Assembly (NCBI RefSeq): GCF_035594765.1 | Contig: NC_085842.1 | Span: forward strand, 301,739,749-301,803,748 | Source of the DNA: Anolis carolinensis | Lineage: Eukaryota | Length of the DNA stretch: 64,000 bases | Direction: 5' to 3' | Shown: positions 1 to 64,000 of the stretch, one piece after another | How positions within the stretch are numbered: position 1 is the first letter of the stretch | Layout of the letters: every line of letters begins with the position of its first letter | Program-made: the position numbers and the translations under genes | Notes under the pieces: model-generated | What the model saw: the letters and a program-made list of their open reading frames with translations, nothing else | Database searches by the model: none | Told to the model about the DNA's origin: nothing

Positions 1-58
1 TATTAATGCAGTTTAATAATAAAATTTAACTATTTGTTATCAACTTCATCTAGCCTAA

Positions 59-275
59 GGGTGCATCTGCACTGCAAAATTAATGCAGTTTGAAACCACT
101 TTGACTGCCATGGTTCAATGCTGTGAGATCAGGGGAGTTCTAGTCTTACAGGGTCTTTAGCTTTCTCTGCCAAAGAGGGCTGAGCCCTTCCCAAACTACA
201 ATTTCCATGATTCCTTCACATTTAGCCATGGCAGTTAGAGTGCTGTCAAACTGCATTAATTCCACAGTGCAGAAG
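59..275. mobile_element. Palindromic MITE-like repeat (family also at ~5125, ~6206, ~34067, ~60640)
   Basis: Arms aattaatgcagtttgaaaccactttgactgccatgg / ccatggcagttagagtgctgtcaaactgcattaatt are inverted; central gggagttctagt...aaactacaatttcc motif is shared with the other copies. Confidence 0.7.
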
Positions 276-978
276 ACTTCGCTCTCCCCCCCTCTCTACA
301 CCATACCCTAATAGCCATATCCCTTAAAGTTGTTGTTAATAATGTATTAGCTATATATGTCATTTTTTTTGGAGTATTTCAAAAATCTATCCATTTTATT
401 TTTATTTTATCCAAACACTTGGACAGAAACGTGGATATGACAAAAGGAAGGCTCTAAAAACAAAATATGGACAGGAGGGATTCTATCATTGTAAATTGCT
501 CAAATTTTGATTAGATATTTGTCCAAAAGGTTTCATTGAGGAAGACATTAACATTGACTTTTATGTTAGATGGAAGCAGTCTGAGGAGGTTCTACTTATT
601 TAGAAAAATGGTTCAAAAGTAGTGTTTATCACTACTACTCCCAACTTCACCCAGCTAATGTGGATACTGGGAAGTTGTAGCCGAAAAATAATCTTTCCTA
701 ACCATGCTTTTGAATTGAACATGATACTTGGAGATTACATATTATCTCTTAGCGTTGCTGTAGTAGTGCCAATTGCATCAAGAAACCAAATAAAATATTA
801 ACTTCAAGTGTTATTGGTAAAGGAATGCTTTCCTACTACCACTGTCTTTGCTTAGAATAATATTTTGGTCTTTTTCTTCCTTGGGTTCCTCCCACAAATG
901 AAAACTTAGGTGTATCTGAAAAACATTGGGGACTCTTAATAATTCATACGTCAGGACCATGAAGCCCACATCCTAGAG

Positions 979-1518
979 CAATGATGGGCAACCTTTTGCG
1001 CTTGGTGTGTCAAAATTCACCAAAAAACCTAGCATGACTTGGGTGGTGTGTCACTTCAAGAAAAAACCCCCCATAATTTTACAATATGTATAGTTTAAAT
1101 AACAAAAATATATAATTGTAATATATAACTATATTCAATAAATCAAAAACTATTTACTACCATTATTTCCATGTACAACAATCTATGGTACCTCTTGCAG
1201 TTTCCATGCTGATTTCTCTCTATTCTAGTTTCAATGCAGTCATAAGCAATGAATAATAATATAATAATAATAATAATAATAATAATAGTAATAAAATGAT
1301 AATATACTACAATAATAATAGAACAATAATAGAAATCATATATATATATGTAATGTGCATAATTCCCATGGAGTAAACAACAAAACCACTGGACCAAATC
1401 ACACCAAATTTGGCCACAAAAGACATAGTCATCCAATCAATCTGCATGCAGCAGCCTGTCAGTAAAAATGGCTAGGCATGTCAGTGCTGACACGCATGTC
1501 ATAGGTTGGCCATCACTG
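979..1518. mobile_element. Non-autonomous hAT (Buster-type) DNA transposon
   Basis: TIRs caatgatgggcaacct / aggttggccatcactg; perfect 8-bp TSD tcctagag (971-978, 1519-1526) with central TA; internal (aat)n. Confidence 0.92.
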
Positions 1519-1849
1519 TCCTAGAGAGAAAATATTTATGGCATTTTGTGATCCAGTGATTTCAATTCAAAGTGGGTCATCATCCAAAACTCCATGATGG
1601 CATAATGTTCCTGTGCGACTATGTAAGCTACTATAAAGTTAACTAACTGTAATAATATATAATCATCACCCTGTGAAAGAGTCCTTAAATTCCAATACAA
1701 TTGCACCTCTCAAGTTTCCTTGGATTAGCTGCAGCTGTAAATATATTATGTCATAAGCTGTTAGCATATTATGTTATAGGCTACATGATGAAGTGAGGTA
1801 TTCTGTGTCTGTACCTTCAAGAACAGTATAAATTCAAGTATAAATTGAT

Positions 1850-2180
1850 ATCTCTCAATTTATGATGATTCCATGAATTTCAAAGGGTTTCGTTAGGCAA
1901 GAAATTTTCAGAGGTGGTTTTGCCAGTTCCTTTCTCTGAAATATAATCTATAGTAATGCTTCTCAACATGGGGTTCCCAGATGTTTTTGGTCTTCAACTC
2001 CCAGAAATCCTAACAGCTGGTAAACTGGCTGGGATTTCTGGGAGCTGTAGGCCAAAAACATCTGAGGACCTAAGGTTGAGAACCACTGATCTACAGCATC
2101 TGATATTCATTGGTGGTCTCCTATCCAAGTACTAACCAGAGTTAACAAGGCAAGATATGGTACTTTCGGGGTATTTAGGC
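1850..2180 (-). mobile_element. 5S rRNA-derived SINE (5S-Sauria-like), interrupted by a hAT MITE
   Basis: ggtctcctatccaagtactaacca (~2115-2138) is the reverse complement of the 5S internal control region; body resembles the plus-strand copy at 62766. Confidence 0.7.
1954..2088. mobile_element. 135-bp palindromic hAT MITE with SPIN/Charlie-like termini
   Basis: Right TIR aggttgagaaccactg, decayed left TIR taatgcttctcaacat; TSD atctatag/atctacag; arms inverted along almost the whole length. Confidence 0.85.
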
Positions 2181-2205
2181 CCTGACCCCATCTTCAGTTC
2201 TTCTT

Positions 2206-2356
2206 ATGCTGGATGTACACTGTTTTATAATCCAGTTTCAGAATATGGATTAACTGCATTCATCTGGATTATAGGGCAGTGTAGACTGATATAATCCAGT
2301 TCAATGCAGCTAATCCACATTCTGAAACCAGGTTGTGGGGAAGCATAGATTCAGCC
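2206..2356. mobile_element. PIF/Harbinger-like palindromic MITE (diverged)
   Basis: gctggatgtacactg...tataatccagtt repeats...catagattcagcc; same family as 2461-2610. Confidence 0.6.
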
Positions 2357-2460
2357 TTAGGAGATAGATATTGTCAAGGGCAGTGCTTTGAAATGCAAGT
2401 GTTTTGTAGTGTTGATGAGTCAGAATGATTTGGCATCTCAGGTCCAAAACCTAAAATTTA

Positions 2461-2610
2461 GGCTGGATCCACAATGCCATATAATCCAGTTTCTGAATGC
2501 AGATTATCTGATTTAAACTGGATTATATGATTCTACAGTGCTATATAATCCAATTTAAAGCAGATAATCTGCATTCAGTAACTGGATTATATGGCAGTGT
2601 AGAAAGGGCC
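2461..2610. mobile_element. PIF/Harbinger-like palindromic MITE
   Basis: Flanked by tta on both sides (2458-2460, 2611-2613); arms gccatataatccagtt...gaatgcagattatctg / cagataatctgcattc...actggattatatggc. Confidence 0.8.
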
Positions 2611-3194
2611 TTAGGGTGGCTTTGTGAGAGGTGGATGCTGATGTTTCCTTCCAAGTCTTGTCATCTGTTCTTCTCATGCTACATGATACATTAAACATAC
2701 ACTGCATTTGCACAAAGTACTCACTCAAAAGTGAGAACACATGCAAATATGCACTCACACTTTCCAGTGAGATGCTTTTACTCCCTCCCCTCCAAAGATG
2801 GACCCTCTGTCCATTTCACTGTTATGAATGCACACTCCATGTACAGTTCCCTTCCTTGTTTGTTATAATGACAAGATCAAGAAGCTCTGACAGCCTCATC
2901 TTTTCAATGTCTTAAGGAATTCAAAGGTCCATGTTGTGTGTGTATAGAAAATTAAACTAGGTACCAATTGCTAAAAAGAATATTCTTTCAATAAGTTGGG
3001 TCCCATATCATCCACACACAAGGGGGGAGGGGCTTGCTGGAAACACAGAGGTTTTCTTCATAGTTTAAAACACAGGTGGAACATGGCACCAATTCAAAGA
3101 CTGCAGTCAGATTGTTAAATACAGGTAGCATACAACTCCCTTGTTGAAACAGCTCCACTGTCTGCTATTTTTTACTGGGCACAATTCAAAGTAA

Positions 3195-3610
3195 TGGTTA
3201 TGACCTATAAAGCTTTATATGGCTCAGGTCTGGGCTATTAGGAACACTGAATTGCCCTGTATGGGTTGGTCCAGGCTCTGAGATCTTCTCTCATTCCCAT
3301 CACCACTGCAAGTGGTGGGAACATGAGAGAGGGTCTTCTTGGCAACTGATTTCTGGAACCCTCTTCCCGGGGAGGTCAGAATGGTCTCCCCTTGTTGTTC
3401 TTCTGACAGCAGGCCCAAACTTTTGAATTCAGACAGGCTTTTAATACTGAAATGGGCTAAGGTGCTGAATTTTCTAACAGCTTTTTTGTGTTGAAATTTA
3501 ATTGTTTTAATAATGGATTTAGTTTAATTATTTTTAAATATTATATTTTATTTGTTTTTAACTGTATGCATTTTAAGTTGCTAACCACTTTGTGCCCCAA
3601 AATGGAAAAA
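3195..3610 (+). mobile_element. L2-clade LINE 3' fragment (degraded)
   Basis: atgacctataaagctttatatggctcaggt ... agggtcttc ... ctggaaccctcttcc resemble the L2 ORF2 C-terminus; T-rich 3' UTR follows. Confidence 0.55.
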
Positions 3611-3804
3611 GTAGAATAACGATGATGATGATAAGATTTCAAAACTAGAAGTGGTCTCCAATTTAGGGGAATTGAAGGGGAAATGCTAGTTTGGACTCCT
3701 TCCTAAAAAAGTGGGGGTGGGTGAGAGAAAATGACCTTAAATAAGAGAATCATGCCTTTGGAGATTTCAGAAAGTGTGAGTCTCCATTTTGGGATACAAA
3801 ATGC

Positions 3805-4165
3805 CCCTTTTTGGGCAAAGTTTTGGAATGTGTGGTGGCCTCGCAACTTCAGGTGTTCTTGGAAGACACTGATGATCTAGATCCGTCGCAGTCTGGCTTC
3901 AGATTGGGGCATGCAACTGAGACAGGCTTGGTCTCCTTACTCGATGATCTATGTAGAGAACTTGACAGGGGAAATGTGTCCCTGTTGGTTCTCCTGCACG
4001 TCTCAGTGACTTTCAATACCACAGACCACCGTATCCTTCTGGGATGCCTTGTGGGAATGGGGCTTGGGGGCACTCTCTATTATGAAATAATGCCACTCAT
4101 GTAAGCTGCTCCAAGTCCCCTTCGAGGCAAGAAGGGTGGGACAGAAATGCCATAAATAAATAAAT
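3805..4165 (+). mobile_element. L2-clade LINE reverse-transcriptase fragment joined to an L2-type 3' tail
   Basis: Translation GKVLECVVASQLQ...LDPSQSGFRLGHATET...LLVLL..S..F.T.DHRILL matches non-LTR RT motifs; tail tgtaagctgctccaagtcccc...(taaa)n. Confidence 0.85.
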
Positions 4166-4844
4166 CATAAATCATATACATATATAGTATATACAAGCAA
4201 TGCAGGGAATTTCAGGAGGTCAAGAGTAATTGGCTTAAAACCCCAGTTTCAAACCTGGCACAACTTGATTTTAAATTGCACATGCAGAAATATCTCTCTC
4301 TCCATACCACTATTTTTAATCACTATTCCAAAGTCCAGTCTATTATTTTCAAGCTGTGTTTCATATGATGGGGAAGAACCCATGGGAAGGCAGTGGGATA
4401 ATCTCCTCTTTCTGATCTATGTGTGATATGACACCTGAGTAGGGCTCTTTTTCTATTTGCGCTGAACCTGGATAGGAGATGGACATACTACATTTGTGGA
4501 AATAACTCCAAAGGAATTGTCAATCTTGTCTGGAATAATGCAAGAACAGGAATAGCAAGAATACAAAAATCATTCCCTGGAATTGGGAAGAAAAAAAAAG
4601 AACATATTAAGTATCTAGGAACAATGCCAAAGGTAGGTGTGCCTTCCATAGTAATGTCTACATACCTAATCCTGTTTACCTTTGATCACGTGAAATCAGT
4701 TAAGTCAGAGGTTAATGGCTCCTAGACAGCCAGATGGCTATTATATCATACATATATGAATGTGTTGTCCTATCTTTTCCCTGGCTTCTGTTTCTGTTTT
4801 GCTACTTTCTGTTTCTCCTAGCAATAGTATATGATTTCTGTTAT

Positions 4845-5072
4845 TTGTTGTTGTGTATCTCCAACTTATTCCTGACCTATGGTGACCCTATGGAAATCCT
4901 ATCATGGTTTTTTTTTTTACAAGATTTTTTGAGAGGGAATTTGCCTTTGCCTTCCTCTGAGTCTGAGAGAGGTTATATGTACCAAAGATCACCCAGTGGA
5001 TTCCACTGCTGAGCAGGGATCCACATACTGGACTCCAGAATCATAGTTCAACATTCAGACTACTATATTGCA
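4845..5072 (-). mobile_element. Old tRNA-derived SINE with a BovB-like tail
   Basis: ctgacctatggtgaccctatg is a BovB-type 3' end on the minus strand; decayed B-box-like gcagggatccaca near 5015. Confidence 0.5.
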
Positions 5073-5657
5073 CCTTACATACTGAGAGGATAATGGGTAA
5101 AACTGAAATATGAAACACAGTCCATTTCACACTACACAGTTATAGCTTTGAAACCACTCTACCTGTTGTGACTTCCATGGAATCTTGGGATTTGTAGTTT
5201 GGTCAGTATTAGAGATATCTGGCAAAGAATAATTCCAGAATTCCCCAAGATGAGCCATGAGAGGTATAGTTATATTAAAGTCTGAATACTGAATAAAGTT
5301 ACCATATCTCAGCTTGATCTAACCCACTGGAACATTATGAGGATAAGCTATGTTGGGTGAATGAAAAAGGAAGATCTACATGTTGTCCTGGATTCATTGG
5401 AGGAAAGCCAGTCTGCAACTGTAATAAATAAATGATAATATACAGCTGTTACTTTGTGCATCAAACTTTTATTAAAATTGCATAAGAGCATCACCTGTCA
5501 CTGAGATTGCCAGATGTCTCCAATTATATGGGATGCTGTTTTGTTGAGTTCGGGAAGCTTGTACCTAATTAAATTGGTAAGGGGTTATAAGGGATGCACC
5601 ATGTTTGAGGGTTCAGTTGAGTCCCTTTTGGAAAGTAGGGCGGTATAGAAATAAAGT

Positions 5658-5685
5658 CTTGTTGTTGTTGTTGTCGTGGTGGTGG

Positions 5686-5717
<32 letters not shown>
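5658..5717. repeat. Compound microsatellite (gtt)n(ggt)n(gat)n following an L2-type tail
   Basis: Seen directly; preceded by gagtccc...agggcggtatagaaataaa. Confidence 0.9.
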
Positions 5718-6205
5718 ACTATTTTCCTTTTATATAGAATAGATGAGATACTAGCCTCAGGCCCCAATCCCCCACTGGATTTTGCAGTGCAGGCCCTTCA
5801 GAAACACAGAAGTATGTGGATCATGTAATTTAAGAATGTAAACAATATGTTGATTTTACATAGGAATCTGTGACAGAAGCTTGATCTACACTACCATACA
5901 ATGCAGGCTGGATCTACACTGCCATATAACCCAGTATTGGAATGCAGATTAACTGCATTGAACTAGATTATATGTCAGTGTAGACTCATTCTGAAATGAA
6001 TACTATACTTTGATTTAGTATTTAGGCAGAGCAGAAATATATCAAGACCTGCTTCCTGATTGTCAGTCATGAATTTTGTCTCGTTAACATTACCCATCAC
6101 CAACAGACAAAAAAATCTATTCCAAATTGCTCTTCAGCTACTGATTAATCTGTTTAGAAGTTAGAAGCTGATGGAGGCACGTTACTTCTCCATGTCTCCC
6201 CAAAC

Positions 6206-6405
6206 TGTATTCACACTGCAGTTATAGCAGTTTTGGCACCACATTAGCTGCCTAATGCTATGGAATCCTGGGATTTGTAGTTTGTGAGAGATTTACCTTT
6301 ATCAGAGCTCTGGTGTCACCACAAGCTACAAATCCCAGGATTCTATAGAATGGAGCCATGACAGTTAAAGTGGTATCAAGTTGCTATACTTTTGCAGTGT
6401 GGATG
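6206..6405. mobile_element. Palindromic MITE (same family as 59-275)
   Basis: cacactgca...ctatggaatcctgggatttgtagtttgtg / cacaagctacaaatcccaggattctatag...tgcagtgtg. Confidence 0.75.
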
Positions 6406-7321
6406 GGAGACTGGAGTCTGCTCCCAGGTAGTGGTACAATCTCCAATGGGAACCTAGCTTTTCCCTTCTCTGTTTTCTTTCTATTCAAATATGTTTTTCC
6501 ACATTAAATATCTGCTACATAATTTTCCTTTAATGCGGAGTGTGGTACTTATACCTTTCTTGCTGGTTTTTTAAAAGTTTTAAAATTTATTACTGTATAT
6601 TGTAGTGTTTATTTTTAGTATTTTATTTTCAAAAAGTAGTATTTTAAAAAATTATGTTGTAAGCTGCATTAGGTCTTACATTGGGAGAAATGCAGGAAAT
6701 TAAATACATACCATGCACACTTCACTAATTTTTTAATGGCCACAAAGAACAGGGGCCAAGAGTAAATGGATAAGTAAAGGCAATCCCAAAGGGGGAAAAA
6801 AACTGAGGGCTGGGAATACCCGTAGCCCTCTAAACCACAGGACGGAAAAGAAGGCAGCTATGTGGAGCATTGCAGGCAAGATCAAGGTTCCCTGGGTTGT
6901 TCTGCCTAGTCATATTTACTTGTAGTGTAATTATACATCAGAACTTGTGGGAGGATTTCCCCACTGTTGTCACACCAACACCTTGAAACCTGAGCATTAA
7001 ACTGAAGATGCAGAGGCGTAATGGACACTCAGCCCTTGCAATGTTTCTTTGGCAGCCACACCTCACAAGAAGCACTTACATAATCAAGCATCAATGAGAA
7101 AATGACTCACCTCATTTGTAAGAACTATGTACAAAAGCAATTGTGGCATGACATAATCTCTTTGTTGTACCAGTCTTACTTTTCTCATTAATACTTCATG
7201 AGAACATAAACAAAACACTGCAACATAATTGCACAAATGCATGTTGTGGAAAAGTATATTAAAAAGGTATCAGTTTATACAGCCATCCCTCCACAATAGC
7301 CAGTTTTAGGGGAGAAGGGCT

Positions 7322-7456
7322 NNNNNNNNNNNNNNNNNNNNNNNNNNNNNNNNNNNNNNNNNNNNNNNNNNNNNNNNNNNNNNNNNNNNNNNNNNNNNNN
7401 NNNNNNNNNNNNNNNNNNNNNNNNNNNNNNNNNNNNNNNNNNNNNNNNNNNNNNNN
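7322..7456. other. Assembly gap (N run)
   Basis: Run of n. Confidence 1.
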
Positions 7457-7887
7457 TAATAGCTCAAATACATTTTCTGGGAGAATGTGATCATATTTGG
7501 CAACCTTATATTTATGCAGACAGGTATGTCTCAATTAACAAAGTAAATGTGCACAGGCAATATTTCTTTAATCAAATATGTCTTTAATCGAAGGAATAGG
7601 CATCGTTTTTTACACTACTGAAAAGAAGCATTTTAAAAAAAAATCAAAATCAACAATATGGATATGTGAAATGAAAAAGCCAGATAAGATAACCTTGCAT
7701 AAGTAAACACTAGTCTTGTGTTTCCACAAGAACCCTCATTGTTTCCCCTATTTTAGCCCCTTTTAGTTAGAGGAAATTAGCATTTTGTGTATAGTTTTGT
7801 GGGGAGTCAGTCTAGACAGCCTCTTTCCCCTTGAAGCCTCCGTTGCCCTGCCCATTTAAGAATCTCCTCAGGGGCATAGCCTCAGGC

Positions 7888-7981
7888 AAGGCATTTCTGG
7901 TTCTTGAAATAATCAGCCTTTTTCGTGACTGAAAGGCATTTCTGGTTCTTGAAAGAATCAGCCTTTTTCGTGACTGAAAGG
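7888..7981. repeat. 45-bp tandem duplication
   Basis: ggcatttctggttcttgaaa(t/g)aatcagcctttttcgtgactgaaa occurs twice with one mismatch. Confidence 0.95.
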
Positions 7982-8716
7982 TGAATAGAGAGGAAGGCCG
8001 GAAAGTCTACAAAATAGCACATCCAGTCAGAGCTGTATTCATCTCAGAGACAGTTGAACACCATACAAGAAAGAGACAATAAGAAGAAACAAAGATTCAA
8101 CAGCCTCAGTTTGGCCAGAACTGTGTCTATCTCCCAAAGACTTTACCTCTCCTCATAAAGACTTTGTAGTGAGACTCAGGAGGAGAGAAGTCTAAAATTC
8201 CTGTCAGTTAATAAATTCATGTATGATTTAACCATATAGTCTCTGATCTGTTCCCTGCTCAGACAATTCACCTTCCAAGTAGTTAGGATAGCATGGGGGC
8301 AAAACAACCAGTATTTTGAACCTTCTAGAGACTACCTGAAGGCCTCTTCCAAAATGCATCCAGGATTGCTTTTCTTCCCGCAGTTTTCTGTTTGCTGTTC
8401 ACATCTGCTTAGTTAGGGTCTTTGGGGACAGCTGCTGTATACTTTGCTTGTTGAAAACTGCATTAGGGTCAGCTAGAGCAGAATCCTACTTTTTCCAGCC
8501 TTGGATTTTGTTTATTGCATTGTTTATTGCATGGTTGCATTCCAACACTGAAAATCTGTTTCTCCATTCTCCTTCCAATCTTTTTTATTCTAGCATGTTC
8601 CTAAAATCTTTTAGGCAGAAATGGATGTAAAGCAAGGGGGGAATGGGTGGAAGTAAATTTTTGTGAAAAGGACATTTGTTAAATGAGGTACACCTATGGA
8701 CAAAAAGACATCAATT

Positions 8717-8773
8717 AGGAAGGAAGGAAGGAAGGAAGGAAGGAAGGAAGGAAGGAAGGAAGGAAGGAAGGAG
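8717..8773. repeat. (ggaa)n microsatellite
   Basis: Seen directly. Confidence 0.97.
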
Positions 8774-10849
8774 TTTTTCTAAGTGCATTTTGTATTTTGA
8801 TTAAACACAATAACTCAACTACATCTATAATTGTGTTTGAGCAGGATCAAGACTAGCTTGAATCTGTGTCAGAAGTATTTGGACAAATGTGCTGGCTCCA
8901 TATGCAATGTCCTGGAATATACTATGGATTTATCCTCTTCCCCTTGTTACTAACTGGGTAATTGTGTGCATCATTTGACGTTTTATGCCTGAACAGATAA
9001 ATGCATTAGTTTGGCTTTCTTATACATTAATTAAAAAGACCCTTCAAACCCAAATGTGAGGAAATTTGTGTGTTTAGAGAAAATGAACTGAAGCAAAATT
9101 ACCATCTCTACTACATCCCTGCTACCACCTCTACCATCTCTCTATATTGCTAGTATGACTACCTGCTATAGAAGGGGGGGAAATAAGCATGGAGTATGAA
9201 GGCACAATGTAAGGCATGTTTGGATCATGACCTGGAGCACAATTTCCAGCCTGCCTGTTCAAATTGAATGGAAATCATGCAACATCTTAGATTTGCCATT
9301 GTAAGAAGCAGTGCAGCTTTCAGTGCCTTCAGTCAAGGGCAGCAAGAAAGATAGTGATTCAAATTCTTGGTATACTTCTGTTGGACATTACCATAAGTCA
9401 TGCTAGAGGATTTAGCAAATTCCCAGGATTTTGTTAGGTTTTCTTGGGCACCTTTATGGTAACTTCTGGTGGAAACCATTCATTGAATAACATTCTTTTA
9501 ATGCACAAGTTTCCATAGGAAATTCAGAAAATTATCCACACACATGCAAGGATACTTTCTTTAGCATTTCAAGGTTCTCCTGCATGACCTCTGGAGGGCC
9601 CAAGAAATGCCTAAATGGTTTTGTCTGAATGTGAGTCAGTGATGTTGTGAGTATCAGTTCCAAGTATATGGGTTTTTTTAGATTGTATGTCTTTGTCAGG
9701 ACTTATGATATTTGGTTGTTCTACAAATGAAAACTGGAACCACCATTCTCCTTTCATTTGTGAAATGTTGATTTGTGTGCTTATGTTACTGTAATATGCC
9801 AAGATTAATCCACTCTGAGAGAGCACATATCTCTAAATTCCCTGCACATTTGTGCAAAAACTGAACAGGGTTTTTTTTGGTATCACAATGAAAAATATTA
9901 TGCAAAAATTTTAAAATTTTTACATCTCAATTCAGATTCAAGTTGGAATTGGGTTCAGTCAGGTCCTAACCAATGTAGGCCATTATAGGCATTGTATCCA
10001 GGTCACCAGATCAGACCCAAACTGAACTGGGCCTTACAGAGTCCTTGTTAAGTGTGTTAGGAGGGGGGAAAGGTGTGGGAGCTTTGTGGAAAAAGGGATC
10101 ATGAAAATGACATTTTAATGTATTTTCTATATAATTTTATCAAATGACATTGGTTCTTCCTAAGCCATTATGTTTATAAAAGGAAAAAGGTAACACAAAT
10201 CTTTAGGAAAATCAACAAACTTAAAAGGTGAGGAGAGATAATGGGACTTGTTTGAACCTTTAATGCATTTGTTACATATCATGACATATTGCAGTTTTCA
10301 CTTTTCTCCTGCATTTACAATATCTAATCCAAACTTCTATTTTTCCAGATCTTGATTGCTGTGCTTGGTAACTGCAACATCTGACTACAAAAAGAAACTA
10401 TGGGACTTGTCATAACTTTCCCTCCTTTCCCCAAAAAGTACTTACCAACGTACTTGCTATCTGGGGAAATTTTAAAATTAAGTTCTCTAGAATAGATCTT
10501 GTTAAGGTCACCCATATGTTCTCATGTACTTTTGAAAAGTAGTATTGGGGAACTGCTATTCCTGGATTCCTAGAATGAAACTGAAGAGCAGAAAACACTG
10601 TTTTTAATTGCATCAAAAAGTTGTATTCATTATCGATATGACTTATCTTTTCTTAAGAAAAAATTAAAATGTGAGGTCAGAGGGTTGGAAAGGCTATACA
10701 TAATTAGAAGACTTTGGAATTATTTCTACAATTTCAAAAGGAGGTGGCATCTTGTAGTTCATGGAATGCAAGGAATGCAATGCAAGGAATCTGGAATGGA
10801 GTGTCACCAACAGAGACTGTCCAGATTATGTTGAGCTCTCTTGGCATTA

Positions 10850-11640
10850 AAGGCAAGCATAACCACCCTTAGGTTATCACTTCCATTGTTGAACAGCTCA
10901 AAAAGTTATTTATCCTGTAGCTTAGGACTTTATCATATTAACCTGCTATTCTAATACAATCGCACTATTATTAATAGCAAATACATACTGGTTTGAGCAC
11001 CAATATTGTACTCCTCTTCAATCATGCATGTGTGCCAATTCATGATACCACTACTGTACTTTTGCATACACTCATAACCTCACCTTCTCACCCTACTGCT
11101 GTTCTTTTATTTTTTTATTTTTAGAGCATTTATGGATTTCCAGCTTTTGAAAATAAAAAAGGCAAATATGCCTATAAAATATAAAATAGTGAGGGGAGAG
11201 AGGAGAAAGAGAGAATTCTATCCCCTGATATCACTTTACTGCCAGCATGTCGGCAAAGATGGGGAAGGGACTCTTTTCACGAAGGGAGATGACAGGAACA
11301 TTGCGGGATTGAGGGCTGTTGATGGGTTTGACTCATCAACAGTGAGGGATGGGACAATCACAGGGAGAGGCAGACTGGCAGCAGAAGGGGCATGGCAAGG
11401 CCTCATGTAAGAAAGTCTCTTTAAAGGGAATTTGGTTTTTTGGGACTCTGGAAATTTTTATGTGAAACTCTTTCTGATATTTAAACCATACTGTCACATA
11501 CACTTTCAATCTGTTCCACAGACTGTCTTTTTCAGACTGAACTTCTGCAGTTCCTTTAACCTTTCCTCATAGGACTTCATTTCCTATGGCAATCTTTTCT
11601 GACAGCTTTTGTCATCTGCCTCTGGACTTGTTCCAGCCTG
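10850..11640 (-). mobile_element. Degraded CR1 3' fragment, possibly interrupted by an old MITE
   Basis: ttccattgttgaacagctc, tttctgatatttaa, ttcctttaacctttcctcatagg resemble the minus strand of the CR1 ORF2 end. Confidence 0.4.
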
Positions 11641-12157
11641 TTTGTGTTTTAAGAAGCTAAGACATTTACCCCAAACAGAGTGTATTGAAAACATTCATTT
11701 GCTTTTTAAAAATAGCCAAATAGCTTTTGCTCAAGTCAGTATTTATAATAAACAGGTTCTTTTCCCGAATGCCATGAAATCTATGAGCCTTAAGAAACCA
11801 GATGATACCAGATTCTATTATGAATGCGCACATCTATAAAGTCTACATCTTCCCTTTCTCATTTCCAGGTCTGGTCCATGTCCCCCTTGGCTAGGCTTTT
11901 AAATAATGGATTGAAATCTGTCAGATTTGTGCATGTATTATAATTTGTGGACATTTCTAAAGCATGTTTACTCAATATGTTGCAAACATCTAAACTAGGC
12001 ATATTTTTCAATGCACCCCCCCCCCCCCCACAATCTCTACCTTTTCCTCCAAGTTGAGCCTGCAGCTATCTATCAGCGTGAGGATTCAGAAATGTAAATC
12101 AGGGTTGTCATATGTCTGAAAAAACTTGAAGGCACACAACAACAACAATTCTAATTA

Positions 12158-13121
12158 CTCACATATACTTGAGTATAAGCCAACCCGAGTATAAGCTGAG
12201 GCATCTAATTTTACCACAAAAAAAACTGGGAAAACTTATTGACCTGAGTATAAGATGAGGGTGGGAAATGCAGCAGCTACTGGTAAATTTCAAAAATAAA
12301 AATAAAAATAGATACCAATAAAATTGCATTAATTTAGGCATCAGTAGGTTAAATGTTTTTGAATATTTACATAAAACTGTAATTTAAGATAATAATAAAA
12401 TTTTAATAAGATTAAATTGTCCAAATTCGATTACCTATATACTCGAGTATAAGCGACCTGAATATAAGCCAGCCAGGACCCTTACTCAGGCCCGGCCCAA
12501 CACGGCACGCCGGCCACGCCCCCGCATTGGGTGCCACCTTCCCAGGGGCGCTATTGAGCCCCTGGGAGGCAGGGCCACACCTGGCAGAGGCGGGGCCACA
12601 CCTGGCGGAGGCGGGGCCGTGTGACGTGGAGGCGTGGCCAGGTCTGGCCCCGCCTCCCACGGGGCGCGCCATGGCGCAGCCAGACTGCGTGTGGTGGCAG
12701 TCTTTCCAGGCCGCGGCCTTCGTCGCGGCCTGGAAGGACTCCCACCTCACGCAGCCTGGCTGCCCAGACAGGGCGCACCCCGCTGGAGGCAGGACTGGCC
12801 ATGCCTCCCACGGCACGCGCCCGCTGTTGCGCGAGTCCTTTCAGGCTGCGGCCTGGAAGAACTCCTGCCGCAGCCTGGCTGCACCAGGGCGCGCCCCGCG
12901 GGAGGCGGGGCCACATCTGGCCCCGCCTCCCGCACATGCACCCTGGCCCCACCTCCCACGCCATCTGCGCCGCGGGAGGCGTGGCCGCCCTGCGTGGGAG
13001 GCGGGGTTAGGGCGCGGGAGGAGCGGCCAGTCCTGAGTATACTTGAGTATAAACTGGGGGGGGGGGCTTTTCAGCCCTAAAAAAGGTCAGAAAAACTCAA
13101 CTTATACTAGAATATATATGG
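12158..13121. mobile_element. Non-autonomous Tc1/mariner-superfamily (Tc2-like) element with a CpG-rich core
   Basis: Ends ..atatacttgagtataagcc / cttatactagaatatatatgg; TA on both flanks (12156-57, 13122-23); internal TIR-like copies at ~12434 and ~13037; GC-rich core 12470-13035. Confidence 0.8.
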
Positions 13122-14065
13122 TAAGTTGATTATCCCATCAGCCAAAAGCAGGCCCACACTTCTCATTAAAATACTAGTAAGTTTTCTTCATTTAAAAGAT
13201 TGTATTGTTCAAGAGATAGAATGTTAGTCATGAGTTGCATGAGCCCTCCAGCTAGCTTTCTACATCCCCAGGATACACCCAATCTCCCTGAAACAGCTGG
13301 CATTTTTTCCCCCAAACCTCCAATCAAATGTGGTGACTAGTCTAAATCCCGCCCCCCACCAGGTCCATATTGTCCAAAATAAAATGTTTGGCATCAACGT
13401 GGCCCACTGGGGTTTGGGGGTGGGGGGAGGCAAAGGCAAAAATAGCATCTTCATAACTTCCAGCATGTGAATAGGCATCACCAGAGTGTAGTAGACATGG
13501 CAAAAGATATTACTGAGGGAAGACACACAAGCTAGGATAGGTTTGTTTTTCAATTCCACATAGTATCTCAGTCATTCTTGTGTTCTTTTTGTTTGCCATC
13601 TGCTACTATTGGTTTTTCTAGCTCTTTCCACCCCACTGTTACTCCACCCTGAGGAAGCAAATTGTTCTTTTACCTTCACCTTGGCTATATTTAGGGACAC
13701 ATTGCAACCACTGAACTTATTTTAATGACAGCCATTTAAAGTCAACATTGTTTACATGCTTTACAATTTCACACTTTATGCCCAGCAATATATTTTTATA
13801 GTTTAATAAATACAGTAGGATGACAAACCCATGTGCAAGAAACCACAGTAGCTATTTCCATAATGATTTTCAATAGGGCATCTGAGCACAGCCTGCTCTT
13901 TGTTGGAAAAAAGAAGGATTTTGCCATCATGAATAAATGGCTATTTGTGAAACAAATATGACACATAAACCACAAAGTAAATGATCAATACATATATAAA
14001 TTAACAAGTGCTTTTGTGGCTTATTATGGCAAAAGTAAGATTTGCAGAAATATAAAGTGTAATAT

Positions 14066-15525
14066 ATCCCAGAATCCCAGAACAGTTTCCGCCCTTCCAG
14101 AGGAACAGTGGACATGATCTTTACTGGACAACAGCTCCCAGAAAAATGCAGGAAACAAAACCAACTTCTGTACATGGCAATCATTGACCTTGCAAAGGCA
14201 TTTGACACAGTGAATTGCAGTGGTACCTGGACGATCCTCCAAAAAAATCAGATGCCCTGACAAATTTTTGAACATCCCGCAACTCCTCCACAGTGACATG
14301 ATGGCAACAGTCTTGGACAGCAATGACTCCCAAAGTGACCCATTTAAGGTGGAATCAGGTATCAAACAAGTATGTGTTATTGCCCCAACCTTATTCTCCA
14401 TCTTTATCACTATGATACTTCATCTTGTTGATGGGAGTGCAAATCATCTACCATACAGATGGCAAGCTGTTTAAACTCAGCAGACTGAAAGCCAAAACTA
14501 AGGTCACAACAACATTTGTTAAAGAACTCCAATATGCTGATATAACACAGTCAGTGCACACTTAGACAAAGACCTACTAGCCACTCTAAACACCTTTGCA
14601 GAAGCATACGAGAAGTTCGGCCACTCATTGAACATCGAGAAAACCAAAGTGCTCTTCCAGCAGCCACCGGCCAATCCCTCTGCAATGCTAGAAATACAGC
14701 TTAACGGTGTCACATTAGAAAATGTTGACCATTTCCGCTACCTTGGCAGACAGCTCTCCACAAAAGTCAACATTGACACAGAAATACAACATCGTCTGAC
14801 CTCTGCGAGGGCAGCATTTTTCTGAAAGTAGCAGAGAATGTTTGAGGATCAGGACATCCGTAGGGATACCAAGGTGCTTGTTTATAAAGCTATTATCCTC
14901 CCATCCCTGTTATATACCTGCAAAACATGGACTGTCTATAGACGTCGCACTCAACTCCTGGAACAATTCAATTAGTGTTGCCTTCGAAAAACCCTGCAAA
15001 TCTCTTAGCACGACAGGTAGACAAATGTCAGCATGCTGGAAGAAGCAAAGACCACCAGCATTGAAGTGATGCTCATATGCCATCAACTCCACTGGACTGT
15101 CCACATTGTCCAAACACCTGACCACCATCTCCCAAAGAAGTTACTGTACTCCCAGCTCAACAGAAAATGGAATATTGGTGGACAGGAAAAGAGATTTAAA
15201 GATGGTCTTAAAGCTAACTTTAAAAACTGCTGCATAGACACCGAGAACTGGGAAGCTCTGGCCCTTGAGAGCTCTAATCGGAGGTCAGCTGTGACCAGCA
15301 GTGCTGCAGAATTCGAAGAGGCACGCATGGAGGGCTTAAGGAAGAAATGTGCCAAGAGGAAGGCACATCAAGCCAATCCTGATCGGGACTGGAAAATGCT
15401 GTCCTCACTGTGGAAGAACATGTGGGTCAAGAATAGGGCTTCACAGTCACCTATCCACCGCCAAGACACTGCACTTGGAAGGCCATCATACTTGGACAAC
15501 GAGGGATTGCCTAAACAAACAAACA
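14066..15525 (+). mobile_element. 5'-truncated RTE-clade LINE (RT domain to 3' end), frameshifted
   Basis: PESQ..FRPSRGTVDMIF, IDLAKAFDTV, SGIKQVCVIAPTLF, ELQYAD, LENVDHFRYLG, terminal CPHCGRTCGSRIGLHSH zinc finger; short (aaac)n tail. Confidence 0.93.
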
Positions 15526-16460
15526 CATTTCTAATGCAAGCTTTCAAGAGCCAAAGTCCATTTTGTTAGATGTTTTCAGCCAGTAGTGCAAACAACTGAG
15601 GGCCCTTCTACACTGGCAAAAATCTCGGGAGATAACTGAGCATGCTTTTGGTCTTAGTCAAAAAGATTCATTAGAACAAGGTTAATTATACACATTGGAC
15701 ATAAAATAGCATTAGTCACACATTTTGCATTGGTTTAGCAGCCCTGAGTTCAGATGTCTGCAGGTTCAATCAGATATTTCCATCAAGCTTATTACAGACT
15801 TGGAAAACCTCCACTTTATTCATAGCTCTTCAGTGCCAAATTTAAAATATGGAACGGATGTTTTTCTTGCATGAAGTAAATCTCTTTACACAATCTCTAA
15901 ATGGTCAAAATTGGGGTCAACATCATTGGGAAATTAATAAAAACCACATGACAGAGAAGGCCTGCTGCACTTTTGTTCTCAGTAGATATTAGCACTGGGA
16001 CTGTTCTGTCTTGCTTACCATTGCTTTTAGAAGGTGAACATCAGCAAATATAAGAAGAGCCTCTACTTTCCTTGCACACATTGGGTAGGAACATTGAACA
16101 ATGCTTCTTTTCAGACTTAATCCAGCCTTTCCCAGAATCATGCACCATCCCCAAACCCTATGGTTGCTATTGTTATTTGTACCCTGATTTTCTTTCTAGA
16201 TCAGGACCCAATGTTGCTCACAACCTTAAAAACAATACAATTTAAAAACTACAAAATATAAATATTAAAATTGAATTAAGTATATAATTATTAGAACAAG
16301 TCAGTTAAAATCACAATAAAACAAATAAGTGAAAATTGTTAAAACAATTGAAACACCACATTTCCCATACCATACCTTTTGCCAGCTCAGTTGGGTTGTC
16401 ATGAGGGATTGGGGTTGAATCACACTTTTAACTTTTATCAGAAATAAATACCATGGAGAA

Positions 16461-16505
<45 letters not shown>

Positions 16506-17841
16506 CCAATCTCTGACTAACACTGTCCAAATTTTTAGCACCATTATCAGCATGGCATTGAAGAAGGGAAAAATCACTGAAACTGAGGGCATAAATATGC
16601 CTAATGGCCAAACAATAAAGTATCACCAGTCAGAGGCCTATAAATATCTGGGCATATTACAGCTGGACAACATCAAGCATGAACATGTGAAAACTGTGGT
16701 CAGCAAAGAATACACACAAAGGGTCAGAAAAATTCTCAAAAGCAAGCTCAATGGAGGCAACACCATCAAGGCCATAAACACCTGGTCCATACCTGTCATA
16801 AGATATACCGCTGGCATCATAAACTGGACACAGGTGGAACTGGACAATTTGGACAGAAAAACAAGAAAACTCATGACCATTCATCATTCACTGCACCCTC
16901 GCAGTGATGTTGACTGGCTGTATCTGCCTAGAAGATCTCGTGGCAGAGGACTCTTACAAGTAAAACAGGCAGTCAAAGAAGAAGAACATGCCTTGGCAGA
17001 ATATGTAAAGGAAAGTGAAGAACCTGCTTTGATTGAAGTCAAAAATCAGAAACTCCTCAAAGCAGAGCAGACAAAAAATCAGTACAAGAAAACCGCACTA
17101 CAAACTAGAGCTGACAGCTGGCACAACAAAACATTGCATGGAAAGTTCCTTGACAAAATTGAAGGAAAAGCTGACAAGGAGAAGACCTGGCTATGGCTCA
17201 CGAATGGGACACTGAAGAAGGAGACAGAAGGCCTGATCCTTGCAGCCCAGGAGCAAGCCATCAGAACAAATGCAAACAAGGCCAAGATCGAAAAATCAGC
17301 TGATGACCCAAAATGCAGACTGTGCAAGGAAGCTGACGAAACCATTGATCACATCCTCAGCTGCTGTAAGAAAATTGCACAGACAGACTACAAACAGAGG
17401 CACAATTATGTGGCCCAAATGATTCATTGGAACTTATGCTTCAAGTACCACCTGCCAGCAGTAAAGAACTGGTGGGATCACACACCTGCAAAGGTCGTGG
17501 AAAATGAACACGCAAAGATACTGTGGGACTTCCGAATCCAGACTACCAGGACCTCAAGATTGAACTTCAAAGACTCTGGCAGAAACCAGTGCAGGTGGTC
17601 CCGGTGGTGATCGGCACACTGGGTGCCATGCCAAAAGATCTCAACCGGCATTTGGAAACAATAGACATTGACAAAATTATGATCTTCCAACTGCAAAAGG
17701 CCACCCTGCTGGGATCTGTGCGCATCATCCGAAAATACATCACACAGTCCTAAAGGCCTGGGAAGTGTTCAACTTGTGATTTTGTGATATGAAATCCAGC
17801 ATATCTATCTTGTTTGCTGTGTCATACTATGTCATTGTGTC

Positions 17842-17892
<51 letters not shown>
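16461..17892 (+). mobile_element. 5'-truncated R4/Dong-clade non-LTR retrotransposon inserted in (TAA)n
   Basis: ORF with YKYLGI, LNGGNTIKAINTW, LYLPR..GRGL, ETEGLILAAQEQ, CRLC..DETIDHILSCC, KILWDF; (aat)n on both flanks (16461-16505, 17842-17892). Confidence 0.93.
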
Positions 17893-17893
<1 letters not shown>

Positions 17894-20800
17894 TTTATCT
17901 CATTCTGTCAATGAAAATTGCCTTACAGGACAGTTAGCGTCAGTTATCATAGCAGGCAATGCAAATAAATAAAAAGTGACTTCACTTTCCCCTCAGTTCT
18001 TCAAACAAACATGCAATGGGTCAGAGCTCAGCAACAATTTTTTTCATACTACAGCTGTCCTAATCTTCCAGCTGGGAAGTATGTTCATTGTAGTTCCAAA
18101 AAGGAATGTTCCAAGTTTTGGCATCAAAATTTCTTACCGATGCAAACACCCAGAAGGTTTTGAAAGGGGATTTTAATTATAATAATGGTGTGGGAAAATT
18201 TCCATATCTGATCTCCTGTAGTCATGGCAGGCAACTTCTATTCATAACTTCTACAAATGAATGATTACAACTTCAAGAGCTACCTTGGACGTTGAGTCTC
18301 TGAGAAGACCAGGATAATCAGGGTTGTGTTTTCCTTTTCCATTTTCATTTGGAGGCCACCTGCCATTGTGACCAAGACATTTGGGATTGTATAGGTGAAC
18401 CCAGAAATCAGATAACAACAGATTGTGTATCAGAGAGTACAGCAGTTATCCCAAAAGGGACATCTTTGTGTAAACCAAGCCAAAGAGCTGTGCTATTTTT
18501 ATTTATTCTTCACGCTGGTCAGATAAGGGAACTCATGTTGTCACATGAGTTGGTTAGGCAGAAGCCACAAGTCCTTCAAGTGAAAAGATTTCAAAATCAA
18601 CAAGATCACTGTCCTTGCTTTCTTTTCTTTAACCAGGGAGTCATTTATTTGCAAATAAAGCCAAAGCCGAGAAGAGCTGTTTATGTTGACATAAGGGTCC
18701 AGATACTTCAGTTTTATGAGGTTTTATCATTTGTTGACATGTGGGATGATGCTTTTTGTTTGTTTCTGGTGAGGTTTTTGATTTTTCAAGGAGAAAAGCC
18801 CATCAATTTGGAGAAATATTGGCAATAAGACAAATAAAATAAGGACTGAAACCTTTTGGGAATATTCATGAGTGCCCAACCCAGTCCTTTGGGAATACCC
18901 TACAGCCACATTATAATTTGTTCTTGGCATTTCTCCAGTTATTATATGCTTTTTACCCTTTGAGCTAAATTAATCCTCTCGTTTAAGGCTTGTTTATTGA
19001 TGTTAACAGCCATAGGCAAAAATATATTGCTGTGTTCCATCTTTTTGCATTTGTCTTTGCCAGTCACTCAACTGGGCCCCAAAGAACTTTGTTGAAATTA
19101 GTGGCAGCCCTTGGGCTTAAAAAGTATCCTTACCATTGGTCAAATAGTCAGCTCAATTATATGCCTGGGTGCCTTCCCATAATCCATTGCACTGACATGA
19201 AATTGACTAGTTTTAAAGAACCAGTTTCATTTCATTTCCAACAAATTAGCAAAAAAAAAGAGAGAGAATCTATATCTGGTACCCATTTCTAAATAAACAA
19301 CAACCAAAGTCTTAATTGGATGTCAGAAAATAAACTAAAGGGTTATCAAAATAAAATAAGCAGAACTAGGTGATGGAAATTCCCATGTGGTGGTTGTTTA
19401 TATTAGACTGTGAAAATTAGAGAAAGGAATAAAAAAAACAAAAACATTTCTTGGTAATTTCACCTGCAGATTGAGCTGTCAAATCATGCAGACAGCTTTG
19501 CTATTCTGCCACATCCTGCTTCTATATGCACCTGGGTTGAACCGCATGCATCTCAGAATGATGTGTTGACTGAAATAACTTCATTTCCTTCTTCTGGCTG
19601 CATTTAAAGTTTGAACTATTGTTTTATAACAAAATGGCAATATATGTATGCAAACAAAGTGGCAGTGGCGGCTCCTGCCACTTCTTTTTGTTTCCTCAGT
19701 ACTGGGACCCTAAACAGTTTTAAAAAATTAAAACAAAGGCATTTAGAAACACTTTAAAAGTAATCACTAAAACGTATTTATAATACGATTGAAATCCAAT
19801 TAAATTACCCACAGGATTAAGTCAATTCAAAGAAAATCTACTAAAAGCAAACTATAAAAACCAGCCAAACAGAACACTGTTAAAAGTTCTAGCAGCCAAT
19901 TCCAAAGTCTTTCAGAACAGCAATATTTTTACTTATTTCCAGTGGCAACTAGGGAAGCTTGCCTTAGTGTGATCATCATATAACAATCCCACATAGGTAA
20001 ATACACTTCTGATGTGTTCAGTTGATGAAAGAGATTTCTTCATGAGTAACACCTGTCAAAAAGGTTGGAAGCATTACTTTTATGGACTTCATCTTCCACA
20101 GTCCCAACACATCTGGTGGATACCAGGACTGGAGGAAGGCTGATATAGGAGATAGGAGCCATAATTCATGTAATGGTACACACAATAATAATGCATTTGG
20201 ACTTGATTTATAGGGCAGCCTAATAAAAATGCAATGGGAATACTCTGTCAAGTACATATAGATGTAGGATTGCAGATTGAATATTACAATCCATTTTAAA
20301 CAAAACAGAGATCTTGGTTTCTTAAACCACATCAGATATTTTCATTCAGGTTTGTTCCAGCTTAGGCAGGTGACCTGATTTTCATGTAGTTGACAATATG
20401 CAAATCCTCCTGTGTTTCTACTTGTGCATTTTATGTGGAACAGGAAGTTCTACACTGTTTGAATGTCAAATCACAATGAAAAGGTGAATGGTGGGGTTTC
20501 ATCATGCAAAATGCCACAACACAAGGACAAAGACCAGTGTTCTAAATATAGAAGATAACAAACTGAACCCAATTTGCCACCCTCCTTGTTTAGCCTTCTT
20601 CTTCTTCTTCTTTTTACAATAGAGAACATTTCTCAAGTCCTTTTGCATCTTTCAGAAAGGAAGAGCTGCTATAATAGTTCTGTTACATGGAGGACAATCT
20701 TCAAATCAATGCACAAGAGGCAGGGAAACATGTAGTTACAGAGGTAGTCAAAATGAGGGTTTTGCCAATGAATTTTTCCTTTTAGCCTCAATTTCCTAGC

Positions 20801-20935
20801 ATCATTGAAGTGAGACATGGAAAATCATGCATACCTTTTGCTCTTATATTTATTGTATTTGCATCTCCTTGGTAACTTTACCTACTCCTTTTCTTTGGAT
20901 GCCTAAACTTTATTTCTAAATGCTCAAATTATTGT

Positions 20936-21162
20936 CGAAGGCTTTCATGGCCGGAATCACTGGGGTGCTATGAGTTTTCCAGGCTGTATAGCCATGTTCC
21001 GGAAGCATTCTCTTCTGACATTTCACCCTCATCTATGGCAGGCATCCTCAGAGGTGTGACCCCACACCTCTGAGGATGCCTGCCATAGATGTAGGCAAAA
21101 TGTCAGAAGAGAATGCTTCTGGAACATGGCCATACAGCCTGGAAAACTCACAGCAACCCAGT
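20936..21162. mobile_element. Penelope-like fold-back unit (inverted pseudo-LTR pair)
   Basis: ~100-bp inverted arms around a short spacer; terminal gtcgaaggctttcatggccggaatc; direct repeat tcaaattattgt at 20924-20935 and 21163-21174. Confidence 0.85.
21012..21054 (-). ncRNA. Minimal type I hammerhead ribozyme motif (Penelope-associated)
   Basis: Minus strand reads cct-CTGAGGA-t-gcctgc-catagat-gagggt-GAAA-t-GTC-aga. Confidence 0.55.
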
Positions 21163-22134
21163 TCAAATTATTGTGATATAGTAATTAGTGTTAGCAGCCT
21201 TTGTCTCTCTATACACACTACTTGCTAGATTTCACGATACCCTCTAGAAATTTGGATACATCATATAGTTATAATAAATTCCTACTTGTTGGCCCATCCT
21301 GCACACACACATATTTTCTCTTGTTCTGCATTACTCTAACCTAAAGATATTTTCTTTTCTCTCTCTCTCATTCTTTAGACTCTATATATCAAATATACAG
21401 ATGTTATGGTAAGTAAAGGGACTTTAGTATGTTCAAAAAGGAGAATGACTTTCCTTCATTTTTGTTAGGCCCTCTGTGTGGGGTGGACATGGGACTGGTT
21501 GTTGTTCAGCTTCTGCCATGCCAATTGTTTCTTCTGTTTGAGAGATCTATAACTATCTACTATATTTTCCAGCACCCAACTATCTGGGACAGCTTTTGAG
21601 TGGCAGAATCACTCTGAGCTAGTTCTTTTGATACAAGAAGTTCTATCAGGAGAATGGTATGATAGATCCTGTCAAGGTCCATCTCTAACACATCCTTAAG
21701 ATCTTCTGGTGCCTGATACATCCCAACCATTTTGTTGTTAGGTCAGAATATACTTCAACCTCCACTCAGAGTGAAAACACATAGGTCATGTTATTTAAAG
21801 CACATGGATCCCTTTCTTCCTAACCATTAAAATACAGCAAGAATATATTGGGTAACTAACCATTTCTTGCCATGTCATTAACTCTGACAATGCTTCCTCT
21901 ATTGCTAAGGGCAGAGGAAGCTGAGGATAGATCTGCACCATTCACAAGTTCCTGTTTTGTTAATGGGAGGACACTAGCCTTCTGCTGAATTGCTTACATC
22001 AGCACATAGTGATTCGCCCAAGCACAGTTTGTTATAAGCCACCTTGGGTTACATTCTAGGAGAAAGGATGGCTGGACTGACAGACAATAGATAAATGTAG
22101 AAAAAGTTATTTGGGGAAAACAGTTTTAGATATA

Positions 22135-22712
22135 CAGTAGAGTCTCACTTATCCAACATAAGTGGATAAGTGGGCCCGGGCTGTGGCGCAGGCTGGAGAG
22201 CAAGCCAGCTGCAACCAGCTGCAATGAATCACTCTGACCAGGAGTTCGAGGCCTGCTCGGAGCCTATGTTTGTCTTGTCTTTGTTCTATGTTAAAAAGGC
22301 ATTGAATGTTTGCCTATATGTGTAATGTGATCCGCCCTGAGTCCCCTTCGGGGTGAGAAGGGCGGAATATAAAAGCTGTAAATAAATAAATAAATAAACA
22401 TAAACGGGCTGGCAGAACGCTGGATAAGCGAAAATGTTGGATAATAAGGAGAGATTAAGGGAAAGCCTATTAAATGTCAAATTACATTATGATTTTAAAA
22501 ATTAAGCATCATGTTTTACAACAAATCGACAGAAAAAGCAGTTCCATTCACTGTAACATTATGTAGTAGTTACTGTATTTACGAATTTTGCACCAAAACA
22601 TTGCAAGGTATTGACTGCATTGACTACAAAAACACTGACTACCAAAAGGCAGACTGCGTTGGATAATACAGAACATTGGATAAGCGAAGGTTGGATAAGT
22701 GAGACTCTACTG
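22135..22712. mobile_element. Tigger/pogo-like MITE with a nested SINE
   Basis: TIR cagtagagtctcacttatccaac / gttggataagtgagactctactg; TA TSD. Confidence 0.92.
22172..22398 (+). mobile_element. tRNA-derived SINE with L2-type tail (Anolis SINE2-like)
   Basis: A-box-like tggcgcaggctgg, B-box-like gagttcgaggcc; tail tgatccgccctgagtccccttcggggtgagaagggcgg + (taaa)n; target aacataa duplicated. Confidence 0.85.
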
Positions 22713-23387
22713 TACTGGGTGAGGAATCCTGGGACTATGTTATTGAACAGATTCCCAGAATCATTGCCACAGAAACAATCCTGAAATTGCTGGTGTCTTG
22801 TGGTGCAAGGAAGGACAGGGCTGCCTTAACCTGCCGCTTTGGGGTGAGATACCCTCCCACCCCCCACTCAGACCATAGAACAACCCATGGAAGAACTTTT
22901 CATGCTCTTTCCTCAGATCTGTTTTTCTAATGGTTGTTTCTCAGCTAAAGGATTTGTCCTGTTTAGCTTTTCCCATTCTGATTGGAAAGAAAACAGGTGG
23001 TAAATTGAAAACACCACCAGCAGTGAGGGCTTTTCCATTACAGTAGATCCTGCCACATTATTGCTGTCCCCTCTGTGCTGACTCTGCAGCCCTCCAGACT
23101 ATCCGTGAGACAGACTGCTGAGCTACAGCAAAAGCCTTCATTACTTGTGTCCTCCCTCTAAGGAAATTTATTGCTTTCCTAAACCAACAAATTAGTGGGT
23201 CAGCTTCTCCCGCAATCTCCACATTAGTATTGTCCCCTCTTTATCTGAAAACATCAGGTTTAAAGAAGTTGTCAGGTAGCCTATAAATAATGTTTTTTCT
23301 AAGGATACTACTTGTTCAAAGGTTTTAAAAGTCCCAGGTTCCAATACCTATTTCCAAAATTTCAATCACAGCTGCAGTATCTTCGTA

Positions 23388-23710
23388 CAGTAGAGTCTCA
23401 GTTATCCAACATTCGCTTATCCAACGTTCTGGATTATCCAATGCATTTTTGCAGTCAATGTTTTCAATACATCGTGACATTTTGGTGCTAAATTCATAAA
23501 TACAGCAATTACTGCATAGCATTACTGCCTATTGAACTACTTTTTCTGTCAAATTTGTTGTATAACATGATGTTTTGGTGCTTAACTTGTAAAATCATAA
23601 CCTAATTTGATGTATAATAGGCTTCTCCTTAATCCCTCCTTATTATCCAACATATTCGCTTATCCAACATTCTGCCGGCCCGTTTATGTTGGATAAGTGA
23701 GACTCTACTG
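23388..23710. mobile_element. Tigger/pogo-like MITE, same family as 22135, opposite orientation
   Basis: Same TIRs; TA TSD. Confidence 0.92.
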
Positions 23711-24570
23711 TATTTGAGTCTGAAAATCTCACAAGTGTATCTCCTTCAACTCTAATAGCATTACACAGATTTTTTTCAATAATGCACATATGCAAACTGA
23801 AGGCCCATGGGCCAGATCTGACCCATTATGTCATTATATGTAGCCTTCTGGATGTTGGACTACAACCCCTGTATCATCCTTAACATCCTTAGATATCATG
23901 ACTAGAGCTGATGGAAGTTGTGATACTGGTAACATCCAGAAGGCTGCAATTTGTTCTGTTCAGTCAGGGTAGTGAGCTTGAATTTGGATACAAGGCTTAT
24001 GGACAGGATGCCTGACTCTAAATGTCCTTTAACCTTTCTCTAACCTCAGAGCCACAAGTGCTGTTGGGTTGCAGTTCCCATTACCCCCAGTCCTCATAGC
24101 AGATTATCAAAAGTGATGGGAATTGCTGTTTAATAACATCTGAAAATCTAAACTGGGTAGAAACTAAAGAGCAATGATCACTTTGTAATTTTTTGTTAGT
24201 CCTCTGTATCCATGGATTCTCTAACTATAAGGCTGATATGGCCCTCAATGAAAATGGTTTTGAAATTCCTGCAATAATGTATCTTTTTAAATATATTTTT
24301 CAGGCACAGAATTAAAAAATACAATATAAATGTAATGTCACACACAGTTTTTTTTTTACTAATGCCAGTGCCAATTTCACTTTGTCACCTCTTACAACAT
24401 AGAAATATCAAAATAAATTATAAAAGTAAACTCTTTTGCAATGGACCAAATTTGAGATCATTTTAAAAAATTAGAACAGCAAATTCCTATAAGGCCAGAA
24501 TACATTTAAAAATTTGTTTGGCAAACTCCGTTTTTCAGGTCTGTGAACAACTGCCCTTTCATGACACTTA

Positions 24571-24720
24571 GGGCCCTTCCAGACAGGCCCTATATCCCAG
24601 GATCTGAACCCAGGTTTACTATTTATCCCAGATTATCTATCAGTGCAGACTCATATAATCCAGTTTAAAGCAGAAAACCTGGGATCAGATCCTGGGATAT
24701 AGGGCCTGTCTGGAAGGGCT
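24571..24720. mobile_element. PIF/Harbinger-like palindromic MITE
   Basis: gcccttccagacaggccctatatcccaggatctga / tcagatcctgggatatagggcctgtctggaagggc; left flank tta. Confidence 0.85.
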
Positions 24721-25333
24721 CCAAATCTTCTGATTGAGGTGACCATTTTCCTCCTTTCTGTGGTGCATCCAGTTCTAATTTTAGTTTTAAGATGCATTTT
24801 TTTACTTTTCATTTTCATCTTGTTATTACTTTATGCCGGATTTGTCTCTGTTCTGATTTATTTTGTTTGTTCTATTTTTTAAATTATACCTTGCTTTATT
24901 TTAAACCGTTCTGAGATTTTCTGTATGTAGTAATATAAAGACTTAAACAAACAATGCTGTTCACTGTCTCCTAAAACATTGTCACAATCTAATCCAGAGT
25001 AAAACCTCATTTTTTATTCCAATGGGTTTCAGAGTGCTCACTTAGTGTTGGAACACATCCACTGTTGTCATGCAGGAATAAAGAAGTGCATTGCAGCTGT
25101 ATAACTTCTCCAGACATAACTATGTCTGAATTAGTCACTCCACATGCTTTTTATAGATATTAGAAATGCCATTGTTTTGCTATTCACTATGGCTGCGAAT
25201 TACACAATTCCATCCTGTATGATACTTTCCCTTTCTGGGATGAAGCTCCAAAAGAGATAGTGATAAAATGTGCTCCTGCTTCAGAAATTACATGGCACTT
25301 GACCAGAAGTTACAGGTTTCCCACATCCCCATG

Positions 25334-25621
25334 TCCAAGCCTCTGGATTATCCAAGCCATTTTTGTAGTCTATGTTTTCAATATATCATGATATTTCGGT
25401 GCTAAATTCGTAAATACAGTCATTACAACATAACATTCCTGCGTATTGAACTACTTTTTCTGTCAAATTTGTTGTATAACATGATGTTTTGGTGCTTAAT
25501 TTGTAAAATAATAACCTAATTTGATGTTTAATAGGCTTTTCCTTAATCCCTCATTATCCAAGATATTCACTTATCCAAGCTTCTGCCGGCCCGTTTAGCT
25601 TGGATAAGTGAGACTCTACTG
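25334..25621. mobile_element. Tigger/pogo-like MITE, third copy, left TIR missing
   Basis: Aligns with 23388-23710; ends ttggataagtgagactctactg-ta. Confidence 0.88.
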
Positions 25622-27154
25622 TAACTTAATATAAATACAAGCAGATTCACATGTGCACATATGAGGTTCAGCACATAATGGAGGGATTTTTTTTAAAAAA
25701 AAGTTCCGCCAGATTTCTCTCTTTCCTCAATTGTTTGTTCAAGTTCTATTTAATATTATAAAGTGTAAAATTAACAGTTTCATTGAATTCTCATTGCTCT
25801 CCATTCATGCTTCCTTTAAATCAGCTGTGTGTTCGTTTCACAGCCCAATCAGCTGATCAGATGTTTGGGGCTTTTAAAATGCAGACATGTGCTGGAACAG
25901 TCTCCACAGGGAGGGAAGAAAGGAAATCACATTTTTTTTGCAAGTGCAGAAATATATAATGATGAAAACACGTGCATTTTCCAGTGGAATTGGGATAAAA
26001 GGGGACCTTTTTACCCTTTGTTTTTTGTCCATTGCAGCGAATTAGCACATATTTACTGCCAGTGTCATGTAGCCACTCTCCCCTCTTTAACTCAGAAAAT
26101 CCCATATTTTAGGTGCTGTGTAGATGGGCCCTGAGTATAATGGTGAAAGGTGAATGCATTGTCTATTTTGGAAGAACCTCAAAGAAGCACTGATCTTCTT
26201 TGCTCTCTATGTTTGGTGCCATTTCTAACCTTTTTGAATACTTGAGTAGAGGAATGCCTCTGTTGTCCTCTGGGGCAACCCTAGCACTTCCTCCTATAAA
26301 TGGAATTACACTGACCTTACCCATAATTCATATCAAAATCCATAATTTTGAACCCCAAGTTTCTTTTGATGTATGCATGAGGTCAATTTACACACAAAGA
26401 TATGGTATATTTATCAGCACTTTCAAGTTTTCCTTTGGTGCTCGGACTACACAAAAAAAAATCCCAATGTTACTGAATTTTGGTGGCAAACCACTAAAAG
26501 TCTTTCAGAAGAAATAGAAAATCTTCCTTTTAAAGCCTACATCTAGAATCAGCGGAAAACAAAATTTGGCAGTATGGATTAGCAGGCTGGTGGTAGAGAG
26601 CCTTAAAAGTGGTTCTCAGGACCAAGTTGCTTGCTCCGAGTACAGATAATACAGAGCTAGATGGATGGACCAAATGTCTAATTAAGGACAGTTTCATATG
26701 TTCCTAAGATAATGAAAGAAGGTAGGATAAAAACTTGGAATTCACGAGACAAGTAACTGCAAAAGTTGCATAATGATAAGCAGGTGCCAGGTCAGTATTT
26801 TGGAAATGTCTCTGCTGATACTGCGGCTTGATGTCATCTCAGATATTATTAGCCTTGAGCTGGGCAGTCAGATGGTTTATCCAGCTGTCTTTGTCCAGCA
26901 AACATCCTGAACCTAATGATCCAAACTTAATTTCTAAATGCATTCTCTGAATTTAGCTTTCACTCCTTTTAAACCCATCTGTTTTGCCTCACTAAAAGTT
27001 TTCTCAGCCATGACTATAAGAAAGAAACTTAAACACCACAGGCGAAACATATTTAGTTGACTGATTAATATTTTTGCTTAATGAGATGCATAACACATTA
27101 TAATGGAGCTAGATCTTTCATATGGGGATGTGGGAAACCTGTAACCGTCTAGAG

Positions 27155-27431
27155 GAGAACTTTCTCAACATTTCATTTTGGTGACATACCTTTTTAGACA
27201 TGCAGCATTTCATGACTCAGTATTTCAGTTTTACTAGCAGACCAGAGGTTAAACCAGGCCCTTATAAGACATATCGACACATACATAAATTGTAAGAATG
27301 AAACGTATGGGAACACAATGTCTCTCATGAAAAACTGTCATTTTATATTTTTTAAATATATGATTTATTGTTTATTTCACATAAAGGTTTCACCTACACA
27401 CTACAGTGGACACACAGTTTGGAAAACACTG
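27155..27431. mobile_element. hAT MITE (diverged)
   Basis: Right TIR agtttggaaaacactg, decayed left tttctcaac; imperfect TSD gtctagag/gtttagat. Confidence 0.55.
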
Positions 27432-27827
27432 GTTTAGATATTGTTCAGTGTAATTCCACTCGGCTCACTTGTAGTCTAACCATGATGGGAAGCCTACAAG
27501 TTGTCCTTCACTACCTTGGGAATAAAAAAAAAAACATTTCCTGATCAGCAGCTTTTCACATGATGGGTTGCAAGTTACTATACGCAAGGCAATGTGCAGT
27601 ATATTACTACATTTCACAGTTCAAATTGACATTCTACTTCCTGATTTAGTTGTGTGATAGCTTGATACTTTCAAAAAAAAATATGAGGGAAAGGTCACAG
27701 AGATGTCATGTCCTGATATCTGATGATAATTTCCTGCTTAACTTTTGATCAAGGTTTCTTTAGGAAAAGAATTCTGGATAAATTGTTGCTAATGTAAAAG
27801 TGGCAAAATTCAAATGTAATAATAGAT

Positions 27828-28144
27828 GGTAAAATCCCCATATCCATGGAAGATATGGACCGTAGTTATATGAAAAAACAGGTATGATCAAATGGCATTA
27901 AATTAGTTTACTTCTACTCCCAGAAAACCATTGAATTGTGTTGGAGGACCTAGAGATCCCTTGAGAGCTATCCTCTCTAGGAATTTGCTAGGTCCTCTAA
28001 AATAACGCTGTGGCAATTTACAGAGGAAGTATACCACAGAATTATCTGTAGGACATAGCAATTTCTATAGAGACATTTTTTTCCCTAGGCCCAAGTAAGT
28101 GAAACTGTGAATATGGGTTCTACAGTTATGGGAATCTTACTGTA
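27828..28144. mobile_element. Old Tigger-like MITE
   Basis: ggtaaaatccccatatcc / gttatgggaatcttactgta termini; internal gaggacctag/ctaggtcctc inverted pair; related sequence at ~9400-9610. Confidence 0.4.
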
Positions 28145-29443
28145 TTCACCCAACTATTTGCTGCTTAAATTTGCAAAGGCTCACCTGGTTCACCATCTGC
28201 TCTGATCTGCATATATCTTTGCAGAGCAGATGCAAGTAGTCTAAATTAAATATTTCATATCTCATTTCCCAGTGCCATTTCACATTCTATGGAAAAATCT
28301 CCACATGTGAGGTTTCTGTTTCAATTTCCAAACAGAAAAAAACCCTTACTTTATTTCTCTTTATTTTTGAACAATATATAAGTGGCTGTGTCGGATATTC
28401 ACTCAGTGCATATCTCTTCATCTTTTTGCCTCCAGTTGTGACCTAGAAGCTTTAGGGCACGAGACAGTAAGAGCTTTAAGGTAAAACATGCTGGTATTTC
28501 TGATCCCATCTTCTTACCTCTGGTGCCATCAGCCACTTGAATGTGCCCTCCGACAATGACTCTTAAATGCTGTTTGGCCCTCAAGCAAAAATAGCCCCCT
28601 ATTCTTGTTGTAGCACATAGTGGGAATGCAACCAGATAGAAGTTAAAACTATGTTCTTGACAAATGTGTTTGAAATTATGGGTTCCAATGATGTAGAAGG
28701 GTACTTGCCCAAGGACATTTTTCCAAGAACATTTTCATGTCTGGAGGACTTAGACCTGCTTGAGTTTACCATCACCTTTTAAAACTGCATATGAAAATAC
28801 ACCCATTTCATTTTTGTGGAATTATGTCATAATCCTACAAGCTTTCTTCCTCTGTTCAAGTTCTGAATCAGGTTGAAAACCTCCCCTGATTTCCTGCAAA
28901 GAAAAAAATACCATTCATACTTTTGTATGGACTTTTACATACATTTGCATTTTGTATCAATGTTTGTGCTTAGCGCACACACACACACTAACAAGCCATA
29001 CACATATATTTCTGTATAAACTGAAAATGAAAAAAGGAGAGAAAAACTTAGTTTCCTTCTAAAATTGGGAAGTCAAAAGTAAAAAGCAGACATTTATACA
29101 CAGATTCACTGCCCATAAATTGAATAAATCTTACTTAGCACACACTTCTTTCCCATCTCTATCTCTATCTGAATTCCAGGGGATTTTAACTTGTGCCTTC
29201 CTACAATCTTCATACTCCTCTTTTTAGAACATTTGGGTATGATGTTTTTCAGGTTTCCACAACGGCCCCAGGGCTGTTCTGTCACCAGCTCTTTATTGTA
29301 CGCTGCATCCCTTTCATCACACCCACCGGTTGTTCTTATCAGTGGATCAGGACATTTGATCTATGCCAACATACTATTGGCTTACTGTCACAGGCTGTCT
29401 CAGCCCTCCACTTTTTCTTCCTGAAGCTAATATTGATAGTTAC

Positions 29444-29653
29444 TAGGGGTGTGCAAAATGACAGAGAATTCTGTTCTTTTTCGTTCTGTTTTTGGGTAAC
29501 TTCTTCCCAAAACAGATACTGAACTCAGGGTTTCGAGTTATGAATCCAAATGGTCCCCCTCCTAATCTCCCAGAATCTTCCCAAAAACAGAACAGGGGAA
29601 CCCGAAATTCAAAATGAAAACAGAATGAAAACAAAACAGATTTGTACACTCCT
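29444..29653. mobile_element. hAT-like MITE with TAGGGGTGT termini
   Basis: taggggtgtgcaaa / tttgtacactccta; subterminal ttctgtttt / aaaacagaa repeats; no clear TSD. Confidence 0.55.
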
Positions 29654-30482
29654 AATTTCTGCTGATATCAGGAGGACAGCAAAAATAGCCTGGTTTTTAA
29701 TTTTTTCTGGGACCAATTTACTAAAATCTGGAACTCTTAAATAACATAGATGGCCTGATCATTGTCATTTGTGCCCCTATTTAATCTTTCAATCTCTATA
29801 TACCTTTTCCACCACCCTGTCTAAACCTATGTGGGTAAGGTTGCTCGATCTCAGACTTTCCTGTTTTCATGTGCCATCTTCAGGTGAGAGACAAAAAAAT
29901 GCAAATTCTCAATTTTTGTGGGGCTCAGATCTGGACAAAAACAAAGGAATTTGTGCAAATTATCAGCTTAGCTAGTGCAGCAGCCTCTCATTACAATGTA
30001 TAAGGATACCTTGATTTTTTTTTTTTGCTGCAACTTCCAAAAACTCTTGGTGGAGGAGAGGATGTATCTATGTATTTACTTACTTAGCTTCCTCCTTCTT
30101 TCCCAGTTGTGTTGGATGGATTTATCCTTCATTTTCTTCTCACTTTCTGGCAAGAAACAATAGGCTAGATTAAGTATCCACTCCACCAAACAAATGAGTA
30201 ACTATAGTATGATGACCTCGCCAAAGGCCAGCACTTGATCATAGGCTATGACTCGAGACCATAGGGCCTGGGATGATTCTGAACTGGCAGGTATTTCCAA
30301 TAGTGCACTAAAGTGGATCAGCTGTAAAGGATTATCCCAATTAATCCTCTGTCTTCCCACTTTTTTTTGGCTTTTCTTCTTCCTTAATGTTTTTTTCTAT
30401 CTTGACCACAATCTAATGTTGCTTGGCTTCACATGTCCAGTTTTTGGAGAGTATGGGGTTCAGATTGGATAAACATAGTCAA

Positions 30483-30718
30483 CGGGTTGTTGTGAGTCTT
30501 CCGGGCTGTATGGCCATGTTCTAGAAGCATTCTCTCCTGATGTTTTGCCCACATCTATGGCAGGCATCCTCAGAGGCTGAGACCCTTCAACCTCTGAGGA
30601 TGCCTGCCATAGATGTGGGTGAAACATCAGGAGATAATGCTTCAAGAACATGGCCATACAGCCTGGAAGACTCACAAGAACCCAGTGATTCTGGCCATGA
30701 AAGCCTTCGACAACACAT
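30483..30718. mobile_element. Penelope-like fold-back unit (inverted pseudo-LTR pair)
   Basis: Same sequence and architecture as 20936-21162 in opposite orientation; perfect 13-bp direct repeat taaacatagtcaa (30470-30482, 30719-30731). Confidence 0.88.
30591..30633 (+). ncRNA. Minimal type I hammerhead ribozyme motif (Penelope-associated)
   Basis: cct-CTGAGGA(30594-600)-t-gcctgc-catagat-gtgggt-GAAA(30621-24)-c-ATC-agg; stems I and II can pair; predicted cut after 30628. Confidence 0.65.
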
Positions 30719-31491
30719 TAAACATAGTCAAATTATATTTAACTTCCACCCCAGATGCTTCTCAATTAATTTTACTTGTAAATATTTAAGTTTTTAGAAG
30801 TTGTCTGGAGGTATTAGTCTTCCCATATGTAATATTTCCTGTAAACCTGATAGCAACACTGACTCATCCTGCATTACTTTTCTTCATATTGCTTCTTCAT
30901 AACACTTTCATAAATTTGCATAGCTTTCTCATTTCTCATCCATGCATGCCTTTTTTCAAGCCTACCTTACCCAGTTTCATAATCACTCCCTTCGCTGCTT
31001 TCTGCTCACTGTTCCTGTGTGTACAGCTTTAAAATTCCAGTTAACATTCTGAATAACAGTAACCTCCACTCATACTGGAGTTCTCGCATCTTATGTGAGG
31101 CTTTATCAAACTCATTTCTGTATGTTCTGTCTATGGATTGTCACACAAATTGCAGTGAGATGAGCACATCTACTGTCAGAAGCTATCACACAATGTCAAG
31201 AGCAACTAGCTACTAATTTGCCTTCCTCCCATGACTGTAGCACCTCTTTTAAATGATTGGTAAAACCCATTAATGCCTCCCAACCTTACTATCTTCCCAT
31301 TACTCACCTTACAGAGATAGGCATCTTCTGCTTCTGTTCTGATTTGCTAGCAGACATTTGGCATCAGGGAGCATGAGTCTTCTCCGCTCCCCCTCTTCCC
31401 ATGCTCACTATTCCCAAAGAGGTTGGTTTCCTTTTTTTCTATTTCATTTTATTTCTTCTTCTTCTTTGTATGTTTTGCAATTATGAAATTG

Positions 31492-31493
<2 letters not shown>

Positions 31494-31523
<30 letters not shown>
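31494..31523. repeat. (ca)n microsatellite
   Basis: Seen directly. Confidence 0.97.
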
Positions 31524-31527
<4 letters not shown>

Positions 31528-31924
31528 AGGTATGCTGGACTGATCCAGAGCAGTGCTGTTGTGTTAATACTGAAGATACAATACTGAATGCTCTAAAACT
31601 GGAATGTATCCGACCCCTTCCATTCAAATAGTTTGTCCTTACTTAACTTGGCAGTAGGAGAAGACTGAAAAGGGTAGAAACTTGTCCTTTCCAGTAGACT
31701 CAGTAAAAGCAAACTGTTGTAGCATGTGTGTTTTTCATCTTGACCACGTTTGCCATGTTGCTCACACTCTGATATTGCTTAGCCACATGTGTTCTGGTTT
31801 TCACTGGTGAAATGTTGGTAGGTATGTTTTTACCTGGAAGTAATTGCTGTATTGAGGAGATTTTGGATTCAGTTCATAATAAGCTAGAAAAATTGACTTT
31901 TAGAGGTGCATATAACAGACTTCA

Positions 31925-32253
31925 AGGGGCTCCTGATGGCACAGTGTGTTAAAGTGCTGAGCTGCTGAACTTGCGAACTAAAAGGTTCCAGGCTCAAATC
32001 CCGGGAGCGGAGTGAGCGCCCGCTGTTAGCCCCAGCTCCTGCCAACCTAGCAGTTCAAAAACATGCAAATGTGAGTAGATCAATAGGTACCGCTCCGGCA
32101 GGAAGGTAACGGTGCTCCATGCAGTCATGCTGGCCACATGACCTTGGAGGTGTCTATGGACAACGCTGGCTCTTCGGCTTAGAAATGGAGATGAGCACCA
32201 ACCCTCAGAGTCTGTCACGACTGGACTTAACGTCAGGGGAAACCTTTACCTGT
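31925..32253 (+). mobile_element. Full-length Sauria SINE
   Basis: tRNA-like head (tggcacagtgtgtt; ggctcaaatcc), core aacatgcaaatgtgagtagatcaataggtaccgct, accttt tail; TSD tataacagact(t/a)ca. Confidence 0.93.
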
Positions 32254-34066
32254 TATAACAGACTACAGTCTATAAAGATCATCCTTCAGAAAGATATTTG
32301 CTGCATGCATATAGTCTTGTACAAGTCTAGAAAGTCTAGGCAAAAATCAAAATCCAAACCCCATTGGTCAATGAAAGTATTGTACTCATAAAAAAGGAAA
32401 AAATCCATTCTCTGAGTATAGTGTTGAAAAGAGAAAGTTTAGTCCATCCTGGGAGAATATAAAAAAACCACCAAACCCCTCTTCTATGTATCTCCTTCAT
32501 GGCATTGCTTCTGGTGTTTTTGTATGACTAGGTAGGAAAATAGTGATGCTGGCAGCTAGCACCTTTCTCTCTCAATGAAATAACCCCTGACATATACATA
32601 TAAAAATCCATAATTTTGGCTCCAAAACCTGCTTTCGATTTATACATGAGGTCAACATATACATATGTACGGTATCTTTGAGGAATGAGATGTAGAAAAT
32701 ACACATAGCAAATACTTTTAAAACAGACAACTCTTTTGTAATTGGAATTGTTGTCATGAGCACACTTATTTCTGAGCAAAATACCTTGAACTCTGGCTCC
32801 TTAAATAATTTTTCCAATCAATAAGCTATACAGTATGGGATTTTAAGATATGTGAGGATGGTATTTTTAACCCTGCCATGAATCATACCCATATCTATAA
32901 CCATCTGGTATTTATCTTCTTAGAGAAATCTGAAATTCTTGCAAAACCCCCTTGGTGACATTGACTGTTAGGCTCATCCACCATGTTTGTGTGAATCAAG
33001 ATTTTAATTGTATTTGTCACCTTTCATTTATTTATGATTTAAGCAACTTAAGCAAACTAGCAAAACACCAAATTTCCTCTGAGATCTCCTGTAAGCATCT
33101 TTGTAGCAGTTACAGGAAATGCATTTGACCAACAAGGACAGCGTCATGTTCACCACACTGGTCTGCTCTCAGTTATTTGTTGGAACAACCTGTACACCTT
33201 GTGATAACTGTGAATGTTTGTATATTGATAACTTCCAAAGTATTGTGGTTAGAAAGCCTACGCAAAAACGTCATGCATACTGTTAAAGTTCTTTTACAGC
33301 CTTTAAGAGGAACTTTAAGTTTGCAAATTTAAAAATGGTATGTCCAGTTTGGAGCTTTCAGTGGTTAGTGTTAAAGACTGTGCTGAAATTATTGACATGA
33401 AATCATGCTTCACTGTACAACACTTCACTAATTTTCCTGCTTGTAGAAGACTTCAGAAGCTGCAGTTTAGAAAAGAAGGTGCCATTTATTAAGGCTTTAT
33501 TCCAAACTGATAAAAGAACTTCCAATTCGGGAGAGAGTCAATGGAGTCAATATTTGGGTTTTTTTGTGGGAGAAGCTTATGTGATCCATGGAGGATTCTG
33601 AAGACTGAAAATTGGTCCAGATCTCCTTAAATTGCCCACACATACTGGAATTTGTAGTTAGTGGGACACTGGCATTCTTTAGCATATTGGGCCAAAGGCC
33701 CAGTAAAACTATTCATCCCATGATTCAATGAGCTGTTTCTGAGATTATGAAGCATTGATTTAGCCATTAGTTTCCTGGTAATGAAATATATATTTATGGG
33801 CTGCAGATGCAATTTGCAGAACACTTTCTCGGGAGTTACATTGGATGCAGTGGGAGTTGTTTCCAAGGAAATATGTATCAAATTTTACTGCATGCCAGTA
33901 GTTTTCAAGCATACTGCTTCCAGACATTCCTTTCTACAGTAATTCCTATTATTGAAGAGGAACTTCTGCAAATTGATCACTAAATTCTGCAAAACGCAAA
34001 AGATTAGCAAATCTTTGGACATAATTGCTTACATTTACTGGTGAGGCCAGAAATAGGTTCTGAAGC

Positions 34067-34296
34067 CATTCACACTGCAGAAGTATAGTATTTTGACACC
34101 ACTTTAACTGCCCATGCTTCATTCTACAGAACCCTGAGATTTGTAATTTGTTGTGGCATCAGAGACTTCTGAAAGAGAATAACTATCTCACAGAAATAAA
34201 AAAAACAGATCTGTATAGCACTAAGCCTTGATAAAACCCAGAATCCCATAGCAGTTAATGTGGTATCAAAGTACTATAATTCTGCAGCCTGGGTGT
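34067..34296. mobile_element. Palindromic MITE (same family as 59-275)
   Basis: cacactgcagaa..tttgacaccactttaactgc / gcagttaatgtggtatcaaa..attctgcag. Confidence 0.65.
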
Positions 34297-34645
34297 AACT
34301 GTTTATTCCTGCTATTTCTATGGGCCATGCAGTTGAGTATATATGCTTGCAATTCTAAGCATTTCCTTCTCTAAGATGTAAACTATTGGGGGTTTTGAGT
34401 TGTGCAATTTTCTCTTCTCCTCATATATCTCCTCCTCCTGTTCCTAAAATTGTATGGCTAGTGAACTGTTGGTATCTTATGCATGTATAAATAGCTTTAC
34501 AGAATTGTTTTCCATCCTTGCATGGATTTTCTTTGGTAGCAATGAGGAATCTATTTATAGTGGCTTTTTATTATTGTCATATTCTTCTCCTATCCCAATT
34601 CCATATCTGTTTGCACCATTTCCCTCCCACTTAATACATGAAATT

Positions 34646-34646
34646 C

Positions 34647-34683
<37 letters not shown>

Positions 34684-34718
34684 CGCGCGCGCGCGCGTGT
34701 GCGCGTGTGCATGTGTGT
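34646..34718. repeat. Compound (ta)n(tg)n(cg)n microsatellite
   Basis: About 70 bp of uninterrupted purine/pyrimidine alternation. Confidence 0.95.
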
Positions 34719-35457
34719 CCCAAAAGAAAGCGCAGATTTACATTCCCAGCATATACATTTTACTGTGCAACTGAAGTGTATACAGGTTTACCAAATATAA
34801 TGCACTTGTAGCAATATATCTTTTCCCATATTTAACACTCACTTGTTACTTCTGGAACCTCTGCTTAACAATGTGAGGAACATTTTATTTTAGGCATAAA
34901 GTTGATGGCGGGGGGGGGGGGGGGCAGGTCTCCTGAAAAACCACAAACCAGATGCTTTTTCACTTTGAATCTACAATATTTTGGATGTAAGACTGAAACT
35001 AGCACAAGTCTGTGTTTTATTAGTCAAATATGACATTCTGGGTTTTTCCCCTGTTATTAAGATACAGAAGATTGTGCTTGTGAGACAGAAATGATGTCAC
35101 TACAACAAAATGCCAGGTAGAAATATAATTTGTGTTATCCAGCAACTCACATCAGGCAAGACATTTCTAAGAAAGCAGTCCCAATACAAATTGCTAACTG
35201 GAAACAGATGGCAGATTAAGCAGGCATCTAGTGGGAATTTCCCCCAAGTTTTCCCTGTATAACGTATTTCAGGAAGAATTGTGTTGGCCATTCAACAAAA
35301 TAAAACAAAACCCAATAATGCCTTTGTTGGCTATTCAAAATGCACAAAATACATTATGAAAGCTCTTGAAGCACCACTGGTTTCTTTATCATGCAAAATA
35401 TGTTTTTTTTAAATCATATAAGAAAATAAAAGAGATAACAGTGGAATCACAAACCTA

Positions 35458-36222
35458 CGAGGGTTGAATGAAAAGCAATGCCTCCACCTTCGTAACTCCT
35501 CAACTGATGGCAGTACTGGTATGCGGGAGGTACTGGCTTGCTCAGTAGACTCTCCTTTAGAGTTCCATCTGGCGGGAAGCTTTAGCATTGAACAGTTGTT
35601 AAAGTGTTGTTAAAGTACGAAGTATGGAACCCTGCACAGACTTAAGCAACGTGCTTTCATTGAATTCTTGACAGCAGAAGGTGTCACCCCAAAGGAGATT
35701 CATCAGAAAATGCAAGCTGTTTATTGTGATTGTGTTGATGTGAGTACTGTGCGTCGTAGGGTGAGTAAGTTTAAAGATCTTGAGGTAGGAACATCTGACT
35801 TGCGTGACAAACAAAGAGTTGGAGGTCCTGTGACAGCAACCACTGAGTTTCACAAGCAAAAGGTTGACAGATTAATTCAGGATGATCGTCGTACTCAGAG
35901 AGAAATTTCAAGCATAATCGGCATTTCACAAGAACATGTGAGTCACATTATTGCTTTGCTTGGCTATCAGAAGATCTATGCACGAGGAATACTGTGAGAC
36001 GCTGGTTGCGGAGACAGACTGTTAACTTCTTCCATGATGGCTTCAGAAAACTTGTTCATTGTTGGCAGAAATGTATCCAATTGTCTGGTGATTACGTGAA
36101 AAAATGAATAGCGGTAGTTAAGGATTACATTTTAAGGATTATTTCTGCAATTGATTTATTAAAATATTCCCATCCAAACCTAAGTGATGAAGGTGGAGGC
36201 ATTATTTTTCATTCAACACTCA
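35458..36222 (+). mobile_element. Internally deleted mariner transposon
   Basis: TIRs cgagggttgaatgaaaagcaatgcctccacctt / aaggtggaggcattatttttcattcaacactca; TA TSD; N-terminal HTH (EGVTPKEIHQKM..VY..CVDVSTVRR..KFK) joined to C-terminus (FFHDGFRKLVHCWQKCIQLSGDYVKK*). Confidence 0.93.
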
Positions 36223-37953
36223 TACATTTGTTTTAATCAGATATTGTTTATTCTGTTGTTCAGTTGCTTTGGGGGGATTTCAATGCAGACATGAGTCATT
36301 CCCCCCCCCTTTTTTTTTTTGCTAGATGAGAACTAAGACGAAGAACCATAAAATTTAAACTCCTCATGGGTGAATTCCTCATGGGATCAGGATGCCTCTG
36401 CCTGTTATGAAGCTGCAGGGCCCTTTCTTAAGCAAATAATACTGAGTTTCTAAGAAGTCTCTGTATTGACACACTGGGAAAAACATTTACATGATGTATA
36501 GGTAAAACTTGGTCAGTTATACTTCCAAAGAAAAACTTTTACCTTGGTTGGAGTTAGAAACTTTGAAAATTTAGGTCCCCCTCCATTAATTCCCTGGGTT
36601 TTTTTTAAGGATTCTCCTGTTGCAGTAAAAATCCAGTATCTTTAAATTTGAGAGATATATTCAGAGGTCTCTATGTTGCTCAGACAGCAAAATGATGCAA
36701 AACTCATAAAATAACAATACCTTTATTGATTAATCAAAATGCATGAAACATTTCATGAAAGCTTTTGAAGTTTTGCTAGGTTTTTCATCGGGCAAACAAT
36801 TTTAAAATCCTAAATAGGAGTTAACAAAGAACTGGGACTTAGATTTTTCAGGTTTCAACCTTCAGAAAAGGTAAAACGTTTTCTTTGGCATCATAATTGG
36901 CTGATTTTTGTCTATACAACACCTGAAAGATAGTCATTTGAGTTCATGGAAGAGGTGATACAAATGTGTGAGAACAGTGACTATGGAGTGAATCTTCAGC
37001 TACACTTTACCTCAAAGGAGGACTGAATCAGCCTCGTGTTGGTTGCATGATGTACAGACATGACTTGGCTTAATGTAGCCTTGATGTGAGGTTCTCTTCT
37101 TCCAGTTGTGCTGTGGGTTAAGTCTTCCCCATAAGAAAGCACCAAGACACATGCTGGGTAGATTCAAACAGGTGTATTGTGCAGAATACCAGAATCTTCT
37201 CTATAGCCCATTTCTATAGGGGCTCTCACATACCAGAGGGTAATTGAGGTTTTATGGCTGGCCAGTTTTATGGCTGGCATCTGTTCTTTGTCAGCTCTTG
37301 TTCTGTGTTCGGAGATGTCATGAGATGGGGGGATCATAACACTTGAACAGCATTAACAGATGGTGTGGGATGCTCCAGAGCTTCCCTAAACTTTGGAATA
37401 AACTGTGACATCTGACACATCTAATCAGCTGTGCCATTTCCTATTTGGGAAATGGCCACTGCTGTTTACACTGCCATCTCCCTTTCCGCAGGCTCAGGCA
37501 ACCTGGGAACAGGAGGTGGCACCTATCTTGCTCCTTCAATCTGATGTTTGCAGTGTCCAAATTGTGGTTTTCAAATATGGTTATGTTGCTGTCTATTTTC
37601 TAATTTCTGTAAACATTTCCACTGTGTCTTGCTATTTGCAGAACACAAAATAAACTATTTGGGTCTCATTTATCAACTTCAACATTTGCTTTAATGTCAT
37701 GCTTACATTTTCCAAATGACCCATTAAAAGCTGTTGTCATTGGTCTGGAAAATGCATGATAAAATTTCCTAGCAGATGCTGCTGTATTGACATGGAGAGG
37801 AGGAATTTCCCATGAAAGCCCAAGTGTTTGATTTTAAATGATATTTAAAATCAGCAGGACAAGCTTCAGTCCAAGGTAAAAGCTATTATGTTGGTTTTAT
37901 TTCAAAGGTCATGCCAATGCTGAAAAATCTGTATAGTACATTATCACAGAGAT

Positions 37954-38217
37954 TTTTTTTTTCGTGTCAGGAGCAACCGGAGTTGCTTCTGGAGTGAGAG
38001 AATTGGCCGTCTGCAAGGACGTTGCCCAGGGGACGCCCGGATGTTTTGATGTTTTTACCATCCTTGTGGGAGGCTTCTCTCGTGTCCCCGCATGGAGCTG
38101 GAGCTGATAGAGGGAGCTCATCCACACTCTCCCCAGGTGGGATTCGAACCTGGCAGCTTTCAGGTCAGCAACCCAACCTTCAAGTCACTTAGTCCACTAC
38201 GCCATCTGGGGGCTCCC
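37954..38217 (-). mobile_element. tRNA-derived SINE, Sauria-like head with Vingi-like poly(A) tail
   Basis: B-box ggttcgaatcc on the minus strand; tail ctcctgacacg(A)n; 11-bp TSD atcacagagat. Confidence 0.88.
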
Positions 38218-38941
38218 ATCACAGAGATAAGAGCTTCACATCAGTTAACTGCTAGTTACTCCCAACCAGATAGGTCCATTTAATCCAATATGACAAGTAC
38301 AATGACTATGTACAAAGAAAAAGGACCCATTCCATGTCGTAAAAGATTATTTTTACTATCTCATGAAAGACAGTAAAAGTTATAATATTTCCCAGTACTG
38401 TGTAGTTTATAGAAATGCCAGAAATCTATTCATGAGAGTAAGCACTAGTTTGCCTTCCCTTTAACCACGAAGCCCGACAGCTCCCTTTCCGCAACACACA
38501 GCTACTTCTGGCAGGGTTCTGTGGTTAAAGGGAAGGAGAATTGGCACATGCTGCCACGGGGAATACGAGAGGCTTCCCGTGTTGCACCAGGAACAATGGG
38601 GGGAGGTCGGGCAGTCACCCCCCCCCCCCGATGGGGACTAAGTTCCCCATGCCCCCCCCCCCCCAATAGCCACTGTTGGAATTGCCATGATCCATCACTT
38701 TATTCCTCTGGGAATTGATTGGAAATCGGAGATAATCTGACTGATGATAGTAAGGACTTCCATCAGTGTAATAAAATCTTCTTCAGTCTCCCTTTAGAGC
38801 ATATAATAGATTTCTAATCTGTGCCAGCAGCCAGTTGAGTTTTGAAAACCTGTGGCTTATGATGAAGTTCTCTTTTTGAACCTCAACCAAAATAGTGAAG
38901 TCTGTCTTCTGAACTTCTGAGACCATGATGGGAAGAACCAT

Positions 38942-39179
38942 TTTTTATCATGTCAGAAGCAACTTGTAAGTTGTTTCTGGTGTGAGAGAATTGGCTGTCT
39001 ACAGAGATGGTACCCAAGGGACACCGGATATGTTACTGGGAGGCTTCTCTCATTTCCCCACAAGGTAGAACTGATAGACACTCCATCTCATGGATTCGAA
39101 TCAGCAACCTTCATATCAGCAACCCAACCTTCAGGTCAGCAGTTCACAAGGGTTTAATCCATTGCGCCACCATGGCTCC
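38942..39179 (-). mobile_element. Second, more diverged SINE of the same family
   Basis: Aligns with 37954-38217; 13-bp TSD tgggaagaaccat. Confidence 0.85.
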
Positions 39180-39244
39180 TGGGAAGAACCATAATTAGAT
39201 TCTTAAAGCTGACTACTAATATTTGGATTAAAAAATGAGAGAAA

Positions 39245-39316
39245 GAATATCATAGAATCATAGAATAGTAGAGTTGGAAGAGACCTCATGGGCCATCTAG
39301 TCCAATCCCCTGCCAT
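39245..39316 (-). mobile_element. CR1 LINE extreme 3' end
   Basis: (catagaat)n tail + agagttggaagagacctcatgggccatctagtccaa. Confidence 0.85.
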
Positions 39317-39459
39317 AAATTATCTTTTTAGGAGAAGTTGGCTTTATTTAATATAAATATATTATATATACATTCAAGATAGGAAAATAAAAAATACTCA
39401 ACAATATTACCCTAAATCCAACTGTTAGTTAAAATAAATCATTTAATCATTTGCTTTAT

Positions 39460-39853
39460 TTTATTTATAGTGTCAGAAGTGAGTGGAGAATACAATTATA
39501 ATGCATAAAAAACCCTCACAAACAAAGCATTATGCCAAATTTCCTTTGACCAGAAGCTGGCCACTTCGAGTGCTTCTGATGTTGCTATAAGAAGGTTCCT
39601 CATTGAGCATGTGGCAGGACACAGACTGCATTGTAGTAAGTGGTCTGTGGTTTGTTCTTCTCCACAGTCACATGTCCTGGGCTCCACTTTGTAGCCCTAT
39701 TTCTTAAGGTTGGCTGTGCATCTCATGGTATCAGAGCACAGTCTGTTCAGTGCCTGCCAAATTGCCCAGTCTTCTGTGTGCCCAGGAGGGAATTTCTCAT
39801 TTGGTATCAGCCACTGTTTGATGTTCCATGTTTAGCCTGCCATTTTTGGACTT
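39460..39853 (-). mobile_element. Vingi-like LINE 3' fragment
   Basis: Minus-strand translation CDCGEEQTTDHLLQC...ASFWSK (C-terminal CCHC); 3' end cttctgacactataaataaa. Confidence 0.75.
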
Positions 39854-40529
39854 AGTGATGTGGCAATGCTGGAATGTGAATCAAGCAATCACCTAATCAG
39901 CTTGATGTAAGTGTGGGGATATGCAACACTGAAGGTCAGAAGTTGCATTCCACAAAATAGCTTGACATGCCATGCAAATCAGCAACCATACAGAAACAAC
40001 TCTTAGCAAACTTCATGAGCTAGCATTTGTTTGTGAAGTGGATTTGCATACTCTGCTTATGCCTGGCACCATTTAGACTTACAGATTTATTATAGGATTA
40101 ACTTTGATGAATTACAATCTACTTCCTTAAATACTTTATAATAAACTTAGAGGTTCAGATGTATATACAATGCATAGTCAGATTTGAGGAGTCACTGCCA
40201 ATAATATCAATGGCTAGAATCCTGTTGGTTTTTCCCAACTGAAGTAACCCATTGAATCAATTCTTGAATGGTGATTCAACACATATGTAAATCTATCAGA
40301 TTCAATTACCCTATTCTAGTTGCAGTTATCATAGAATTTGCTGTGACCATGCCCAACATCACTGGAGGCTGATGACTTCCATGTCAGTGAAATGGTGAAT
40401 CTATTATAGATATGAGTTCGAATTTTAAGGAAGCTGTCCAAGTTCTAATGTTGCTTGGTTAACCTTCCATTGAGGTTAGCCTCTCTCCCTCTCTTGGAAA
40501 GGACAATCCAATTAACTTCATGTCATTTT

Positions 40530-41898
40530 GTTTATTCATTCAGTCAGGTTCCCTCCAGAGCTCCGTGTTGGCCGTAGCCACCACCAGCTCCTTCAAAGTC
40601 AAGCCAGTCACTTCAAGGATACCATCCATCCATTTTGCCCTTGGTCGGCCCCTCTTCCTTTTTCCTTCCATTTTCCCCAGCATCATGATCTTCTCCATGC
40701 TTTCCTGTCTTCTCATTATGTGGCCAAAGAACTGCAGCTTTGCTTCTAATATCCTTTCCTACAGTGAGCAGCCGGGCATTATTTCCTGGAGTATGGACTG
40801 GTAGGATCTTCTTGCGGTCCAAGGCACTCTCAGGATTTTTCTCCAACACCACGGTTGGAGCTGTACCACTTATGGTACAGCTCTCACATCCATAGGTTAC
40901 TATGGGGAATATCATTGCTTTAACTATACGGACCTTCACTGCCAGTGTGATGTCTCTACTCTTCTCTATTTATTGAGATTGGTCATTGCTCTCCTCCCAA
41001 GAAATAAACATCTTCTGATTTCCTGGCTGCAGTCTGCATCTGCAGTAATCTTAGTGCCTAGAAATCCAAAATCTGTCACTGCCTCCAGATTTATTTCCCA
41101 GTTATCAATCAGCTTGGTTTCCATAATCTTGGGTGTATTTTACGTTTAACTGCAACCCAGCTTTTGCACTTTCTTCTTTCACCTTGGTTATAAGGCTCAT
41201 CAACTCCTCCTCACTTTCAACCATCAAAGTGGTATCATAAGGTTGTTAATGGTTCTTCCAGAAATTTTAACCCCAGCCTTGGATTTATCAAGCCCCACAC
41301 GTTGCATGATGTGTTCTGCATACAGGTTGAATAGGTAGGGTGAGAGTATACAGCCCTGCCGTATTCCTTTCCCAATTTTGAACCAGTCTGTTGTTCCGTG
41401 GTCTGTTCTTATTGTGGCTACTTGGTCTTTATACAGATTTCTCAGGAGACAGACAAGGTGACTTGGTATCCCCATACCACCAAGAACTTGCCACAATTCA
41501 TTATGATCCACACAGTCAAAGGCTTTAGAATAGTCAATAAAGCAGAAATAGATGATTTTCTGAAACTCCCTGGCTTCCTCCATTATCCAGCAGATATTGG
41601 CAATTTGGTCTCTTGTTCCTCTGCCTTTTCTGAACCCAGCTTTTACATCTGGCAACTCTCGCTTCATGTATTGCTGGAGTCTACCTTGCAGGATCTTGAG
41701 CATTACCTTATTGGCATGTGAAATAAGTGGCACTGTATGAAAGTTTGAGCACTTTTTAGCATTTTCCTTTATTGGTATGGGGCTATAAGTTGAATTTTTT
41801 TCCAATCTGATGGCCATTCTTGTGTTTTCCATATTTGCTGGTAGATGGCATCCATCACCTTGACAGCATCATCTTTCAAGCTTTAAAACAGTTCATGT
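40530..41898 (-). mobile_element. 5'-truncated BovB (RTE clade) LINE with small deletions
   Basis: LISHANKVMLKILQGRL, AGFRKGRGTRDQIANI, CFIDYSKAFDCVDH, GIRQGCILSPYLFNLY, KAMIFPIVTYGCES. Confidence 0.95.
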
Positions 41899-44659
41899 CC
41901 TAATTAATTAATGAACAACCTTAAAGAGTAGCCTTATTTTTTAAAATTGTGAGTAATTTATGTCCTAGCAGAGAGCGAGCAGGAAGGTAATTTGCTATTC
42001 TTTCATACCAGTTGAAAACAACTCCCAAAATATTATTTAAAAGTTAAAAATACTAGCCCGTGACTATATGACTTCATGGCCAGAATTATGTTCCAGCTAG
42101 AGCCAAACCATTCAATCAATTTCTTGAACATGTATGTTTATATAAAGTAAATCAAGTTGATTCAATGCTTCTACTTTATTCAGGATTAAAAACAGACCAA
42201 AATGTGTTTTTAGTCTTCTTCCAAACTGGGGCCTAAGAAATGATGTCTTCCCTGAATTTAGATTCTGCTTCTCTGGTCTACAAAGGAAACCATTGGTGGA
42301 GAAAGGCCAGCTATAAATATAAGCTTTTCCAAGTCTTAGTGAAGTTGCATGACCATCTTTATGAGTTACTTAGAAGCTATATTTTCCCCTAACCCTGTTT
42401 GCACTTAATGAACCCATCCTGTCAACAGTTCCATATGTGCCCAAGGTGATTCATCATTCCCTGAACGAAAGCAAGATAGAAAAACTTAAAACTGGGATTG
42501 AGACCAGCAATATTGTTCATGGGTTGCAACTTTCACAAGAGCCTAAACATATGCCAATTCAGTTAAAGAAGTAAACACATTTTGAGGTCAACCGTTTTTT
42601 CTGTTGTGCCAATTTCTTAGAAGCAGCTGATATAGTGTAAATATTTTTGAATGAAGCTGAAGGACTGGTATGATTGCAACAGTAAAATCCCAGCTCACAT
42701 TTCTAGTTGTATTACCATACTCTTATGGTTCCCAGGCATCTTGTTTTTCACAGAACACCCTATATTTGAGTCCTGTGTCATCCCAAATCCTGGAAATTTT
42801 GTACAGAATCAGTCCCTAACTGTGAAGATTCTTGTTAGTCCAGGATACTTTCTTGTCAGGCTTTGTGTGTGTGTTTGTGGGGTTTTTTTTACAACAAAGT
42901 TTTGAATATTTTCCCTTTTTCTAATTAAAATCCATTGGTTTTGCTAGTGACATTTGTTATGGTTTTAGACTGTGGCACAGTGTATTGTCTCTTTCTACAA
43001 GATTGCCACTTGAGATGTGAGCCCTTCCTTATAGACAAGCACAGGTAATAAATCTTTATGACAAAGTTTATTTTGAATGTGGAGAACAGTACCGTAACCA
43101 TGAAAAGAACCATGTCCCTTCTATATTTAAAAATAATAATTTCCATCTTTTGCACACAGCACTTTGGCACAACATGGCCATCAAGAAGACAGAACATGAA
43201 TTGATGCTCACTGAGTTATGCAGTGATTGCTTCATTAATGAAATGTGATGTTATGCAACCAAGTGTACACCCGAATCTACAATGTTTCATAAACATCCGT
43301 GCTTGTCAATGTGCAAAGGACATACACAACCATGTCCAATACACTATTGTGTACAATGGCATCATGTGTAAAATTTCATTTCCACAATCTTGAACTGAAA
43401 ATGGTCTTTTCTCATCAGAGACCTATGACTTCTAAGACACCAATGGGATTCTAGCCCATCTTTGGTCCTTCCCCTGAACTGTCTAGCTCTAATGGCAAAA
43501 AAGGTGAAGCACATAGATCTTTCCATGGGAACAAATAAGAGAATTGGAGATTGGATCTTTTCTTCCATGCTCAAAGAGGTCTGTCTCTGTTTTTGAAAAG
43601 AAATTTTCCACTATTTGCTTTGTCCCCCAGTGTATTCCTTCAGGGACCTTGGGATTGTATTGTTGGGGAGGCTATGCATCCAGAAAGATTTTGAAGTAGG
43701 AAAAAGGCCATCATCTTGCTTTATTGAAGAATTCAATGTTCTGCTATCTGCCTGAAAGGAGAGTAGACAACAGATGTCATCATGAAATGAACACAAATCA
43801 TCATTCAGAGTTGCCAAAACAGAAAACTTTGTTTTCTTCTTTAAAACATAATTTTGATAAATGATGTCTCTCTGGCTCCTGCATTAATTAGAGTCAGTTG
43901 CATTTAAGAGAGTGGGAAATTGAATTTAGTGTGAGTTTCCATTTTCCCTGTTTGACATAATACAATAATAAGATACAATGGTATCAGGTAGCTTAACATG
44001 TCTTTGTAAAGAGATACATTGTGTAACACAATTTCAGCACAATAGCATGCACAGAAACCATAGCAAAATCTTTTTTGCTGAGTGCTCTCAAAATTGTGGG
44101 CATTTAATTAAAGTGCACCACAACATGATTTTTGTAAGTAGGCAGTTTTCATTCAAATGTCTAAATGGTTTGGAATGTATGGAATTAAAGTAATTACATT
44201 TACGTTTGAATCTCAATGTTCCAAAAATGCTCATTGTTCTGTTAGTCATAGTCTCAAAATGCAGTTTTCATTTTGATAGCTTCTAAAAGCTTCCTCCTTC
44301 TGAAACCACATTTTCTGTTAGTTTTAAATGTCATATTTAGTTTATATAAAACACACTTGGGTAGTAGAAAGGTTTTAAATTAAATTTATACAATTCTTGC
44401 TTCCTGAAATTTGAAGTTGATCTTCCAGTCAAATTCATATCTACTGTACTTCAGTCAGATTTGTATGTTCTGGGCCTTTAGACCATGTTCCCTCCTTTAG
44501 CTGGATCGGGTCCATTGTAAGGGAAGAGTATTAGGAACTTGTGATATTCTAGCTATAGTTAACACCAATTAGAATGGAGTTAACTAGAGGCAATCAGAAA
44601 CAGTATATATATTGTTGGATACCAAAACCAGTATTATCCATGGCTGTGTATTACACTTT

Positions 44660-45022
44660 ATATATCTGGCTGTGAAAGTTGAAAAGTGGAGAAAGCTGAC
44701 AGGAAAACAATCGATTCATTTGAAATATGGCATTGGAAATGTGTCTACATCTGCTCAGGACTGAAAAGACAAATACATGAGTCCTTGAGCAAATCAAGTC
44801 TGGACTCTCTCTAAAAGCCAAGATGACTAAACTGGGACTGTTGTACGACATTCTTAGTAAAGTAGGAAAAGAGGTCAAACATTTTCCAGATGAATAGTTT
44901 CAATCAAGGAAGCCACAGCCTTGAGTCTGCAAGGCCTGAGTAGGTCTCTTGATCATAACGTGACTTGAAGATTTCTCATTCATGGGGTTGCCATAACTGA
45001 AAATTGACATGGTAACAGTTTA
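44660..45022 (+). mobile_element. Old BovB-like 3' fragment
   Basis: tggctgtgaaagttg, aatcgattcatttgaaat, catggggttgccataactga. Confidence 0.65.
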
Positions 45023-45175
45023 ATAGTTTGGAAAATTAGAGACAGAGCCTTCTTGATAGTGACTCAAAGCTTTTTGAAATGCTGTCTGCAAGGAGTTAAA
45101 CATGGTTTTTAACAGATCTGTAAAAACAACCTTTTTTAACATTGCAAGTTGCTTTTGAATACTTGCATCTATATA

Positions 45176-45607
45176 CAGGCAGTCCCCGAGTTACAAACAT
45201 CTGACTTACAAATGACAAATAGTTAAAACTTGGGGTGAAACAACAGGAAGTGAGATAAAAATAAGCCCCTTGGAAGGGAAATTCATTCCTGAATGAGTTA
45301 TCATGGGGGGGGGGGGGAGTGTCTCAACTGAAGCTTTATCTCCAATCCTTGCTTCAAGAACAAACGATTTTTTTCAAAATCTAATTATTACAGGGACAGA
45401 AAGTGAGGGGAAATCTTCTGAACAAGTGCACAGATAGCAAAATAAACACTACAGGGGTGTTAGCTCTTCCCTATGCTATCCAAAGCTAATACGTGTGTGT
45501 GTATGGCTGGAGTTATTCTTAAAATGTACCTGTTCTGACTTACATACATATTCAATTTCAGAACAAACCTACAGAACCTACCTTGCTTGTAACTTGGAGA
45601 CTACCTG
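45176..45607. mobile_element. Tigger-like MITE
   Basis: TIR caggcagtccccgagttacaa / ttgtaacttggagactacctg; TA TSD. Confidence 0.88.
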
Positions 45608-48600
45608 TATTAATTAAAGTCATTTTTAAAATCCATGTATCAGCATGGGAACTTACAGATCCACATTTCTTTATGTAATTTACAGAGAAGGAGATCTACA
45701 ATGTAGACATTCTGTGCTACTGTCACCGGCATAGTCATGAACAGTAACCCCACATTTCAGTCATCTGTCCTTTAAAGTGAATTCTTTATAAAACCATATT
45801 TTTTGGGTAAAGGATGCCACAACAAACCTTTTGCTTGCCGAGCTAGACCAATTGCAGAGACAGCACTTTTGAAAGGGATAGGCCCTTTAGGTCTTACATC
45901 ATTCTTCACAATCAGCCAGTGAGTTTTTGTGGTTTTAGCAGGAATTCACACTGAAGGTTCCTGCTGCCAAATCCACCCACTAACCACACCTTCCCACTCT
46001 TCCTTTCCTCTCTTTATGCATAAGATGGTGCATTTACATTCCATACACAAACACACCTCCCCCTTGTAGTCAGGCTATGCTTTCTTGAGGATAAGGTTGC
46101 ATTGACCTTGTCATTAATGTCTCCGTGTTTACCTGAATACTTATAGCAAAAAACAAGTCACATGTAAAAAGTGCCTAATACTGACAAGTGAAATCACCCC
46201 AAATATCTGGCATATCCAGATGTGTGGGCATGATGCAACAGCATATTAATTAATGCTTCTAACGTATCAATCTATCGTTCCATTAATCGGACCTGTTCTG
46301 CAAGTGGTAAAAGGAAATTTAATTCCCTTTGTTCTCTGCTTTTGATACCCAAGGCTGTCTTACAACAGAGGTGTTCAATGAAATATAGAACAATACATCT
46401 TGTTCCATTGTAACTTGAGAAGATAATTTAAAAGGATATGTCACTTTTCTGGGAGATATATTCTAGGAACTCCCACACCTACACATTTCCTTGGAAATTA
46501 GTCCTGGCTTTTAGGATGTACCATATCATGCTAGTATCTCATTAGCCTAAAATCAACTGATGAAAATCAAGAGGTTGCCATCCAAGGGCAAGGACAGGCA
46601 TCATGCAACCCACTGAAGCTCCAACATAGACCACCATAACTCCTTTGGCTTCTATAACCATTTATATAGGTAAGGGGATATTTTTACTTAAAAAGCAACC
46701 CAGACCCTCTGGAGACATGAGGACAAAGGCATACACTTTTTCCTTGGATTAGTATTTGCAGTGTTTGTATAAATGTTGCCATGATTGCTAATGGAAGCAA
46801 TCAACCTCAACAATCTTGCAGGTAGAACAGGATGAATCAATTTGTAGATTTTTCCATCCCTATTCATTTCAGTGCCACGATACACCCTGTAAAGGAAAAT
46901 AATGAAAGTGAGATGAATGTTCATTAGTCATCTAACCTTTTTAATAGTAGTTTGGGTAACCATTAGTAGTGTTATGTTATTTTGTTTCTTAGTTATGCAC
47001 AAATACTAGCAATATACTAGGGATTTTCCCTCTGTAGAATGGACTCCTTCAAACCATCAAAATATTAATGTTTGTACTAGTGGTGGCAGTTTTATTTATT
47101 TTGTGTCAAAAGCATTGCATATTGTAAAGCAATGCTTTTGGGTTGAAAGATTAGCCATTTACAAGAAACGTTACCAAGGGGATGCCCAACTGTATTTACT
47201 CGTCTTTTAGGATGCTCTTTCTGTGGTGGCAATGGTGAGTTTTCTTTGTTGGTTTCCTTATTCACATGCAGTTTTCTCACTCCTAAATTTGTTCCAGAGT
47301 TTTATGATATTACAGTAAGGGGCGTGAAGCTTGGGGCTGCAGAGGGAGGAAACTCAACGAATCAGTCCTTGACTCAACAGTTAGGTGGATCTCACTGATT
47401 AAATGAGTTTGGTCTGTTTGGGACAAACAACAGGATTGAGCCCTGCACCGTCTTCTTTTACCAACATACTTCTAAGGCAGCTCTCGATTTACATTTGGGT
47501 TGCGTTGCTGATATAAATTAAGAGTGAGATACAGTGGGGGAGCCTATTCCATAGTGAGTCATTGGAACTGTGCATGAGCGGAGAGAAGTAGCCACAAAGA
47601 TAGTAATTTTAATCAATTCACCACCAGCTGTAAAAACATTAAAAATTACAATTTTCTGGCAAGAGAAATATGCAGATTCTTTCCAGAGGGGCATAGGAGG
47701 TAGAAACTGCAGATCCCAAGAAGGCTTGATGCGGGTGAGCTGACTTGCCAATACACATCAGTCCCTTTTCAAAGGAGCATACAAACAAAGGGTAACTGAT
47801 CACAACTGTGTTTTTCAACTGCTTTCTCTAGCAGGCTTCCCTGGTTGAGAAAACACACCAGAAGAGAAAAGGAGGCAGTGCATTTCTTACACACTTTTGC
47901 TACATTAAAAACAAGACAAAAGGTCCTTCCAGAAAACATCCACTGATTAATTCAGTCTTCTGTGATAAGCAGTTTCTATACCATAAGGCATCATTTTTAA
48001 TGCAATGTGCTTAAGCGCTTTTGTTGGCTTGCTTATTCCCTATTATGAATCTCTCACTTCAGCAGGCAGAGAAAACCATTTTCTCCATCCACTTCAAAAC
48101 TCTGAGATTCCCTTTTCTTCCTCCCTTTCATACACTTTCTTCTAAACAGGGAAAGGAAACCCATTACAATGCCAAAATAGCTATTGTTTTCTTCAGCTTT
48201 CCATTCTCCTACTTTCAGTTCAACTCATCCTCTTCACTCACTTGCCTCCCCTGCTTCATTCAACTGCATAAACATACTGGGAGATCTATACTTCATGGCT
48301 GAGACTTTAATTTGTGTGGGTTATATGGAAAGTAATGCCTGTTATGTCATAACTTTATTAATAACATGAGACCTATGCATATATGTGTAATGCAAGTATT
48401 TGTCATCAAAATAGTCTCCAGCAGTAGGTTGTATTTGTGTCACCTTTGAACCTACCTATCAAATCTACTTTGGGCACTAGCACTTTCCACTTAGTTTACA
48501 TCATCAAAGCACCATGAGTAAAGATTTTTCTTCATCTGAAGGAACAAGTGAAAGTCTGAGGGCATCAGATAGTGCTGCAAGTTGGATGTAGCACTACTGC

Positions 48601-48770
48601 CCACTCCATTTATACAAACACCTGTGATGTTGCCACAAAAGGTATGGGATCATACATTATTATGGCATAATTGCATTGCAGTCAGCTGTTTCAGTAGTCT
48701 TCTCTTAATGATGGCTTCTCGAGTGATGCAATGCAGTGGTTACTGTTTATTGTTGTCCTATGCTTAAGGA

Positions 48771-48966
48771 TTCTGCCAACCTAGCAGTTTGAAAACATGC
48801 AAATGTGAGTAGATCAATAGGTACCGCTCCGGCGGGAAGGTAACAGCGCTCCATGCAGTCATGCTGGCCACATGACCTTCGGCTTGGAAATGGAGATGAG
48901 CACCATCTCCCAGAGTCGAACATGACTGGACTTAATGTCAAGGGAAACCTTTTCCTTTACCTTTTT
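48771..48966 (+). mobile_element. 5'-truncated Sauria SINE with an internal deletion
   Basis: Core nearly identical to the 31925 copy; 12-bp TSD tatgcttaagga. Confidence 0.92.
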
Positions 48967-49039
48967 TATGCTTAAGGAAGTCAAGCAAAAACAAACCTTT
49001 GTAATTCCATTGTTTTCTGTACTGAATGCTAGTTTTTAA

Positions 49040-49400
49040 AAATGTTTTGGTTTAGGAGAGGTGGAGTGCTACAACTTTATGAACTGGACCTTGGTCTTTG
49101 GGTCATAGAATTATGCCCAGGTCACATCATTAGTGCAAACATTCCCGAAAAAGGTGTCCTCATGGGCCTCAAATGCTGCCAATGGTTTGCAGTCTCTTCC
49201 CTTTCCAATCAGGTGTTAATCATCAATTAATTGATGTGTTTTCAATACTGGTTTTGCCTTTAATTTTTTTTCACCCATCTTTCTGAACTTTCTATGAATA
49301 TCAACAGCAGTACATCCTTCTTTGATAAAGATGTCAATAAATGCTCCTTGTTTCTGCTTCATATCCATGCCTCTTGCAACACCTAGAACGCTCGATATTA
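49040..49400 (-). pseudogene. Heavily decayed mariner transposase fragment
   Basis: MDMKQKQGAFIDIFIKEGCTAVDIHRK (N-terminus) and NVCTNDVTWA*FYDPKTKVQ...HSTSPKPK, matching the mariner TGDETW..YDPETK..SP.PK motif. Confidence 0.7.
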
Positions 49401-50017
49401 TGTCAGTCATATAGTAAGAATTACTGTATCTGGTGGTGTAATAGTATCACCTTTAGATTACTAGTTTCAGAGAAAATGGCTCAGAGGCACGTAAACTTGA
49501 AATGTTGGTAATGTAAATTGAGACATGTTGGTTCCTGGGAAAGGATCTTACCATATGAGAAAACGTTAGTTCCACCCACTGATTTTCTCCAATTCTTCTT
49601 TTTTCTTTATGTATTTAAATTCATCAGACATGTTGCTTCACATTTGTATCCAGTTCTTGGCAATCTTCAAATGCATTACCCATCACAAAATGGGGAAGCA
49701 TGTGATGCAACACAACAATTTTAAGTACAGAATGGTACTATGAGCAACACCAATTGTTCAGCACTTTCAACAAGGAACAACAGTAAGTAAATTGCTGGTC
49801 AGTATGCACAACACAGAGACACACAATTTCAATGTGGAATAGTGCATTTCCAGAAAGTCTTACAATTTCAAAATTAGATTGGGCTGTTGTCAAACAAACA
49901 ATCTAAATGTGAGCTGTGCCGATATTTGGAAAAGTAGAATGGTGGGAGTGGGGTCAAGTTGTACAAGGACTGGCATTTTTTTCCACATCTGTGCAGTTAC
50001 TAGTTAATCCCTGAAAG

Positions 50018-50175
50018 TTTATTTATTTATTTATTTACTACATTTATTCTCACCCCAGAGGGGACTCAGAGCGGCTTATGAATCAAATGTACATACAATA
50101 TATTATTAGCATAGCACAATATAAGCATTAAATTACTATATTGTACTATATCATTATATGGTAATATTATTAAGT
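50018..50175 (-). mobile_element. L2-type 3' tail remnant
   Basis: (ttta)n + gggactcagagcggctta. Confidence 0.65.
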
Positions 50176-50187
50176 TCAAGAGGTGTG

Positions 50188-50285
50188 CATAGAATCATAG
50201 AATCATAGAATAGTAGAGATGGAAGAGACCTCATGGGCCATCCAGTCCAATCCCCTGCCAAGAAGCAGGAAATCGCATTCAAAGC
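50188..50285 (-). mobile_element. CR1 LINE extreme 3' end
   Basis: (catagaat)3 + ggaagagacctcatgggccatccagtccaa; near-identical to 39245. Confidence 0.88.
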
Positions 50286-50528
50286 AGTAATCATAATGTT
50301 GGAAGTGCAATGGTACTCAACATTTTAAAGAGTTAAATGGGTCTTAGAGACATCAGCAGTGATACAGTTGATTCATATTTCAGTGACCTAAAATCTCCTC
50401 TTGTCTTATTGAACCTATACTAGCCACTGTTAAGAGTGATATTCGCTGGGGTCACTTCACCATTTCCCTCTATCCCCTTTTCTCTCTTTTACTTCTCCAA
50501 AAATATGACTCTTCTAGTACTCACCTAT

Positions 50529-50565
<37 letters not shown>

Positions 50566-50968
50566 GACCACTGTTCTCCTGATATAGGGACTCAAGTAGC
50601 TAAGAATAGATATGCCACAATGCAAATTAAAGCAATGCAAATGCATTAAAATATAAATAGAAAAATAAAAATTGAACAATTTGTATCATTAAACCTATTA
50701 ACTATTAAAATGCATTTAAATTCCACAACCACCCCAAATTCTCAAGTACAGCATCCACAAAAGCAAAAGTTCATAAATGGCCAACTGAAGAAGCATTTGT
50801 GGACTGGCTGTTCAACCTATATCCCATCTGGAGCAGTAATACTCTGGATTGGCCATGGAGGTGACTGCAAACTCTATCTGCAATTCTATGTCATCACAGC
50901 AAGCAATTCCTATGTACTACCAAATCCGAAGGGGTGGCATCATGCAATTTCTAGGTTTTCCCCCAGCT

Positions 50969-51200
50969 GATTATTTATTTATTTATTTATTTATTAACGC
51001 CATTTCTATCCTGCCTTTCTCACCCAAAGGGACTCAAGGTGGCTTACAGACCTAGCAAAAATTCAATGCCAGTAAAACAACAATACAATCCATTAAAACA
51101 TAAAGCAATTAAAAACAATTTACATTAAGCATTAAAACACATGAGACAGTATACAAAATTTAAAACATATCAAATGCTTACATCCATTCGTCCAAACACC
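50969..51200 (-). mobile_element. L2 (or L2-tailed SINE) 3' remnant
   Basis: (ttta)n + cctgcctttctc..gggactcaaggtggcttaca..aaattcaatgcc. Confidence 0.65.
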
Positions 51201-51638
51201 TTGATCATTAGGGAAGGGGAAACAAAGCAAACTATCATGCTTCAGAGTGTTTTAAGATACATCTCATGATTTGAGAGTGTAAATTGATTGAAACTTATAT
51301 TCAGAGTGCAAACCATTCCTGGTTGCATTGGAGGCAAAAGTTTGAGGGATACAAATGGCCCATTTGAAGCATATTCATCACCACCAATTTAAAACAATGG
51401 TGAAGAAATATTTTTCATGCTGAAAGCCTACTTAAATTTTGGAGAACTTCTTGAGGGCTGTATTCCAGTGGTGGGTAAAGCCAAAGGCAGAACAAAAAGG
51501 ATTCTGCTTGTTTTTCTTTGAAGCACTTAGTGCTAGCAACTGAGATTTTGGAGAGTGCCTTTCAGTCTTCCAGAGTGGCAGGTGAAGAGCAGGAAAGTTC
51601 ATGAAATTCTGGGAACTAGAAAGAGATGATATCATGTG

Positions 51639-52644
51639 TAGGGGTGTACATGGTGCCGTTTTACAAAATGGGATCCAGAAAATCCGGCAGATGTGGTAAC
51701 CAAATCTTTGGAAACGGGGCGGGCAATGGGGCTGGAATAGACTCTGCTGAAATGAACCATGTGGTGGCCGAAATCAGCTGCTTTCGGTTGTGCCATAGCA
51801 GGAGCCACACATGTGTGAGGTTTATCTCCCTTAGCCTTGTATGAGCCAATCAGAGCAAGAGAGCAGATCATGTGTCTTTTTGCCAAGCTAGTCTATATAT
51901 ACCAGGGCAAGCTCCTCCATTTTCCTGTGGTGTCCTGGTGTTTGAGATAAGATTGTGTACTAGCTAGCTCTGCATTCTATCTCAGTGCCATTGCTGCTTA
52001 GGACTGCTTTTGGACTCAATTCCAATCTTTTCCTTTGGCAATTTTATTACATTTTTAGTTTAATATCTTTCAGTCCTTTAAAAAAAATTTTTGCTAGGGA
52101 AGTGGGCATGCGTATGGAGGGGGCTGTGAAATGGCATTTTGGGAGGTGTTTGTTTAAATATTTTTTACCTTTGTGTGGGGGTGGTTTATGGAAGGGAAGA
52201 GATGGCCTGACTCCCTTGAGAGCCCACAGAGAGAATGCTAGTATTTCAATTTCAACCCCACCCCAGCCCTATCTATCTTTTTGCTTCTGTCCTCTGAACC
52301 TTCCTTCCCGCCAAAAAACCTTTAAGAATTTCCTAAAAATCAGTGGACGACCCAAGTGTTCTGAAACTTGGGGACTTGCAGTCGTAAATGTGTCCTCCAA
52401 GTGTGGCTATTTTCATCCTGATAGCCCTAAAAATGATGGAAAGGGGAGCCTCAGAAGTTCTCCCATTAATCGCCTATTGCCATCAATGGGCTGGATCTTC
52501 CCGAAGCAAAAATGGAACTTCCAGCTGCCATATAGAGAAATGGGATTTTCCCCATCCCGAATTTGAAAAAAAAACCCAGAATGGGGACAGCCAAAAATCG
52601 GGCACAGAAAATGGCATGGGGTTTTCCCAAATTATACACCCCTA
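51639..52644. mobile_element. ~1-kb non-autonomous hAT-like element with TAGGGGTGTA termini
   Basis: taggggtgtaca / tatacaccccta; repeated aaatggg/aaatgg subterminal motifs; no clear TSD. Confidence 0.6.
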
Positions 52645-52713
52645 GTTTCGTATAGTAGGGGGACATGGAAACCATAACAGCCAATATCAGGTCCAACGTT
52701 TGAGATTTCATCC

Positions 52714-52770
52714 ATTACTACTACTACTACTACTACTACTACTAATAATAATAATAATAATAATAATAAT
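52714..52770. repeat. (tac)n(taa)n microsatellite
   Basis: Seen directly. Confidence 0.95.
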
Positions 52771-54132
52771 TTATCTACCTCTCCTTTGCCTGACCCCATC
52801 TCCTTTTTCTTTGAATCAGATATCTCCAACATGGCTTGCAACTCCCTTCTTTATTGGTGTGTATGTCATGCCTCCCAATAATTTAAGAAAATCTACACTG
52901 TATCCCACTGGATCACGCTGAATCACAGTTTTCAAGGCAGGAACTCCTGACTCATCAATAACAACTATTATTTACTGGCTGGTGCCATAAAAGCTTGGGC
53001 TTCTGAAGAGTAAATTCAAAGCATACAACAAATAGTCTCTGTTTTCAATAGTGATCTTAGTCATATTCTGTGAATAGTTGATTCAAGGAACTTGGCAATG
53101 TTTCAGAACTAAACTTTCAAAGAAATGTGTGATTCAGAACTACTGCAAAAATGGGAAAGTTACAGCTAGGTGAGCATTTTGCTTTTTTGTGATTTGCATT
53201 TACTGTACGCTTAGAACTTCTGGAAGCACAGTAGGAGTTGAGGAGATATGAAGACTCTGAGGAGGAAAGAAGTAAATGTGTAGGAGAAGGTCAATGGTTT
53301 TGACTATCAGAAACAAGATCTGTGGGAATGTGTTTATTAGGCCAACCAAAAGTCATAAAAATACAATGCTAGTTTTCAAAACTTCATAAGGTTGTTCATC
53401 AGCAAAAACACACACATAGTATTTATGAAGTTCTTATATGTAATCTTTTGTGGCAGGGAGAGCACTCCAAATAAGTTGCTCCTTCTCTGGACATTGAACA
53501 GGGCCACACTTATCTCTCTCACATCTTTGGCACCACTCTGAGTATACAGCTTCACAGTTCTGAGTCCAAAGGCCACCCGAAAACTTAAATAAAGTCATGT
53601 TTGTAAATGATGAATAACTTTTCTTACACTGGGAAGAATAGATTTTGGTTCCAACTGAGAACATTTGCTATCAGGATTCAATCCCAGTGTGATCCACCGA
53701 CCTTATGCCATCCAGCTGACTGCATCTATAGGTACATAAGCACACACTATTTGTACAGTTTGGAACTTTTCTTTTTTAAAACTATAACTCCCAGAGTTCT
53801 TTGGCCAGTATGGCCAGTGGGAGTTTATGGGAAATGCAGTCCAAAAAAGTCAGAATTTAGAAATCGTATCTATGCATGTATGTAGTCTCTGCTAGGGACA
53901 AAGTAATCTGATAATTTTATCATCCACTTCTGAATGTTAAAGCTTCAAGATCTTTTCATTCCAAATATGAAGATTTGAATATTTTGGTAAATTCGTTCTT
54001 TAAAAAAGCAAACAATATTGTCACTGCATTTGCACCAGCTACGTAGGTATAGCTATTCTTAGCATGTTGCAGACCATGTTATATATGCATGCCATGTGAG
54101 TATAAAACATGAAGGGTATCTCTCTCTTCTTT

Positions 54133-54164
<32 letters not shown>

Positions 54165-54374
54165 CCCATCACTGAATAGATAAGAATTTAGACTATTAGG
54201 AATTAGCCAAGTCCTGTGCCTTAAGAGAACCATCAGTCTGTTTCAGTTTTGCAGGTTACATCCTTTCTAACCCAAATATGAATAAATGTACACATTTGGT
54301 TGAAATATATGAAAACAAAATGAAATGAGGAGGGAATAAGCTTGTTTTCAGCTGTTTCAGAAATTGACACAGAG

Positions 54375-54823
54375 CAGTGGTTTCCAACTTTTTGTTGACC
54401 AGGGCCCACTTGACCGGGGACCACTTTGACCAGCGACCACTCTCCAACATTAGTACCAAAAAGGTTATGAATACATTTTTGATCAACTTTAGATTTAGTT
54501 TGGTTATTAGGGGTACTGATTCAGAAAATTGCATTGGCTAGACCGCATCAGTTCTAGTTTCTGATACAGAACATATGCAATCCAGTAGTTGCCATCTGCT
54601 TGCCCAAAGAAAGCCATATTTAATAATCTAGAGCTGATGTGGTCTATCCAATGCAATTTCCTGAATCAGCACCCCAAATAACTCCAGGAACAGGCCTAAA
54701 AATGAAGCCCTGCTGAAAGGAGAAGAAAATAAATAAATAAATAAATAGGCAGGAGGTTTGTGGACCAGATTTTTGCTCTTGTGGCCCACGGCTGGGCCGT
54801 GGCCCCTGGGTTGGGAATCACTG
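54375..54823. mobile_element. hAT MITE with an internal inverted repeat
   Basis: TIR cagtggtttccaac / gttgggaatcactg; TSD acacagag/acaaagag; internal arms ~54510-54557 and ~54628-54675. Confidence 0.87.
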
Positions 54824-54825
54824 AC

Positions 54826-54895
54826 AAAGAGCAATGGATTAAAACTACAGGGAAAGAGATTCCACCTAAACATTAATAAAATCTTTCTGGCAGTA
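54826..54895 (+). mobile_element. CR1 ORF2 3' fragment
   Basis: agagcaatggattaaaactacagggaaagagattccacctaaacatta (RSNGLKLQGKRFHLNI). Confidence 0.7.
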
Positions 54896-56081
54896 AATTC
54901 TTATCCAATTCAATTCTTTGCTCATTTGCTATAGGTTTTGACAGCGGTGGCTGCCATATCAAAATTGTGGGTGCTGTAATCCAAAATTATAACTTTTTGA
55001 AGATCTAACTATTGATGCAACTGTAGCTAGCCCTTGTGGCAACAGATTCTCTTTGGAGAGGGTTTTCCCCACATAAAGAGCAAATGTAATTCAGATATTT
55101 TATTGCTCATTGATTGCACATTCTCACATGACTTTTTACTTGAGCAATGAAAGAAATCGATACATAGCTTTTAAGGTCCTGGATTAAGCCCTGTATAAAC
55201 ACCTTATATCAGAAAGAAGGCTTTTAATGTTTACCACAATTGCTGGTAGCATTATTGAAGTAAATCTTTTTTTGTGATTTTTTTTTCATATGGATCATTT
55301 AGTGGGCCAATACTGAGTCTGAGACAATGTCATCTTTATAGCAGACATTGTCCAATTATTTATTCCTGCCAGAAGAAATCACAACTGAGTTAGCTTATAG
55401 GAGGAACCAATGTACTTTCATGGTAGTGTGTGTGTTTTTATACAAAGAGCTACAGTAGATTTATTCCACACCCCTGCATCAGTTTACATATAATATGACT
55501 GCAGATTGTGCCTATGAGCAATTGCCAAAAAGTGTAGACAAAACTGGGCTAGATGGAGAAGCATTTTAACATTTGACAAGACAGTTTGACACTGGCCCCA
55601 CCTGCAGGCAGAATGAAGCCGTTATTTATGTAACAGATGCTGTGAGGTGGGGAGCCTTGGCAAGATTCTACCGATGTTGTGTGGCCTGTTGATGCCTCAT
55701 GGACTTCTTCATACCCCCCTCTGCAAGTCTTCTGAATTCTCAATCAGTAGTAGTTTTCAAACTAGCTTCAGTCCTATGGCTGAACTATAACACGAGAACA
55801 CAGACCTTAGTCATCAATCTCACTTCACTGTAAGAAGTATGCTTTGACCACTCCTTTCCTCCAAATGTCACATTCGTCACTTGCTAAAATTTTGTCAACT
55901 TTTAATAACTTAATCCAATGTTTTAACTGAGTCACGTTTAGTCAATATTTCTTCTGCTTCAGCTGTATTGTTTTTGTCTGAGAGGCATCTAATGACTTTA
56001 TTCCACTGGTGGGAGGGAAGGCGGGGGGGATTGGAGATATTTGGAGGAAAGCATCCTGAAGAGTAGGGTCCCATTTGACCT

Positions 56082-56260
56082 TTTTCATTAAGAACTGGAT
56101 TAAAGGCATTAGAGTTAAGATACCACTCTTTCTGTTATCCCAAGTCTTTATATCTTTCATTAAGAACTGAATTAAAAGTATCACAGTTAAGATACCACTC
56201 TCTCTGTGATTGTTTGATCTTATATCATTCATTAAGACCTGGATTAAAAGCATCAGAGTT
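56082..56260. repeat. 72-bp tandem repeat, about 2.5 copies
   Basis: cattaaga at 56086, 56158, 56230; gttaagataccactct repeated. Confidence 0.9.
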
Positions 56261-58069
56261 AGGTTCCAAGGGAAACCTCATGCAAAGAGCACATGGAGCT
56301 CCTAAAAAGCAGAGGAGAAGCCAAGATTGGCTCCTGCTTGCTTTTGTGTCAGGCGGGTTTTTGTACTGGGAGGGCTCTTACCGTTACGTGCTCACAAAGG
56401 TACTGAAGATACCAAAGGTGCCAAAAGAAAACAGATCCATGAACAACACAAGTTGCTGCTGTTTGATCCATAACCTTCATGTAATATCATACATGATGTC
56501 TACAGGTCTCTTGAGCTTCAAAGCCAGTTTACTCTTTGGATGTTGGAGAAACAAATTCGAGAGGCAACCAGAGCTAGTTGTGCCATTCTTTTAATCCTAA
56601 TTTTAAATTTCTAAAATGAGTCAGAGATACTTGTCACCAGATAGTGTCCTAGTTATATGCATGGTGTTCAGATAGGTGATACAACATGCAAAGCCAATAT
56701 AAAAATTCCCATAGTTCATATGATTACATTGTTATAGTTATTAAACTTGCCAAAGATGCCAACAATGCTTTGAGGTCTCTACACTCTTCATCAGCCAAGT
56801 GATTACAAAAAAGCTAGTTGGGGTCACTGGGTGAAAGGAAACAAAACCCGCTGAGTACATTTTTTTTGTTATGGTGTTGAAGGTACAGGGATTTTCAGAT
56901 ATTTAAATGTGGATCCAGCAGATGATATGATATTTTTAGATTTCACCTGCAATGACCTCTAGGAACACTAGGTGCAAGAAAGGCAAATAACATTTTGGAA
57001 AATATAAAACCCACTGAAAGCTCAGGATTGCCTCCATCCCAGACAGACTACAATGGCTTCTTTGTTGGGTAAATGATATTCTATGGAAGTCATATTTCTG
57101 TGTGGGTTGCATCTATTTCTACAGGAATGCATTACATTACTGATCCTGGAAGCACAAAATTGAATATGATACGCCATTACATTCTTTAGCTCTGATCACA
57201 ACCCTTGATTCAGAATGGAACCAAGGCAATAGCATGCAAATATTATTTCATCATCATTTCAAAACCACAGCACTAGGGAATAGCTGTTAATAATTATTAT
57301 ACGTCAGCAGATACAAATTCTTAGGGCATAATTCAGTATATTCTCTTTTTAAATTGTAATGCTTCTAAAAATGGCTGGGAAATCATTTGTTCAAATGAAG
57401 CACCTCCTTGTTATCTTCTTCCTAGATGTGAACAACTTGCACAAGTTTGGACACTAAATTAGAACCCAACTACTTAAGTTTTAAAGAATTCCATGGGAAA
57501 ACCCTTTCAAACAGGAAACTATTGTTGTTGTTGTTTCTCATTCTGAGCTACTCTAGTCCCCATGCAACAACTGTATCACTTAGGAAAGGATAAAACACTG
57601 AGAGTGAGTACATTAACTCTGTGTGATTAAAATGGACAAGAAGATACTGACTGCTAAACCAGTGCAAAATCACCAGACAAGATATTAATAAAGGACTGAA
57701 ACAGACATTGTTTTAATTATTCTTCATGTCTTCTTTTCTGGTGTTCCAGATATTATTTTCTACAAATATGACTGGTGAGCAGTCTTCTATGTTTTCTTCC
57801 ATGAAAACAAACAATTTGATAGGATGTGACTCAACTGTACAGCTGTTTTGTGGTGGTGCAGAGCAATTTGTGTTTGAGATAGAGTGTCCTGATAATTGCT
57901 TCCCCACACTAATGCTTCAGTCTTGGCTGATTAGTTTTTTAAAGAATGTATGAACAACTTTTAATCAAGAAAAAACCCACCAAGTTATGTCAAACTATCC
58001 CTCCTCAGGACTATGCATTCAGTTCATATAAATAGATAGAATAGCTACTCCACAGTGTCAATTTCCTAC

Positions 58070-58430
58070 TTCTTGTTGACTACTATCAAGTTAACTTTGA
58101 CCTATGAATGAGAGACCTCTAAGTCATCATAGCATCAACAGCCTTGCTCAGGCCTTGCAGACTTAGGATTATGGCTTCCTTGATTGAGTCTATTAATTTA
58201 ATGTGGTTTTCCTCTTTTTGTTTCTTATTGCTTTCCATCTTAACAAGTATGATTATATTTTTGAGTGAGTCATTCTTCTTATGATATGGCCATAGTATGG
58301 CAATCTCAGTTTAATCATGTTGGCTTCTAGGGAAATTTCAGAATTGATTTTTCTCTAGGACCCATGGATTTGTCTTTTCAAAGCAATTCATGGTAACCAT
58401 AGAGCTCTTATCCAACATCACATTTCATAC
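58070..58430 (-). mobile_element. Old BovB-like 3' fragment
   Basis: atggcttccttgattgagtc, gatttgtcttttc, tccaacatcacatttca; reverse-strand counterpart of 44660. Confidence 0.55.
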
Positions 58431-58864
58431 TCTCAGTTGCTATTTAAGTCAACAATACATACAAATCTCAGCAGATCTCGGAAAGGTTAGTTTTTGAGAT
58501 TGCAATATCTAAATCCCCCAACTAACTGCTTCTCTCCACCAAGCTGAAGCCTCGGTGAGGCTTTTGCAGATCCAAATTAGTATCATTTTGGTACTTCTCA
58601 AATACCATTGCATGTGACATTGGAAATCACAAACCAGTGTAAACAGTCATGGGAATCTATCTTCTTAGTGCCTAAAGGTACTGGTGGTGGCATTTAAATC
58701 CTTAAATGGGCTTGGATCTTAATATGTGAAATAATTATATCCCAGTTTGAGCACTAAGACAGGAAGGGAGGTCCACCTCTATGTTCAACCAGTGGGAATA
58801 ATGCACAATGAACATGGAAGAGAAGTGATATATGATGGCATCACAACTATAAAATGTTCTCCAC

Positions 58865-59200
58865 ATGAAGACCTGCTATAGCTTCAGTGGGGAAGAAGAC
58901 CAGACAAGCACCGCTCCATTGTGACTAAGGCCAAGAACTGACAGAAGGCCCTCCTCCATTGACTTGACCTCAGAGGGAGAGAGAAAAAGGCAGCCATGGC
59001 TCCATCATGACCATGTCCAGAAGCAGATGAAAAGCCCTCCACTTCGATTGCCTCTGCCTTGGCCTCATATGAAGAGACAGGCACAATTCTACCATGATGA
59101 GGCTCAGAAACAAATGAAAAATTCTCTGAAGATGCCAGCCACAGATGCAGATGAAACATCAGGAGAAAATGCTGCTAGAACACAGCCATACGGTTCAGAA
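58865..59200 (+). mobile_element. Penelope-like 3'/pseudo-LTR fragment with a hammerhead-like motif
   Basis: ttct-CTGAAGA(59126-32)-tgccagccacagatgcagat-GAAA-c-ATC-aggagaaaatgctgctagaaca..gccatac aligns with the fold-back arms; upstream boundary uncertain. Confidence 0.6.
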
Positions 59201-61653
59201 AATCTCTCTCCTCAAACCCAACTGCCACTGTCCTTGCAGAGGAAGGAGAGAAGAGGCAAGTAGAATTCCACTATGGTTAAGCTCAACAACTGATAAAAGG
59301 ACTTCCCGACAACCCAGCTGCCAGTTCTAGCCTTGGAGTGAGAGTTCATCAGCCAGTATCTGCTGGACATAAACCTTGCCATTAACGCCATCTCCTTTTC
59401 TTTATCTGTTATGTCTGTTTTAGATTGTAAGCCTGAGGTAGGTAACTGTCAAATTCACAATTCTCAGCCACACTATACAATATAAATAAATGAAGAAGAA
59501 GAGATGGAGGTTGCTAGTTCAGGATTATCCCAGACCTTGACATTTCCAAGCCAAAAACTGAGATAGAGATGGCTTCTGATGATGTCATTAAGCATATGCA
59601 GTAAATATTCATCACAGTTGCTCCCCATTTGTAATTCAAATATACACCCACGCTCACCCAGAGAACATACTTTCTTCTTTAGAAATTAAGATAGAAATCT
59701 CAACTAAAGGGGCTGCTCTCAGAAGTGAAATGTGGGGATTATCCTTTTCATTAACTCAGGGAGATCGATAAGGAACTTGTAACCTAGCGCCCTTGTTTCC
59801 AGCTGGAAGATGGATGCAATATCGAGGGTGAGCCCTAAGGCTGTTCCACTATTAGGGAAGAAGCTAACCAAGTAAATGCATATCCATCTGGAGAGTCTTT
59901 GCAAGTTACATCAAAAAATCACTTGAGTCTTAGAAACTGTAGAAAGCTACTACTGTGCACTAGCTAAATTGGAGAAATGCACGATGCTTGGTGGAAAAGA
60001 CTGCCCCTCCCAAAATATCTGGGGAATTTGCATTCTTGCTTCCAACTTGGAGATGTCTCATAGAAACTGAAAATCTGAGATCTGGCAATCCTATAGACAC
60101 ATTGGGGTGAGGAGGTAATATTGGGGAGGCATGAGTGGGTTAGATAGTAATTCTTTTATTATATTAAAAAGTAATAAAACCTTTTTAAAGGGTAAGAGGA
60201 GATGGCACATTGATACACTCACTTAAACCATTATGTGCTGCAGCTTGGAATTTATCATTAGGGGCCTCTGCTTTCCCTGATGGCTATGTTATCTGTTCGA
60301 AAAGTGAGCAAATTGGTTCATTCATGTTTTTTCAATAACACATATGCAATGTCTAAAAGTGTAGACGTGATACACTAATTTATTTAAAAACTCCTTTTGA
60401 AGAATTGAGGGCTGTGGCTTGTTTTGGAAGGTATTTGCCCTCTCTGGAGGCTTTCCAAGAATACAATTATTTTCATTTTGAAACCCCTTGTTTTTGACTG
60501 CAATATTTGGGCAAAAGGCATGTCCAGAGGATATGAAAGCATGTGGAAATACACACACTCCACTTAATTGCACAGTGGGATTACCAGTGGGAAAGGAATG
60601 AGGTCCAAGAGGACGTTAGCTTAACTGGAAGCTCTTCCATATGACACACTATGATTCAACTTGGACTGTTGTGGCTGTGTTCCTATGGAAACCCAAGCTT
60701 TGTAGTTGGGAAGGCCCTAGAACTCTTTAACCGATAATTCAAAATTTCTCTCTCTAAACCGCAGATCCCAGCAGTCATTGGGATATAAACATAGCAACTA
60801 AATTGGAGTAATAGTGCTACACTTGTGTCCTCTAAAAGGGCTCTAGTTAGTTATACATTTCTGATTATCATTCTTGGCTGACTCTAATTTTGAAGTAGCC
60901 AGTTGCAACATTTAACAGTTTAATTTTTCCCTTTTTGTCTTTTCTTATGACAAAGACCACCAGGAACTTTGTGTGATACTGGCTTCCATGTGTCACGTTG
61001 GTAGGCACTGATAAATGACTCATCATTTTGTTATGGAAAAGAAAAAAGAAGTCCACACATTTCCTGAAAACTAAAGGGTTGCATTAGTTGTTCTGCATAC
61101 TTTCACCATATTTAGGAAATTTGTGATAGGCACCTCAGAAATTTGAGACCACCGGAATGATCTGAAATCTCACTCATGTGCCTTGCCATGTTTTCTGCTG
61201 TCTTCCAGCTATGCAGTGACATACTCTCTGTGTTCATCTCTTAAAAGTTTATCATCTGATCATTCCTCACAATGAGTTTCTTCCCATCATCTAGGTCAGT
61301 TGCTATTAATTCATCTCTTCTGATGTGGGAGTCTAGGACATTTAATTCAACCGGGAAGTGTCTTATTAACTTTATTTCATTCAAAGTGTGTTTTCTCTGG
61401 CATGCTGTCCATGTTTTCTGTTCCTACTCATAGCAACAAATCAGCTGAAAGAATGCATATCTGTCTTTACTTTGTCCGTACAATTCTATTCTTGTGCTGA
61501 ATTACTTTTGTTAGAGATAGTTGACTATTTGCTCATAGTCTTAGTTTACCACCTGCTATTGTGTTTGCTATGTTTGTGTATTGGGATGTATTATACACAA
61601 GAACAACAAAGAAATCAGAAACCCCTCATCTTGCTGATAGTGGTGCTCTCTTG

Positions 61654-62018
61654 GGATGTCATCACATGGAGGCCCTTGATGTGGGAGACAGTGGGGAGAT
61701 CTGTGTGGCAGCTGAGCAACTCATGGGGCAGTGGGACAAATCAGTCACCCAGCACCCTGCATGGCCCACATCACTTGCACATCATACAGCAGAAAACATA
61801 CCTTTCCAGCATGCTCCAGCACTGTCCCCAGATTTTCTGTCTGAACACAAAGAGTCTCCCATGTTCAGAATTCCCCATCATAGAACACTTCACCGATGCA
61901 GCTGGCACAGAGCCCTGCTGGAAGGAGCTTTACATCATGTGATGAGATTTGGTGGGCTTTATGCCAGCTGCATGGGTGAAGTGTTCTATGACTGAATTTT
62001 CCCCATGTGATGAGATCC
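61654..62018. mobile_element. PIF/Harbinger-like non-autonomous element with an internal hairpin
   Basis: TIR ggatgtcatcacatgg / ccatgtgatgagatcc; 3-bp flanking repeat ttg; internal arms 61878-61915 and 61954-61991. Confidence 0.65.
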
Positions 62019-62765
62019 TTGAATGAATCCCCAAAAGGCACTTCTTCCAATTTTGTCCTCTGTGTGTAGTTTTCCCATTTTCAGCATAATACAAAGAAAT
62101 TCAATTAGGATTTTATTTAAAATTAAAATTTAATTTTTTTAAAAAATGCATTGAATAACTTAATTACTCTGTCTTATTCCAAACAGATTTCCCGTGAATT
62201 ATGGGGTGTAAAAATGCCCCATGTTTACAAGATTGGTTTGTGCGTGCAGAATTGATATTTCACAATATTTAAACATCCAGAGCCAGAAACCACATGTTAA
62301 TATAAATTGGATTGGGGGGGGGGGACCTGTCACCCTTGTCCCATTTTTAGCAAAAATTGTATCCTACACAATTTCACAATAAATATTACAAGTTTGTTTG
62401 TTTTCAAAATAATTCATGACAGCTGGGTAAACCCCAGGGTTGTCACTTTTGTTTCCACTGGGTATTTCCAACTGATTGATTTGTTAGCTCTGTTTTAGTT
62501 GGGTGTACCAATATGATTTAACCCACATCATCCTTGGATGGCATTACATGAAATTGTCTACCGTACATATATGGCAGACCATACTGCAACATTAGAAGAC
62601 TGAAAGATCTACTTTTCATGGTTGAGGCTTAATTGCAGAATGATTGTGGAAAACACATGGTTTCTTTGCAAATGAAGCAACTATGAAGGTGAACTCATTA
62701 CTGAAAGGTGGTGGTCATGATTTTCCTGTACCTTATGCTGAAATACAAAATATCATAAAAATATA

Positions 62766-62948
62766 AGGTCCCACCTGATCTTGAAAGCTAAGCAAGATCA
62801 GCCTTGGTTAGAACATAGATGGGAGATTGCCAATGAATATTAGGTGTCGTGTGCTATATTTCAGCAGAAAAACTGGCAAGACCTCCTTTGTGTAATCCTA
62901 TTAAATTCATGGGGTCACCATAAGTCAACAACGCATGTACACACACAC
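62766..62948 (+). mobile_element. 5S rRNA-derived SINE (5S-Sauria-like), decayed
   Basis: ctgatcttgaaagctaagcaagatcagccttggttagaacatagatgggaga matches 5S box A/IE/C; BovB-like tail catggggtcaccataagtc. Confidence 0.75.
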
Positions 62949-64000
62949 CCTACCTTAACCATAATAAGTAGATAGTAGATCTTCTATTCTCATGGAGAGA
63001 CATCAGCCTCATTGATTCAGTCAAATGAGTCAATTCACATACTACAGTAAAAGGCCAAAACAAAAAGTCATTCACTTTCCCAGCAGATGTCCATCAATTA
63101 AACTCTTTGCCATTTAATTTGGTTCACCAGCTCATGTTTAGCTAACATCCTCTGTTGCCTTGTGGCAGTCCCTCCTGCACTAGACATGGTGTAGCCAAGG
63201 CTTGAATTTGCAGCAGCCAATTTGGACTTTATTGTAAGAAACCACCTTTCCATGCCATTTGTGAGATCAGAGATCCTGGCAGCTTACCAAGATGGTGACA
63301 CCCGGCATCACATGATTTTGGTAGTTGCTCTACTCTGTGGTCACTTGACCAGACTTTCTGTTGGGAAAGGAATTCTATTGTCCCACAACTATAATTTTTT
63401 AAAGTTTTAAAAAATGTTTCACAGTTTTAAAAATCTTTTTAACTTTAATTACTAAGAGAGGAAGTGAGGGAAAGGGGGAAAACAGGACAACCCTATTCTT
63501 GATGTTATTTCTATGCTGGCATGTCAACATAAAAGCAGCTGACAATCATCTCACAGGCAGGCTTTGTCACCATAGTGTAATCAGGGGCTATTGATGGGTT
63601 TCACTTATTAATTGCAGGTGACGGTTTTGCTGCGGTGTGGTGTCAGACCAGCAAACAATTGCCATTTCCATGCAATAAAGTTGTTTGTCTTCAGGTAAAC
63701 TATATTTGGCTAAATAATCAATCATCTTCTATATTATAAATAAAAGTCACCTATAATCTAACCCCAAATGTGAGTCTTAAATATAATAGAAATTTTAAAA
63801 ATCAACAGAAATCTGAAAGGTAGTTATTAGTTATGCAAAATCAATTGATTAAATTGGTCTACTTTAATGAAAATTTTATTTCAATATGAGCTATAGGGTC
63901 TATAATTTCAAATTTTCAAGTTACAGGCAAATAGTCACTGCATCCAGGAAAAAAATGAGTGTACAATCTTTGCAGAATTTCTTTCCTTGAGCATCCCAGC

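Follow-up and report, generated by a model that had tools for sequence, protein, structure and literature searches.

A probably inert fold-back of two Poseidon front ends in the genome of Anolis carolinensis

Structure of the fold-back unit

A stretch of 64,000 nt from the Anolis carolinensis contig NC_085842.1 (the window) holds at 30483-30718 a 236-nt fold-back unit composed of two inverted front ends of Poseidon, a Penelope-like element (PLE), between direct repeats (Table 1). A repeat search delimits the inverted arms at 30474-30580 and 30587-30693 (107 nt, 90% complementary), a span that takes in 9 nt of partial match running into the left duplication. The earlier note on this DNA had described a fold-back of about 235 bp bounded by a perfect 13-bp direct repeat, and both the arms and the exact repeat are found. 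Terminal repeats of at least 13 nt surrounded 12 of 8000 random segments of equal length drawn from the window; these draws, like those made for a second copy described below, include microsatellites and the real sites. The duplications of the two copies are rich in A/T (10 of 13 positions in copy 1, 10 of 12 in copy 2).

The unit is asymmetric, since a tail is present on one arm only, and the end of the short arm coincides with the upstream end of that tail. The loop in copy 1 is the template sequence of the long arm. At 30586, where read depth is about 300 times the single-copy level, most family contigs carry a C (91-96% of depth in four runs), which completes the stem of the turn. The whole unit is predicted to fold as a single hairpin of -187.5 kcal/mol (z = -22.3; none of 200 shuffled sequences folded as well), in keeping, as a prediction, with the proposal that any read-through RNA would gain a hairpin of about 100 bp. 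Inverted repeats of at least 40 nt within 400 nt occur ten times in the window, and two of them are the Poseidon fold-backs.

Table 1. Poseidon-derived features in the window (coordinates count from its first nucleotide; + positions in the last column refer to the ORF)
Position	Strand	Feature	Remarks
20924..20935	+	Left duplication of second copy, 12 bp	Shares as many as 4 nt with tail; chance 16/8000
20936..21162	-	Second, independent fold-back	87% identical; long arm on minus strand; loop ACCC at 21059-21062
21063..21162	+	Short arm of second copy	Belongs to fold-back 20936-21162
21163..21174	+	Right duplication of second copy	12-bp repeat of 20924-20935
30470..30482	+	Left target-site duplication, 13 bp	Exact copy of 30719-30731
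30483..30581	-	Short arm, antisense Poseidon front end	Ends at about +84/+85; tblastn to P0001 residues 1-30, 80%
30536..30576	-	Minimal hammerhead, decayed	A in place of G at 12 (30546) and at 16.2 (30541); PAc template compared by eye
30577..30590	+	Fold-back turn	4-bp stem, 4-nt loop ACCC (30582-30585); 2-nt AG common to both arms
30582..30718	+	Long arm, sense Poseidon front end	About -18 to +119
30591..30631	+	Minimal hammerhead, decayed	U in place of C at 11.1 (30620), A in place of G at 16.2 (30626); nominal cut follows 30628
30600..30719	+	First 40 codons of Poseidon ORF, open, truncated	32/40 identical to P0001 residues 1-40
30684..30718	+	Penelope 'tail', 35 nt, between two RT start sites	Long arm only
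30719..30731	+	Right target-site duplication	First 7 nt against template continuation: 6/7 match
59124..59191	+	Single arm from a related subfamily, older and further decayed	CTGAAGA core, broken stem II

Family identity

The 40-codon frame of the long arm was compared with longer proteins and matched one of four candidates, P0001 (E 6e-11, 80% identity). P0001 is an A. carolinensis protein of 836 aa with an RVT_1 domain (E 9e-14), DKG at residue 280 and YVDD at 506; a GIY-YIG-type motif lies at residue 700, and the Pfam GIY-YIG model itself gave no match. The rest of the ORF is absent, as a tblastn search of P0001 on the window returned only residues 1-43, at five places (E < 0.01), and the full ORF between pLTRs that marks an autonomous PLE is not found at 30483-30718.

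The family is the one to which the characterized element Poseidon_Ac, or PAc, belongs: 114 of 128 nt of 30591-30718 are identical to the printed PAc template (counted by eye), as are 32 of 40 amino acids (PMC11167929). In PAc the ORF begins where stem II starts in the ribozyme, which cuts 26 nt past the start codon, and reverse transcription starts at +111-118, the 30-40-nt tail being the stretch between two start sites (PMC11167929). The unit shares this layout, with its start codon at 30600-30602, and its arm ends and tail agree with the PAc start sites, the position of the nearer site being deduced from the tail length. Unlike PAc, it has neither the ORF body nor the tandem pLTR-ORF-pLTR arrangement, and consists of two head-to-head stubs with a decayed core (PMC11167929). 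Both copies in the window show the inverted pLTR, AT-rich target and short duplication expected of a PLE. The Penelope origin proposed earlier is therefore upheld, and is narrowed to Poseidon by the 40 codons at 80% identity and the template match.

Read depth over the element reaches about 7 x 10^4 (run X16) and 4 x 10^4 (run X11) times the single-copy level, ratios that give an order of magnitude and not a copy number, and this points to tens of thousands of Poseidon family copies. The sequence at 30483-30718 is very probably a Poseidon front-end fragment, and an inert one.

Other family copies in the window

The fold-back at 30483-30718 is not unique in the window, as 20936-21162 has the same build. 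Its long arm ends at +110-114 and its short arm at +87, and the turn falls at one and the same point of the template in the two copies. The loop of copy 2 is the template sequence of the short arm, so that in both copies the loop belongs to the right-hand arm. For the single arm at 59124-59191, neither a fold-back nor a duplication was found.

Palindromes are a known type of chimera, and an artefact of assembly or library construction might be suspected on that account. This explanation is next to negligible, given that the arms differ at 6 of 93 sites (three by CpG decay), that the duplication is exact and that a second copy exists. In run X11 a contig also spans the junction between flank and short arm in copy 2, with only 27 letters inside the element against a bar of 31.

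Some contig joints concern arrangements other than fold-backs. Joints into 30587/30588 resemble head-to-tail tandems, and contigs link 30717 to 30587/30588 with 4-5 letters between, possibly reflecting head-to-tail stubs elsewhere in the genome. Such stubs, if real, could form dimeric ribozymes. A tandem reading of the joints at 21129-21135 was rejected, as they match the natural upstream sequence of PAc (by eye). The contigs of run X11 over 19500-35500 contain repeated GATC insertions, suggesting a proximity-ligation library and not real variants.

State of the hammerhead motifs

Both arms read CCT-CTGAGGA-T-stem II-(G/A)AAA-C-A-TC-AGG, with a stem II of 6 bp and a loop of 7 nt. The earlier note had recognized this hammerhead pattern on both arms, omitting the extra T after A9, a nucleotide known from minimal hammerheads (PMC4209133). 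Its assignment to the minimal type I class is confirmed by CUGAnGA, stem II, UH and stem I; the unit resembles the minimal hammerheads of metazoan PLEs in having CUGAnGA, the extra nucleotide, a long stem II, a short stem I and no real stem III (PMC4209133). The proposed cut site also agrees with the distance from the start codon published for PAc.

The plus copy keeps CUGAnGA, the extra nucleotide, stem II, GAAA, UH and stem I, and the minus copy reads AAAA, a change rightly ascribed to CpG decay. The claim of an intact plus-strand core is correct for the motifs that were named, but not for C11.1 and G16.2, whose substitutions leave a G-U at 10.1/11.1 and a C/A at 15.2/16.2. Because 15.2 and 16.2 cannot pair, the self-complementary stem III is lost in this copy. 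The plus copy thereby differs from other PLE hammerheads, in which the G10.1-C11.1 pair and the palindromic 15.2-16.2 are conserved (PMC4209133); the latter is kept in none of five arms. The core CpGs of PAc (C11.1-G12 and C15.2-G16.2) are lost in 8 of 8 cases in the four fold-back arms, and other CpG sites in these arms in 4 of 8 (by eye). Such a loss of core CpGs is what neutral decay, and not selection, would produce. Two-sided compensatory change was seen in 0 of 9 stem pairs over five arms, too few sequences to give more than minimal power. A search against Rfam covariance models, suggested earlier as a check, produced no match to a hammerhead family, at E <= 10, across 29000-32000 or within 30580-30720.

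Folding energies, here equilibrium predictions that leave protein out, place the ribozyme fold 71 kcal/mol above the hairpin in copy 1 and 65-71 kcal/mol above it on all four strands. Since the arms stand head to head, the sense ribozyme is always transcribed after its complement, and prefix folding predicts that it pairs with that complement as the transcript emerges. The motifs lie on opposite strands, and each transcript therefore carries one sense ribozyme without a dimer partner in cis. The plus motif alone (30588-30640) can form stem II, with a mean predicted pair probability of 0.85.

These results bear on the earlier suggestion that a host transcript gains a working self-cleavage site, or a functional source of dsRNA or small RNA. 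The retention of CUGAGGA, GAAA and UC in the plus copy, the predicted stem II of the isolated motif and the scores of the hairpin against microRNA models speak for it. The loss of C11.1 and G16.2, the missing cis partner and the penalty of 71 kcal/mol tell against cleavage; moreover, minimal hammerheads are inactive as monomers and weak as dimers (PMC4209133), and the PAc ribozyme, although intact, required PAc protein to cleave, and insertion in vitro could do without it (PMC11167929). As no host exon was found in the window and the microRNA scores lie far below their gathering thresholds and vanish when one arm is taken alone, a host function of this kind is very improbable. The folding predictions and the damage to core and stem III argue that the 236-base palindrome is most likely inert today.

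Host context and microRNA matches

The absence of a host exon refers to a Pfam scan and a splice-site scan of the window, which would miss short exons. The Pfam scan covered 204 of the 224 stop-to-stop frames of at least 62 aa; the other 20 fall in a GC-rich repeat (about 12.5-13 kb) and within LINE remnants (14-17.3 and 40.7-41.7 kb). Matches were obtained in 5 of the 204 frames, and only an RT remnant exceeded the cut-off; weak matches to models other than transposons, at 35412-35609 and 52646-52918, both fell below it. The splice-site script, a crude one, gave 16 candidates in the window, none near the element. Runs X17 and X19, taken as RNA only by guess, cover the flanks thinly and are uninformative on expression either way.

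The window contains several other repeats. The segment 12388-13086 is rich in GC and CpG, with 21-nt tandem units, nested inverted repeats and no Pfam match. A LINE remnant lies at 16432-17610 (zf-RVT, below cut-off), an RT remnant at 41224-41868 and a mariner-like HTH transposase piece at 35614-35997 (below cut-off). Short inverted-repeat elements, likely of MITE type, are located at 66-273, 1957-2085, 2216-2603, 24559-24733 and 54503-54682.

Among microRNA models, mir-1295 (Rfam RF03681) scores at best 47.5 bits at 30537-30631 against a gathering threshold of 100, and mir-2041 scores 50.3 bits on copy 2 against a threshold of 70. A relationship to mir-1295 was rejected, as the match needs both arms and another microRNA model scores equally on copy 2. 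The name mir-1295 had 0 matches in the three supplementary files on TE-derived microRNAs that were searched (PMC4482582). Its consensus is a palindrome with outward GAAA-U-GUC-like ends and the same geometry as the stubs, agreeing with one arm at 17 of 25 letters (by eye), and mir-2041 also contains a GAAACGU stretch. As a weak lead, mir-1295 and mir-2041 might be old Penelope fold-backs. UCON13 is classed as Penelope, and no tie of Eulor or UCON elements to 30483-30718 emerged.

Formation of the fold-back

The locus probably represents a decayed head-to-head pair of Poseidon front ends within a 13-bp duplication, likely produced by one insertion and likely inert. That the unit arrived in a single event, as first proposed, is borne out by the exact duplications around both copies and by the relations among the arms. 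Over 93 aligned columns, six group the arms by element and two by arm type, these two being a single CpG; half of the six can be CpG effects. The grouping by element implies that each pair of arms derives from one template lineage or was homogenized later, and gene conversion between arms could be an alternative source of it. As for an empty site, none of the 15 contig joints listed (there are 911 further) skips the element.

Two-ended priming from both target nicks has about an even chance of being what made the stubs. The Poseidon protein, a predicted dimer, would make a staggered cut in the target, and both target 3' ends would prime reverse transcription on element RNA. One end would start at the far site (+111-119), giving the long arm with its tail, and the other at the near site (+84-87), giving the short arm. 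Both cDNAs would pass the uncut ribozyme and, probably on reaching the RNA 5' end, stop some 5-11 nt to the 5' side of stem I. Joining by 1-2 nt of microhomology would leave the 4-nt loop, and repair would fill in the target duplication. CpG decay has since struck the ribozyme core, and read-through RNA is predicted to take the form of a single hairpin of about 100 bp and not that of a ribozyme. On such a course of events, the sole reason for a ribozyme motif on both strands would be that it lies in the copied stretch. In vitro PAc, a predicted dimer, cuts both strands and extends each of them from the same start sites (PMC11167929). The mechanism as a whole is built on two elements.

The fixed length of the stubs may reflect the start of transcription. 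An initiator-like stretch, and a TATA-like run about 30 nt upstream, are visible by eye in the PAc template at the turn point, and an RNA start there would explain the constant length. The Penelope promoter of D. virilis is described as lacking a TATA box, and its start lies 46 bp ahead of the intron.

The target sites provide a second line of evidence. The target beside the long arm, at 30719-30725, agrees with the continuation of the template at six of seven positions, and that of copy 2 at 9 of 12 (12 of 16 over 20920-20935); this likeness was noticed after the fact, in two elements. The tblastn alignment runs into both duplications, consistent with such a likeness. At a fixed register, the chance of the match is 0.2% for copy 1 and 0.1% for copy 2; if the register is left free, it becomes about 3% for copy 1, and copy 2 is unremarkable (5 of 7 on the 7-nt statistic). 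The short-arm junctions show no likeness between target and template (by eye). A fuller version of the mechanism is offered tentatively, in which the stubs would result from symmetric two-ended target-primed reverse transcription (TPRT) by a Poseidon dimer. Both nicks would prime at the internal start sites, each cDNA would extend until it left the 5' end of the RNA some 20 nt ahead of the start codon, and targets able to pair with the template would be selected at the end that carries the tail.

The main rival concerns the mechanism and not the identity of the element, which would be the same and equally inert. Antisense pLTR RNA would prime itself at its folded 3' end, and EN would trim the resulting hairpin at the tail sites and insert it. 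Self-priming has been proposed for head-to-head Penelope palindromes (Arkhipova, 2013; PMC3846280), and the occurrence of the tail at either end has been ascribed to resolution by EN (Craig, 2021; PMC8557442). It explains the variants shared by the arms and a 4-nt loop in either orientation and, with trimming of the ends, fits both copies. However, the ends of the PAc tail are RT starts on sense RNA, primed at nicks on both strands (PMC11167929), and both long-arm targets resemble the sense template past the junction, as target priming expects; antisense self-priming appears somewhat unlikely.

A simple snap-back, in which a single target-primed cDNA reaches the template end, folds back and is copied, is quite unlikely. 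It would suit copy 1, in which the arm extending furthest 5' is the long one and pairing of 2 nt (AG/CT) could close the 4-nt loop. It fails for copy 2, whose loop belongs to the short arm and whose other arm is longer than the supposed template: a first strand from the short arm has no tail to copy back.

The fold-back could also be mobile in itself, spreading whole as a non-autonomous unit of a MITE-like or retrozyme-like kind. Two near-equal units with the same 4-nt loop within 64 kb would be expected of such a unit, and non-autonomous derivatives of pLTRs exist. Yet the orientation of loop relative to tail is opposite in the two copies, and their arm ends (+84/+119 versus +87/+110-114) and duplication lengths differ. 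Retrozymes, moreover, are described as head-to-tail tandems with sense ribozymes, whereas here the ribozyme is predicted to be unable to form, which makes this reading distinctly improbable.

Relation to known systems

The arrangement that two-ended priming is invoked to explain is already known, a typical Penelope insertion consisting of head-to-head pLTRs with a palindrome, a one-sided tail and a short duplication. The inverted-pLTR units of EN+ PLEs are likewise head-to-head, with a junction palindrome and a tail at one end, and the rotifer examples have duplications of 8-10 bp as against 12-13 bp here (PMC3846280, PMC8557442, PMC2377424). Compared with these units, the present one is the shortest possible form, comprising only two front ends. 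In Schistosoma, pairs of minimal hammerheads on opposite strands have been reported 100-700 bp apart; the motifs described here are separated by only 14 nt (PMC4209133).

Non-LTR retrozymes are also non-coding, related to pLTRs and hammerhead-bearing, but they are tandem sense repeats, and the present unit is an inverted pair with a sequestered ribozyme (bioRxiv 10.64898/2026.07.22.740005). No tandem array of the retrozyme kind is found at 30483-30718, where the two arms form a head-to-head pair.

In L1 twin priming, both target nicks prime and an inversion arises inside the target duplication, the two cDNAs copying different parts of one RNA. In the Poseidon arms, by contrast, a single stretch is copied twice, and this would call for a second RNA or a second pass.

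The available text of the PAc paper gives no account of ORF-less palindromes or of the origin of inverted arms; its Fig. S2 maps genomic ends and may show such stubs (Frangieh, 2024; PMC11167929). The same paper states that homology is not required for priming (PMC11167929), whereas in the present copies the target beside each long arm is similar to the template. No description of ORF-less lizard Penelope stubs or of twin priming in PLEs was found in the literature searched, which was covered in part, with Repbase outside it; the comparison also took in PMC5753468, PMC7561263, PMC9004415, PMC8969392 and PMC3245920. A scan for the fold-back pattern gave 0 matches in the viral_contigs and 0 in the genome_contigs, and the sole match in the metagenome_contigs, L001, was set aside as a GC-rich, unrelated palindrome.

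Significance

The sequence at 30483-30718 is ordinary, and the locus itself matters little, being one among very many dead copies of a characterized retrotransposon. Its value lies in evidence on how the inverted structure forms, a question identified as open by Craig (2021) and Frangieh (2024). If the symmetric two-ended TPRT proposed here is correct, it would account for the inverted, head-to-head build of Penelope-like elements, and priming guided by pairing would be at odds with the view that homology is not required. The lizard palindromes, in their tens of thousands, would then be a ready data set. More speculatively, much dsRNA in lizard pre-mRNA could stem from many near-perfect hairpins of about 100 bp.
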